64,000 nucleotides of DNA from NCBI GenBank assembly GCA_010093995.1, contig ML992504.1, positions 930,001-994,000 on the forward strand, read 5' to 3'. Below, in pieces: positions 1-64,000 of this stretch. A program made the position numbers and the translations under genes. The DNA comes from Elsinoe ampelina. Its lineage: Eukaryota. The notes under the pieces were generated by a model that was not told the DNA's origin, did no database searches, and saw nothing but the letters and a program-made list of their open reading frames with translations. How positions within the stretch are numbered: position 1 is the stretch's first letter; every line of letters begins with the position of its first letter.

Positions 1-127
1 TTTTAGAGGTAGAGCTACTAGAGAAGATAAAGAACTAGGTAAACGTTAGGCTAAGTTACGTAATAATCTCGGTAGCTTAATTAGTCCTAACGTCCCTATA
101 TTCTAGCTGTCCTACTAGTTCGTAACA
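1..127 (+). repeat. Probable 3' end of an LTR of another RIPed retroelement inserted in element A
   Basis: Less AT-rich than the sequence that follows; ends in ...TTCGTAACA (LTR-type CA terminus) just before element A protease sequence. The partner LTR lies outside the window. Confidence 0.4.
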
Positions 128-3100
128 GAGGTATAATAATAATACTAGCTAAAGCCTTAGTATAATAAAGATATAAGTATTAAACTACTTTATCTTATAA
201 GCTTAAATATAAAAATATAAAGTAAAAGCAATAATAGATTTAGAAGCTAACTATAGCTATATTTCTATAATAATAGCTAGCTAGCTAAAATCTTATAAAT
301 AATAAAAAAAGCTACTTTACTTACTTACTATAGTAGATAGAACTTCTATAGGAAAAGATAGAAAAGTTACTTAAGAACTATAAAATATTATAATTAGAAT
401 TAATATATATATAGAAAAATAATTAATTAATATTATAGATATATAGTATAATATAATATTAAGTATAGACTAGCTTTAAGAATATAATCTAGATATAGAC
501 TAGATTAATAAAATACTTAAATTTTCTAAGTATAATTATAAGATATAAGAAGTATAATTAGCTTTATAGATACTAACTATAAGGATAGTATAGGTATAAC
601 TAATAGTTAGAGCTATTACTAGTATAAGTAATTAAATACTTTTACTAGAATATAAAGACTTTAAAGACTTATTTAAGGAAAGAGAAAGTATTATAGCTTT
701 ACTCTAATTTAAACTATAGAATTATAAAATACCTTTTAAGAAAGGTAAATCCCTAATATATTATTAAGGTCTTATATTATTATTAAAATAAAAAAAAGAA
801 TATTCTTAAGAACTATATTAATAAGTACTTACTTAAAGGATTTATATAACTATTAAAATTACTTATTATATATAAAATACTTTTTATACTTAAAAAAGAT
901 AAAATATTATAAATATATATTAATTACTAGAAACTTAATATACTTACTAAGAAGAATTACTATTTCTTACTAAGGATTAATAAACTTTAAAACTAACTAC
1001 TTAGAGCTAAATAATCTACTTTAATTAATATTAAAGATACTTATTATTAAGTATAAATAAAGAAAGATAAAAAGTAGAAAATAGCTTTTAAAATATAATA
1101 GAGTTTATATAAGTACTTTATTATACTCTTTAAGTTAACTAATATTTCTATAACCTTCTAAGAGTTAATTAATAATACTTTATAAAAATACTTTAATAAC
1201 TTTATCTTAGTATATTTAGATAATATTATTATCTTCTTAAAGATATATAATAAATATATAAGATATATTTATAAAGTACTATAGAAACTAAAAGAGAAAG
1301 ACTTACTAGTAAAACTCTTTAAGTATAAGTTTTATAAGTATAAGATATAATTTCTAAGCTATATTATATCTACTAATAGTATTAGATCTAATTTAAAAAA
1401 GATTAAATTAGTTAATAATTAGCTAGAACCTACTATAGTTAAAGAGGTTTAAGTACTACTAGGATTCTTTAACTACTACTATAAGTTTATTAAAAGGTTT
1501 TTTAAGGTAGTAATATTAATATTTGACTTTATAAAGAAAAAAACTAGCTTTATCTTTAATAAAAAATATAAATAAGCCTTTAAAGAGCTTTAGCATTAAC
1601 TAACTATAGTACTTATTTTAGTACTCTTTAACCTAGACTAATAAGCCTTACTAGAAATAGATACTTTAGACTTTATAATAGAAGTATATCTAGTATAGAA
1701 AGATATAGAAGAATAATACTACTTAATTATATATTACTTATAAAAAATAACTAGACCTAAACTTAACTATAATATATATAATAAAGAATTACTTATAATT
1801 ATAAAAGTATTCTATAAGTAGAAGATATATCTAAAAGAAATAACTTTACTAGTATAAGTCTATACTAACTATAAGAACCTTCTATATTAGATAATAACTA
1901 AAGTTCTTAATAGATAATAGGTTTAATAGTTAGAAACGCTTATAAGTTATAACTTTTAGATTTACTATATTAAAGAATTAAAAAATAGTAAAGTAGATAC
2001 TCTTAGCTACTAACTAAATTACTTAAAGAATATAATAATAATAAAGGCCTCTATACTAAAGTAGTAAGATAGTACTCTAGTCTATAAATACCTAAAGGTA
2101 GAGTAGTTATATAGCCTTACTTAGGAGCTTATATAAGAATAGAAATAGAAAGTTATTTAAATATACTATAATAACCTAATAGTAGAATATAGTAGAATTA
2201 ATAAGACTATTAAACTTATTATATAAAACTACCTATAGAAAGAACTTTAAAATAATATTAAGATATATATTATAGTATATAATATATACTATAAGTCTAA
2301 GTACTTATAATATAAGCTATATAGCTTACTATAACTCTTACTACTACTAGATAAACTATAGTAATTAGTTATAATAGACTTTATAGAACTACTACTACTA
2401 TTAGAAAAGCTTCTTATAAATATAAAATATAATAGTATTCTAGTTCTAGTAGATAGATTTATAAAGTATTACTACTTTATACTATATAAAATAATAATAA
2501 CTATTAAGGATATAGCCTTTACTTTCCTTTAAATAATTATTTTATAATATAAAGTACTATAAGACTTAATAACTAATAAGGATAAGCTATTTATATTATA
2601 ATTCTAGTAGTTATTTATAGATCTACTAAAAGTTAAATATAAGCTATTAACTTTCTTTTATCTATAAATAGATAAATAAACTAAATAAGTAAATTAAGTA
2701 CTAAAGTAGTACTTATACTACTACTTAAACTATAAGTAAGATTTATAAGTAATACTATTACTACTTATAGAGCTTACTATTAATAATAGAAAGTTAGTAA
2801 ATAGAGTTTTACTATTCTATATAAACTATAGAATATACTTAGATTTATACTATAATATACTTAGAATTAAACTAATATTTAAGAGTATAAATATACTAGT
2901 AGCTAATATTAAAAAGTTATATAACTAGCTATACTAAAATATAGTATTTATATTATAAAGAATATTAGATTTTACTAACTAGAAGAGAATTATAAGACTA
3001 ATTCTATAAGAGGAAAAGAAAGTTTATCTCCTTAGTAAAAATATTAAAATAAAATAACTAAGTAAGAAACTTAACTATACTAAACTAAGATTCTTTAAGA

Positions 3101-3151
3101 TCTTAGAGAAGAAAAATAAAAATATATATAAATTAGAACTACTTAGATATA

Positions 3152-3624
3152 TAGGGTGGTTTTTGGGTACCTAATGCAACCCAACTAGACCCTAGATTTA
3201 GCCTAACAGAGTTATATTACCCTGTAAAAATTTCGCTTCACTTTCGCGTTTCTCGTGATTTACCGCGTTAATCTCGGCTAAATCTAGGTAATATATATAT
3301 TATTAGAATCTACAAAAAAATGCGCACTGAATGGTATATAGCATGCTTACATAATATAAAACTCTAATTTTAGAAAGAAAGCTAACCTTTTTAAATACTT
3401 ATATAAAATCGAGCTTTTGGATTATGTAAGCATGCTATATACCATTCAGTGCGCATTTTTTTGTAAATTCTAATAATATATATATTACCTAGATTTAGCC
3501 GAGATTAACGCGGTAAATCACGAGAAACGCGAAAGTGAAGCGAAATTTTTATAGGGTAATATAACTCTATTAGGCTAAATCTAGGGTCTAGTTAGGTTGC
3601 ATTAGGTACCTAAAAACCACCCTA
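3152..3624. mobile_element. Non-autonomous hAT-like MITE / foldback element (473 bp, ~220-bp inverted arms)
   Basis: TAGGGTGGTTTTTGGGTACCTAATGCAAC... at 3152 is the reverse complement of ...GTTGCATTAGGTACCTAAAAACCACCCTA ending at 3624. Flanked by the 8-bp direct repeat TAGATATA (3144-3151, 3625-3632). Removing the element plus one TSD copy restores the integrase frame of element A. Confidence 0.9.
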
Positions 3625-3675
3625 TAGATATATAAGGATCTACTTAGTCTTTTATATATTACTACTAGAGAAAGT

Positions 3676-3873
3676 TATAAGGACTAATATAGTAAGTATA
3701 CTATACTAGCTTACTCTAGAGATACTATTCTCCGTAGAAGAATAAAACACTCCTCGCCTACAGAATAGATAGAGCAGAGATTAGTCTTACGATAATCGAG
3801 GGTACACTAGTATAACACCTGTTCTACTCCTATATACTTGTCTTTCTAGCTCTAATATTCTACCTTTATTATA
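3676..3873 (+). repeat. 5' LTR of element B
   Basis: TATAAGGACTAA...TTATA (RIPed TG..CA ends); aligns without gaps to 10772-10969, differing by C/T and G/A transitions. Confidence 0.95.
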
Positions 3874-3900
3874 ATTCTAATCTCTCTTATATTCTATTAG

Positions 3901-6900
3901 ATAGAGCTATATAAACAAGATAGCACCCTGTGCTTAGCGCTAGCGAAACAACTAACTGCTGCTAGAGTAGTACTAGCATAGACAACTCTCTAATAGCTTA
4001 GCTATTAGCGAGACATTTACTAAATTAGCTATAACTCTAGAGATAACCCCTATTAAAGATCGCTAGGCTAGGGAAGAGCTAGTGCTAAGACTACACTACG
4101 CTAATATAGCTCCTATAGGAAGTATAGCTAACACGAGAAATAATGCTATATACAAAGCGCTTCTTACTTATATCGCTTAGCTTAAAAATACACTTAATAG
4201 TTGCTTCCTAGTTATAGCGCTAGTACTACGTAGTTGTTTTAACAATGTATAACCTAACGACATTCGCCTAACAAACCTGCAAATCGTAAGAGAGTATATA
4301 CTAAACTTATACTACTTCGAGGCCTTAGAGTCTACTATTATAGTAAGAGTTAAGGAATTTATATATATATATAATAACGTCTTTAAGATAGTACTAAATA
4401 TCTACTTTAAAGAAGTTACTTAGTGCTATATAGCTACTAGCTACTTAAAAGGTTAGCTTAGCTACAATTAGGACTTGTATACTAAGAGTATTAGCGTTAT
4501 ACTCTCGTAGAGCCTAATATAGTCCTAGCTTTAGGACTAAGCCTAGAGTCCCGAAAACTATAGTAATAGCTACGTAGTAAAGTTCTTTACGTCGCGCTAG
4601 TATAGAGAATAGTTAATTACTAATTTCTATATGTTCCTCGATAGTTACGAGTTCTATATTAAGATAGCGCCGCTCTCGGATAATGCCTGCTATATATAGC
4701 TTATTACCTATACTACGCTAGAGCTACGCTTAGAAGTACTCCGTTAGGGGAACCTACCCCTAATTAAGGCAGAACTTCTAGTATATCTATCCTATTTAGA
4801 GTAGAACCTACCGGGCTACTTTAACCCTATATAGGGGTAGTATAAGCGTAACGCTAGAGAGAAGACTAATACTTTTACTAAAAGGCCTTACTATAACAAA
4901 GACTATAAGGGCCAAAAGGACTAGTAGAGTAGCACTAACGCTACCTCTATAGCTCCTTAACCTAGCGCTACTTACCCTTATAACATCTATAAGAGCCTAG
5001 ACTATTAGGCGCTAAACTGTCTCTAGAAGAACTCTTTAAAATAGATAGTGTCCTTACGTTTGCTAATTCTAAGTAGCTCTAGCGTAATACGAGATATGTG
5101 TTAAATTTGCACTAATATTATAGTTAACCTACCTAAAGGCTCTATTAAAGGGGTAGCTCTAATAGATAGTAGTGCCGATAGTAACTTTATTAGCTAGTAT
5201 TTTGCTATATGCTATTATATCGCTGTCGACCCCCTAGTAGTATACTAAGTATATAGCTTAGACAAATACAAATTAACTATCTATAGATATACTAAGTTAG
5301 CCTTTACTATTAAGAATAGTAAAGAAACAACGTAAGTGTTACGCTAGCAGTTTAAAAGCGTTAATATAACTAGTTATAATCTTATATTAGGCCTACTATA
5401 GCTATTGTCCTATAACTCTAAGATTTAGTAGAGCGCTAGTATATAGAGGCATTATACTAGCGCTATATAGGTATTAATTCTAGATATACTCTTCTTCTCC
5501 TAGGAGCTAAATTAGTCTAACGCCTAGCTCTACCTAGTATATATATACTAGGACGAACCTAGTGCCCTAACTCTACTATACTAGCTTAACAACTACGTAG
5601 ATGTTTTTAATAAGAGCATAGTAATAGCGCTACTAGGTAACAATTTTACTTACTTTATTAATATTAAAGAGAGAGAATAGCTACTCTAGGGACCTATCTA
5701 CCTCCTTAGTAAAAAGGAGCTTTAGGTACTTCGAGAGTATATAGATAATAGCTTAGTAATAGGTTAACTCTAGTATAGTACTAGCTCTACGGGGTTTCCT
5801 ATCCTATTCGTTCCTAAGAAGAATAATTCGCTACGCCTATATATTAACTATTATAGGCTAAACAATGTTACTGTTAAGAACTATTACCCCTTACCTCTAA
5901 TTGCTAAGATACTTAATTACATCGAGGGCGTATACTTATTTAGCAAGCTAGACCTTATAGATGCCTACTATAGGGTATGTATCTAGCGTAGCAATAAATA
6001 GAAGATAGTATTCCGCTATTGCTATAGCTACTTTAAATATACCGTTATGCCTTTTAGCCTTACTAACGCTCTAGCTACGTTCTAGGCTTATATATATTAG
6101 TGCTTAAGTAGCTTAGTAGACTACTACTATATTATATACCTAGATAATATTCTAATCTACGCTAGCAACGAGTAAGAGTATTACTAGGCTATTAGGAGCG
6201 TACTAGACTACCTACGTAAAAATAGCCTCTATATAAAACTAAAGAAGTATAACTTCGAGGTAATATAGGTAGTATTTCTAGGCTATATTATTAGTAGTAA
6301 TAGCGTTATAATAGAGTAGCCCTAGGTATAAGCCGTCGCTAACTAGCCTACCTCTACTAGCCTTAAGGAGTTATAAACCTTTCTTAGATTTGCTAATTTC
6401 TACTATTAATTTATTAAGAGCTTCTTTTATATAGCGCTACTACTAACTATACTTATGTAAGAGTTAGTCTAAGGGAAGTAAGTAGGCCTATTTCTATAAA
6501 GTAATAACGTAGTATAGGCCTTTAATAGGCTTAAAGCTGCCTTTATATAAGTACCTATACTATACTACTTTTTATTAGGTAAGCCTCTCTAGCTCGAGAC
6601 TAACGCTTTAAATTTTATACTCTCTAGAGTAATCTTCTAGTAAAACGAAAGTAACACCCCTACGTAATACTAGTACTCTATAGCGTTCTAGTTCCGAAAG
6701 CTATAAGGTATAGAACTAAACTACACTACCTATAACAAAGAGCTTCTCGCTATTATAGAAGCGGCATAGCACTAGCGCTAGTACCTACTTAGCGCTACTA
6801 CTCCGATTAAAGTCCTCTTTAACTATAATAACCTTAGGTATTTCCTAACTACTAAGAAGCTTTTATAGCGCTAGGCCTACTACGCCGAGGTACTAGCGTA

Positions 6901-9049
6901 GTTTAATATTGTTATTTAGCACTATAGTAGGAAGACTAACCTAGCTAATAGCCTATTATATAGGCCTAACTACTATAAGTATAAAGAAGATACATAGGAA
7001 GAGTGCTATATATTAGTTCTCCTCTTAGAGTAAGTATTATAAATATAAAGCAAAGGAGTTATACCTATATCTATTATAGATAAGGAACCTAAGGCTAGTA
7101 GAGCCTAGGAAGATAGTAATAAAGCTAGTATAGCTTATATACCTTAAACTACTCCCTAACGTAACGCGCTTATATAATTCTAATATACCTCTAGAATAGC
7201 GCCTATAAGTCTACCTATTACCTTAGGAGCGCTATAGCTATACTAAGAAGAGTTAGAGCCTCTAGAGTAAGAAGAGTAGTGCCTAGAGAGCACTTACGTA
7301 AACCTTTCTCTAAGCCTAACTAGTAATATTAAATTAGGATAATATATATCTACTTTAGCATCTTAGAACATGCCGCTACTTGCCTAGGAAATAATAGAGA
7401 GCTAAGGGTATAAAGACGGTATAACGCCTACGTAACTCTAGAACACCTCTAGTAGAAAGCCTACTATAATTTTAAACTAGAGTTAGTAGATTATATACCT
7501 CTACGCTACGTAAGTACTAGCGGATAAGACTATATATACCTCTTCTACTCCTATGTCGCTTCGGGACCTTATCTATATAGTATAGTAAAGGGACACCTTT
7601 ACTTATAGCAAGAAATAGAAACTTCTAAAAGAGAGAACCTTAACTAGTAATAGTGCTACCTCTAAGTAGAGCCTATCTAGTAATAGCTTACTCTAGAACG
7701 GAGATAGGGTATATATCCTAGAAGAAACTACCTTAAGAGTAGAGCTTATATAGCACAATTATAATAACCCCTTAGAGAGTTACTTTAGCTATACTAAGAC
7801 CTACCTTAATATAAGGAGAAAGTACTAGTAGCTAGGTATATCTATTGCTATAAAAGTGTATATCGAGCGCTACGATAGCTACTAAAGGCATAAGGTAATA
7901 TAGTATAAGCCTTATAGCCTTCTATAACTCTTACTAATCCTACTTATACTCGAGGCCTTATAACACTAGTTGCTTAATTTTATTACTAGCTTACCCCTAG
8001 TAGAGCTCTAGCCTAGTATTATTATAGACGCGATTATCGTGTATATCTATTACTTATCTAAGTTTAGTATCTATACGCCGACGTTAACTAAGCTTAACGC
8101 TAGGGACTTTACTAATCTATTTAAAATAGATATTATAACGTTGTTCGGAACGCTAAAGATACTAGTCTTAGATAGAGAGTCTATCTTTATAAGCAAATTC
8201 TAGAGTGCGCTATACTAGCGCTAGAAGGCGTAATATAAGCTTAGTATTAGTTTCTATCTATAGATAGACAGCTAAACTAAAAGGCAAAACTAGACGCTAG
8301 AGTAGTACCTACGCTACTTTATTAACTATTACTAGACGGACTAGCCGTACTAGGTTAAGTAGGCGCAATTCGTGTATAATAATACGTATTAAGCGTTACT
8401 ATACACTACGCTAGTATAGTTCTTATTTATATAGGAGATATGCCTACTCAACAACATTAAGGCGCTAGCGCTACCTAGCTACGTACTAGCGTATAACTTA
8501 TCGGTTAATAACTAAGTGTAATCTATTACCGAAACGTATATAGAGCTTGCCCGACACCTACGTAAAGCATAGAAAGACTAAGCGCTAGCCTATAATAGAG
8601 GTTAATAAGTAAAAGTCTTCTATAATAGCGACGAGGTTATACTTAGCACTAAGAACCTTTATAGCGCTAGACCTAGCTATAAGCTATTAGCTAAGTATAT
8701 TAGCCTATTTATAATTGTATAACGAATTAGTACGTAGGTATATAAGCTACGCTTACTAGATAAAATAAAGCTAATCTATAACGTCTTTAATATTGCGCTA
8801 CTAGAGCTATATAGGCATAGTAAGAGCGTACGCCTACTACCCCTAGAGATAGAAGGGCAGGAAGAATATATTATTAAACATATCCTTAGCAAGAGCTATA
8901 CTAGCACTCTAAAGGCACTATACTACCTAGTAAAGTAGTAGGGTTACTCTATAGAAGAAAGTATATAGGAGCTAGTAAAAAACCTTATAAACGCTAAGAA
9001 ATTACTATACAAATATAAGGTAGCTTAGTATAAGTATAGCGCTAGCTAA
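3901..9049 (+). pseudogene. gag-pol of element B (RIP-inactivated)
   Basis: CX2CX4HX4C remnant ~4979-5020; ALIDS(G)ADSNF ~5156-5188; YLD(D)IL ~6137; LET(D)AS-like ~6593; integrase H.(H)(DD)PL(GG)(H)F ~7754; chromodomain EEYI.(E)HIL ~8861. Boundaries are approximate. Confidence 0.9.
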
Positions 9050-9241
9050 ATACTCTAGACACACTTAGAATTAACAAGTTAAAGGTATAAATTTTAAAGT
9101 AAAGAGCACCTAGGCGTAGCGCTAGGTTAGCTCGGAGTATTATTAGCTTATATAGGGAGAACACTAGCGTAGCGAAAACTATAGAATTATACCGAAGTAA
9201 AGAGGGTATAGCGTAGGCGTAGTGCCCTAGCTCTCTCTATC

Positions 9242-10112
9242 TTAACTATCTATATTATCTACCTTAGTCTTATCCTTATTATTCTCCTTAACACTATTAA
9301 TATACCTAGTTAGCGCCCTTATAGTATTATTAATTACCTATATAGTAGCGGCTTACTTATTCTTAGTAACTATCTATAAAGAAGTTAGTATAACTTAGGC
9401 GTTATAGAGGTATACTTCTAGACTTATATAACTAGCTAAAGCCTTAAGTATAAAGCTAGTATTACTAATTATACCTAGGCGTAGCGCCTTTACTAGCTGC
9501 TTAGTATTAACTTTAGGGGTAGAGGGCGTAGTAATAGTACTATTATAGCGTAAAGAAGTTACACTATTACTATTACTCTTATTAACTACCTTGCCCTTGC
9601 CCTTAGCATTAGACTTGCTCTATATACGCTTAGCGCTAGCCTTCTTACGTATATAGTTAGCGTAGGTAGTAATCTAGCGCTTTAGGAGAATAATGTTCTT
9701 CTTAGGAGTAGTAGCGTTATTACAGAGTAGTATATACATAGCGAAGTATTTATTCTAGAGCTTCTTAGTAGTAACTTAATTCTTAGAGTTAAGCTTAGTA
9801 GGCTACTAAGATTAGTATAGAGTAGGCATAGTATAGGCGTAGAGTATACCTAGTAGTAGTGTTTATTACTATAACTATAACAATTATAGCAAGTAGCCTT
9901 AGCCTTAGTAATCTAGTAGAGGGAATTCTTAATAGGGAGTGTGCTATCTTTAAGCTAGAGGTGCTTATTAATAGTAATAGCGTAGCGTAAGTATAGTATA
10001 GAGTACTAGTCCTAGTTAGTAAAATTGCTCTTATAAGGTCTATAAAAGGTTAGCGCTAGCGTAGCGTAAGTGCTACATATAATACTTACTCCTTAGAAAC
10101 TTTAGGGGCTAT
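9242..10112 (-). pseudogene. Spliced antisense accessory gene inside element B (3 coding exons, ~258 aa, Cys6/Zn-cluster-like N-terminus, basic middle, acidic tail), RIP-damaged
   Basis: Exons 10112-10090, 10039-9850 and 9805-9242 join in frame (777 nt). Introns are GTAAGT..GCTAAC..TAG and GTATAC..CTAAT..TAG. Start context is ACAACT-ATA-GCC (RIPed ATG). All internal stops are TAA/TAG, which RIP of CAA/CAG/TGG would explain. Confidence 0.7.
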
Positions 10113-10755
10113 AGTTGTTAAAGTATATAAGCGTATAGGAGGTAAGCTAGCGTAGAGCTAGAATAATAAAAGGAAAAAAAATTTTTACTATATAGGTACT
10201 ATACTAGATTAGTAAACAAACAACTAAATAGATAAGCCCGATAGCTAGATCTATAGTAGTATAGGCTTAGTATATACGCTAAGCCTCCCCTACTAGCCCT
10301 TAGGCTAGTAAGACTTAGTCTATACTATATAGCACCTAAAATAGATTACTAGTATAGTGTTAGACCTACGTAAGTATAGAGCTAGTATTAAGTAGAATAC
10401 TTACGCGAAGGAAGTATTATAAAGGAGAAAAGAAGGAGAGAAGAAGAAGAGAAAAATATATATCTAGCTCTAAGCTAAGACTAATCCGGAGAATAATAGG
10501 TAGTAGTATATAATAATAAGTAGATTCTTATATATAAAGATAACAACATAAGAGCGCTATATTCCATATGTAAAGATTATACTATTATTACTACATCTAG
10601 TATATAAAGAATAGTATAGGCTACTATAGGTGCGCTATATATGTAAAGAGTATACTACGCCTAAGAGGCACTAGCGAGACACTCTTTTCTAGTTTTCTCC
10701 TATACTAGGTTTTCTAGGTTTTATCGAGGCTTATAGGCGTAAGAGCGCGCCCCTC

Positions 10756-10770
10756 GAAGGGGAAGAATAA
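10756..10770 (+). promoter_or_regulatory. Polypurine tract of element B
   Basis: GAAGGGGAAGAATAA directly upstream of the 3' LTR. Confidence 0.8.
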
Positions 10771-10771
10771 T

Positions 10772-10969
10772 TATAAGGACTAACGTAGTAAGTACGCTAT
10801 ACTAGCTTACTCCGGAGATACTATTCTCCGTAGAAGAATAAAACACTTCTTGCCTATAGAATAGATAGAGTAGAGATTAGTCTTACAACAATTGAGAGTA
10901 TACTAGTATAACACCTATTCTACTTCTATACACTTGTCTTCCTAGCTCTAATATTCTACCTTCGTTATA
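10772..10969 (+). repeat. 3' LTR of element B
   Basis: Direct repeat of 3676-3873, followed by TSD AAAGT. Confidence 0.95.
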
Positions 10970-12621
10970 AAAGTACTATAGAATACTATACCTAGACTTA
11001 TTAAGTTAGATAAGGAGATATAAGAGCTATAGTATAAAATTAAAAAGGTTTTATATTATAAATTTATAAAAGAAAAATACTATTATCTTATCTACTAGAA
11101 AGAATATTAGTATAGTAAAGTAATATAAGAACTAAAGAAGTACTTTACCTTATAAGTAATTCTAAACTATTAAACTAAAAACCTATCTTAGGCTAATAAA
11201 CTTTTTAGGCTAAACTATTCTATTAAAAGAAAAAGAAAGTAACTATATAAATCTCTTTACTAACTAATATCTATACTTAGAAGAGTAGTTCTTAAGTCTA
11301 TAGCTTAATTTATAAAATCTAAAGATAACTATATAGCTAGAGATAAGCTAATATAGACTTTAGTAGCTAGATAATCTTCTACTACTTCTAACTTGTTATT
11401 ATTTTTTATCTTAGTTACTAAATATTCTATCTTCTTCCTAGCTTACTTCTTATGCAATAGGCCCAGTTCACCCGGAGTGTCCTAGCCGCCGAACCCGAGG
11501 CAATGGTGTCCAATCATTTACCGCCGCCCTGTGACGCGACTTCTCTCTTCACTTTCAACCACGCCGCCCTCTGCGAATGTATGCCAATGCCTTGAATAAC
11601 ATCAACAGCTTTAGAGGGACAATATTACCCGGCATCCACAAACGTCGAGCTTCAAGCACGTTAGTTGTTCAGTTCCGGCAAGGTAGTCTTGCAGAAGCTT
11701 CGGCTTGTGCAGAAACAGGTACGAAGTGTGTCTACAACGGTCTGCTATCTGGCTGGCGTCGGTCAATGCAATCGAAAATAGCTCTGTCAAGCTGCATTTG
11801 ACACGGTTGGTGCCATGCAACTCTGGGAGCTTCGTTATCGTTTGACATCTGAATTCGCCACCCTCTATCTGTGCCGTCAAGCTCAGGCAACGCCGCCTAC
11901 ATATTGCGGCACAGCCCAGGTGTCCTGCGCTCCAATCGCCGTCCATCGACAGGTTGGGGGCACGGTTTCGCTTTCGGTTACATCAAGGTGGGAGGTGTGA
12001 CAACAGCGGGAAGTCGCATGGGTGGCTGGCCTGGCGCATCTACCGGACTCACTGAAGGCGACTGCTGTGGAATGGTAATTTAGAGCCAAAGGTGAGTCCA
12101 ACCCAAATTGAGGCATCGCCTGGTAGATCATTGGGGGCAATCAGACTTGGACGCTGCGGCGCACGATCGCTCGATCGTTGTCGACTTAGGGATGGCCTTG
12201 ACGATTTGGCTATATAAGCACAAGATGAGCTCCCGCAGAAGATACTCCATTATAGTATCTTTCACTTCAAAGAGAAGAAAATCGAAAATGCAAGTCTGCA
12301 GGACTATTCTTTAATATTTTGCATACTTACCTTTGTAGGTGTGGAACTCGGACAACAATCACGGTCGTTATTGATAGTGAGGGTCGGAGGCGTACCAGGA
12401 CGGAAGTCGTTCACGTCGACTGTCAAAGCACCTCATGCCCAACTTCGAACCTATATCGCCCGACGAACAGGACAAATCCAGCTTGCCCCGACAGTCAGGG
12501 AAACTACTATGACACGACAAAATACAAAGAGCGCAATGTTTGGAAGTGTTAGAGGAGACATCTTGTCAGGCTGGTCGCACACTGCTGCTGCCACCACCAC
12601 CACCACCGAAGGATTGATGAT

Positions 12622-13446
12622 CTAGAGGCATGAGCTTGCCAAAGTCGTTCGGTCGGTATTCAACCAAGTCTTCAACTTCTTCAATGCAATCTCATCATGA
12701 GACCTCTCCGAAGTAGCAAAGTCTTCATCGTCGACCCATCCTGGTGTCCCGGCAGTGATCAGCATGGCGCCAAATGGTTTACAAGAACCGAAATCGATTA
12801 TGATCGCCCTGCCGTGTTTGTCGATCATGATGTTCGTCGGGTTGAGGTCGTTGTGCGCTAGGCCCAGCGTATGCAGATGCTCGATTCCCGACTCAATGTC
12901 CGCAATCCATTTCACCTTGTCATGATTGTCCTCATTGGCTTTGATAGCGTCTTCCAGTGTAGCCTCATGCCGCTCTAGCAGCAAGCCGACCACGTAGCCT
13001 CTTCTGACGGAACAACCATGGTATCGGGCAATATTGGGATGAGGCCTCTTCCTGAGAAACTCCATCGTCTCTGCTTCCTCTCGTAGCAAGGTTGGGACGG
13101 TTACATCGTCTTCGGAAGGGGAGAAGAGCGCGAGCTTTGGTCGTTTAAGATAGCAGTCCCGATATTTTGATCTAAGAGCTATCGTAAATGAAGACTGTGC
13201 TTTGGGGTAGATGCATTCATCGTTTACTGGCCGCAGATGGGTGGATAATTCCGATTCCTGGAGCTCGGCCTTACGGACAGGTGCTTCGGCATAGTAGACA
13301 CGATCTTGTTCATCGATGAAAGAGAAGGTGGATCGCAGAAAAGATTGGTCCTCGACCTTGAAAACTTCACAGAGCGTGTTGAGAGTTGCGAAGGTGACAG
13401 TGTGCCGCAGTTGTCGTTGCGAGATGGATAGGGTATCTGCAGACAT
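12622..13446 (-). CDS. Fungal protein kinase-like protein (lineage-specific Ser/Thr kinase family)
   Basis: Intact intronless ORF with YLKRP (VAIK-equivalent Lys), EAETME (alphaC Glu), HPNIARYHG, HNDLNPTNIM catalytic loop, IIDFG and GTPGW. No clear Gly-rich loop and a short C-lobe. Confidence 0.85.
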   Translation of the reverse strand: MSADTLSISQRQLRHTVTFATLNTLCEVFKVEDQSFLRSTFSFIDEQDRVYYAEAPVRKAELQESELSTHLRPVNDECIYPKAQSSFTIALRSKYRDCYLKRPKLALFSPSEDDVTVPTLLREEAETMEFLRKRPHPNIARYHGCSVRRGYVVGLLLERHEATLEDAIKANEDNHDKVKWIADIESGIEHLHTLGLAHNDLNPTNIMIDKHGRAIIIDFGSCKPFGAMLITAGTPGWVDDEDFATSERSHDEIALKKLKTWLNTDRTTLASSCL

Positions 13447-13760
13447 GACGTGCGTAGGAAAGTGCGACACCGCAGGAAATAAAAGGTTTTAGAAAGTAAT
13501 TCATGTTGAACGACTTCACCGCCTAGTCCTGCCGTCTCTTTCGTCTTCGGGGGCGATGAACCTCGGCCAGGACCTGCCGCAAATACAGACAGTCGAATTC
13601 GCTTCAAACGAGCCACCCCGGGCTTGGCGGTAGTTTGTGCCGACTTCGCGTTACTACAGTCTAGTAGCCAGAAGTCTAGATACAGTACCGTGAAATCAAA
13701 GCTGAATTGAAGGTGTATAGTACTAGTTACTAGAGCTACTGTTTATTAAAATAATCTATT

Positions 13761-13983
13761 TAATGCGAGATAGATACGAACTAGATTTAGTTAGGATCTA
13801 GTTTAGATTAGTTATGTAATCTTAGCATTATAGCCTAGGCTTCTAGCCGCTCTGCCCTTAATATTACGCGTGCTTTATATACTAGTTTTCTTCTTCTTCT
13901 TCTAAGTCTTAATATCTTAATAAATAGATATAATTAACCTCTTATCTTACTAGTTATAATTACTATATTAAGACTTTATAACA
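13761..13983 (+). repeat. 5' LTR of element C
   Basis: TAATGCGAGATAGATACGAAC...TATAACA; matches 19771-19976 at an offset of 6010. The 3' end is inferred from the CA terminus. Confidence 0.85.
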
Positions 13984-16900
13984 ACTATAACTAAGCAATA
14001 GAGCTATTAAACTATCTAGTTATTCTACTACTTATATAACTACTAATAACTACTACTTATAAAGAATTAAAGAATTAAAGAAGAAGCTATTATAACTATA
14101 GTTCCTATATACACTATAATAGATTCTTACTACTACTATATAGGTTAATACTATAAACCCTAAAGATATAAGAAAAAGGTAATAAGTTAAGTTATAGATA
14201 ACTCTTAAAGGAAGTAGGCTACTAGCTAAAAATTTTAATATTCTCTTTATTATATATTAACGTTTTATACTATTTTATTTATAACTAACTATACTAAGTA
14301 TAGCTTAATCTAACTATAGTAATAAAGAGCGCTACTAAAGTAAGCTACCTTAACCTATCTCTAACAATAATAATACCTCTATCTACTCTCTCTACTATAA
14401 TCTTTTTACCCTCTCTAACGCTATACTCCTTAAGAAGCTATAGGAAGAGTATAGTATATAGGCACTAAGAGACATATTTAACTATATTAAGTTCTTCTAT
14501 AATAAGTAGACTATATAGGTAAAAGACACTTATACTAACGCTTTCTACTATTACTACAAGTTAGATACTACTTAGGCCTAGCTTAGTAACCTCTAATCCG
14601 AACTAGATATATCTTAGTCCTATACTAATAGTGTTACTACCTAAGCTACTTACTACCTAGACAAAATCTAAGAGCTTAAGGCTAAGGTAAACTAACTAAG
14701 AAACGAGATAGAGTATAGTATACTAGCCCTTTCTATACGTAGCTCTACCTTATTAGAAAAGATACTAGACTCTACTATCTTTAGTATAGGTACACCGGAG
14801 TAGTTTAAGGTCTTTAAGCACTAGATAAGGAATAAGATATATACTAATATAGATTATTTCTCTACGAGGGACACCTAGTTTACCTATCTATACTTACGCC
14901 TCTCTAGAGAAGTCTATACCCTTATTATAGACTTAGCTAGTAATAATATTATTAGCGTTAAAGAGGTCCTTACTCTCCTAGCCTAGCGCTTCGAGAATCC
15001 TAACTATAGAGCTACTATATGTACTTAGTTTACTAACCTTTTCTAGTATAATAGCATATTTAACTTCTTTATTAGCGAGTTTAATAAGTACGCTCTTTGC
15101 GCTAAGATCGCTAAAGAGGAGTAGCTATACTAGATCTATTAGAAGATATCTAATAAGCTACGTAATACTCTAGTTAACTATAACACTAATAACTTTACTA
15201 CCTTTATTACTAAGGCCTACGCTACTAACTATAATATCTAATAGAATAACCTTATTACTAAGCACACTTAGGCTTTACGTTCTATACTAGCTATAAGCTA
15301 CACTACTACTATACCTACTTATATACCTTATTTTACCTCTATGCCTATAGCTCTACCTACCTTCTACTCTATTACTAGAGGTGCTCTATAGCCTTTCTAT
15401 CTAGCTCTAGTACTTACCTATTACACATGTAGTAAGCCTAGATATATCTCTACTAAGTATATAGCTAGCGCCTTAGAGAAGGCTACTTACGCTACTATAT
15501 ACTCTATATGTATTAGCGCTATAGAGGAGATATAGTAGCTTTAGAATTGCTTAGCTAAATTAAGTAACTAGGTTAATACTAGTTCGGCCTATAAACTAGA
15601 TTTAGTTTAGCCTTAGTTTAACCCCGAAATAGACTATAAGTCTACTAGCTACTCTAGCTAGAGAAATAAGTAGCTAGAGAACAAGTTCTATTCTCTAGTA
15701 GAATAAGAGTAATTCGAGATAGATCTAGAGGTATATAGTTACTAAATAGTGTTATTAGCTACTATATCCCCGCTATTATAACTCCTATTACTATTTATAA
15801 CTCTTATAACTACTCTTATACTATTATACTTTAAGCCTTTATCGACACTAGTGCGCTTATTAGCGCCGTAGTTAATTATAACGTTCTTAATAAGCTAAAG
15901 AGCTTTAGCTACCCCGTAGTACTAGCTAGTTCTATTTAGCTTTAAGCCTATAATAGTGTTCTAATAGAGTAAGTTATATATAGTATTCCCCTTACTACTA
16001 CTGTTTCTAGTAAGCTAAATAACCTTACTACCTTTTATATTATAGATATTAGCTAATTTAACATTATTCTTAGCCTTAGCTAGCTTAAGGCTAATAGGGC
16101 TACTATTAACTACAAGCACGGCCGAGTTATATATAAAGAAGAGTTTTCGCTAACAGTTATTAAGTAGAAGCTACTATAGCTAATTAAAAGGCTAGAATCT
16201 AGATCTAAGCCTAGCTTAGATCTAGGAATCTAGCTCGGCGAAGCTGCCGCTCTAGTTTAGAACTAGTTTAGTTCTAGTCTAACTCGTAAACTAAGTTCTA
16301 GCTTAGCTACTAAGTTAGGACGAACTAGACTATATCGGCTACTAGCTCTTAGGTTAAACTTTAAGCTAAATTAGGGAGAGTTTAAGCTAATCTCCTATAG
16401 TACTTAGTTAATATATAAGTTCTTCTACTTACTTACCTATATAAGTAACACTAAATAAGAAGAACTAACTATTACCTTTATCGGCGCTATTGCTTTTATA
16501 TTAGTGGCCTAATACTAAGAGAATAAGGTGTTTATAATCTTAGTAAAGAACATTAAGGATTACTACTAGATAGTCTCTAAGCTAGAGCTAGACTCTATAG
16601 TAGTTCTTCTAGAGAAGCTATATAAATTTACTAATATCTTCTCTAAAGAGTAGTCTAATATACTTTCTCTACACTAGCTAGATTTTAACAATTAAATTAT
16701 ACTTAAGAATAGAGCTAAACTACTACGTACTAAACTCCTACGCTGCCTTTTACTAGAAGAACTTAATATAGTAGAATAATTTATCTAAGAATATCTTAAT
16801 AAAGGCTTTATTATACCGAGTTCTACTAGCTATTCCTTACCTATTCTCTTTATTTATAAGCTAGATAGAGAACTCTATCTCTACGTTAACTACTATAGCC

Positions 16901-19770
16901 TTAATAAGGTAACTAAGTAAGATATCTATCCTCTACCTCTTATTAAAGAAACACTTACGCGCGTAAGTAAGGCTAAATAGTTTAGTAAGATTAATATCTA
17001 TTAAGCCTTCTACTACCTCTATAACTCTGTCGATAGTAAAGATCTTACTATATTCTCTATACGTATAGGTAACTTTAAGTAGCTAGTAATGCTATTTAGC
17101 CTTACTAATGCCCCTATAGTCTAGTAGAGGTTTATAAATTATAACTTCGTCGATATACTAGAGTACTTTATATCGATCTACCTAGATAATATTCTTATCT
17201 ATATAAATAGCTCTTACTAAGAGCATACTAAGTATATTAAGCTAGTACTCTAAAGGCTCTACGAATTAGGCCTAAATACTAATATTAAGAAGAGCAAGTT
17301 CTATCTAATAGAGGTAAAGTACCTTAGTATTATCGTTAGCCGAGGTAGAGTTAAGATAGATCCTAAGAAGGTAGAAGCTATATAAGCGTAGAAATAGCTA
17401 GCTCCTAGTAATACTACTTAGGTAAGGAGCTTTATTAGCTTCTATAGCTACTATTATCGCTTTATTAAGGGATTTAGCACTATTACTAAGCCGCTAAATA
17501 ATCTACTTAAGAAGGACGCTATACTATAGAACGACAATTATACTGCTACGTTTAATTGTATAAAGTATACTATTATAAGCGCGCCTATCCTTATATACTT
17601 CAATTACTTAAAATAGATAGTCCTTAAGATAGACACCTCTAACACTACTACTGCTAGAATTCTATTATAATATAACAAGTCTAACGTTCTTTAGCCTATT
17701 ACCTTTTTTAGTAAATCTATAAATAAAGCTAAATATAACTATGCTATCTATAACAAGGAACTACTAGCTATTATCTAAGCCTTCGAGGAGTAGGCCTCTA
17801 AGCTTATAAGTACTTAATCTAATAAGGCTATTTACGTTCTTATTAACTACTAATCCTTAATACACTTTATAAAGACTTAGAAGCTATTACGCTACTAAGC
17901 GCGCTAGGCTCTCTACCTTACACAATTTAACTTTAAGATTATATATAGGTCTAGCGCTACTAATAGTAAGGCCGACGTACTTATAAGAAGGAATAGAGAC
18001 GTACTACGCTTAAAGGAAGACTCTAATCTATGCTAGACACTATTACTATATAAGGTGCTAGATTAGTATATTATTAACAAACTAAATCTAAGTCGTATCT
18101 AAACTAGATTACTAATCTAAGCTAAACTAAGATCTAGTTCGGTATCTAGTTCGCGAACTAGTTCGCTACCTATTTTAGCTTACGAGCTAGGTATCTACGT
18201 AGCACCTATAATAGCTATAGAAGAGCCTTTACCTCTTTTCGAAGAAGTAGCTAAAGCTAACTTATAGGACGCTAAGTGCAAAACAGTTCGAGGTATCTAC
18301 TATATAATAGAGGCCTTTCTAAAGAGAAAATAGCTACTATTAACTAATGTTACTATTAATAAAGGGATGTTATAGGTCGCTAGCTAACTATTTGTACTAT
18401 AGTTAATAGCTATAAAGGTTATCTAAGAGGTCTATATATTAAAGAACTATATATATACTAGAGCCACTAAAATAGCTACTATAATTAAGACTACCTTTTT
18501 TATTCTAGGCTATAATAACTTTATTAAGAGGTTCGTTACTAATTGCTATAACTATAAACGCTTAAAGACTTACTATAGCTTACTAGCTAGCCTCCTATCG
18601 CCTTTGCCTATTCTAGTAAGACTATAGCAATATATTACTATAGACTTTATTACTAGTCTACCTCTAGTAGATAGCTATAATATAGTACTATATGTTATTA
18701 ATTACTTATCTAAGGAATAATACTTAATCTCTTACTTCTCTAGAGAAGAAGGCACCTTAGTATTTAAGACTACTAAGTTATTATTCTTCTATATTTAGAG
18801 ACTATATAGCCTACTAGATAGTATTACCTCCGACTACGGCCCTTAGTTCGTTAGCGACGTATAGAAAAGGCTCTACTAAATCCTAAAGATTACTACTAAA
18901 CTATCTACTATAGGGCACCTATAAATAGATAGCTAATTAGAGGTTATAAATTATAAGTTTAAGTAGGTTATTCGTTTATACGCTATACGTTTTAGCAATT
19001 AGACCCTTATTCTACTAGTAGTAGAGTTCTCTACTAATACTAGCCTATTAGAAAGTATAAAGCTATTACTATTTAAGGTTACTAGGGAATATAAGCCTAG
19101 GCTAAGCTTCTAGCTCTCTTCTAACACACTATTAACAAGAGCTAAGCTAAATAAGGCCGACATTTGCGCCCTTACTAAGTAACTAGAAGAAGCGCTAGCT
19201 ATTACTAAAGCTAACCTTGCTATTGCCTAATTATAAATAGTAGAGCAAGCTAATAGATACTACTAGCTAATAGAGTTCGAGGTAGGCAATTTAGTTTAGC
19301 TATTAATAAAGAACCTCTAGTTACTAGGCAATTCGAAGCTACTACTAAAGTATATTAGTCCTTATAAGATCCTTGAAAAACAGTTACTATTAGTATATAA
19401 GCTTAATCTACTAGCTACTCTATAAAGAATTTACCTTGTGTTCTATACTAACCTCCTTACTAAGTACCTAAATAACTCTCTACTAGGCTAAGCCTTTAAG
19501 GAACTACCTCTAGTAGAGGTTAATAGTAAGGAAGAGTATAAGGTAGACAATGTAATTAATATATATATACTATAAGGGAAGCTAGTTACTTATATAAGCT
19601 AGAAGAGCTATCTAGAGAATCTTATCTAGTAGCTAATTAATAACCTTAAAGGAGTAGCTAATGTGCTACGTAACTATCTAGACTCTTATATAAATAAGCT
19701 AAGGCCGAAATAGATTAATAAATAATGTATAATAGCGTTTAAGGGCAAACGCGCTTAAGAGAGAAGGTAG

Positions 19771-19976
19771 TAATATAAGATAGATACGAACTAGATTTAA
19801 TTAGGATCTAGTTTAGATTAGTTACGTAATCTTGGCATTGTAGCCTAGGCTTCTAGCTACTTCGCCCTCGATATCACGCGTGCTTTATACACTAGTTTTC
19901 TTCTTCTTCTTCTAAGTCTTAATATCTTAATAAATAGACATAATTAACCTCTTGTCTTACTAGTTGTAATCACTGT
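19771..19976 (+). repeat. 3' LTR of element C (truncated by ~17 bp)
   Basis: Similarity to the 5' LTR stops abruptly after ...AATCACTGT; there is no terminal CA or TSD. Confidence 0.85.
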
Positions 19977-21920
19977 TCCTTAAGTTCTTTAGTACCCCTT
20001 ATCTACTAGTCTCGTAATAGGAGGATAATAGATTTAGTTTGCCTATAGGTTGAACTAAATTAGGGTCCTTCTTAGCATTTGAGCTGTTACCGAGGTTGAA
20101 ACAGCTCTAAGCTGGCCCCGGAGATTACTTCCTTACTCCAAGTGTCTACAGCCCTCTTTAGCATCTATAGCCCTATGAATGAGAACAAAGCTAACGTTGG
20201 ATGCTTGAGTATCTACATTAAGGCCAAGGAGACCTCCTATCAGGCTGGTAACGACATTCGAGCTTTCAAGTTTCCTCGCAGTGGTTACGGAACCTCTCCA
20301 ATTCCCAGCCAATACACAGCGAGTATCACTATCAGACACTACGTCTTTGCCGAGCATTTCTACAAGTTTAGAGCACACCTGTCGTAACCTGGCATCACGC
20401 CAGCCATACTCGTAGGCACAAAATACTTTGAGAAGGTCGAGGTGCAGTCCACCTCTGACGGCGCCCTTATTCACGCCTTCATCAACAGTACAGCAACAGG
20501 AAACTGCAGCGATAAAGGTTTGTTTGGTGGTCTGACAGGTCAGTATAATCACCTCGCTCCATCGACTTGGTCCTGTGGCGCTTGACCCCGCCGCATGGTC
20601 AGCTACAAGCGCGAGATCCATACTAATCTATTCGCAGCCTCGGATATGAATTTCCAATTCGGCAGGGATGATCACCCTACGAAGATGCGCTTGTAAAACC
20701 AGACCATTGACTGGTCATTTGACTTTGGGGGTTAAATAAAGTGGAGTGAAAGCTACAGACCCGTAGGGGGCCGCCGCCAATGTATGGGGCGGTTCCCATA
20801 GCTACGGCTCAGTCGCCTACCAGTATGTACAGATGCATGACTTGTTTCAGTATGCTTATGAGGGACAGCGTTTGGACGTCCAAGCAGCACGCAGCCTTCA
20901 TCTCTGGCAGTGATTAGTCGGTTTGTTCGCACGTCAAACTAGAATCTGGGGACTGGAAGGACTGGCGACATGTTGATGATGCGGACAGCTGGACCGATTT
21001 GTATCACTAGGTACGCACTTCGTCGCCTCGGCGTCACTGCACTGACACATGGACAGCAAGCTCTACCGAAGGAGATCAATGATGGACTCAACGAAATCCA
21101 CATGCCTACCCTGGACACGAGCGCCATTTTGAATTACTTCGCAACCACGAACGTTTCTCCACCTGGTAAGCACATGATCAAGGTCGATCGAGTGTCTGAT
21201 GTCTAAGTTCCATGTGACCTTGTCATTCTGGGTAACGTCGAGGAAGCGACTCCTACCCCTGCCCCGGCGCCGAAGTCAGCAACACCGATGCTGTTTGCAA
21301 ATACGTTGTCGACAATTACCCCTGCAGTAGCTCGTGTGACCGGCGATCTGACCACGGGTGGACCGGTCAAGTCCAACGAGCAATTCAAGATTAATGCCAT
21401 GGCTAGCCGCCCTATTCTTGCTCAGACACTGGCAGTACTCGAGACTGGCGATGCAGACAAGATTGAGAAGTTTGTGAACGGTGGCTCAGGATATCAGATT
21501 GATCTGGCAGCGAACTCGAAAGAAATTGGGGAGAACAGCAAGAACAAGACAGCAATGTTCGATGTCAGCCTGTTTGCAGGTCTGTACAAATCCAACGGTC
21601 CTGCAGAGCTGAAGGGGACAGAGTCCACGATTGATCCCACTACCGGAAGTTGAGCACAGGTCGGAGGACCGCTTGCAAAGTTCAGACTAACTTTCGGCAG
21701 ACTCTACATGGGATCCGATGACGCTGGAAGTAACACCACCAATACCGGCGCAGTTGCTTTTACCCATGACAAGCATGATTATGAACTCAATTTCGCAACA
21801 CCAGTCACTCAAGATGGTACTTTCCAGCCATACACATTCACCGGGACACAAGCTTCTTCTGGATCAAACGAGATCAAGCCGGTGGATAGCACTCGGAGTA
21901 GCCAGCCGGCTGATGATCAT
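19977..21920 (+). pseudogene. Fragmented gene for a fungal hypothetical protein, 5' part lost at the element C junction
   Basis: Successive protein-like + strand fragments (LSIYIKAKE..SPIPSQYTASITIRH; LNYFATTNV..GKHMI; FDVSLFAGLY..IDPTTG; NFATPVTQDG) separated by stops or frameshifts; TpA-enriched next to the LTR. Confidence 0.5.
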
Positions 21921-22926
21921 GTAAGTACGTGGCAAACGGATCCGAGCCATCGTTGTTGACCAGCGCAGTGGACCGAGCCCTTGCCACCGCCTTCGTCTTC
22001 GCCCTCTTCGTCATCTTTGAGGTATGTCGAGCTGACGCTGAACGAGCGTCAAACTTAGTCATAGCTGTTCACAGGTATCAATAATCACTCATGGGTGCGA
22101 CACAGCTTGAGCCTGGGAGGGGATTTACACTCTTCTAGGAGCCGAGAAGGTCAAGTCAAGCGACACACCCTGTGCACTGTTCACAGCCACGAGACCTTTG
22201 ATGATCGGGGCGAATATCTATGACAGAGTCCCATCAAAGTTTTGCTCATCCGAATGGAACGTCGCTGACTGGACCGTGGGCCGGAACCTCAGCACGCAAG
22301 CACTTCTTGATATCTGGACAGAAATACCAGGATTATCGGCAAGTACTTACGAAGCAATGGCATGTCGTGATGGCGAGGCGCTAGCAGATATCTTTGCCAC
22401 AGCAGTACGAATCCAGACTCATCTTGAATACTGGCTGGAACGGTACCGGGAGACTTGCGGCCCTCGACGGGCAGTGCCCTCTTGGTCTCCTTTGCATTGG
22501 CAGGGTGAACTCGGCTGGCAGACTGTACTAGTCTTCAACGAAACAGAGGATGCGGGCGACTGCCTGAGCTACTGTACCGCTTCAAATCTTGTGCTAAGAG
22601 CAGCTTTGGCAGTGGTGCAGGTTCTTGGGACGAAGCTGAAGCTCGATAATGATTGGACTGCAGAGCATCTCAGGGATCGTATCCACCGCAATGCTATCGA
22701 CGTCTGTCGTTGTATCGAGTACATGATCGCGGATGAAAGGAGGGGCGCCGGTGTATTCCATTTGATGATGCCGACGACTGGAGCATGGCAAGTTCTGAGA
22801 AAGGATACCCCGGAAGGTGTATGGCTGAGAGAAGCCATGAGGGATATACATGGAGACGTCATTGATGGTGGGAGATCGATGCAGGGCATTCTCAGCAACC
22901 TCTACGAAAGCGACACATGGTTGTGA
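21920..22926 (+). pseudogene. Degenerate fungal C6 transcription-factor-like gene (C-terminal domain only)
   Basis: LTSAVDRALATAF..IFE, intron 22022-22064, then LFTGINNHSWVRHSLSLG, a frameshift in the G-run ~22115-22122, and a long ORF (LLDIWTEIPGL..NAIDVCRCIEYM..GVFHLMMP) to 22926. No Zn2Cys6 exon seen. Confidence 0.55.
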
Positions 22927-23274
22927 AACGACCATTCGACGTCAATCTGTCTTGGTCATACTACCGCAATGGTTATGTACTACAACAGTCGACAATGTAT
23001 CTTGCGCCACACGAATCCATCAACCTGCCCGACGGATCTCGACAGGTATGCTTCAAACCGTACAGAATTACAGACAAAGCCGTGCTAATGGATGACCGGT
23101 CGATGAGGACACCGAGTCCACAATATGGCACGCTAATCCCTGCCTTCTAGATGCCACAATTGAGGCCCACTGGACCTCGGACTACGGCTGATCGATCCGA
23201 AGTGTAATTATACGTCGGTGCTTCATTTTCCTCCCGCAGTCAGCAAACGTAGCAGCGGACAGAGAGACTTGAGC

Positions 23275-23866
23275 CTACCGTGATGCCTCTCGCAACAACC
23301 AACGCCGAATCGAAGTATGTGATGACCTCCTCGATCTTACCCTGCTTGTTCCACCTCGTCACCCAAGCGAACCGGTTATCATAGGGCAATCCTATCGATT
23401 ATCAGCCTCCCATCACAACAGGGACTGTATGCAGGGAATGCACTCACCATTCTTGAATGTGCCCAGGCCATGAAGCTACTGCACGCTCCACTCCTCTTGG
23501 CCACCACCGATGATCGGCTCTAGCAGATCCAGTCTGCCCTCCTTACTGTGGTCGAGTGTCTCGTATCTTCAGGAAATCTCCGTCAACAAACGAGTCTATT
23601 GCAGAGTTTACAACTTACAGGCGCAGAACGGTGTCGTTCAGGAACACGAATGCATTATGGTAAATACCCGCAAGGGGATGAGTGCCCATCAATGTCCACG
23701 TCACATTGGGCTCGACCACGGTGGTGATGAACTTGACATATCCCGCATTGGTTCCCAAATCACTGAAGATAGTTGCTATCTGGGATTTGTTGGGGTATGG
23801 TGTGCAGTTGCCCTCCGCCAACAGGAAAAAGAGAACGACGGTGATGAGACGAATGACTGAACGCAT
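23275..23866 (-). pseudogene. Secreted SnoaL/NTF2-like protein with an in-frame premature stop
   Basis: Signal peptide MRSVIRLITVVLFFLLA; VEPNVTWTLMGTHPLAGIY; two GT-AG introns; IIGGGQEEWSVQ*LHGLG (TAG at 23476-23478); YDNRFAWVTRWN..GKIEEVITYFDSALV. Confidence 0.75.
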
Positions 23867-24594
23867 CTTCGCGGGAGCTCGAGACAGAAACAATTCTAGG
23901 TGGGCAGATGGCAAAAAACCAGCCACTACTTGCTTCTTCACTTTTATAAACGACATGGTGGACAAGCCAGGCAAAAGGACATGCAATTAAGCTTTTGACA
24001 AGCATCTGACAAGCATCTGACAAGCAATCTCGGCGATGTGCAGTACTGGAGGCACACAGCCCCGCTAGCCACTTTGGGGTTGAAATGCGAGCCGGCAGAT
24101 CAGCCTGAATGATGCAGGAGCCGTGCACGCTACCTTGCGTTCTTCTCATTGGTCAGGCCCCTTCGGCAGGGACTAACCCGCTCCCGATATACCAACTTGT
24201 AAGGCCTCCTGTTCTACGTTAGCCCGCTCAGCGCTTTGGCGAGATACGTGTCGACCCACCGCCTCCTCAATAATGGTGCCTGTGGCAGCAAACAGAGTGC
24301 CACAACGGCATGGCTATGCGAGATGGCGTCTGATGTGTCGGATTTGATTTGGTACCACTGCTCAACCATCTGACTCGGATCCCAAATCCTTGTCGAGTGT
24401 GTAGTATCTAGAGGATCTTCCTCCAATCCTTGTGGCTTCAGCAGGAGTAAGCACCAGCCCTAGATTCAGGTAAGTCATGCAAGATACCCGCATCTCAACA
24501 CAGCTGTTGCCCCTCTTGCAAGATATCAAGACCAGCGCGGCCTCCTTCCCTTCCACATCTGCAGCATCTCTTTCCTCCTCCCATCTCCCCCAAC

Positions 24595-25468
24595 ATGCAT
24601 CCACGGGAAATCCTCTGCATCGTCGAACTCATCTACTTCTCCCCCATCCTCTTCCTAGCAGCCTACATCTGCCCCAACATGGTTTCCGCCGAGCCGACGG
24701 CTGGCTCTACCTCATCCTCCTCTCCCTCATCCGCCTCATCGGCAACTCCACCGGCATAGCCTACGTCTCCCACCCCACCAACCTCAACCTCCTAGCCTGT
24801 GAACTCATCTGCCAAACAATCGGCATCTCTCCTCTCCTCCTCGTCCTCCTCGGGCTGACCAACCAAACGCGAGTCGCCCGTCCCACGCCCCAATCTTCCT
24901 CCCCCCCGTGGTGTGCCAGCTGACATCTCCCAGCAAAACCACCCATCCCGCCACCCACTCCAAAGAACCCCTCCTCACCCGCGCCGCCTACCTCCTCGTC
25001 CTCCTCGCCCTAATCCTCAGCGTCACAGCCGGCACCTACAGCTTCTCCACCGTCCCCTCCAAAGTGACCCTCTCGCACGCCCTCGCCCGCGTCGGCGCCA
25101 CGCTCTACCTCCTCGCCTTCCTCGTCACCGCAACCATCGCTTTCATCAGCTGGCGTCGTCGCCATCACCAGCCTAGAACCAATAGGGTGCTGCAGGCGCT
25201 CGTGGCGTCGTTGCCGTTTCTCGGGGTGAGGGTGGTGTATGGCGCCGTTGCTGCCTATGATTATGAGGATAGGGGGACGTTTGGGGCGGCGAGTGATACG
25301 GTGAGAGCGGTGGTGGTGAGGGCGGTGTTGGGGTTTGCGATGGAGGCTGTGGTGGTTGGGTTGTGCGTTGGGGCTGGGATTGGGATGAAGAAGGTTGTGA
25401 AGGGGGGGAAGGAGGGGGAGGTGGTGGAGGTTGAGACTGTTAGGACGAAGGGGATGGAGAGAGTTTGA
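24595..25468 (+). pseudogene. Multi-pass membrane protein (DUF7702/RTA1-like) with two apparent frameshifts
   Basis: MHPREILCIVELIYFSPILFLAAYIC, frameshift, QHGFRRADGWLYLILLSLIRLIG..GISPLLL, frameshift, ..ASLPFLGVRVVY..LGFAMEAVVV. Both shifts lie in or near C homopolymers (~24672 and ~24890-24908), so they could be sequencing errors. Confidence 0.7.
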
Positions 25469-26531
25469 GGATCTGTTAGGTGATAGCCTGTGAGTGGGTC
25501 ACATGCTGTGCTTGTCTTGGAACTGCGTGCTGTCGAAGGGGTGTTACGTCTGCTTACTGGGCGTTGGCTGGCGCTACGGAATGAGGTCGATATATTGCCG
25601 CTGAATGGAATCGCATTTCTCATCGTGCTGGCGATGGAATGAGTGCAGTGACAACGTCGATCGGTCTGCGTTTGGCTGCTTGTAGGAACGCCGCTGTGTG
25701 CAAGAATTATGAATCGAAGTCTCGATTCACTGATTGCAGAGACAGCACGCCTTGTTGAAAGGCTGGCGAAGTAATTGATACTTGGCTCCGATGTAATGGA
25801 ACAACGAAGTGGGTCGAAATACCCATCCCATCCACCGAGTGTGCTTAGTTTATTGGCCAGAGTTCAGCGCTCAATGCAGGTATAGGTCCCTGCGCTGCCA
25901 GTGCTTGGAGGCGGTCGTGAGGTGTACACGAGCATCGAGCAATTTGTCACTTGGCAAGGTCGGCGTTGTTACCAACCGTACAGGGATTGATCGACTTGAG
26001 CGTGGTCCAAGGGGTTGGTTCCACGGATCGACCATAGATTAGTCAAGACAGCTCGCATACACAGTTAGGGAGATAGTGATAGGAGACGTGCTTACTGCTG
26101 AGCGATGGAGACTTGTTGCCATGCTTGTACGTGACTACCTTTGCTCGTACTTCTGCCACAGCATTGAGCACCGGCCAAGCCGCCAAGGTTAGGCACGGCC
26201 ACGAGAATCTGGTATGTAGTCACACAACCAGTGGATGAGCAGAGGTCGAGTAATGTTGAGGGTTGTTCCACTGGGAGTGTGCAAACTTCAAGGTGTCCGG
26301 CGGGACTTGGTTGAAGATTGGCAAGAAAAATCCGTTAAACTCACCACCGTGACCCCCAAGATCGACGAGTAAGGCTCAGCTTCGGGGGCTTTCTTCGGCT
26401 TCTCGTGCCACAATTCCCTGATCCGATTCACCAAATTTACGCGTCAGTCCACAATGGCGTCGGAAGGTTTGCCTGGTTAAAAAAAACAGCTTTTCCCAGC
26501 GAATAGACCACCCAGCGGGCAAAAATGCAAA

Positions 26532-26650
26532 ACATACAACACCTGGGATTCACACGTGGTCACCCACCGCATTACTAATCAGGCGATCAGTTGCTTAAAT
26601 ATGGCAGATCTGACGGGATGCCTTGCTTTCAACTGTCTGTGGTCGTATGT
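26532..26650 (-). rRNA. 5S rRNA (dispersed copy)
   Basis: 119 nt, ACATACGACCA...CATCCCGTC.GATCTGCC...TAGTA..GGTGGGTGACCAC..GAATCCC.GGTGTTGTATGT; ends pair (helix I); followed by T-runs (Pol III terminator). Confidence 0.95.
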
Positions 26651-26951
26651 GCCGGAAAGGGGTTCTCAATATACTATGAAGCCTCATTACTGGTGCACAC
26701 CCACACCCCGAAGCTGTCGGTGTAGCATCACACACCTTCTTCGAGACAACACTCTGTCATGCGTAATACCCAGCCCACGCTCTCGCCCACCCACTGGCTT
26801 CACACTTTTGGCACCACTCAGGTCCAAATCAGCATCATGTCTCTCCTTGATTTTGATATTCCAAGTCGCGAAAGGACTAGGCAAAGCCAAATCCATCCTT
26901 CCAGCTCTCGCCCAAGGTCCCCTCCTCCAGCACCACACCTCCGACTTCAAC

Positions 26952-28938
26952 TCACACCCCCTCCACCACCGCCCTCCTCACTCCTTCCCACCCCTCCCTC
27001 ACCAACCCCACCACATCCTCCCACCCCAACTCCCTCCTCCCTGCCTCCCTACTCGCCCAAACCGCCGCCGCAACAACCACAGCCCCCCACACCGCCCTCC
27101 TCACATACACCCACCCAAACCCAACCACATATTTCCTCTCCCCGACCTTCCTCACCCCCTTGCCCTCTTGCCCCTCCGCTTCCGCCAACGTATACCTAAA
27201 ATCCCCCGACCGCAAAAACAGACTCCTTAACCAATAATGCCACTGATAATTATGATACATGCTAATATTCGTTCCCGTCTCCGGGTCCAAAGCCCAACTC
27301 GTGCACCCACTCGACCAGACGAAATCCTTGAGCAATTTATGCGTGTTGCTGATATCCCTCGTCGCGGCTTCGGGTGTGACGGCTACAGTGACGGGTCTGG
27401 CTTTGCTGCCTGGCAGGGATGGCAGAAAGGAGGGGAGCAGACTGCGTCGGTGCGCGGACAGGATGGGTTTGAGCAAGGCCAGGGTGAGCAGGATTTGGCA
27501 TTCGATGGTGTAGATGACGCTGAGGTGGCCGGTGACGGTGTTGGGGCCCATGAGGATGAAGAAGTTGGGGAAGTGGGCTGTGAGGGTACCCATGTAGGCT
27601 GCGGGGGAGCCGGAGGTGGTGGAGTTCCACTGTTGGAGGCGTCAGTCAGCGGTGGGAGGGTGGGGGGACGGTCTGAGGTGGAAGGGATCAACGGGGCACT
27701 TACGTGGTCTTCGAGGCCGATGCCGTTCTCGCCAATGATTTTCATCGGGAAGAGCATTTTGTTAGTCTGAAAGCCGATGGCCAGGGCGATGGCGTCGGCG
27801 TGGACGTGGCGGCCGCTTTTGGTCACGACGCCGTCTTCGACGATGTGGTCGATGGGATCGTTAGGGACGAGCTCCATGTTGTCTCGCCATAGGCAGGCGA
27901 GGTAGTCGGTGTCGAGAACTTTGCGCTTGCAGCCGATTTCGTGGCGAGGAATGAGTGCGTCCCAGTACTTGGTTGGTGCCATTTTCTTGACGTACTTCTC
28001 GTTCTCTTTGGCGAGGTCGTCACGGATACGTTTGCCGCTTTGGGTATAGAAGCCGGCAAAGTCCTTCTCCATGTCGTAGTAGTGCTTGAAGCGGACTATT
28101 CGCATGGCTAACGGAACATAAGCCATCATGTTCTTCCATGTCTTGGTGTAGTATGGATTCTCTCTCTCAGCCAAGTAATGCGCTTGTCGGGAGAATTGCG
28201 TGACCTTCTTCGCCGGTCCGGTCTTCGGAGACTTGGATGGTCCAGTGGTCGAAATGATGGGGACGAATTGAGTAGCTGAGCAGCCATTACCGATCACGAC
28301 CACGTCCTTGTTTGTCCAGTCAAATGAGTTATCCCATTGTGCAGAATGAAAGAGTCGACCCTTGAAGCTCTCGTGTCCTGGAATCTCGCATTGCCTCGGA
28401 ACTGAAAGAGCACCAACTCCAGAGACGATGGCTCGGGCACGGAGTGTGTAGGTAGACTTTGTGCCATGATTCGTGATTGTTACCATCCAGGTCTGAGACT
28501 CAGGGTGCCAGACTGCTTGGTCGACGGTGGATTGGAAGCGGACCTTGGGAAGCAAGTTGTACTGCAGTGCCAGGTTACGGAAGTAGGTTTGAATCTCTGG
28601 TTGCATGGAGTACTTTCGGTTCCAGTTGGGATTGAGAGCGAAGCTGTACGAGTAGAAGTGAGAGGCCACCTACATCACAGTCAGGTGATATACGCACGAC
28701 CTCCACGCCACTCACGCGGCTTTGAAGGTACTTTGTCGGTGGGTAGTGCCCGACTACTTACATCGCAACCACATCCTGGGTAGGTATTCGCCAGCCACGT
28801 ACCCCCAACATCTGTGCTCTTCTCAATGATAATGCAGTCATCATGGCCGAGCTTGCGCTGAAGCTGTATGGCAGTCGCCAGGCCGGAGCTGCCACCGCCG
28901 ATGATGAGAACGTCAGTATCGACACTTGACATGGTCAT
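26952..28938 (-). CDS. Flavin-containing monooxygenase (Baeyer-Villiger/FMO family), 3 exons
   Basis: GGGSSG FAD motif, [27 protein letters not shown] fingerprint, [15 protein letters not shown] motif, AIGF and [12 protein letters not shown]; introns 28761-28670 and 27703-27630. Confidence 0.93.
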
Positions 28939-30348
28939 TAGGAGATGGAATCTGCTTGAGGGAGCGACGATTCGACTGCTGAAGAGTCACGACGAAGGAG
29001 AGAAGAATAGACACCGGGCGAAGGTAAGACCTTGTTCGCTTCTTGTGTCGCTCTACTTACTATACCAACCTGACTCTCGTCACGAAGTCAAAGTCATCGG
29101 AGGACAGTGAGCCGAACGAGGAGTCCCCGCATCGGCAAAGATAGGAATACTCGCCGAGGATTTCCCATGGGGTGATTCCGTTCGAGGAGGTCTGGCGAAG
29201 CTAACCGGATACGGAACCCGTGTGCCGAAACACGCTTCCCTCGTCACGACCGCGTCTCGCTCTGCGCTTCCTTCTTCATGTCTGGCCGTCACGGCGAATG
29301 CTTGACAGGGATTGGTTTTATCAGCCTGTGTCGAGGGTACCTTTGTATCAAGCCCTAGGTACTTTCCTGCTCAATGACGCGGAGGAGGGAGGTAACTGCG
29401 AGCCGTGGAAAATGCAGCTTGGCTCGCTAGCGTCTGTGTCACCACACCTCATGCAACTCCCCACTTTGACGGCGTATGCACGGCAAGGCAATAGCTGCCT
29501 TTGACCGGTCAAGAAATGCACACTCGGCTTGTCACAAAGACTGTGCCACCCTGGTCGCAGGAACCTGGGAAGGAATCTGGCTTGATCTGTGCGAATGGCA
29601 TTCTGCAGGCCAGGATTGTGAGCGCAGGTACTGCGGGATCGACCCGGTGCTTGCTCACGAAATCCTGACCGGAGCGGATCATTCGCTGGCATTTCCATCG
29701 GCGTTCTGAATAGGTATTGCGCCGGAGAAGATCGCGGTCATGTCCAATTCGCAATCGTGTGCCGTGCTACGGACGTATCAACGGACGAAACTCGTGCCAC
29801 AATATGTGCCTCAGCTCATTTGTACCTCGCCGTAATCACCTCGGCGATACTGACGCCTTGCTTGCAATCATTGGTGCAGCTCTACAGGTAGCAATACGCA
29901 TGCTGAGGCGACCAACCGCTGGTGTCACGCTAGTCTAGTAGGTATACTGCCATGCCAGAAACAGCATGACTCGTCATGTGCATGGTCAGAATATCGCGCA
30001 CCAGATTGACCATTGTTGAAATTCGATCTTTGTAAAGCATATCACGCCAGGCACAACCACGCTAACGTGTGATAGGACAGAAGGGCCAAGGGGACCACGA
30101 ATGAATGGCTGGGGTGTGGTTGCACAGACGATCTCGGCGTCATGGTTGGCTGCAAGCAATTGCATTAGGTGGAAGTATACTGCCCGTATCAAGGTCATAA
30201 TCAGAAGCGCACTATTCTCGTGTCTCTTCAATCACGCAAGTGCTTTTTGTTCCAATTTCCAAGATTAGCTTTGCTCGGATCAAACCCCAGATTTTGCTCG
30301 ACGCCTCAAGAGAGTGTTTTCATGCCGACGACAAGCCATCTCAAACGA

Positions 30349-31591
30349 TCAATGCTTTCGATGAGATCCATTGGCGATGGCCGGAGTCTTGCCTCTCGAA
30401 ACATCAGAACCAGGGTAAGAAGTGCCAGTCATGGTAGATCCATTTGTCGATGTTGGGGACGTGACCACCGTATTCGCCCTAGAAGACGTGTCGGACAACT
30501 GCATGGAAGCCATACTCGCAGTAACGCTGTTGGCGTCGCTGATGTGGCTGGAAGAAGGATCGGATGGTGTGCCTTCCTTTGCAAGGCGTGCATTGATCGT
30601 CCTGGTGCCCAACGTCGCTCCATTTAGCTTTCTGATAGCAGCTGAAGCGGCATCGAAATCACTGTACTGGGCGAAAGCTGTCCTTCGATCTCTTGCGTAT
30701 CTCCACGATGTGCAATTTGTTTTTCGCAATTTGGCGTCCAGATCTTTTGTCGGAGTCTTGTCGCTCAACGAGGTGATGACGACGTCCCGACGTTCTACTT
30801 GATACCTACCAAGGTGTGCATGTGAGGACGGGAAAGTAGACGATTGTCCAGACTGGAATTGGGTCGGGTACGGCTGTGTCGCCGCATACATTGGGACTGA
30901 CGAGACTAGCCCAGTCTGGCGAGGATCCCGACTTGGCCCAGCCATGATGTGCGACGTTGTGGCATAGTGATTGGGCGCCATGGCTGGTAGCACTCGATCA
31001 GACATAGCTGGCGGGAGGAGCTGAGGAACAGTCCAAGCATAGCCGTTGGTCATCGGAGAGACTGGTGGACTTGCGCTGTTTACACTGGCAGCGCTCCCTG
31101 GACTGCCAGGTCTTTGATGGTATACCTGCCACATGCCGCTAATCTGTGCTGGATTGGTGAATCTCATCGTGGTACTCATCAACGAGACGCCATCCTTGCG
31201 GATACGCCAGAGGCATAGTTCCAATTGGACCCCGTCCATGGGATGTGTGCGGAAGTGGTCTGCCGTGGTCAGCATTGGCACTTGCAGGCATTTATCAACC
31301 TACGAAGCGTTCGCGAAACATCTCTGTATGAGACAATACCAATCCAAGCGGTCTTTTGTTGATACCCAGTCAGGGGATTGTACCAGTCTCGAAGAGTGAT
31401 CTGCGACTCGATCTTCGCGCCAACCTCGCGGCACTGATCTCTGAGGATTCTCCAATCACGACCTCGTGGTAGCTATGGACTTCAGTCACGCCAGTCAGCG
31501 TTCATCACTACTGTGGACTAACGTTCAAGATGGTAAGAATCCATGTCTCCGGAGTGACTGGATGACTAGGGCGGCTCCCACGTTTGGTCAT
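30349..31591 (-). CDS. RRM-domain RNA-binding protein (two RRM-like domains), 3 exons
   Basis: WILTILN|LPRGRDWRILRD (N-terminal RRM-like) and VVITSLS..TAFAQYSDFDAASAAIRKLNGATLGTRTINARLAKEG; two GT-AG introns at ~31522-31472 and ~31302-31260. Confidence 0.75.
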
Positions 31592-32784
31592 GACTGCCAG
31601 TGGAGGCAAGACAAGAATCTGCGTGCCGATAGTCCTACCAAGATGCGATGCAATCGACTCTGGCAGATTCGGATGAGTGCGCCCAAGCTGAAGACAAGTA
31701 TGGTAATGATATGAGGCTCCGTAGTAGAAGCAGGCATGGACAGAGGAGATAGCGAGGTCCAGGGCTATGTCTCGAGGGGTAGGAGAGGCTTATAGGTCGA
31801 TAGCTGTCGTAATGATAGTCGCCATCGACCAAACCAAGTCGAGGCTGCCGCATCACTTGTTCTGCTGCGGCGTAGCTGCATTGCTGTATGAGATCCAGGC
31901 AATCAGAGTTCTTTGTCGTCGATTCTGTCGCCCAAGCTCCTGCATGCAGTCTGGAGCTGTAGCTTGGAAGTAGTGCGAGGAGTGTCCGGATCAATGGTAG
32001 GTGGCTGCAAAAGCTCTGCCGCCAGTCCAACCACGGCGTGTCAATCATTAAGGCCAGTTCCACGTGCCGCGTGACAAGGTATATGTCAGTGCAGGCGCGC
32101 GTGTAGGGTGAGCTGAAGGCTTTCACCCGGCGGCGTACAGCCATGGCCGAACCGGTCGCGATAGTGATGACCTACCCAAACTCTGATCGGAGAGTCCCGA
32201 TAGACGGCAGACCGGCTCGTGAGCTTCAAGGTCGACTGGTGTTGTTACTCATCCTTGAGTCGATACAGACGTACCTTGATGCACATTTCACCTGCATGAG
32301 ATTGCCTTCAAGCCAAGCAGACGGTGCGACGGGGGAAGGCGGGATGAATCCGATGGCATTGCCGCCTTAGGGCCGTCGTTTATACGTTGTGTAACACACC
32401 ATGTTCTTGACCATACAAAATGGGGCAGCTGCTCAAGCGAGACAGAAACACGGTCAGGCTGATAGTTAGCTCCAATAAGCGTGATTAGGGTCATTAGCTC
32501 CACACCATTGGGATGCATGGCGTGTCAAATGTGGTGTGGAAAATGTGAGATCAAGTTGGAAGTGGAGAAACAACCCAGACCCTTCCCTCATCAACACCTC
32601 ATTTGCCAAGGCTGCACCTTCCGACCTCATGCAGCACCACCGCGTTTGATTCTGCAGGAATTCCATCGAAATTTGCCAGCGTTACAGATTGCAATACGCT
32701 ATTTCTGTCCGGGGCGTCGGGGAAGTGAAAGTGGCGCTTAATATGTCATTTTGCGTTAGCCCATAACCACCCACCACTTGCACC

Positions 32785-34339
32785 ATGCCAGCAGACGACT
32801 CACCAGCTATGCTGGTCGCTCGCTTCCTACGAGCTAGCAATTATACCGAAGTACTTTGCGACATTGCTACTTGACCGTAGTCGCTGACAGCTGTCCCTAG
32901 ACCCTCGATGCATTCATATCCGAGGCAGGTCTGCCAGCAGATGCCGGCAACACATCGAGAAATAGCTTCACATTGGAGAAATTGCTCGAGGAGAAGCGGA
33001 CATTTGACCTCAGCACGCAGTTTGAAAAGCTAGGTAATGACGAGAATGATCTAGAAACTGGCTGGAGAGCGAATGGTATTGCATCCCCTCCAATTCGATG
33101 GAACTCGCTTTGATGATACTGCAGCTCCTTCTTTGCCTACCGTCGTCTCAACACTGCCGTCCACGTCCAACATACTGCATACATCCTTCGAGATCCTGAC
33201 AAACGCGGCAAGGTAATGCCGCACTTGCATGCACAACCCAATTAATTCCCGCAAGTCAGCTAACGACTGCCAGCCACACTGCGGCCCCGGTCCTGCTCGC
33301 TACCACTGCTGATCGACGTCTCAACGTCGTCGACCTCCCGTCCCTAACGCTAGACAAATCGTCGACCACGATCCAGGACTCACCCATACTCTCATGTGCT
33401 AGTCTCGATGCACGCCACCTGCTTGCAGCTTCCATGTCCGGTCAATTGACCCTCGCCAAAGATACAACCTACGTCCTCGATCGACGGCGCGACCACGCCA
33501 AGTACATCGTCAGGATCGCAAAATACAAGACCAAAGATCCTCCATGCAGGACATGGCTCGCAACAGCAGGTTGGGACGCCAAGGTCCATCTCTACCGGCT
33601 CGACGTCGGCGCTACAACCGATCTCAAACTACCCGACCCCATCTCCACTATCACCCTTCCCTCGAACCCGGAAGCCCTCCAATTCATCGCCCACCCCGAG
33701 TCAAACGAACCCATCCTAATCGTCACCCGCCGCGACTCATCCTTCCTGCACTACTACCTCGTGTCCCCAGAAGGCACCACCCGCCCTCTCGGCCGACAAA
33801 ACCTCGCACCCCACTCTAACGCCTGGGTCGCCTTCACCCCATCCGCCATCGCCCTCTCCCCTACCGACCCGTCCCTCCTCGCCATCGCCACATCCGCCGT
33901 GCCCCACATGAAACTCATCATCACCCGGCTACTCATTCCCCCGACCACCGCGGGCCTCTCAGACGAATCATTCGACACGGCCGCCTCCCAAGCGCGCGCC
34001 GACCTCGCGCTCCAAGACCGCGAACTCGCCGCCATCCAGATCCACTGCTCCACTCTCGCGCCGCAGACGCCGTATTCGACGCCGGCGCTGGCGTGGCGTC
34101 CCGATGGGTCAGGGGTGTGGGTCAATTCGGACGATGGCGTGGTGAGGGGTTTCGAAGCGAGTACGGGTAAGTATGTGGCGACGCTCAAGGGGCATGAGGC
34201 GGGGAGCAAAATCCGGTGTCTCGCGGCTGGGTTTGTCGAGCTCGAGGATGGGAGGATGGAGGAGTGGTTGGCGACCGGGGGGTTTGATCAGAAGCTGATA
34301 GTTTGGAAGCCAGAGAGGACAGGGCAGGAGGGGGCGTAG
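32785..34339 (+). CDS. LisH and WD40 repeat protein
   Basis: MPADDSPAMLVARFLRASNYTE|TLDAFISEAGL (LisH); WD motifs LATAGWDAKVHLY, LKGHEAGSKIRCL and LATGGFDQKLIVWK; introns near 32851-32900 and ~33212-33273. Confidence 0.85.
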
Positions 34340-34379
34340 TGAGTGTTTGGAATGCTTTTACATGATGGAATGATAGATA

Positions 34380-36115
34380 CTATACCGTCGACGTCAAGGC
34401 TCGTTCGGCCTGTTCGTCGCTCTGGGCCATCGCTTCCATGATCTTCCTCGTGTGCTCGCGGACAGTGGCATTGTCCTCCCTCGTCTTGCCCAGTGTCCAC
34501 CTTAGAACCCCAATCTGGTCTTTGAGATCCTGGACCTCCTTTTTCAGCTTGCCCACTTCGGGTCCCGCAGTCCAGAAATCCTGCACCCGCGCCGCGGGCT
34601 TCTTCTCCACTTCTTCATCTTCGTGCGCTGGTGGCACCGAATCACTCGTACCACCACCACCACCACCACCACCGTCCTTGAGCCTCTCCACCTCCCTCTT
34701 CAACCCCTCCATCGCCGTCTCCAATCCCCGCTTCTCGTTCCCCCATCCCTTCTTCTCCTCCATGTATTTCTCCATCAGCCGCGTCTGGTTCTCCACCATG
34801 CCGCGCCATTGCTTCTTCTCCTTGCCCAGATCCCCTCGCATATCGGCGACTTTCTTCTCCCCTTCCTCGACGCTGGACTCGAGGGACTTGATGTGCTCCT
34901 GTAGATCTTCATTGGTGTTGGTCAGCGAGTTGATCTCACGCTCGGCTACGCTGGCTTTCTTCTCGATGGCGGCGATGCGGGTGCGTTCGCGGGTGAATTT
35001 GGATAGGAGGGCAGCGTGTTCACTTTGTAAGGCGTGGAGGGCGGCGGTGCGTTGATTGAGTTGGCGGTGGAGGTCGGAGGCTTCTTCGGGACCGGTAGGG
35101 CGAGGGGTGATTGGGATCATGGCTGGTGGAGCGGTGTTGGGTGATGGGAGAGGCGGCTGTGGTGCGTGGGCCGGGCTCTTGTCGGCGGTGCCATTTCGGG
35201 ATTCATACAGCCGTTGGTAGGGGTGGAGGGGTGGCGATGGGTTGGAGAGGGTCGCTGACAGTGTCCTTTGCATGGCGGGTAGTGGTGATAGTGAACGCCT
35301 TCGCTTTCTGGGTAATTCAGAGTCCGAGTCCTGTCCGGCATGATGCCTTAGTAGGCCAGTCATTGGCGTTCTCTGCGACATGTCCACACCGAGTGGTGGC
35401 TGTGACCGTGATCTGAATCGTTGAATGTCGGTCTTGAGACTCGTGATCAATCTCAGGGATTCATCCATGCTTGCAATCGCTTGATCTGGCGGCTGTGGTA
35501 TCTTGGGCGGCTGGGAGCCAAGATCAGTGTCAGCAAGGATATGTATCGTGAGGTACTTACCCCGTGGAGCGGGATGTATCGTGTGACTGCAGAGCCCATG
35601 TCCTTTGCAAGCTCCATGCTCAATTCGCTTAGCACATGAGACAAGTCCTTGGCCATGACCGAAAAGTTCTTGCAAGTCTTGCATCCTGTATCAGGCAGAG
35701 CACGTGCTTTGGTGCTGTCCTCCAGACCAGGGAGAGGAGGTAGCGTGATTCCAAGCGCTCGTCCTTGGCCAAGGGTCGTGCGAGGCTGGACAGTGGTAAG
35801 ACGATCAAAATCGAGGGCTGTTGAGTCCGTAGTTTTGCTAGGTAGGGAGTCTCTCCTGTCGTCGGAGGCCGGCCTGGTAAGAGGGACAGAGGAGACATCT
35901 GGTTTTGATGTGGTAGAGGTCCACGATGTCGACGAGGTCGTGCGACTGAGCGGTGGTCCGAATATATTGATTGGTCTGAACCTCGCTTGTGAATCCTCGG
36001 GCGAGTTGCGTTGGCGAGGTATGTTATAAGGGTGCATGCTCGTTATGCGAGCGACCTGAGTGGTGGACATTGGCGTGGACTCTTCTGCTGCACGCTTGTT
36101 GAAGTTGTCTCCCAT
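34380..36115 (-). CDS. Hypothetical protein with C-terminal coiled coil, 2 exons
   Basis: Exon 1 (Ser/Pro-rich, CKTC) spliced via GTAAGT..CTGAC..CAG (35560-35511) to a long heptad-rich ORF (LHALQSEHAALL..EINSLTNTNEDLQEHIKSLE). Confidence 0.75.
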
Positions 36116-37081
36116 ACCCTTAGCAGGGAATGGAATGTCCAGATGCAGGGGAATCACGATTGATCAATGACTCGAGAGATCCGGAGCATCCGCCGTTGAA
36201 ACCACCTTCGATGAGCAATCGAGTCTCATGTCAATTGAGCCTAGTGGAAGTTTCCCGGCATGTGGTCAGAGCTGGACTGATCAGAAATGTAGCATGACCC
36301 GCAAGAAACGTAGCGGGGATCTAGAGAGGTGCAAGAAAGAAGTGAGGTTGTATGTCGACTAGAAGGGAATAATCAGATCTGGTGGAGCACGTCTGATGGA
36401 TGGCTGAAGCGAGCTTGGTGAGCTTCCACTAGCTTGTCGTCGATTGCCGGTGAGGGAATTCTTCGTGCAAATCTCGGAAGAAGATCTCTTCAGAATGGGC
36501 TTGGGGTATCGCTGTGATTTTGTAACGGAGCCTTTGAGCAAAGAAAAAGGTCCGTCCTTTGGTGTCGCGACGTCAGCCCAAGGCAGGCTTGAATCATGGG
36601 CACTTAATTCGGTTATCCTCGCCGACGGCCCATTATTTTAAGATGCCAATCAGCGTCGACGTTTGTCGATGCTCCCGCTTTGTCTCATCTCCAGGCGCTG
36701 TTATTCAGCCGCTTACTACCATGGCTCAGGATTTGAGTTCCCAGTGTCGCTCTGTCGCTCTTGCGGCAAAAGCCTATATTATTATATAGCCCTAACATTC
36801 GCAATTCAACCTTAGTTGTCCTCTAGGGCTTCCTTTTAGGGTCTCACACTGCACACTCGGTACTCTCCCACGGTCGAACCATCATTGAATGTAGCTATTT
36901 CAAGCTGCCCGTGCTATACTCACAGAAGAGTTTGGCATCAACCACATGTATAAATACTTCGAGTATTCAGGTGACCATCCGAGTACACAACCCTTCCCCG
37001 GGCTTCTCGTCGCCTCGATCGAGAGCCTTGATCTGCACACTGCATGTTTCCCGACGGTCGTGCATACATTCCCGAAGGATT

Positions 37082-37358
37082 AGTGGGTGTTAATTCACCC
37101 CCCACCGAGATTTTGCCGATGTTCGCTGCGTACTCAAGATAGGTATACCAAATACCACAACTTGCTCCACCGTTATTTTGAAAGTTCTGCAAATTGTGTC
37201 ATGCTCTGAACGAGGCATAAAAACATCAGGAGTAGTTTCACGTTGAACAGACTGTGTTAAGGGGGCCATTTTGAGTAGTAAAGTGGTAGATAATACATGA
37301 AGATTTGGGGTCAAGGTTGCGGCTGAATGTCGGTGGGGGATGAACCATGACACCCACT
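37082..37358. mobile_element. Degenerate MITE-like element with ~35-bp imperfect terminal inverted repeats
   Basis: AGTGGGTGTTAATTCACCCCCCACCGAGATTTTGCCG versus the reverse complement of the right end, AGTGGGTGTCATGGTTCATCCCCCACCGACATTCAGCCG; AT-richer interior; no clean TSD. Confidence 0.55.
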
Positions 37359-38065
37359 CGGTGGTTGAGCCCCATGTTCACTCATATGGGCCCAATTGTT
37401 ACTGATACCGTTCGGCCCGAGCGATGGCCTGCCCACCATTGATCGCAACGGTAATTGACATGGTCTGCAGCCTTTTTTGGAGGATGCTTGTCCACCGCAT
37501 GTTTGAGATTGACCAAATATACTGCCGAGGCAAAAAAGCGGCCTGCAGATCTGTCCGCTTACTCATTCACAACTCATGCGGTTGCGGCCCTGAACGCCCG
37601 AGAGTGGTAGAGGTTGCAGACGTGTTCGGGTCTCCATTTCTTGTTGCATGAGGTACCGAAGAAGGTTCTTTTCAACGACGACGGCCAAGGGCAGAAGGTC
37701 GAAACGTGAGTCATTATTCTCACGAGACCACTTGGCCTCACTCCTCGAACCCTCGTGGCATGGTTCTTGCAGTGGTTGTGTCCATAGGGTTAAAGAAGTT
37801 TATCCAGTCCCATCACCATGGAAGGAAATAATGACAAGCTATATTATTACGTCACGCGCCAAAAGTCTTGTAGCTTGGTACCATACGAATTCGATATTTC
37901 AGATGGTACATATGTGACGTGGCGGTGCAGCGTGGGATGTGAGGTGGACATCGAAGGGCCGAAACACCTCCCCCGAGAGTCTGCATCGGCCAATTCGAAT
38001 TCGTTTTCATCATTGATTCTATCATTAACTTCGCCTCCAGAAACAAACTCTGTTCAAACTCTCTT

Positions 38066-38848
38066 TCATAGGCTACTCCTTCTGGGAAACGATACACCCT
38101 CTACAGCTGCATTGTCGGTAAACCATGACACCCTCTCACCAGCCCCCTCATTCACCAGACCACATGGCAAGGCCCGACCATCCTCTGTCTCCAATATCTG
38201 CTTCAAGACTTCCCTTTTCCCGCTCCCTGTTGCGACAAATGCGATCTTCGCTCCGTGTAGCACTACTGGCAGACTCAATGTGATCCGTTTTGGTGGGGGC
38301 TTTGGAGAGTCCGAAATGCTTAGAACCCAAGCATCCTGTTCCCTGAGCAGAGGATGCCCTGGGAAGAGAGAACACGTATGTCCGTCGGGGCCCATTCCGA
38401 GCAGGATCAGGTCGAATAGTGGTAACTTGACCGAGTCCCTCGCAGCAAACACCGAGACCAGCGTTTTCTCATATTGATCCGCCATCTCTTGCACGTCGTC
38501 TAGGTATTTCTCATCGATGGGGAACACTTTCGGTTTGCCCAGCTCTTCCGGGATCTTGTCCAGCAATTCATCTTTCACCAACTTGTAGTTGCTATCCTCG
38601 TGGTCGAGGGGTACACACCGTTCATCGGCGAAGAAGACTTCCCATTTGTTGAAGTCGACCTTGTCGGAACCGCTTTGACTGAGCAAGCCTTGTGCAAGGG
38701 TCTTTGGAAGGGATCCGCCAGACACTGCGACTCGGAACACCCCGTGCCTTTCGAGCGCTGCGTTCTGTTGGGTGATCACATATGTTCGTAGAGCCGCGGC
38801 GACTTCGCCCGTGGTCGGAAATGAGTAGAGACTTGGTGGTTTGCCCAT
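38066..38848 (-). CDS. SOL1: 6-phosphogluconolactonase (SOL1/SOL3 family)
   Basis: VAVSGGSLP, FFADERCVPLDHEDSNY, FDLILLGMGPDGHTCSLFPGH, DSPKPPPKRITLSLP. Confidence 0.95.
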   Translation of the reverse strand: MGKPPSLYSFPTTGEVAAALRTYVITQQNAALERHGVFRVAVSGGSLPKTLAQGLLSQSGSDKVDFNKWEVFFADERCVPLDHEDSNYKLVKDELLDKIPEELGKPKVFPIDEKYLDDVQEMADQYEKTLVSVFAARDSVKLPLFDLILLGMGPDGHTCSLFPGHPLLREQDAWVLSISDSPKPPPKRITLSLPVVLHGAKIAFVATGSGKREVLKQILETEDGRALPCGLVNEGAGERVSWFTDNAAVEGVSFPRRSSL

Positions 38849-41144
38849 TGTGCTTGATGTTGGTCGATTCGGTAAGGACTGGACGTGTGAAGTGTTCCGC
38901 TTGCGCCGAGAGAAGTGAAAACCTGCAAGCTGACTGATCAATTCTTCTTATCAGCGATTCTTACACTGCCCGTGCAAGGAAATTATCCCTTCTGAGGTTG
39001 GCCGTCCCAATGCCGATCCGGCGAGCAATTCTTGCGTCACAGAAGCTTGGACCATGACTTGTTTCCAGAAGCATCCCGAGTGGGGGATGGTTCAATGTCG
39101 TGTAAACATTTGTTTTATCTCGTTCTCATCCTCGTCCTTGATCATGGTCCAAACAGCTTTTATATAAGGCTGATCTTTCTTCTGATATCACGCACGAGAA
39201 ATGAATATTACCATGTGGTCAAAATTCAAGTAGCAGCCACGTGGGGTTAATGCAAGCGCTGTACTTGTCATAGTGCTTGCCACGTACAGCAATGCAAGAC
39301 ACTAGCCAGAAGTCCTCGACGCTCGCCAAAGCCGTAGCGGAGCCATAGATGGTCATAGGCCTCCCGGGTTGCATTCTCCGTTTGCGATTAGTCGTGTCCG
39401 AGGAGAGTTATTCAGTATCCAAAGTATGTCGAATGACTGATCATCCGTTACCTTCTGCTATACAAGAGTGGTTGTCTTTCAGGAAGTATCGATCAATCTC
39501 AAGTCTTCACAGACTCAAACGCAGAGCACGTACCTCATGTGAGTATGCTATCCCTCATCTTGGAGATCGGCGCCACGAGCGAAGCTGGCGCGATATTTTC
39601 TACAGCCATGACCACTACCAGCACACTGCAAAAATGTTGTACGATCTCGCGATGGTTGGGCTATCGCGTGCAGGACTATTACTGAGGGTGGTCCAAACTT
39701 TGACAATTTGGAGCCTTGCATGAACGGCTCCTCCAGTTCGCCAATGTGGCATTTGCAAGATCGTCGATCATACACAAGTTGTGATGCCGAAGAGATGTAA
39801 GGTGTAATTGTGATGAGGCAGATTTGATGGAGACGGAATCTCCAAAGACCGTTCTAGGCCCGGGGGAACGCCAATTCTCCAGTGAGGCTGACACTAACGT
39901 CTGATTTGTGCAGCAAGACCAGACACATCGTCCCAAAGTTGTCCATCACGCTCCAGGTGGCTTACGAGACGGACGCCTCTAGAACATCTGCCACAAAGTG
40001 TCAGAGGACTGTTCCAGGTCTGCTGTCCCACTATGCGACCAGCCCCGGCATCTCTGACCAGTGTGACGGGCGGTATCGTAGTCGTTCAGACCCTGAACGG
40101 CTTGGCTGGACCTTTGCAAGGGAGCTGGACTGCCAAAGCTTGAGAGCCACTATCTTCTTCGTTCGCAAGCCGACACAATCAGAGGAAACTAGGCTGGGTG
40201 CTGAGGGGAACGGTTGCATATTACTTGCAGGCTTTACCGCAGTCTCTGGCCGCAGATTCGCAAGGAGATTTACCGTACATCTGCAGTCGACGAACTTCCT
40301 GCCAAAAGGCCAGGCCACTTTCAGTCGAGCAGCTTCCCACTTCAGATAGTCGAGGGAATGAATCCGAGTACCAATGGGGTGCATGGAGCTCTGTTTCTCC
40401 ACACCGAATATGACCCGAGAGACATGAAAGCCGGAACGAACAGTTTGTGTGAAGAATACTGACGGGCCAACGGCTTATCCGTTTCTCATTGTGGTTGGAA
40501 AGAGGCGGACCCGGACCTTTGCAGTTCCAGCGTCGCTACAACTTGCAGCCTGGACGCAAGAAGCTCATCAGAATACTGGATAATGGCTTAACGGTGGAGA
40601 GCCTGACTTGGTCATGAAGGCGATAAACATTCTGATGTGTATTGTCATTCCAAAGCGCATAATCCAGTCAGCCACCATCCTTCGTAAAGGCATACTTCGT
40701 AAAGGCATGAAGAATACATCGTCGATTGACCTGCAGGGATGTCAACTGTTGTCAAGGATACCGCATTCTCTGAGCGATCATGCGTAGACGTTTAGTGAAG
40801 CAAAGACAAACCGTCATGCATGAGTAGCGATGCAGACTTCAGGGTCGTTCTTCCCTGGCGGCCTCGGAGCTCTGCAGCGATTAGAGTTGACAGAGCGTTT
40901 CTCGCGGCTACCGAAATAAAGTTGATTGGCACAACGTTGGGCTTGTCAAAACCGTAACCTGAAAGTCTCGGATGTGGCGCCGCTTGGACGGATGAACCGT
41001 GCGCCGGATCGAGATGCACTTTGTCGCTACCACGCAGTGGATCTTCGATGTGCCTTTGAAACGCGAGAACAGCGTATATGTTGCCGCGTCCCCCCGCTGC
41101 AGAAATGGCAAGACACTCACATATTGGCTCGTCGATCCTTCAAC

Positions 41145-41681
41145 ATGTTCTCTGCCAGAGATATAGTCCCTCCCTCCCGCCAACCTTGCTACTTTTCCAT
41201 CACACCTGGACGAACATCGATATCTCCCAACGTCGAGACGCCTTTGTACTCGCCGGAATACCAGAACCTCGACACACCCATCGCCGAACCGGGCAACCCA
41301 CTGCTGGCTATTAGGCCTGCTGCTGCGACTGCCTCGCCATATCGACCTACAAACAAGATGGACGCTTCCAAGTTACTGCAACTACAGACCCAGGCTTCAC
41401 TTCAGCCTGCGAGGGCAAGGCCTCAACCTCATCCCGTCCAGGACGTACACGTCGTCAGCGGCTCGTCCGCCAACTCTCAAACCAGCAATGGTTCCGGTGC
41501 GAGTTCATCCTCATCCGGCAAATCATATTTCACTTCTTCTATGGCCACTGCACGCTGCTCGCGCTGCCATCGCACACCAAGTCTCGATGTGGTCACGGGC
41601 AAGAGCAACATGATCGAGTATGGACTCAATCTCTTCTACTGCACAAGGTGTGCCAACATTGTCGGATTCCGCAGCCGGTAA
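41145..41681 (+). CDS. Small fungal hypothetical protein with C-terminal CxxC..CxxC zinc-binding motif
   Basis: Ser-rich ORF ending ARCSRCHR..MIEYGLNLFYCTRCANIVGF; start codon uncertain (41145 or 41358). Confidence 0.65.
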   Translation: MFSARDIVPPSRQPCYFSITPGRTSISPNVETPLYSPEYQNLDTPIAEPGNPLLAIRPAAATASPYRPTNKMDASKLLQLQTQASLQPARARPQPHPVQDVHVVSGSSANSQTSNGSGASSSSSGKSYFTSSMATARCSRCHRTPSLDVVTGKSNMIEYGLNLFYCTRCANIVGFRSR

Positions 41682-43814
41682 ACAGCTGTTCTCCAAGCAT
41701 TCCGACGCGTTCCGACGACAGTGCCACCTTGCCGTTCGCGGTCGGCAAATAGTGACCTGTCGTTGACAGAGTCCGAGCTCCACGCATACTACCTCACGAC
41801 ATTCATGGTTCATCAACTGGATTGCCGACTGCACAACGGTTGTCACGACATCCATCTTCACTCACGACGGCTTTTATTGGCAGACAGAACGAAAGCACAG
41901 AACGATATGACAGCATTGGGTTCAGGAGCGCATCGATTTGGAGTTCATTCCAGAGTCCAGACCACATTCCAACCGACAGATGTGGCATGATGAGCAGCGA
42001 TGCTTTTACGAAATGTACGAATTTCCTTTTTCATGGATGAGGCTTTTCATGGGGAAAGACAAAGATACCCCCTCAGCGAAGTGCTTGAGCATACTAGACA
42101 GCAGTTCCAATTATCTGGCAGAGCCAAATCTGCCCAAACTTTCAACTCTTATCGGTTCCTACCTCGTGATACTCATTTTTCATTTTCCCTTCCCGGCCGG
42201 AGACAAGGCCAACGTTTGCATGCAGCGAGAAAGTCAAGTCAAGCTCCCCTGAGCGGCTTTGTGAAGCTTTGGAGAAGATCGACGATCCATTTTTTGAGCC
42301 AATCAGAATTCGAGCTTCGAATGATTCATCCACGTTTTCGGGCTCCAGGCCTGCCCAATCTCTCCCACCAAAAGCCATCTCTGAGGCAGCTGACCTGCGT
42401 GGTGAGTCTATGTACGGGAACCCGGCATTTTCTTGTGCGAAAGACAGGAGGATAGGTCTGAGGGGGTGGCGGCGTTGGATACCACTACAATTTACTGGGC
42501 GCGTACTCCAGATACCGATGTACTGCCCAAGGCTCGATGGCACTCTTGAACATACTGTTCCAACTGGCCCAGCCTTGGTAGCAGTCATGCAGCGGCCTCT
42601 CAATTCAATGTGTTCTTGCCTGAATGGGCCAAGGACACGGCAGAGCCGCATCTCATCTCAGATCTGACATTGACGTGTCGAGCCATGCCGCGTCGTTCCC
42701 CAAGAGTTTGCAGGTGCTCACTGGCCGCCTCACTCGGCCAGTCGGCACTGACAGGCCAGTCACGGATCCCACGGCGATGGTACACTGAAGGCAGCACAAT
42801 TCTTGAAAGCGGCCGAGGGACACATCTCAATAAACGCATGTTCAAGGAGTCACCCAGCGGCTTCTGACCAATATTGTGGTCATCTCTGTCATCCTTGCGA
42901 GAATGACACAATCCACAAGCATGTCGAGCCGCTCCATCATCACCGCTCGCGACATTGTTGTTGTTGTCGTTGTACCTGACGCGGACGTGGAGCCGTCACC
43001 AAATGCACTAGCATGTTCTCGTGGGAAGACTGCAGGGTGACCGTTTGACGAAGATCAAGATACATCGCCCGCACAAAGGACGAGCAGGAAACGACATCGC
43101 TGATGTGGCCTCCTGCATGACCGCGACAAGTCAGCGATTATCCCCGCCGAATCACCATCGCACCCGTGGCCAGTCACGAAAATAAGCTTAAAGGCCCTTG
43201 TGGCTCAGGAAAGGAGGCTGTTTCGGGTGATTCCATCTTCGATGATAATTCCAATGCAGGGCTGTCATCGAGATGACTATTTTCATCGAGATGGCCGCTG
43301 ATCTCCCGAACAGCCACTTTGGTGGAACAGCTAGCAGCAGCCAATTCTGAAGGCTCAATGTGAGACCCTGGCCGGAAAGAGGCAGACCCATCGGTCGATC
43401 AGTTCGCACGCGTTCGGTAGGGGAAAACTCTGTGGCTTGTGACAGATCCTGAACAAGCGCCGCAAGCGCGTGCGGCTCCTTTGCTCGAGCGACACCGGAT
43501 GAAGCCGTCTCCGACAGATTTGCAGCTCGCCACAGAGAAAAAACATCCAGCAGTTGGCGAAGGCGCACAGGCCTTGGTTGCGAATATTAAGCTTGAAGCG
43601 TACAAAGTCGCTGCCACGCCAGCCACCCCACCCCACCTGTTACGCAGACGCACTCCTCGGTGACAGCGACATGGCTTTCTGACCAACGTTTCAAACGATT
43701 CCATCTTTTCCTGCAGTCGTTCCACAACCAGCAGTGCGGCTCCAAGCCACGCAATGCTTGACCAACGGTTCGCTAAAGATCCTGTCAACATGTACGAACA
43801 TGTATGGACCTGCC

Positions 43815-45649
43815 ATGGCCTCTACCGAGATGAGCTCGCCAACAACGTCTTAGATCACCGACCCTGAGCTGAAGCGGCTACTGTTGCGGCATCATGAACT
43901 ACACCAATGGCTTGACCGTTTGCCATATAGTCCTCAGCTGTACGTTGAGATTTCGGATATCTACGCCAAACTCGGGTATCCCGATCTTGCGGTTGGAGCT
44001 GCCTACAAAGCTCTTCTCCTGACGGATGCCATCGAAGACGATACAGACGAGTATCACGAGGAGACCCTGACGGATACCGTGGGCTCATCCCCACAAATAC
44101 CCGCTGAACTTGTCCCGTCCTTACAGCCACTGGGCGTTGCATCCATTGCAGCATTATCCCTGCACGACCATGACTCCGCGGACGAACCAGCGGTGGACCA
44201 GTCGGACGAACATGCCGGCATCCTCGTATGGGCCGGAGAAGTATTGAGACCGTTGATGTTAGTCCACGACACCTGCAGAAGACGTTGCCACTGTATCTGA
44301 CTTACGACAGCCACCGAATCTTGGCTCGGAATCTCCTGCATTGTGGATGCTACCGCAGTGCTTACCAGCAATGCAAGCAGGGCCTGCAGCGTCTCCAAGG
44401 TGATGAGGAGCTGTCCAATCTCCAAAGGTCCATACTGCAGTCCGTGAAGGACCACTATGACCGGTCAGGAGATGCGCCACCAGAACGCCTTGAAGATGAG
44501 CAGGAGGATTGGCCCGACTCGGGGCTTGTTCGGCGTGAATGCTATTCCTGGAACGACCTTGAGCCTGACCGATTCTCGAAAGAAAGTCTTGAATTTGTCA
44601 ATGCCGAAATGGCAAAGTGCGCTCCTAAGCTAGAGGTCAAGGCCGTAGAGCTGCCTGCCCTGACCGCAGACTCCACAGAGAGTACATCCAAACAGCTAGG
44701 CGTCTTTGCACGAGAAGACCTTGCCCCAGGCGAAGTCATTCTCGACGAGACTTCGCTGCTCACCGCGAACAACAGACTCCAGGACACACTTTGCGACGCG
44801 TGCGGCGTCGACATTGAGTCCTCAGGTAAGTCCAACAGCACAAGCTGCGAAGAATGCTACACCCTCTTCTGCAGCCCTACCTGCCACTCCTCCGCGCAAA
44901 CCAGCTACCACCCCTCCGTCTGCGACAAAGACACCGACTCCATCGCCCGCGACGTGCCTCCCGCCCAAGCAGCAGACAGCCTTTACCTACTCCTCCTCCT
45001 CCGCAGCCTCGCCAGGTCAGACACCCAATCCATCCACCCCCTCAACCTCAAAGAGACCAAATTCATCTGGGGCGACTACCACTCCACCCCCTTGACGACC
45101 TGGTCCCCACCAACACCCACCGACCCCTTCGCCTCCTTCCCCCGCACCCTCCCCTTCACCTTCTCCCTCTCCGTCGTCCTCCCCTTCCACCTCCTCACCA
45201 AAATGGACGTCAACATCTTCACCTCCTTCCGCACCTACGACGTCTGGATCTTCAACACCCTCTACGCCAAGTTCCGCGGCACGGCGTCGGCACGGTTCAC
45301 CCCTCGAACCTCGCAGGGTGGCGGGCTGAAACTCGGCCGCGCGATGCAAGGCCCCGAGGTGTCGGCTGTGCACCCGAATTGGTGTCTGGCGAATCACAGC
45401 TGTGATCCGAACGTGGAGTGGGAGTGGGGAGGACGGGTGCAGTTCAGGGTGAGGGGGGAGAGGAGGGAGTGGGTCAGGGGAGAGGAGAGGAGGGGGAGGA
45501 AGCAGGCGGGGATCAGGGAGGGGGAGGAGGTGGTGAGTCATTATTGCGATGTGGGGTTGGGGGTCAGGGAGAGGAGGGAGTGGGCTGTGGGAGCGCTTGG
45601 GGGACGGTGTAGGTGTGAGAGGTGTGTTTGGGAGGCTGGGGAGGAGTAG
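43815..45649 (+). CDS. SET/MYND-domain lysine methyltransferase-like protein, 2 exons
   Basis: N-terminal YAKLGYPDLAVGAAYKALLL; QLGVFAREDLAPGEVIL; MYND CDAC..CEEC..FCSPTC..H..C; LANHSCDPN; EEVVSHYCD; post-SET CRCERC; intron ~44258-44310. Confidence 0.9.
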
Positions 45650-47153
45650 GAGGAGGAGTGATGTGGATGGGAAGGGACACTTATCGAGGAGAGTATTGAG
45701 GACGAGTGAGGGTTGGGATGTAGGAGGGTGTGGGAAGTTGTGCTGGAGGGGATGACGGTGGCGAGTTTTCACATGTCGGACGGACAAGAGAGGGCGTGCG
45801 CATGTGCGTGTGCTTGCATGGGCAGACCTTTGAGGAGATGTCTGGAAGCGGACGTGGCGGGATTGAGATGCAGCGAATAAATCACTGGACAACACTTGCG
45901 TGTCGAAGATTGTGTTTCTGTGTTTACACCACGCCAAGTCATGGTCGAGGAGGCTTGGTCGTCGGCGCAAACAAGCATGTGTGGATGTTGTTGAGACGGA
46001 TGTGGCGGCAGGACAGAATCAGCTTGCGGCGAATGGTCGACTGTTCACATGTCGGAGGCGTGTGTGTTGACAGCTGAAGGCGACGTACACCCTGCAGCAT
46101 ACCGGAGACCTGGTTGGTGGTGTGGCAACCTTGAACGCTCGGAAGGAATATTGCTCCACACCCAGGGCAATGCGCACCTGTTCGGACGGCTGGAACGGGT
46201 GAGGCATGGAGGAGCACAGGTCGACGTTGGGGCATTGGCAGCCCACGCGAGGTTTGTGGCGTTTAAGCATGCGGATGGGGGGATACATGCGTGAGGTAAC
46301 GCGTTTAAGCATGTCCCGGGAGGCAGTGTGGACGGTTGACTGCAAGAGGCCCGGCGTTCCCGTTTGTTGATCGCAATGGCCGGCTGCAGTCGTCGTTCGT
46401 CCGGCGAAGCCGTTCTGTGGTTGGTAGGTCTTCTGGTGGTGTGGAGGACGGTGAAGTCAAGAAGACGCAGCATGCAGGGTCAACGGCAGCAAAGACGGAA
46501 GAGATTGCCAGACGCCCGTGCATACTTTTTCTGATCTGCATACTTGGAACAATTGAGTTGGATGCACGTTGGAGGGATTTGCTCGGACACGATTGCCACT
46601 ACAGATATCCCTGAAAAGCTTCACCAGAGGTACGAGAGGAAAAGTACCGTAAACAATCTCATGGAGCTACGACAGAGCTAGACCCCTGCATTCCTGTCAA
46701 AAATGCCATGAGATTGCCCCTCGGTTAGATCTACATGCCAATCAATTTTTGATTCGTCCGAGATGACGGGAGCGAATCACGGTCAAGCGGTCCAGATGTC
46801 TTTCGACCTTCCTGACTCGAGTCAAGGTTTCCCATGGCTTCTTTTTTGTCCCAGACCCCTGAGAGCCGCAGACCGCAGACCGCAGACCGCCCAATGTCCA
46901 ACGTCGTGAGTTTGTCAGCGCCATGGACCTCGCCGTTCGAGGTCTCTCAACTTCACCTGCTGTTCGTTCTATCATCACGTGCGTCCAGTGATTTTGTAGC
47001 CTTCAAAGCAGACTCGAGCAGAGCTAGGTCGTGCAAAGAAGTCGTCGTGTAACCAGACCTGACACCGTCAAGATGGAACATTGACAATCAACGCACGAGA
47101 CGACTCCAGTGTCTCGTGCAGAGCAGGACCCGATCAATGTCATTGAAGTGACC

Positions 47154-48275
47154 ATGAACGACGCCGTCATCGAGCCCCTCGACAAGCACGACTCACCCAT
47201 GGACGTCGACTTTCCCAAACCCACCCCAGAAGCAGAAGGCATGTCCCTCGCCTCCCCCTTCTCACCTCTCCCCACTAACAACCCACCCCCAGACATCTAC
47301 CGCTCCGACCTCCTCGCCGTCCGCCCCACCCCCAACGCCGGCCTCGGCCTCTTCGCCCTCGCCCCCATCCCCTCCGGCACACGCCTCATCTCAGAATCCC
47401 CCCTCGTCACCCTCCCCGACATGGCCGACCTCCCGGACCTCTACACCCTCATCACCGCCCTCCCCCCCACTCAACAATCATCCTTCTGGTCCCTGTCCGC
47501 CTACCCCCGCCCCCACCACGAAGTAGACTACATCCCCGCCCTCCGCGCGACCTACACGGGCCCATCCTCCACCTTCGACACGCACTGCGACACGGTCCTC
47601 TCGGCCTGGCTCATCTACGAAACCAACCGCTTCACCGTGCGCTCCTCCCGCTCCGGCGCAAAAGACCACATGGGCCTCTTCCCGCTCTCCGCCCGCCTCA
47701 ACCACTCGTGCCGCCCCAACGTCTTCCACCGCCACAACCACCTCGTCGGCCGCCTCACCGTCCACGCCCTGCGCGACATCGCCCCCGGCGAGGAGGTCTG
47801 CACTTCTTACATCGACGTCGTGCGCCCCACCCAGGATCGCAGGCGTGTGCTGCGCCATTGGGGCTTCAAGTGCGCTTGCGTCCTGTGCGCGCGCCCGGGG
47901 AGTCACTCCGAGCAGCGGCGCAGGAAGCTGGAGGACATGACGCGGAGGATGCGCAGGGAGGAAGGGCGGAGGGGGATGATGGGGTGGGGACAGTGGGAGT
48001 TTGCCAAGGCGTTGGGGGTGTTGGAGGAGATGGTGGCGTTGATGGAGGAGGAGGGGTTGGTGGAGAGTGATACGTTGGGGGAGGTGTTGGGGTTGGGGGC
48101 TGAGTATGCGATGGGGTTGGGGTGGTGGGGCATGGCGAGGGAGTGGGCGACGAGGGCGTTGGAGGTGGAGGAGAGGGGGCTGGGGAGGGATGGGAGTGAG
48201 TGGTTGGAGGCGAAGGAGAGGTTGGAGGCGGCGGAGAGGGGGGAGAGGGAGGCGAAAGAGGGCAAGGGGGGATAG
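47154..48275 (+). CDS. SET-domain protein (SMYD/SET5-like, no MYND insert)
   Basis: AGLGLFALAPIPSGTRLISESP; GLFPLSARLNHSCRPN; ALRDIAPGEEVCTSYID; WGFKCACVLC; helical C-terminus. An upstream exon is possible. Confidence 0.9.
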   Translation: MNDAVIEPLDKHDSPMDVDFPKPTPEAEGMSLASPFSPLPTNNPPPDIYRSDLLAVRPTPNAGLGLFALAPIPSGTRLISESPLVTLPDMADLPDLYTLITALPPTQQSSFWSLSAYPRPHHEVDYIPALRATYTGPSSTFDTHCDTVLSAWLIYETNRFTVRSSRSGAKDHMGLFPLSARLNHSCRPNVFHRHNHLVGRLTVHALRDIAPGEEVCTSYIDVVRPTQDRRRVLRHWGFKCACVLCARPGSHSEQRRRKLEDMTRRMRREEGRRGMMGWGQWEFAKALGVLEEMVALMEEEGLVESDTLGEVLGLGAEYAMGLGWWGMAREWATRALEVEERGLGRDGSEWLEAKERLEAAERGEREAKEGKGG

Positions 48276-48410
48276 AGTGATGATGGAGAAACAGTAGACG
48301 CATCATAGATATGGGTAAAAGTTGTTGGTCTGATTCATTCATGATTATGCATGCACATTAACATTACCATTTATCCCGGCCAGCCGTGTCCCTCCAGCAA
48401 TGCGGTCCCT

Positions 48411-50730
48411 TCACCTAAACCCCCAGCTCACCTCGCTCCCACTACCCGGTCTATCCCTCTCTTCTTCCGAATCCAAGAAACTCATGACCTGGCCGCTCCT
48501 CTTGCCTCTGTCTTTCTCCCTGGCCTCAACCCTTCTAACGGTGTCAGGACTCATAGTCTCGTACCGCTGACCCACACCCACTGGCGTGCCTCCAATAGTC
48601 ATTCGTGTGGTGTTTGCCTCTTTCCTTCTGCCCAATTGGGAGCCAAGATCCCTTCTACCCAGCGCTCTGGGATCGGACACAACAGGTGGGTCGCGGAAGC
48701 GGCGACGTCCTTCGCCTTCCCTTGTCTCAGCATCGACGAGTACGACCATCCAAACTCCAATCTCTCCTCTGTGATTCAGCAGGGGTGTAGCGTGAATCCA
48801 CCGACTGCGGCCTTCACCTTCCCCATTCTCATCAATCTTTGTGAGCCAGCGAATCTTGGCTGTCACGCCGCGACCTTCGGAGAAGGCTTGGGAGAGCTCG
48901 CTGCGCACCCTCGACGATCCACCTATCCGAGACAGGAAGGGGGATTGAAGCATACCCGGTATACGCAGACTCGGAGACGTGAAGAGTATTCGTAGTGACG
49001 GGTAGGGTCGCAGAAGGAGGTAGTGCTGATAAGGTCCTTGAAGTCGGCCACTGGCTCGGATCTGTTCCTTCTCTTGACGAGGTAGTGAAGCGTTCTTAGC
49101 GTCTAGTACATCACTCGTGGCGTCGGTAATGACAAGTCTTGCTTGGTTGCTTGTGATGCTCGATCGGTCTGTCTCGTCGAGTTCTCGATGCATGCGTCCG
49201 CCATTCCGTCGAACTACCTGTAATTCGTGGGTATTGAACATCTCGCTAAGGGCATGGAAGTGGTCCTTCTTGTTCATTTCGTCAGCCTCAGCAGCAAAGT
49301 CCGGGTCTTGCTCGCGGAGGATCAGTCGGCGGAGACCGTCAAGGTCCGTCGCATCCTTGGCCAAATTTGAGACGTCAACTTGAGCTCCGATGAAGTAGCG
49401 GATCTTACCCTGGGCGTCGTGCAGAGGCGCAATCATGAGTAGATTCATAAAGGGTGATCCATCCCGACGGTAGTTAAGGAAGACTTCGCTGTGTTCCTGG
49501 CCGGCGCGAACAGCTGCAGCCAGACGGCGGACAGAGTGCGGATTGGTGCGAGGACCTTGGAGAAAGCGGCAATTGCGTCCAACACAGTAGTTCATACCAT
49601 ACTGTGTGGTGCGCTGAAACTCCTCACTGGCGAAAACAATGGGATTGTCCGGTCGAGAAGGGTCCGAGAGGCAGAACACCTCGGCCAAGCCTTCCGATGC
49701 CTCTCGCAAATGTGGTGCAAGAGTACCTGTGACACGTCGTTGAACGCTCTCGTGGACGACCTGAATCCATGTGTAGGTGATATACGCTGGAAGCTCGTCT
49801 CTGGCCAGGGCTTCAAAGGCTTCGTCTGCGCGCTTCTCAAGAGCACGATTGACCGTGGCTGGTGGTGCCATATTACTAAAGTCGTGGCCGTGCAACCTGT
49901 CGAGAGCTTCTGTGATGCCATTGGCATATTTGATGGCATGGATAGCTTTGAGTGCATCGAGGTAATACATGAGGAGCCGTACACTTTTGGGGCGATGAGA
50001 GTTCAGGAAACTGCTGAAGTGTAGTAACAGTTTCGGATCTGCGAATATCTGCTGCAGATGTTCCTGCGAAAATAGTTGGTCGGCGCGGACTTCGAGATGG
50101 TACTCTCCGGTATTCTCTTCGGGTGGAGAGACAATGAGATCAAAGTTTTTCGGATCATCGGCATAGAATGTCTCCATTTGATCTGGCCCATCACGTAAAC
50201 CCCGACTTTGCAGAGGGACCAACGAGGGCTCCCGCTTGGCTGATTGGAATTGACCGGGATCGGTCGGTGCCGTTGATGCTTGAGAGAAGGACTCCCTGGA
50301 GCTCTCATGTCGCGCTTCTGGGGATGATGTGATGGAAGATCCTGGTCCATCGGGATCGGACTTGGCTCGTCGATGTTCTCGTTCAAAGGAAGGGCTGAAA
50401 GTGTTAGTCGCCGTATCAAGAGTGTGAGACGAAATCATCTTACTGATTCCTTACGGACTTGAGAGTGCGCGGCTTCATCAGATCTGGTGGAGCCGGCGCT
50501 GCTGAACTGGCGCCGCCAAAGAAAGGCACCGATGGCAAGTTGTCGTCAAGCCCTGGGAGCGAGTTCTCTCTAACGTTTCCAGGTCGGGAAGGCGACGATA
50601 GTAGTCGAGCGTGGAAGTCGTCTACCAAGGGCTCGGCGGCGGCGGAAGACGAAGTCGCTGGACGTTGAGTAGCTATGCGGATTGAGGTGTCTTGTGAGAT
50701 GACCTTTGGCCGGCGAGAATCCAGAGACAT
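48411..50730 (-). CDS. RGS-LOV-DUF blue-light photoreceptor (fungal LOV3/LOV4 family), 2 exons
   Basis: RGS-like region (HLQQIFADPKLLLHFSSFL..YYLDALKA..AYITY), LOV domain DNPIVFASEEF..GRNCRFLQGP..NYRRDGSPFMNLL..YFIGAQVDV, C-terminal PAS-like domain (RWIHATPLL..GVWMVVL); intron 50443-50395. Confidence 0.92.
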
Positions 50731-51970
50731 CCGTTCTTGGGGGTTTGGCGAGGTGGGAGTAGAGGAGCAATTGGGATACTATCACAGTGATCAGCATGAG
50801 ATTGTTCGGAGTCTGTTCCGGGCGTTGAGTGAAAGACTCTTGAACTCGAGGTAGAACAATCAGTAATGGATCTATTCGCCATGCTCACACAAGAGATCGT
50901 ACACAAATTGGGACATGATTGGATTATGAATCCCCACTTACCAGCGAATAGCTCGCCTTCCTCACACCGTCTGCCTCAGTTGGCTTGTGTCGCACATGAT
51001 GTTCGGTGACAGAGTCCGTCCTGCGTTTCCCTTCGAAAGTGGGCATGACGACCTCTTTCACCAGCGGCGAAGTCTACCGACACCCGGCCTTGACCGCCGC
51101 AAGTCGCGTGGGAACCGTCGATCATGCAAAGTCTGGCATGCAAACACTGTCGTAAGAGGCTCAAGAGGCTCTGGTGATTGGCGTGCCACGAGGCTGCGAT
51201 TCGTGATGGTTCATCAACTCGAAACCGATGGCGGGCGTGAGGGGTATTTGAGCAGAAAATTGACAAAGACACGGCATTGCACGATGGCGACCTGTCGTGA
51301 TCTTCAATGACAGCCACGTCGTACCCGCGGGCAGGGAACTATGGAATCTTGCATGCATCTTCGCTCGACAGATGATTGACAGGCGGGAAAGAGCAGAGAT
51401 GGTGGCATGTCAAGGACCAGAAGGTGCACCTGCTTCCATCTGGGATGCCCCGGAATACCCCTTCAAGCCCCAATCGGACAAGCAGCCGCCCAACCCGTTG
51501 GAGTGGGCTCCCGGCGGACTCATGCGGGCACGCCATTGACTTTTTTGCTTCTTTCTCGAAACGACAAGGGTCGCTGGTCGACGTCAGCAGGGAAGAGCTC
51601 CGAAGTGGCTGGCAAGGATCACGGCTGCATCAAGGATTTCGATCTGTCGGATACTGGTATTTGGAGGTTGGTACTAAAGACACGACGCAAGATAGTCGGT
51701 CCGCTATTCGATTCATTTGAGGTGGGATCAAGAGTCAGTGTCGCGTGGGGACACGGGAGGGAAAATGCCATGTCAAGATCCCCTTGATCCAGGAATCCCA
51801 CCCGCGATTCTCCAGGCCGCTGTGGATCGACAGCAAAAGGTTCCTGGAGATCGACGCTACACATGTGGAGCCTGCCACCCTCGAGGGAAACAAGCAACTT
51901 AACATGAGTCGGGCATGCGGGTACAATAGCCGCTATTGAGTTGCCATTATCTATCCTCGAATCTATCCTT

Positions 51971-52929
51971 CTATCCCAACAATGGTCGTGTCTCTTCTCT
52001 GTCGTCCTTGTAGAGCACGTAATGCTGTGTGATGAATATCAAATCGAAAAATATGCTGATATTGCCCAACCCGAACTTGGCTGGATTGCCAGTGACACCG
52101 CTCCAGTCCGACTCCAACGAGCTGTCTATCAACAATTGCGAGATGCTGAGAATGCCTCCCAGCAGGTCTAGCAGGATCTGCCCAATCGCCCACCCCTTCG
52201 TTGATTTGGCCTTGAAGTTGCTGAATGCCTGAGGGACGTACTTGACGCATGTAACAATTAGCTTTACATAGGAAGCCGCGTAGATCTGTCGCAGCGGTCA
52301 GCGGTGGATAGTACCAATCATTCCCAGACTCACAATGTCGATACCCGCCCATGCCTGCGGATCTCTAGCATCCTGATTGAGAAAGACTACTACCAGGCCT
52401 ACCAGCAGCAGACCAGTGATGCAGCCGCAGAATATGCCTTGGGTAATGCGACTTGCTCGCTTCCCGGGCGTCCGCTCAAATCCCCATAACCAGCTCCAGA
52501 ATTGAGTGTACGTGATGGCACAAAGAAACAGAGCGTGTACAGCGAATGCGACGTCGTTGGCCCGTACAGTTGGGACGGGCCCCCCGGGATTGCGAATGGC
52601 ATACTGATGTCGAATCTCCTCATTAAAGTAGAAAGCAGTGGTCGACAGCGTGTAGCAGACGAAGCCGAGGACGTTGAGTAGAGGAAAGTCTACGGTGAGG
52701 CCTACTGTGCTCTTGCGCCGCCAGTTCAGTAGTGGTTGCGGATAGAAAGAGAGGGACCATGCGAGGAAACTGCCCCTGGTCAGGACGATAACGAACTATG
52801 ATCTCGTGATACTCACTAAACCCATCCGAAGACGCTGAGACCTGTCAGCTATTATACAATGCATGGGCAATAATACTGCACGCACTCTGATGCTGCTCGC
52901 GCAAGACCTACCCATCCCTTGTCGGCCAT
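51971..52929 (-). CDS. ERS1: Cystinosin / ERS1-like PQ-loop lysosomal-vacuolar cystine transporter, multi-exon
   Basis: Manual splicing gives [92 protein letters not shown]. Missed by the ORF track. Confidence 0.92.
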
Positions 52930-53500
52930 CTCGCAAAACAAGTAGAAATGTTACCAATACATCAAATACATCAAGCGCTAATTTGAGATGCTCATGTCGA
53001 GGAAGAATTTTGTAGGTTGCTTCTGTGGTCTTCGGAATGCATGTCGCGTGACGATCATGTGGTGTCAGGTCAGCTGTCAAGGCTGCACCGGCACATGGCA
53101 GATACCAAAGATCGATAAGGACGATCACGCCTTTGATAATCTGGGTTGTCCGTCTGTTCACCCCACCTCGACGCACGTGCACGCTTATTAAGCTCGGCGC
53201 TAAATGCCGGGCCGCGATCTTGCCAAGAATTCCTAGTGCGTACCTTCCACCTCAAGTGTACAACGCGGTCCAACTTCACGGCACACTCACCAGGCAGACA
53301 GCTCACACCCTCTCACGCGACTTTTCGACACTCCTACGGATAACAAGAAGTTGCGCGCTCACATCGGCGACCAAATTGTGCCTCGAATGGTTCGATCTGT
53401 CACGATCAGCGACGGCTGAACACACAACACATCACCTTACGCCCTGGTATTTGACACGCTCATCAGGCGCGTTTGCGCCTTGTCGCAGCCTCTGCTGGAA

Positions 53501-56500
53501 ATGAGGGGTGGAGAAGAGGTCGAGCCGCCCAAGAAGCGCGGCCCGGGGAGGCCTAGGAAGCATCCGCTTCCTGAAGGCCAGGAGCCTCCGCCCAAGAAGC
53601 GCAAGTACATTGGGAAGACTCCAGATCGTGGTCGAAGGAGGGCCGACGATGATGGCGACCTCAAAACTCCCGTCATACCCAGCGAAGTAGACTCTGCCGA
53701 CGAGCTAGCCACCACGACAAGATCCCGCCTGGGTCGTTCAACTCCCGCCAGGCCCGAGGAGAATGCAGTATCACCAAAGACCCTACGAGATAGGACAGCC
53801 TCCAGATCTCGACGCACATACGCCAGGGCAAGGTCGAGAGGTCGCGCCAATGCTGCCCCGCGTCCACGCTACAGTAGTGCCGCGGCAGCTGCAGCTGCAA
53901 GCCAAGCAAGGGATGGATACAAACCGAGGGAGGAGCGCAGTTGGGAAGAGTTCCACCCGGACCTCGATATCGAAGCCGAGTTGATGATCTACACCGCGGA
54001 TGAGGTCGATGGTCGGGTCAAGGCAGAGCAAAGGCCATCGGGTCTGCGCATGGACACGACAAATGTCGAAAGTGAAGGTGCTGGTCTTGGTATCGATGGA
54101 ATGGATGCCGACGAACAAGCAGTCCAGGATACAGAGGATACACCAGGGCCTGCAAAGAGGAAGCCAGGCAGACCACCAAGGCGTCCTGAGTCAATGTTGA
54201 CTGGACTTGGCTCACCACCTGCGCCGCGCATTCTTCCTTTACCGACCCACAATCCGAAGGAACGCTTGAATCTGCCCAAGCCATCGTATCGCCATGTTCA
54301 AACTTTCAAGATGTATGAGGAGGACAAGAAGGTCCGTCTGGATGACTATGTGGACAAAGCCATGGCCAACGTTGGCTACCAGGAAAGCGAATTATTCGAG
54401 ATCCCTTCAGACATTCTCATACGCCATGCGGAAGCCGCCTATGACGACGAGCTCGGAGCTGGATTGACCCTGGAGTCAGACGAGAAGAGCAAAGACCAGC
54501 CCACCCCTCAGCTGGGTGACGTGGAATACGACATGGATGAGCAGGATGAGCGCTGGCTGGAAATGTACAACGCTAAACGGAAAGAGCAGCAAGTCGGCGA
54601 TGCCATCAAACCTTCCATCTTTGAGATCACCATGACACAAATTGAGCGAGAGCACTACGCCCTGGAAAAGCGCATCCCGAAGCCGAACCCACGTCATGCG
54701 AATCAGGTCCGTCCACGCTCGAGCTCTGCAGCTGCCGTAAACGGTGAGCCATGGGGCGCTGGAGATGAGCCGGATAGCAAATGCGCCATCTGCGATGATG
54801 GTGATTGTGAGAACGCCAATGCAATCATCTTTTGCGACGGCTGTGATCTGGCTGTACATCAGGAATGCTACGGTGTACCGTTCATTCCTGAAGGCCAGTG
54901 GTTCTGCAGAAAGTGCAAGGAGATTGGCAGAGGTACGCCGACCTGCATCTTCTGCCCGAACATCGAAGGTGCATTCAAGCAGACAAACACTTTGCGCTGG
55001 TCACATCTGCTCTGCGCCATCTGGATACCGGAAGTCACAATAGCAAATCCGACTTACATGGAGCCTATCCAGGACGTCGAAAAGGTGCCTCGGAATCGCT
55101 GGAGTCTCGTCTGCTACATTTGCGACCAACGTATGGGTGCCTGTATACAATGCAGCAACAAGGTCTGCTATCAGGCTTTCCACGTCACATGCGCACGCCG
55201 AGCCCGTCTCTTCTTGAAGATGAAAGCCACGCCGACCAGCGGTATTGATACCTCAATATTGAAAGCTTTCTGCGACAAGCATGTTTCCTCGGATTGGCGT
55301 CGCGACCACGATACAGATCAAGCAATCGTTGATGCAAAGAGATACTACAGAAAGACAATGCGCAATCGCAAGTGGGCTGATAGTCAAACTGCTGCTCTCA
55401 CTGTAGCCACGAACGAGCAGCTCAACGCAGAACCCACCACAGAGGCCGATCCTCCTGATGACAAGTCGACCATTGTCGTTGGCGGTACAAAACGCAAGAA
55501 AAAGGACACGCAAAAGACTGGCTGGCGCCTACCATCGGGAGCTCCTGTTGTCCCCGCTGTCGTTTTCAATGCTGTTGAACAGTCGCTGCAACGCTTCACT
55601 CTTCGCAAACGTAAGGATTTTGTAGCAGAAGCATGCAAGTATTGGACGTTGAAGAGGGAAGCGCGTAGGGGTGCAGCCCTGCTCAAGCGTCTTCAATTGC
55701 AGCTGGACTCTTCTTCAAGCATGGAGATCACTCGTCGTAATTTTGTTGGCATGGGCGCAGCTGGACGTCCTCGTCTGGTTCGCCGCATCGAATTCGCCGA
55801 GCTTTTGCAGAAGGACATTGTCGGTCTCAAATCTCTGGTGGAGTCCGTCACGCAACGTGAATCAAAGAAGCTCGACGATGCGGAGAACCTGCGCCGACTC
55901 ATCGACACGGTGTACTTTCCCGTGTCCGACCTGCTCTGGCCGATTCTGCGTAAGGCTCAGAAAGCTGGTGACAAAAGTCGCATCCTCGAGGAAGGACTTT
56001 CGGTGGTGGAAGCCAAGCTCACCGAGCGGCACTACACCTCTGTCACCGCCTTCTCTACCGACCTCGGCGCGATTTTCAAATCAATCATTGCAAAGCCAGA
56101 CCTCGAAATCACGGCCCATGATGGCTACCCACGAGACATCAACGAGCTGCACTCTCAATTTGCCCCGTTATCGTGGAGCGAACGTCAAGCTCTGACCGCG
56201 GACCAGAAGTATCAGAGAATGATCGCCAAGCGGATCGTCAAAGCTATCAAGGAACCTCTTGAAGAAGCACTTCGCAAGGAAGCAGAATTACAAAGCACAC
56301 CCGAGGAGAGAGCGACACCTGCGACCTGGGCTGAGATTGATGCAAAGCTCGAGTCCGCCATTGCGGCTCCCTCGGACCAAGGCTCAGTTCAACATGCTCC
56401 TTCTGTGGACGGTGATGGGCCTGCTCGGCCACGTAACGACAGTGATGTCTCTGTGTCCGTCGCTGGCGGTGCTAGTCCTGCTACTGCGTCTCGTGACGGA

Positions 56501-57334
56501 GAAGCAGAGCTCAGCCCACCATTGAGCCGCAATCCGAAGACCGGTCGATTCAAGGAGAAGGAGGCACCAATTCAAGCTCCGTCACCACCGATATCCGCCG
56601 ATTCTAGCAACAGCAATCCTGTCGATCCCAATTCCTCGACCGCGACTTCTGCTCCTTCAGTATCCAACAAAGAGAAGGAGGAAAGTGTGCCCTTGTCCGG
56701 CGGCGTACCTTGGTACATGCGGGCCTTTTCCCCCGTCGGCACCAGCTTCACCCAGCCTACGGGTGTGGGGACCGATGAAGATATCAGCGATGTCGATGAA
56801 GCGAAGCTGCATGGCGTTAAGCTGCCAACCTCAACACCCGGCAAGAAAATCCCCAGCCCGAAAAAAGCTACAGCACCAGGAGGACGCAAACGCGACCGCA
56901 CTGCCTCCGCCAAAAAGAAGGCCGCACCAAAGGACGCAGCGACCGAAACTTCAGCCACGTCCCGCACCACGCGCACCCGCGCCGAAAGCATCGCCGACTC
57001 CACCGCCCCTAGCATAGCAGGCAGCATCAACAGCTCCGCGCGAGCAAGCCGTAGCCGCGCCAATGGCGAAAGAAAGGGCAGCGATCAAGTCAACAGTGGG
57101 GCTGTAGACGGCGAAGGAGACACCAACATGCCCGACGCCGCCGGTGGTGACAGTAAGAGGGCATCGAGGCGGAGTATCGCGAAGAAGAGCGAAGTCGAGG
57201 GCGGTACGGGGGAGCGGCAGGAGACGGAGGCCGAGCGAGAGAAGAGGGAGGCGTATAATGCTAGGCGCAGGATACAGAGGAGGCAGGTCGCTGCTGCTGC
57301 TAGGGCGGCGAAGGCGGCTGCCGCGTCGGGGTGA
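53501..57334 (+). CDS. NTO1: NuA3 HAT complex component NTO1 / BRPF-like (EPL1/EPC-N plus PHD-zinc knuckle-PHD)
   Basis: AT-hook-like KRGPGRPRK; VEYDMDEQDERWL; CAICDDGDCENANAIIFCDGCDLAVHQECYGVPFIPEGQWFCRKC; CIFCP..HLLCAIWIPE..CYIC..CIQC..FHVTCA; YWTLKREARRGAALLKRLQ. Confidence 0.93.
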   Translation: MRGGEEVEPPKKRGPGRPRKHPLPEGQEPPPKKRKYIGKTPDRGRRRADDDGDLKTPVIPSEVDSADELATTTRSRLGRSTPARPEENAVSPKTLRDRTASRSRRTYARARSRGRANAAPRPRYSSAAAAAAASQARDGYKPREERSWEEFHPDLDIEAELMIYTADEVDGRVKAEQRPSGLRMDTTNVESEGAGLGIDGMDADEQAVQDTEDTPGPAKRKPGRPPRRPESMLTGLGSPPAPRILPLPTHNPKERLNLPKPSYRHVQTFKMYEEDKKVRLDDYVDKAMANVGYQESELFEIPSDILIRHAEAAYDDELGAGLTLESDEKSKDQPTPQLGDVEYDMDEQDERWLEMYNAKRKEQQVGDAIKPSIFEITMTQIEREHYALEKRIPKPNPRHANQVRPRSSSAAAVNGEPWGAGDEPDSKCAICDDGDCENANAIIFCDGCDLAVHQECYGVPFIPEGQWFCRKCKEIGRGTPTCIFCPNIEGAFKQTNTLRWSHLLCAIWIPEVTIANPTYMEPIQDVEKVPRNRWSLVCYICDQRMGACIQCSNKVCYQAFHVTCARRARLFLKMKATPTSGIDTSILKAFCDKHVSSDWRRDHDTDQAIVDAKRYYRKTMRNRKWADSQTAALTVATNEQLNAEPTTEADPPDDKSTIVVGGTKRKKKDTQKTGWRLPSGAPVVPAVVFNAVEQSLQRFTLRKRKDFVAEACKYWTLKREARRGAALLKRLQLQLDSSSSMEITRRNFVGMGAAGRPRLVRRIEFAELLQKDIVGLKSLVESVTQRESKKLDDAENLRRLIDTVYFPVSDLLWPILRKAQKAGDKSRILEEGLSVVEAKLTERHYTSVTAFSTDLGAIFKSIIAKPDLEITAHDGYPRDINELHSQFAPLSWSERQALTADQKYQRMIAKRIVKAIKEPLEEALRKEAELQSTPEERATPATWAEIDAKLESAIAAPSDQGSVQHAPSVDGDGPARPRNDSDVSVSVAGGASPATASRDGEAELSPPLSRNPKTGRFKEKEAPIQAPSPPISADSSNSNPVDPNSSTATSAPSVSNKEKEESVPLSGGVPWYMRAFSPVGTSFTQPTGVGTDEDISDVDEAKLHGVKLPTSTPGKKIPSPKKATAPGGRKRDRTASAKKKAAPKDAATETSATSRTTRTRAESIADSTAPSIAGSINSSARASRSRANGERKGSDQVNSGAVDGEGDTNMPDAAGGDSKRASRRSIAKKSEVEGGTGERQETEAEREKREAYNARRRIQRRQVAAAARAAKAAAASG

Positions 57335-57782
57335 TGGGGATGGGCAGGCGTTTTGGGACACGGAGTAATGTGGCCGGGTTCTGATACCTGTCTGGCTGGC
57401 TGGCTGGCTGGGTAGTGGGACGGGTTTTGATTCGAGATTGTATTCAGCGATAGCTCTTCTGCTCTGGCCGATGACGGGGTCATACGTGTATTCTACATCT
57501 ACATTTACTCTATGCATGGGTATCATGTTGCCATCATCCTGTGCCTTTCCTATGCCTCATCCCTGCCTCTCCGACCCATTCCCACCATCAGACCTCTTTG
57601 TCCCCCTTACCCGCTGCCCTTCATCGCCTCTCGCTCCGCTCCGCCCTGCATGTCTTCTCTTTCCCCTTTACTGCCGTTTCCCCCTGCCCTCCCCTCCCTT
57701 CTCCCTCCTCACCTTCCCTCCCTTCATCCCGGGGCGCCCCCCACCAACATCCTCTCTCTTCCTGCTCCAGAACACAACCCCC

Positions 57783-58453
57783 TCACCAAACCTCCTCAGG
57801 ATCCACCATCGCCCTCTCCCCGCCCTCCCTAATCGTCTCCCTCCCCTCGTCCTTAGCAAGCGGCTTCCTCATATCCCACGCATCCTCCCCATCAGCATAA
57901 TACCCCCTGACGGTCCTCCACACCGTATACCCCATACCCCTGTACAACCTCACCGCGGCCTCGTTACTCTTCCTCACGAACAGATCCACGAACCAAGCTT
58001 GTTTCTCGTCGCCGTAACGCTCGAGGGCGGTGGAGAGGAGGGTCGCGTGGCCTTGGCGCCGGGCGGTGGGCGCGACGGTCAGGCAGGTGATGTGGATGTG
58101 GAGGGGGAGGTAGTTTTGGCCGGCTGAAGACGGGGAGCGGTAGAATGGGTTGGAGGGGATGTAGGGGGAGAGAGGGGCTGGGTAGGGGGAGGATTCGAGT
58201 TTGCCGAGGACTGGAGGGGGGGAAAGGGAGGTTAGCTTGGGAGGTGAGGGGAGGCTGGGGGAAAAGGATCAAGGGCAGACGTACTGTAGGCTTGGATCTT
58301 GCCTTGAGAGTCTTCGATTACGAGGCAGAGTTCGGGCCATTTGGTAAAGTATTCGAGGTAGAAGCCGATGTTGTAGGTTTCGGTGAGAGGGTCGAGGTTG
58401 CACGTGTTGAATCGGAAGAGGTCTTTGGGACCCATGCGGCGGAGGGTCGTCAT
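57783..58453 (-). CDS. NAT3: N-terminal acetyltransferase B catalytic subunit (NAT3/NAA20), 2 exons
   Basis: MTTLRRM..DLFRFNTCNLDPLTETY..FYLEYFTKWP; ILGKLE; HITCLTVAPTARRQGHA; WFVDLFVRKSNEAAVRLYRGMGY; EDAWDMRKPL. Confidence 0.93.
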
Positions 58454-58907
58454 TGTTGAGGCTCGGCCTGCGAGGTGATTGTCATTGAAGTGGCATGCTG
58501 GTGGTGGTCGGCGCAAAGAAGGATGGGTGGTGGAATGAATGCGGAGTGGGGGAAGAAGATTTGGAAGCTGGAGTGCGGAAGAGCCGTGTCAAACAGGAGG
58601 CATTTGTGCTCACGACATGATCCACAGAGACGAACTTCACTTCTGGCACAGTGTGGGTTGGGAAACGATCGTTCTGTTCAGATTGTACTATCTCGCGGGC
58701 GCGGCGACGTCTACCATTATACTCCAAAGTGATTGATGCCAATATCAATACGCCGTCCAGCCAGCCGACCACCCAAATAATGACCCCCACCTCTTCTCAT
58801 GTTGATTCCATTGGTATCTGTTCGTCTTGTGCCCACCAACGCCTTCTCATAACCCATCAAACCATAAACATCATGCATGAATAATAATCCCCAGAAACCG
58901 TCCCTTA

Positions 58908-61900
58908 CTAAATTAGATCCTCGTTCGATCGCGAATATCGTCCTCCGTATGGATCTGCGGTCATGCCATTGTCGAGACTAAAGTCTTCCATCTGCCCAAT
59001 CATTCCGTCGAAGGCCCGATCTTCAGCTTCGTAAGACCTGGGTACCTTGCTCTGCTGAACCGTCACTTTATCAACAGGGCTCAAAGACTCGCCGAAGCAC
59101 CAGGGTTCTTTTACTTGTACTCCAAGCGCATGTTGCACCTTTGCGGAACTTCGCTCTTTGTAAGTGAACAAGCCGACTTGCTTCAGGCGATGAAGCGGCA
59201 GATACTGAGGACAAGTCTCCTTGTCTTGTTGGATATTGCCGGCAGTCCGTGCAGCACGTACAGGAGGACTTGGCGAGGCGTTGTCTCGATTTAGAGTCCA
59301 GAACCCGTGGGCGCCCAACTTTGCACACGAATTGTGCGGACCATCGGGGTTGAGCAGTCCGAGCACTGCAGGGGGCAATCGAGTTGCGGAAATGCCTGGC
59401 AGACTTTGGACAGGTCCAGCTTTCCTAGAAGCGTCCAAGACCACGATAGTTCGCTTTCCCTGCACATGATAATTACTCTTGACGGCGTATGTACAAAGTG
59501 TGCCGTCAGCCACTGTTGACACCAGTCCTTCGTCCTTGCCAGAAAGCCAGCGGAAACAGCCAGGCTTCACAGAGTGGTGAACAGACTTGAGGCGAATCTT
59601 GTTGTCTTGACTGTGTCGTAACGAGTAAGCACCTTCCAATGCTGAATTGTAGCCGTTTCGTACGGCTCTGCCAGAAGCATATCGTGCTGCGACAGAAGCT
59701 TGATTCAGACTCTGCCTAGTTGAAGTGACGATGCCACCACCAGACTCTGAAGCAGATCGGATAGCCCCAAGACGACCTGATACATTCTGCCAGCCTGACC
59801 GCACATTGCTGATCCATCCAGTTGGAAGCTCTTGTGGCGATGTCGAAGGAGACGGCAGGTCAGATCGAGGAATGCTTGCTGGAGAGGCCGGCGATCGAAC
59901 CGCGACTGACAAAGAATCATGTCGTGGCAACTCGTGCAAGTGAAGAGTGCCCTTTGACGTGAGAATTCCCACTCGATTAGATGTGCTGGTCCAGCGCACA
60001 TCGACCACATCAGATGGCGAGAGGCGGGAAAAGGTAGCTACAAGTCTGACTATACCAGAAGCATGCGCAATCTGTGAGTGCTGAGCAGTAATACTTAATG
60101 CCGCGCGAGCATCTGTGACCCGCATCAAGTCCCAGACAGTTGATGCGTCGCCCACTTGGTTGGTTGTTAGAAGAGCAAGTCCACTCGGTGAGAATGAGAT
60201 GAAGCTACATCCCTCATTCAGTGTGAACGTAGCCAAGGGTGCCAGCGGGCTTTTGGCCAGACCGTCATCAAGGCTGCTGAGCTTGTTCAGGTCAATGATG
60301 GAAACGAGGGACGGCTCGATTTTGGCGATTGGTTGTTCCCTGCCCTGACCGTGGGTCGGTGGAAAGCCCGGACTTAGATCCTCTACTGGGGACTTCCGTG
60401 TAGAAGGGGCTGGGGCCTGAACATTTCCAACGGAAGGACTCCGGTTCCAACAGCCTTTGATGACGCTCATGCCTTGTTCCCCAACCCACTGCGCACCCTT
60501 GCGTATTTCATTGGTAGCTTGTTTCGTGACTCTGCCAAGCAGGGAGGGACCTGACGGTGCATCGACCTCACAATCCACGATCGGCGGTGGTGGCGAAACG
60601 TATGCGGCGACACCGGGTGGAGCTGGTCGATCCTGCCAGACCAAGGGATCCCCATCAATCGATTTCTGCGACGAAGATAGCGATGGCGGCGAAATTGCCA
60701 GCCACCTCTTGCTAAGTGAGAAGATGGGCATCGAGCGCATCTGCTCATCGGGGGCCTTTTGATCTGGAGCTGATGTTTCGGTCGATTGAGGATTCGTAAC
60801 ATGTTCGCGAGTTCGTGTCCAGTATTTGCCAACGCAATTGAAGTCCGATAAGGATGCCCCTGAAGCTTCATTTCCAGGAGCAAAGATAAAGACCTCGCCG
60901 CTCTCGCCTGAAGCAACAACCACGTATTGTCCCTCTGCCGCAATGACGATCGAACCTTCTGGGACAGGCTCAGTGAACAGCGGATGTCCGACGGCATGAG
61001 GAAGATGCTGTGGAGCACTAATGAAAAGAGTGGCGATATGCTTAGATCTTTTGAGGGAAAGGACCTCGACTGTTGTCTGGTATGCCGTGATGGAGCTCCC
61101 TTGGCCACGCTGGAGTGACACTCCACCCTCTGGAGCCGAGTCTTCCAGGACTGGCCCATGGATGACACAAGCTACAAGAGGCCGATAGTGAGCGTATGGA
61201 TCGTCCAGACCGGAGACGGGTAGAATCTTCGCATCAACAACACTCCCACGCAGACCTTCGAGCCGCCCTATCAGCTCACGCCGATTGCGGTTGTATCGAC
61301 AGACGTCCAGTGCACCTTCGCTTCCTACGAGTAGAATGTTGCTAGCGATATCTTGCGGCTCCAGCGAGGCACCGTCTAGACTGTCAAAGCCACAAAAGTA
61401 CTTGTCAGTACCAGGAGGGATCTCACCGCTCCCAGCCACGTTGTGCAGCCCGAAGCTGGTCTCTGGGACTCTGCTAAAGTGACGCTGAGCCAGGTGTGGA
61501 GGAGGAGCGTCCGGCACAGATAACTTCCTTGCAGCCATGGCTGGAAGTGGTGCAGCTAGTCTAGGCGACTGTGGTGGCGATTTGATCCGAGATTCTGGCA
61601 GTCTTGGTGGGCGCGCGATTGTCTGAGGCGACGCCTGCTCGGTGCGCACTTGAGGAATGGACACTTTGCGAGGCGATCGGGGTTCGTGTCGCTCTTGCAC
61701 GTGCTGTTCTATGGGCTGAGTGAACGGCTTGAAAGAGGGTCGGAATTCTGGTTCTGGTAATACTGGAGACTGAGGTGGAGATCTGACCTGAGGTTTCTGT
61801 GACAAGGGCGATGGTGAAGGTGGTGTAAATCTTGTGACGGCTGCTGCGAAGACTCCGCGGGAAGGAGACAGGGTGGGAGCTTCATATCTCTCACGTTGGC

Positions 61901-62544
61901 CATGCTCGTTCTGCGAGAGACTCACGCCATTCTGACCTGGTATTTCAGGAGGAGAAAGGTCGCGGTCTGGTACTTGGTGCGAACGTGCACTTGGTGCAAC
62001 TATGGCCACCCCTGGTGACGCCTTTACCAGCTCCTGTACTTCTGGAAGCTCCTCGTCGAGAGCTGGAACCTTCTCACTGTCGTCATGTATCTCCTGGGCG
62101 AAAATGGGAGGAGTATCTGGATAGGACGGCTCGGGATCTGAGACGGCCGCCTCTGGTGAGGACGAAAGAAGCCGCTCTTCGCGGAAAGGTGGAGGGGCTC
62201 TGCACAGAGTTAGACAAAGACCAGCTGTCATGATACGACCGCGCGGGGCGAGTAGATTCACGCAGAAATTCGAATCTTGTGGGCAGTCTGCCGTGCTCAA
62301 CCACTGATGTACAAGGCGGAATGTCGCAAAGGAGAGAGAATACTGACAGTAGATCGATAGGCGGTGTACCCGATTCGACCTCGCTGGTATTGACTTCGTC
62401 TGTGGGATCACCCAATAGCTTTGCTGCCGCTGCGGCCTTTTTCGCTTTCTTCTTTTGCTTCTTGCTTGTTGGCTGTCTAAGACTATCCTTGCGCTGCAAT
62501 ACCTCCTGCTCTTGACCTGTAGCTTCGTCGGCGGAGGATGGCAT
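58908..62544 (-). CDS. BCAS3-like WD40/beta-propeller protein, 2 exons
   Basis: Long ORF with YFCGFDSL, GRLEGLRGSVVDAKILP, PIFSLSKRWLA, FISFSPSGLALLT..G..VWDL, FSRLSPS..DVRW and TSKGTLHLHEL. Exon 1 (MPSSADE..KKQKKKAKK) joins by a GTCAGT..CTAAC..CAG intron at ~62348-62201. Confidence 0.75.
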
Positions 62545-63363
62545 GAAAAGACTTGGAGCGCTAGAGTGTCTGGCATGTCAGTTCACAGTCGGACTGAAGT
62601 GCAAGAAAGGAAAACATGTCATTTCCTTCACGCTCATGGTGACTACTTACCGTGTGATCGGTGTCTCAGTCAACAGCAGACGTCACAGGTACTGTGACGC
62701 TGTGCGACTTGCCTGACCGTCTCGTAGATTGTGGATAAAGCTATTAAGCAATCTGGTAAGGCTACCAGATTTGTGAGTCAAAAGTATGACCAAATGCTAG
62801 GGATAAATGCGGTGATCGAGATGGGCTGTAGCCGCAAACAGCGCGTCGGACAGGAGACGATAGTCCGACCGTGCTTCCTGACAAAGGAGTGATGAGAGCC
62901 AGTACAAAGATTTGGCCGCTGACGAGAAGCTGTGATTGTAGACGCGATCCTGAGTGACAACAGGTTTGACTGTGGTGGTGTATACCGGGAAAGGGCGTGG
63001 TGTTTGGAGGGGGAGATTGGGGTAGTCACCTGTATGGATCAAGGATGAGCTGCCCGTGATGGATCCTCGATTGCGGGGCACGCGGCCCAGTGCTGCTGGG
63101 AAGCAAGCACCACCTTCGGGGCCTGCCCTGCTTGTCCAGTGTCCAACTGACAGCGGCACGTTTCGGAAAGGTGATCCTACCAGACAAAAGTCATGTATCG
63201 TGAATGGTCCGGAAGAACTGACTCGAGACGCATGCCCTGAGTGGTTGGGAAGCTCAGACCGTGGGTGAAGCTTCGCCGAAATCATCCCCAGAGCCAACAC
63301 TTTTTGACCGCGTGTTCTGGTCGCATTCCACCCTCTCTTCCATTGACGGTGGACATCACAACA

Positions 63364-64000
63364 ATGGCCGGAGTATTACGAAGGACTTCACGGTTGCTAT
63401 ACGCACCAAGCAAACGATCATTCCGGACGTCAGCAGCCTACAATGCCGCTCAAAATTTCACCATGCCGGCCATGTCGCCTACTATGACCGAGGGAAACAT
63501 TGCTTCATGGCAAGTGAAAGAAGGTAATAAACCAGCTCTACCTGACTTGTCCGTATCTGACCGGGTCACAGGCGACTCATTCTCAGCCGGCGATGTCCTT
63601 CTTGAAATCGAGACCGACAAGGCGCAAATGGATGTAGAAGCACAAGAGGATGGTATACTATTCAAGATTACACAGTCGGACGGCTCAAAAGGAGTCAAGG
63701 TCGGAACACGGATAGCAGTATTAGCTGATCCCGGCGATGATCTGTCTTCTCTTTCAGTGCCAGAAGAGAAATCCTCTTCGACAAGTTCAACACCGAAGCC
63801 AGCGACACCTTCACCACAAGAAGAGACCCAGGGTGGTATCGACGCTGCAAAGTCAAGCGAGTCACAGGCTGAAAGCCCTCCGAGCTCCAAGGCTGGCGCT
63901 GCTGCTCCCTCACCCGATTCATCTTCTGCTTCGACACCATCAGGCAAGTCGACAAAACAAAGATACCCGCTTTATCCTTCGGTCATGTTTGCATTGAAAG
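63364..64000 (+). CDS. PDX1: Pyruvate dehydrogenase complex protein X (E3-binding), partial, runs off the window
   Basis: Mitochondrial-type leader; lipoyl domain FTMPAMSPTMTEGNIASWQVKE|GDSFSAGDVLLEIETDKAQMDVEAQEDG (intron ~63523-63571); Ser/Pro linker; then KYPLYPSV. Confidence 0.88.
   Translation, partial: MAGVLRRTSRLLYAPSKRSFRTSAAYNAAQNFTMPAMSPTMTEGNIASWQVKEGNKPALPDLSVSDRVTGDSFSAGDVLLEIETDKAQMDVEAQEDGILFKITQSDGSKGVKVGTRIAVLADPGDDLSSLSVPEEKSSSTSSTPKPATPSPQEETQGGIDAAKSSESQAESPPSSKAGAAAPSPDSSSASTPSGKSTKQRYPLYPSVMFALK

What the first reader, a model, noticed from the sequence alone, without database searches (positions are those of the whole stretch)
9242..10465. Chromovirus carries a complete, spliced antisense gene encoding a Cys6 (Zn-cluster-like) protein with its own promoter
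Seen in the sequence: gag/pol does not explain the 1.7 kb between pol and the 3' LTR of element B. On the minus strand there is TATATA followed by a CT-rich box (~10463-10420), two intron-like segments in the leader (~10404-10336, GTAAGT..CTAAC..TAG; ~10277-10204), a fungal-type start ACAACT-ATA-GCC at 10112, and two introns with branch sites (10089-10040, 9849-9806). Removing those two introns gives one 777-nt frame. Exon 2 reads TAC-TTA-CGC-TAC ... CTC-TAC ... TGC-TAT-AAT-TGT ... CAC-TAC. Inference: reverting TpA to TpG (RIP) gives C-L-R-C-x~20-C-x8-C-x2-C-x7-C, followed by a basic KGKGK region and an acidic tail, which resembles a Zn2Cys6-like nucleic-acid-binding protein. Established: antisense introns survive reverse transcription of the sense genomic RNA. 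This looks like an element-encoded accessory regulator (transactivator, anti-silencing or copy-number control) that standard gag-pol models do not cover.
Basis: partly seen in the sequence, partly recalled or inferred. Interest (0 to 1): 0.85.

Follow-up and report, generated by a model that had tools for sequence, protein, structure and literature searches.

The report
Dead retrotransposon's antisense Cys6 gene relic
A mutation-riddled fungal jumping gene still holds the remains of an extra gene on the opposite strand, and intact relatives of that gene encode a small zinc-cluster-like protein that has hardly been studied.

Summary
Element B is a RIP-killed Ty3/gypsy chromovirus: LTRs 3676-3873 and 10772-10969, target duplication AAAGT, pol ending near 9031. 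About 1.7 kb lies between pol and the polypurine tract and has no Pfam match.

It has 14 internal TAA/TAG stops and starts with ATA.

The idea behind it holds up in relatives:
- The spacer is present in many genomic copies.
- Two related elements (L001, L002) have the same layout and fill the spacer with an antisense gene.
- Intact products exist (P0029, 346 aa; 67 relatives). Six Cys open with CLRCA, which RIP would turn into the window's YLRYA.
- Other chromoviruses carry antisense genes with Zn2Cys6 spacing, a basic stretch, a coiled coil and an acidic tail (383 relatives, no Pfam). Three carry canonical introns, and dN/dS is 0.15-0.25.
- Predicted folds resemble Gal4-type domains, but no Pfam threshold is met.

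No significant sequence similarity links the window itself to these families. The link rests on position, layout and motif.

Antisense genes in fungal Boty-like elements (brtn) are already published.

Verdict: a real relic of an accessory gene. Zn2Cys6-like is plausible; membership is unproven.

The parts
3676..3873 (+). 5' LTR of element B (198 bp; RIPed TA...TA ends), preceded by target-site duplication AAAGT at 3671-3675
5102..9031 (+). pol of element B (protease, RT, RNase H, integrase, SH3_Tf2-1, chromodomain-like tail); 8.9% of its codons are stops after RIP
9032..10755 (.). about 1.7-kb region between pol and the polypurine tract; no Pfam match in six frames; present in many genomic copies
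It has the highest pol-trained codon score of the spacer and includes the KGKGK basic stretch and an Asp/Asn/Lys-rich tail
9806..9849 (-). candidate intron 2 (44 nt, GTATAC..CTAAT..TAG). It is supported only by the change of the codon-like frame at this place
9856..9993 (-). Cys-rich motif, read as Y-L-R-Y-A..Y..C-Y-N-C..Y. YLRYA is the RIP equivalent of the CLRCA that opens the six-Cys domain of the P0029 family. The TGC at 9891-9889 reads TAC in other copies
10040..10089 (-). candidate intron 1 (50 nt, GTAAGT..GCTAAC..TAG); the only strict intron signature in the window's RIPed DNA
10421..10456 (-). 36-nt pyrimidine run (a polypurine run on the + strand); the only run of 20 nt or more in the first 21 kb. 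It may be a CT box of an antisense promoter or an internal polypurine tract; undecided
10756..10771 (+). polypurine tract next to the 3' LTR
10772..10969 (+). 3' LTR of element B, followed by AAAGT at 10970-10974
   Evidence: (loose end at 10970)

Best explanation
The stretch 9242-10465 is the RIP-destroyed remains of an accessory gene that this chromovirus family carries on the strand opposite gag-pol, between pol and the 3' LTR.

Shown in relatives: the gene encodes a protein of about 170-350 residues. It has a six-Cys domain near the N-terminus, a basic Lys/Gly stretch, a long helix and often an acidic tail. It is under purifying selection. In some elements it holds canonical spliceosomal introns. 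Such introns can persist because the genomic RNA that is reverse-transcribed is the opposite strand (established principle).

Inferred: the protein binds two zinc ions in a Zn2Cys6-like cluster and pairs through its long helix. It acts in the nucleus as an element-encoded DNA-binding regulator of the element's own transcription, or of host silencing.

In this window the copy is dead, as is its pol, so nothing is made from it now.
For: 1. Layout. The spacer of about 1.7 kb is real and has no Pfam match. DNA contigs of the same organism (run X1; 2197 pieces at 80% likeness or more) cover it as evenly as pol, and the differences are almost all transitions.

2. Closest relatives. The best pol match is P0001 (E 6.5e-130). 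Its genomic relatives L001 and L002 have the same build: LTRs of about 180 bp, elements of about 7.07 kb, spacers of about 1.7 kb. Their spacer holds a long minus-strand frame.

3. Intact products.
- P0029 (346 aa), P0030 and P0031 (51% identical to P0029) were found.
- A profile search found 67 proteins at E<=1e-3.
- Named members come from Helotiales fungi.
- The six Cys read C-L-R-C-A..C..K-C-x-D-C-x-K-K-G-K-x-C.
- Natural RIPed members (P0091, P0058) read YLRYA, as the window does at 9993.

4. Motif statistics are given.

5. RIP polymorphism. Other copies read TAC at the window's TGC (9890) and TAG at its CAG (9499).

6. A wider class.
- Profiles hit 13 of 79 chromovirus loci. All 24 matched stretches are on the minus strand, just downstream of pol. 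Nine of these loci built one of the profiles.
- Further cases were seen by eye: L007, L013, L033, L063, L066, L071.
- In L045, L061 and L071 the ORF lies between pol and the 3' LTR.
- A profile of 9 such ORFs finds 383 proteins at E<=1e-3. None of the 120 listed has a Pfam family or a name.

7. Introns. L032 and L048 have GTAAGT..GCTAAC/GCTGAC..YAG one codon before the first Cys. L071 has an intron between the two halves of the motif.

8. Selection. dN/dS is 0.15 for L069/L045 (182 codons) and 0.25 for L032/L048 exon 2 (96 codons).

9. Fold.
- AlphaFold2 gives the Cys domain of P0029 pLDDT 90-95, with short helices at each CxxC. The L037 ORF shows the same plus an 80-residue helix.
- Foldseek with the L037 model found 27 matches at E<=10. 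Of the 22 rows printed, 19 are Pho7, Leu3, Ppr1, Hap1, Gal4, Put3 or the 1cld entry. The best is E 0.17 with rmsd 2.0-2.9 A over 36 columns.
- Atlas structural rows: 6 of 10 are Zn(2)-C6 clusters, with TM under 0.5.
- hhalign of the two families puts all six Cys in register (P 0.0011, probability 20%).

10. Pairing. Two copies of L037 residues 28-150 scored 0.43 against a best control of 0.01 (3 controls).
- Among microbes the mark was reached by 21 of 30 proteins solved as pairs of one chain and by 0 of 23 solved as single chains.
- Among eukaryotes the figures are 17 of 29 and 0 of 30.
- The runs share at least 87% of contacts and the partner's pLDDT is at least 75.
- Coiled coils resemble solved ones, so the pass may come from memory.

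11. Codon score. Trained on the element's own pol, it is +3 to +6.6 per 60 codons for the minus frame 9838-9250, against 4-13 in pol. Internal stops are 5.4% against 8.9% in pol.
Against: - No method gave a significant similarity between the window's minus frames and the intact families. Tried: an HMM of the P0029 family; a transition-blind 4-class profile; profile scoring that allows RIP ancestry; blastp, which scored no better than reversed-sequence controls; blastn and tblastx of the spacer against the 79 loci.
- The Cys spacing in the window (x2, about x21, x8, x2, x7) differs from both intact families.
- Both halves have His (CAC) at +7. RIP cannot make CAC from TGC, so the choice of ligands is open.
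- The frame has 14 internal stops and no ATG.
- The codon score is only slightly above the best non-coding frames, which reach +5.1.
- The window's pol is about equally far (about 30% identity after RIP) from many loci, so placing it in the P0001 clade is weak.
- Zn_clus never reaches Pfam's cut-off.
Confidence: 0.75

Rival explanations
1. The spacer is non-coding element sequence, such as a long 3' untranslated or regulatory region. The Cys/Tyr pattern, intron-like strings and codon-like bias arise by chance in TA-rich RIPed DNA.
For: - A loose six-position Tyr/Cys pattern arises in 46% of simulated spacers.
- Stop density barely separates coding from non-coding frames after RIP: 8.9% in pol against 9.6-13.8% in the other frames.
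- Strict intron-like strings are expected 0.25 times per spacer strand.
- No significant similarity to any protein family was found.
Against: - Elements of the same build fill the same place with a conserved antisense gene.
- YLRYA together with an intact CxxC occurred in 1 of 300 simulations.
- The position, length and order of parts (Cys motif, KGKGK stretch, tail) match the intact genes.
- The highest codon score of the spacer lies in the predicted frame.
Confidence: 0.15
2. The coding strand is the sense strand. A further plus-strand ORF downstream of pol would encode a Leu-rich, membrane-like (env-like) protein.
For:
- Its codon score is mildly positive, 0 to +4.3.
Against: - In the relatives the intact ORFs are on the minus strand, while the plus frames are broken.
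- All 24 profile matches in 13 loci are on the minus strand.
- The minus frame scores higher.
- Leu-rich reading is the expected mirror image of a Lys-rich antisense frame.
Confidence: 0.05
3. A host gene fragment or another mobile element was inserted once into this copy (one-off capture or nested insertion).
For: - Element B itself is nested in another RIPed element.
- The region holds odd small repeats: 3628-3665 matches 10535-10500 in inverted orientation.
Against: - Contigs of the organism's DNA cover the whole spacer at the same depth as pol. Apart from a 1-nt insertion and one skip at 10576-10647, in one contig each, no breaks were listed.
- Related elements have a spacer of the same size.
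Confidence: 0.03

Closest known systems
[quoted passage not shown] 2011, Virology 417:248). The paper is not held here. I know it only through citing passages in PMC7264820, PMC8365987, PMC4227169 and PMC5987419.
   Same: [quoted passage not shown] The hosts are Helotiales, like the named members of the P0029 family.
   Different: Whether BRTN is Cys-rich, spliced or homologous to P0029 or the L037-type proteins could not be checked, because neither its sequence nor the paper was available. The window's element is a different, RIP-killed family.
Antisense additional ORFs between pol and the 3' LTR of plant Ty3/gypsy elements: Grande1, RIRE2, Retand, PvRetro13 (review PMC7264820, passages read; PMC4408406, passages read)
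   Same: Same place and orientation. They are present in most copies of a family and conserved like other element proteins. Their function is unknown.
   Different: The plant ORFs named in those passages carry PMD, Tr28 or coiled-coil parts and sit in non-chromovirus Tat/Retand lineages. Here the product is a six-Cys, Zn2Cys6-like protein in fungal chromoviruses, and some of the genes hold introns.
Fungal Zn(2)-Cys(6) binuclear cluster transcription factors (Gal4, Ppr1, Put3, Hap1, Leu3, Pho7; Pfam PF00172)
   Same: - The relatives show CX2CX6C-X8-12-CX2CX6-7C spacing.
- Two short helices begin at the CxxC pairs, followed by a long helix.
- The predicted fold lists almost only these proteins as Foldseek matches.
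- An acidic tail recalls activation regions (that comparison is recalled, not tested).
   Different: - No member reaches Pfam's score: the best is 14.6 bits against a cut-off of 21.
- The P0029 family has a longer first loop (x11), and the window an even longer one.
- The basic K-K-x-K run follows the second CxxC, not the first.
- The proteins are only 170-350 residues long and lack the fungal_trans middle domain.
- They are encoded inside retrotransposons.
HBZ of HTLV-1 (recalled, not looked up here): an antisense, spliced gene for a bZIP regulator transcribed from the 3' end of a retrovirus
   Same: It is an antisense gene at the 3' end of a retroelement. It can be spliced and encodes a small dimeric nucleic-acid-binding regulator.
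   Different: It has a different fold (bZIP), a different host kingdom and a promoter in the 3' LTR. No homology is implied.
DUF3716 (PF12511), a Cys-rich fungal domain found in accessory proteins of a Zymoseptoria DNA transposon (PMC8232023, passages read)
   Same: It gives weak hits in 4 of 38 P0029-family members (best E 0.024). One Atlas row is a DUF3716 cluster. It is also tied to transposons.
   Different: All hits are below the cut-off, and it belongs to a different transposon class.

Membership tests
Ty3/gypsy chromovirus (Metaviridae) | Two LTRs with a target-site duplication and a polypurine tract | tested here: met
   LTRs 3676-3873 and 10772-10969 are about 90% identical. The duplication is AAAGT on both sides. 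The polypurine tract is at 10756-10771.
Ty3/gypsy chromovirus (Metaviridae) | pol order RT, RNase H, integrase | tested here: met
   RVT_1 2e-14, RT_RNaseH_2 6.3e-14, RT_RNaseH 1.2e-13 and SH3_Tf2-1 1.7e-08, in that order. Integrase_H2C2 is only at E 0.031, below the cut-off.
Ty3/gypsy chromovirus (Metaviridae) | Chromodomain at the C-terminus of integrase | tested here: inconclusive
   Pfam Chromo was not detected in the RIPed copy. By eye the tail reads YYLVK**GYS..E, like the YLVKWKGY of P0003-P0005. Relatives P0002-P0008 carry PF00385.
Antisense additional ORF between pol and the 3' LTR (aORF-3R; plant elements, Boty brtn) | Lies between pol and the 3' LTR on the opposite strand | tested here: met
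   Window model 10112-9242, between pol's end (9031) and the polypurine tract (10756). The strand was inferred from relatives and codon score.
Antisense additional ORF between pol and the 3' LTR (aORF-3R; plant elements, Boty brtn) | Present in most copies of the element family | tested here: met
   Contigs of DNA run X1 cover all 30 bins of 8000-11000, with the spacer at a depth like pol's.
Antisense additional ORF between pol and the 3' LTR (aORF-3R; plant elements, Boty brtn) | Sequence homology to BRTN | not testable with these tools
   No BRTN sequence was at hand and the paper is not held.
P0029 family (antisense six-Cys protein of Helotiales chromoviruses) | Significant match to the family profile | tested here: not met
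   No hit of the window's frames to the HMM. The RIP-tolerant profiles gave nothing above other frames. blastp scored no better than the reversed controls.
P0029 family (antisense six-Cys protein of Helotiales chromoviruses) | C-L-R-C-A opening motif followed by C, CxxC and C | tested here: inconclusive
   The window reads YLRYA (the RIP equivalent, as in natural RIPed members P0091 and P0058) and then an intact CYNC. The composite occurred in 1 of 300 simulations, but the loop lengths differ.
Fungal Zn(2)-Cys(6) binuclear cluster (PF00172) | Pfam score at or above the gathering cut-off (21 bits) | tested here: not met
   - Window frames: no hit.
- P0029 family: Zn_clus is not among the 25 of 38 families listed for the 38 members.
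- L037-type ORFs: 3 of 9 hit, all below the cut-off (14.6, 13.5 and 10.6 bits).
Fungal Zn(2)-Cys(6) binuclear cluster (PF00172) | Spacing CX2CX6CX5-12CX2CX6-8C | tested here: inconclusive
   - Met in L032, L037, L048, L058, L060 and L071.
- Not met in the P0029 family, whose first loop is x11.
- In the window it is met only if His at +7 is taken as the third ligand of each half.
Fungal Zn(2)-Cys(6) binuclear cluster (PF00172) | Fold: two short helices starting at the CxxC pairs around two metal ions | tested here: inconclusive
   - Predicted helices sit at both CxxC pairs.
- The Foldseek list is almost wholly Zn2Cys6 domains, but the best E is 0.17.
- Metals are not modelled.
- This was tested on relatives, not on the window.
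Fungal Zn(2)-Cys(6) binuclear cluster (PF00172) | Binds two Zn ions and CGG-type DNA sites | not testable with these tools
   An exploratory count of CGG pairs in three LTRs gave mixed results against a weak control.

The most novel reading that the evidence does not exclude
A large family that is neither named nor matched by any Pfam model may be an old and regular part of many ascomycete chromoviruses. Its members are retrotransposon-encoded, antisense and sometimes intron-bearing proteins, built like miniature Gal4-type factors: a Zn2Cys6-like cluster, a pairing helix and an acidic tail. On this reading the protein works as the element's own transcription factor on its LTR or on host genes. 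That would be a fungal counterpart of retroviral antisense regulators, and the window holds a RIP-killed member with an unusually long first loop or Cys2His-type halves.
Probability: 0.4. Interest if true: 0.8.

Novelty: new variant of a known kind. Interest (0 to 1): 0.6.

Why it matters
Extra genes of LTR retrotransposons are poorly understood. The reviews read here say the function of the antisense ones is unknown.

This case ties one class to a recognisable DNA-binding-like build. It also shows that the class is common: 67 and 383 database relatives, and 13 of 79 sampled chromovirus loci by profile.

That gives a testable idea, namely that the element encodes its own transcription regulator. 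It also supplies intact natural proteins to test it with.

There are practical points as well:
- These ORFs lack any Pfam model.
- They are easily mis-annotated. One is filed under a bacterial bin.
- They would be missed by gag-pol-only transposon annotation.

Tried and rejected
- **Whole genome:** not held. Earlier-findings look-ups returned nothing.
- **RNA:** no RNA holder was listed. Nothing from the three runs guessed to be RNA (X3, X4, X6) was laid on 8000-11000. This says nothing about expression.
- **Spacer against the 79 loci:** blastn and tblastx gave no hit.
- **Direct homology of the window's frames to the intact families:**
  - the HMM gave nothing;
  - the transition-blind 4-class profile ranked the spacer below unrelated frames;
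  - RIP-ancestry-weighted profile scoring with four profiles put the spacer no higher than second, below an unrelated frame; one top hit was the low-complexity polypurine run;
  - blastp scored no better than the reversed controls.
- **Continuation of element A after 10970:** I looked for a less RIPed copy of the spacer. The region holds a host kinase-like gene instead.
- **Ranking loci by likeness to the window's pol:** all lie near 30% identity after RIP, so no clade could be assigned.
- **Sequence searches of the PDB:** A4 gave 0 hits. A5 gave only weak rows, mostly coiled coils, with Hap1 at E 1.7 and AlcR at E 4.7 among them.
- **CGG-pair counts in three LTRs:** enriched in L061, marginal in L045, absent in L071, and measured only against mononucleotide shuffles. 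No conclusion.
- **Rows dropped:**
  - the exon-1 row, because I gave the wrong frame for L032;
  - 3 of 7 rows, because my start coordinates were not ATG. The other 4 showed only 10-12-nt pyrimidine runs upstream, so there is no support for a conserved CT box.
- **Papers:**
  - the Zhao et al. 2011 paper is not held;
  - searches for a Zn2Cys6-like antisense gene in fungal retrotransposons found none in the held library;
  - supplements of PMC8365987 that draw the extra ORFs of Botrytis elements are PDFs and were not seen.
Full report
**What is in the window**

The first 20 kb are AT-rich, RIP-type DNA with GC 0.18-0.36. Normal GC (about 0.5) follows from 20 kb on.

Element B is an LTR retrotransposon.
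- Its LTRs are at 3676-3873 and 10772-10969 and are about 90% identical.
- It is flanked by a perfect 5-bp duplication, AAAGT.
- A polypurine tract lies at 10756-10771.
- A loose end in other copies' contigs at 10970 confirms the LTR end.
- Read with X at stops, the plus frame 3902-9031 gives RVT_1, two RNase H models and SH3_Tf2-1. Integrase_H2C2 is only sub-threshold.
- The tail reads like a chromodomain by eye.
- 8.9% of pol codons are stops, so this copy is dead.

Between pol's end and the polypurine tract lie about 1.7 kb. None of the six frames there has a Pfam match at E<=1.

**The observation**

Joining 10112-10090, 10039-9850 and 9805-9242 gives 777 nt.

The frame is not open. It has 14 internal TAA/TAG stops plus the terminal stop, and it starts with ATA.

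After RIP, stop density hardly separates coding from non-coding frames: 8.9% in pol against 9.6-13.8% elsewhere. The stops therefore neither support nor sink the model.

A codon log-odds score trained on the element's own RIPed pol gives +3 to +6.6 per 60 codons for the minus frame 9838-9250, and +3.4 to +4.9 for the exon-2 frame at 10260-10020. pol itself scores 4-13. The best other spacer frames reach +5.1. This is weak support, and it agrees with a frame change near 9850-9800.

Turning Tyr into Cys at will is not evidence. A loose six-position Tyr/Cys pattern appears in 46% of 300 simulated spacers and 28 times in the window's RIPed DNA.

**Is the spacer part of the family?**

No genome is held. 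One DNA run of the same organism holds the stretch. Of its contigs, 2197 pieces at 80% likeness or more cover 8000-11000 in all 30 bins, with the spacer at a depth like pol's. The differences are almost all transitions: 229 of 233 places.

So the spacer belongs to the family, and the one-off capture rival falls.

Table 3 of that call printed 40 of the 233 places, and two of them are telling.
- At 9890 other copies read TAC where this copy keeps TGC, the first Cys of CYNC.
- At 9499 others read TAG where this copy keeps CAG.

The four Tyr codons he converted were not among the rows shown.

**Relatives**

The window's pol finds un-RIPed fungal polyproteins. The best is P0001 at E 6.5e-130. A scan of metagenome contigs with an alignment of five of them gave 79 loci.

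L001 (81% identical to P0001) and L002 (69%) have the window's build: LTRs of about 180 bp, elements of about 7.07 kb, and about 1.7 kb between pol and the 3' LTR. That spacer is filled by a long minus-strand frame with few stops.

Searching with that frame found intact proteins: P0029 (346 aa), P0030 (355 aa) and P0031 (273 aa, 51% identical to P0029). A profile search of 1.84 billion representatives found 67 proteins at E<=1e-3, of which 29 were at 1e-10 or better.

Named cluster members are hypothetical proteins of Cadophora, Leptodophora, Chlorociboria, Coleophoma and Rhynchosporium. One is filed under a Deltaproteobacteria bin on a 6875-bp contig.

The conserved core is C-L-R-C-A-G-E-x3-F-P-D-L-x-C-x10-K-C-x-D-C-x-K-K-G-K-x-C-x-x-V-S. 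Natural RIPed members (P0091, P0058) read Y-L-R-Y-A at its start, exactly as the window does at 9993-9979.

In the window's RIPed DNA, [CY]L[RK][CY]A occurs once and an intact CxxC four times. Their combination at suitable spacing arose in 1 of 300 simulated spacers, and the fuller pattern in 0 of 300.

**A wider class**

A pattern scan and a look at the longest minus-strand ORFs downstream of pol showed more antisense ORFs of 130-235 aa.
- L032, L037, L048, L058, L060 and L069 have CX2CX6C-X8-12-CX2CX6-7C.
- This is followed by a Lys/Gly stretch (for example KGKGKAK), a long helix and an acidic tail.
- L036, L045, L049 and L061 show parts of this build.
- L007, L013, L033 and L063 show longer-loop variants.

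Three profiles hit 13 of 79 loci, and all 24 matched stretches are on the minus strand downstream of pol. Nine of these loci built one profile and two seeded another; L055 and L061 are independent.

By my count, 44 loci have at least 600 bp of sequence after pol.

Where both LTRs are present (L045, L061, L071), the ORF lies inside the element.

A profile of nine ORFs found 383 proteins at E<=1e-3. None of the 120 listed has a Pfam family or a name.

dN/dS is 0.15 for L069/L045 over 182 codons and 0.25 for L032/L048 exon 2 over 96 codons. These stretches do not overlap pol.

**Introns**

- In L032 and L048 a canonical intron (GTAAGT, GCTAAC or GCTGAC, then CAG or TAG) joins a long N-terminal exon in frame to the Cys exon. 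It sits one codon before the first Cys.
- In L071 an intron separates the two halves of the motif. L066 has the same place with a mutated ATAAGT.
- The P0029-type gene is uninterrupted.

So spliced antisense genes do exist in this class, at varying positions.

In the window, 10089-10040 is the only strict GTAAGT..RCTAAY..YAG string on either strand of the three RIPed elements. Simulation expects 0.25 per spacer strand.

The 44-nt segment 9849-9806 is supported only by the frame change.

The two leader 'introns' and the promoter could not be tested.

The 36-nt pyrimidine run 10456-10421 is the only run of 20 nt or more in the first 21 kb. On the plus strand it is equally a polypurine tract. The four relatives with verified starts have only 10-12-nt runs upstream.

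**What the protein looks like**

No Pfam family reaches its cut-off.
- For the 38 P0029-family members, Zn_clus is not among the 25 of 38 families listed. DUF3716 appears in 4 of 38, best E 0.024.
- For the nine L037-type ORFs, Zn_clus appears in 3, at 14.6, 13.5 and 10.6 bits against a cut-off of 21.

hhalign of the two families aligns all six Cys with a 5-residue gap in the first loop. P is 0.0011 and probability 20%, which is weak.

AlphaFold2 models give the Cys domain of P0029 pLDDT 90-95, with short helices at each CxxC and long helices after. The L037 ORF has helices at 34-39 and 53-58 and then one helix at 68-148.

Foldseek with the L037 model against the PDB found 27 matches at E<=10 and none at 0.001.
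- Of the 22 rows printed, 19 are Pho7, Leu3, Ppr1, Hap1, Gal4, Put3 or the 1cld entry.
- Two more are yeast kinetochore complexes.
- The best is E 0.17, with rmsd 2.0-2.9 A over 36 columns.
- That these are all Zn2Cys6 domains is partly my recall and partly their titles.

Two copies of L037 residues 28-150 scored 0.43 against a best control of 0.01 (3 controls).
- Among microbes the mark was reached by 21 of 30 proteins solved as pairs of one chain and by 0 of 23 solved as single chains.
- Among eukaryotes the figures are 17 of 29 and 0 of 30.
- The runs share at least 87% of contacts, and the partner's pLDDT is at least 75.
- The contacts run along residues 66-109 and look antiparallel.
- Coiled coils resemble solved ones, so this may come from memory.

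**What does not fit**

No method found significant similarity between the window's frames and either family.

The window's loop lengths differ from both families.

Both halves of its motif end N-K-H, with His (CAC) at +7. RIP cannot derive CAC from TGC.

After RIP the window's pol is about 30% identical to many loci, so its clade is uncertain.

**Mechanism**

Shown in relatives:
- an antisense, selected and sometimes spliced gene lies inside the element;
- its product has six conserved Cys and a long helix.

Inferred:
- a two-zinc cluster;
- pairing through the helix;
- nuclear DNA binding;
- regulation of the element's own transcription or of host silencing.

Introns survive because reverse transcription copies the sense RNA (established principle).

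For the window itself the reading rests on place, size, order of parts, the YLRYA/CxxC motif and the RIP polymorphisms. I give it 0.75.

**Known work**

Antisense extra ORFs between pol and the 3' LTR are reviewed for plants. That review also names Boty of Botrytis and Sclerotinia (PMC7264820, passages read). The brtn paper (Zhao et al. 2011) is cited in PMC8365987, PMC4227169 and PMC5987419 (passages read), but it is not held. I therefore could not learn whether BRTN is this protein.

Searches of the held library found no paper describing a Zn2Cys6-like antisense gene in fungal retrotransposons. Subscription journals are mostly not held, and the PDF supplements of PMC8365987 were not seen.

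**Verdict**

The gene class is real and the window holds a dead member. 'Zn2Cys6-like' is a fair description of the relatives, not a proven membership.

Noticed in passing
window 1-3675: Element B is nested in an even more RIPed gypsy-type element. That element has GC 0.18-0.20, and its pol pieces at 2306-2357 and 2636-2733 are 71-81% identical to B's at 7899-7950 and 8232-8329. The insertion is marked by the AAAGT duplication.
   Followed up: partly
window 3144-3276 and 3500-3632: A 133-bp inverted repeat, 95% identical, with arms 223 bp apart, lies just upstream of element B. A 38-bp piece next to it (3628-3665) matches 10535-10500 inside B's spacer in inverted orientation (84%). Its origin is unexplained.
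   Followed up: no
window 13761-19974: This is a second RIPed gypsy-type element, with 204-bp LTRs that are 91% identical and 6010 bp apart. Its pol matches B's at 71-80% in two short stretches. By position it has no room for a 1.7-kb spacer after pol, so the genome appears to hold chromoviruses with and without the extra region.
   Followed up: partly
window about 12700-13450, minus strand: An open, normal-GC frame with kinase-like strings (HNDLNPTNIMID, DFGSC) sits between the two retrotransposons. It looks like an ordinary host gene marooned in RIPed DNA.
   Followed up: no
window 9961-9959 and 9861-9859, minus strand: Both halves of the Cys-rich motif end N-K-H, with His exactly 7 residues after the second Cys/Tyr of each CxxC. 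RIP cannot make CAC from TGC. The ancestral domain may therefore have used Cys2His in each half.
   Followed up: partly
window 10421-10456: A 36-nt polypurine run on the plus strand lies about 315 bp upstream of the true polypurine tract. It is the only homopurine or homopyrimidine run of 20 nt or more in the first 21 kb.
   Followed up: partly
P0030: An antisense-gene product of a fungal retrotransposon is filed in a public database as a hypothetical protein of a Deltaproteobacteria metagenome bin, on a 6875-bp contig. It is probably a mis-binned fungal element.
   Followed up: no
L066 about 5179: At the intron site shared with L071, this copy has ATAAGT instead of GTAAGT. It is a decayed copy of an intron-bearing antisense gene.
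   Followed up: no
This may be chance.
   Followed up: no
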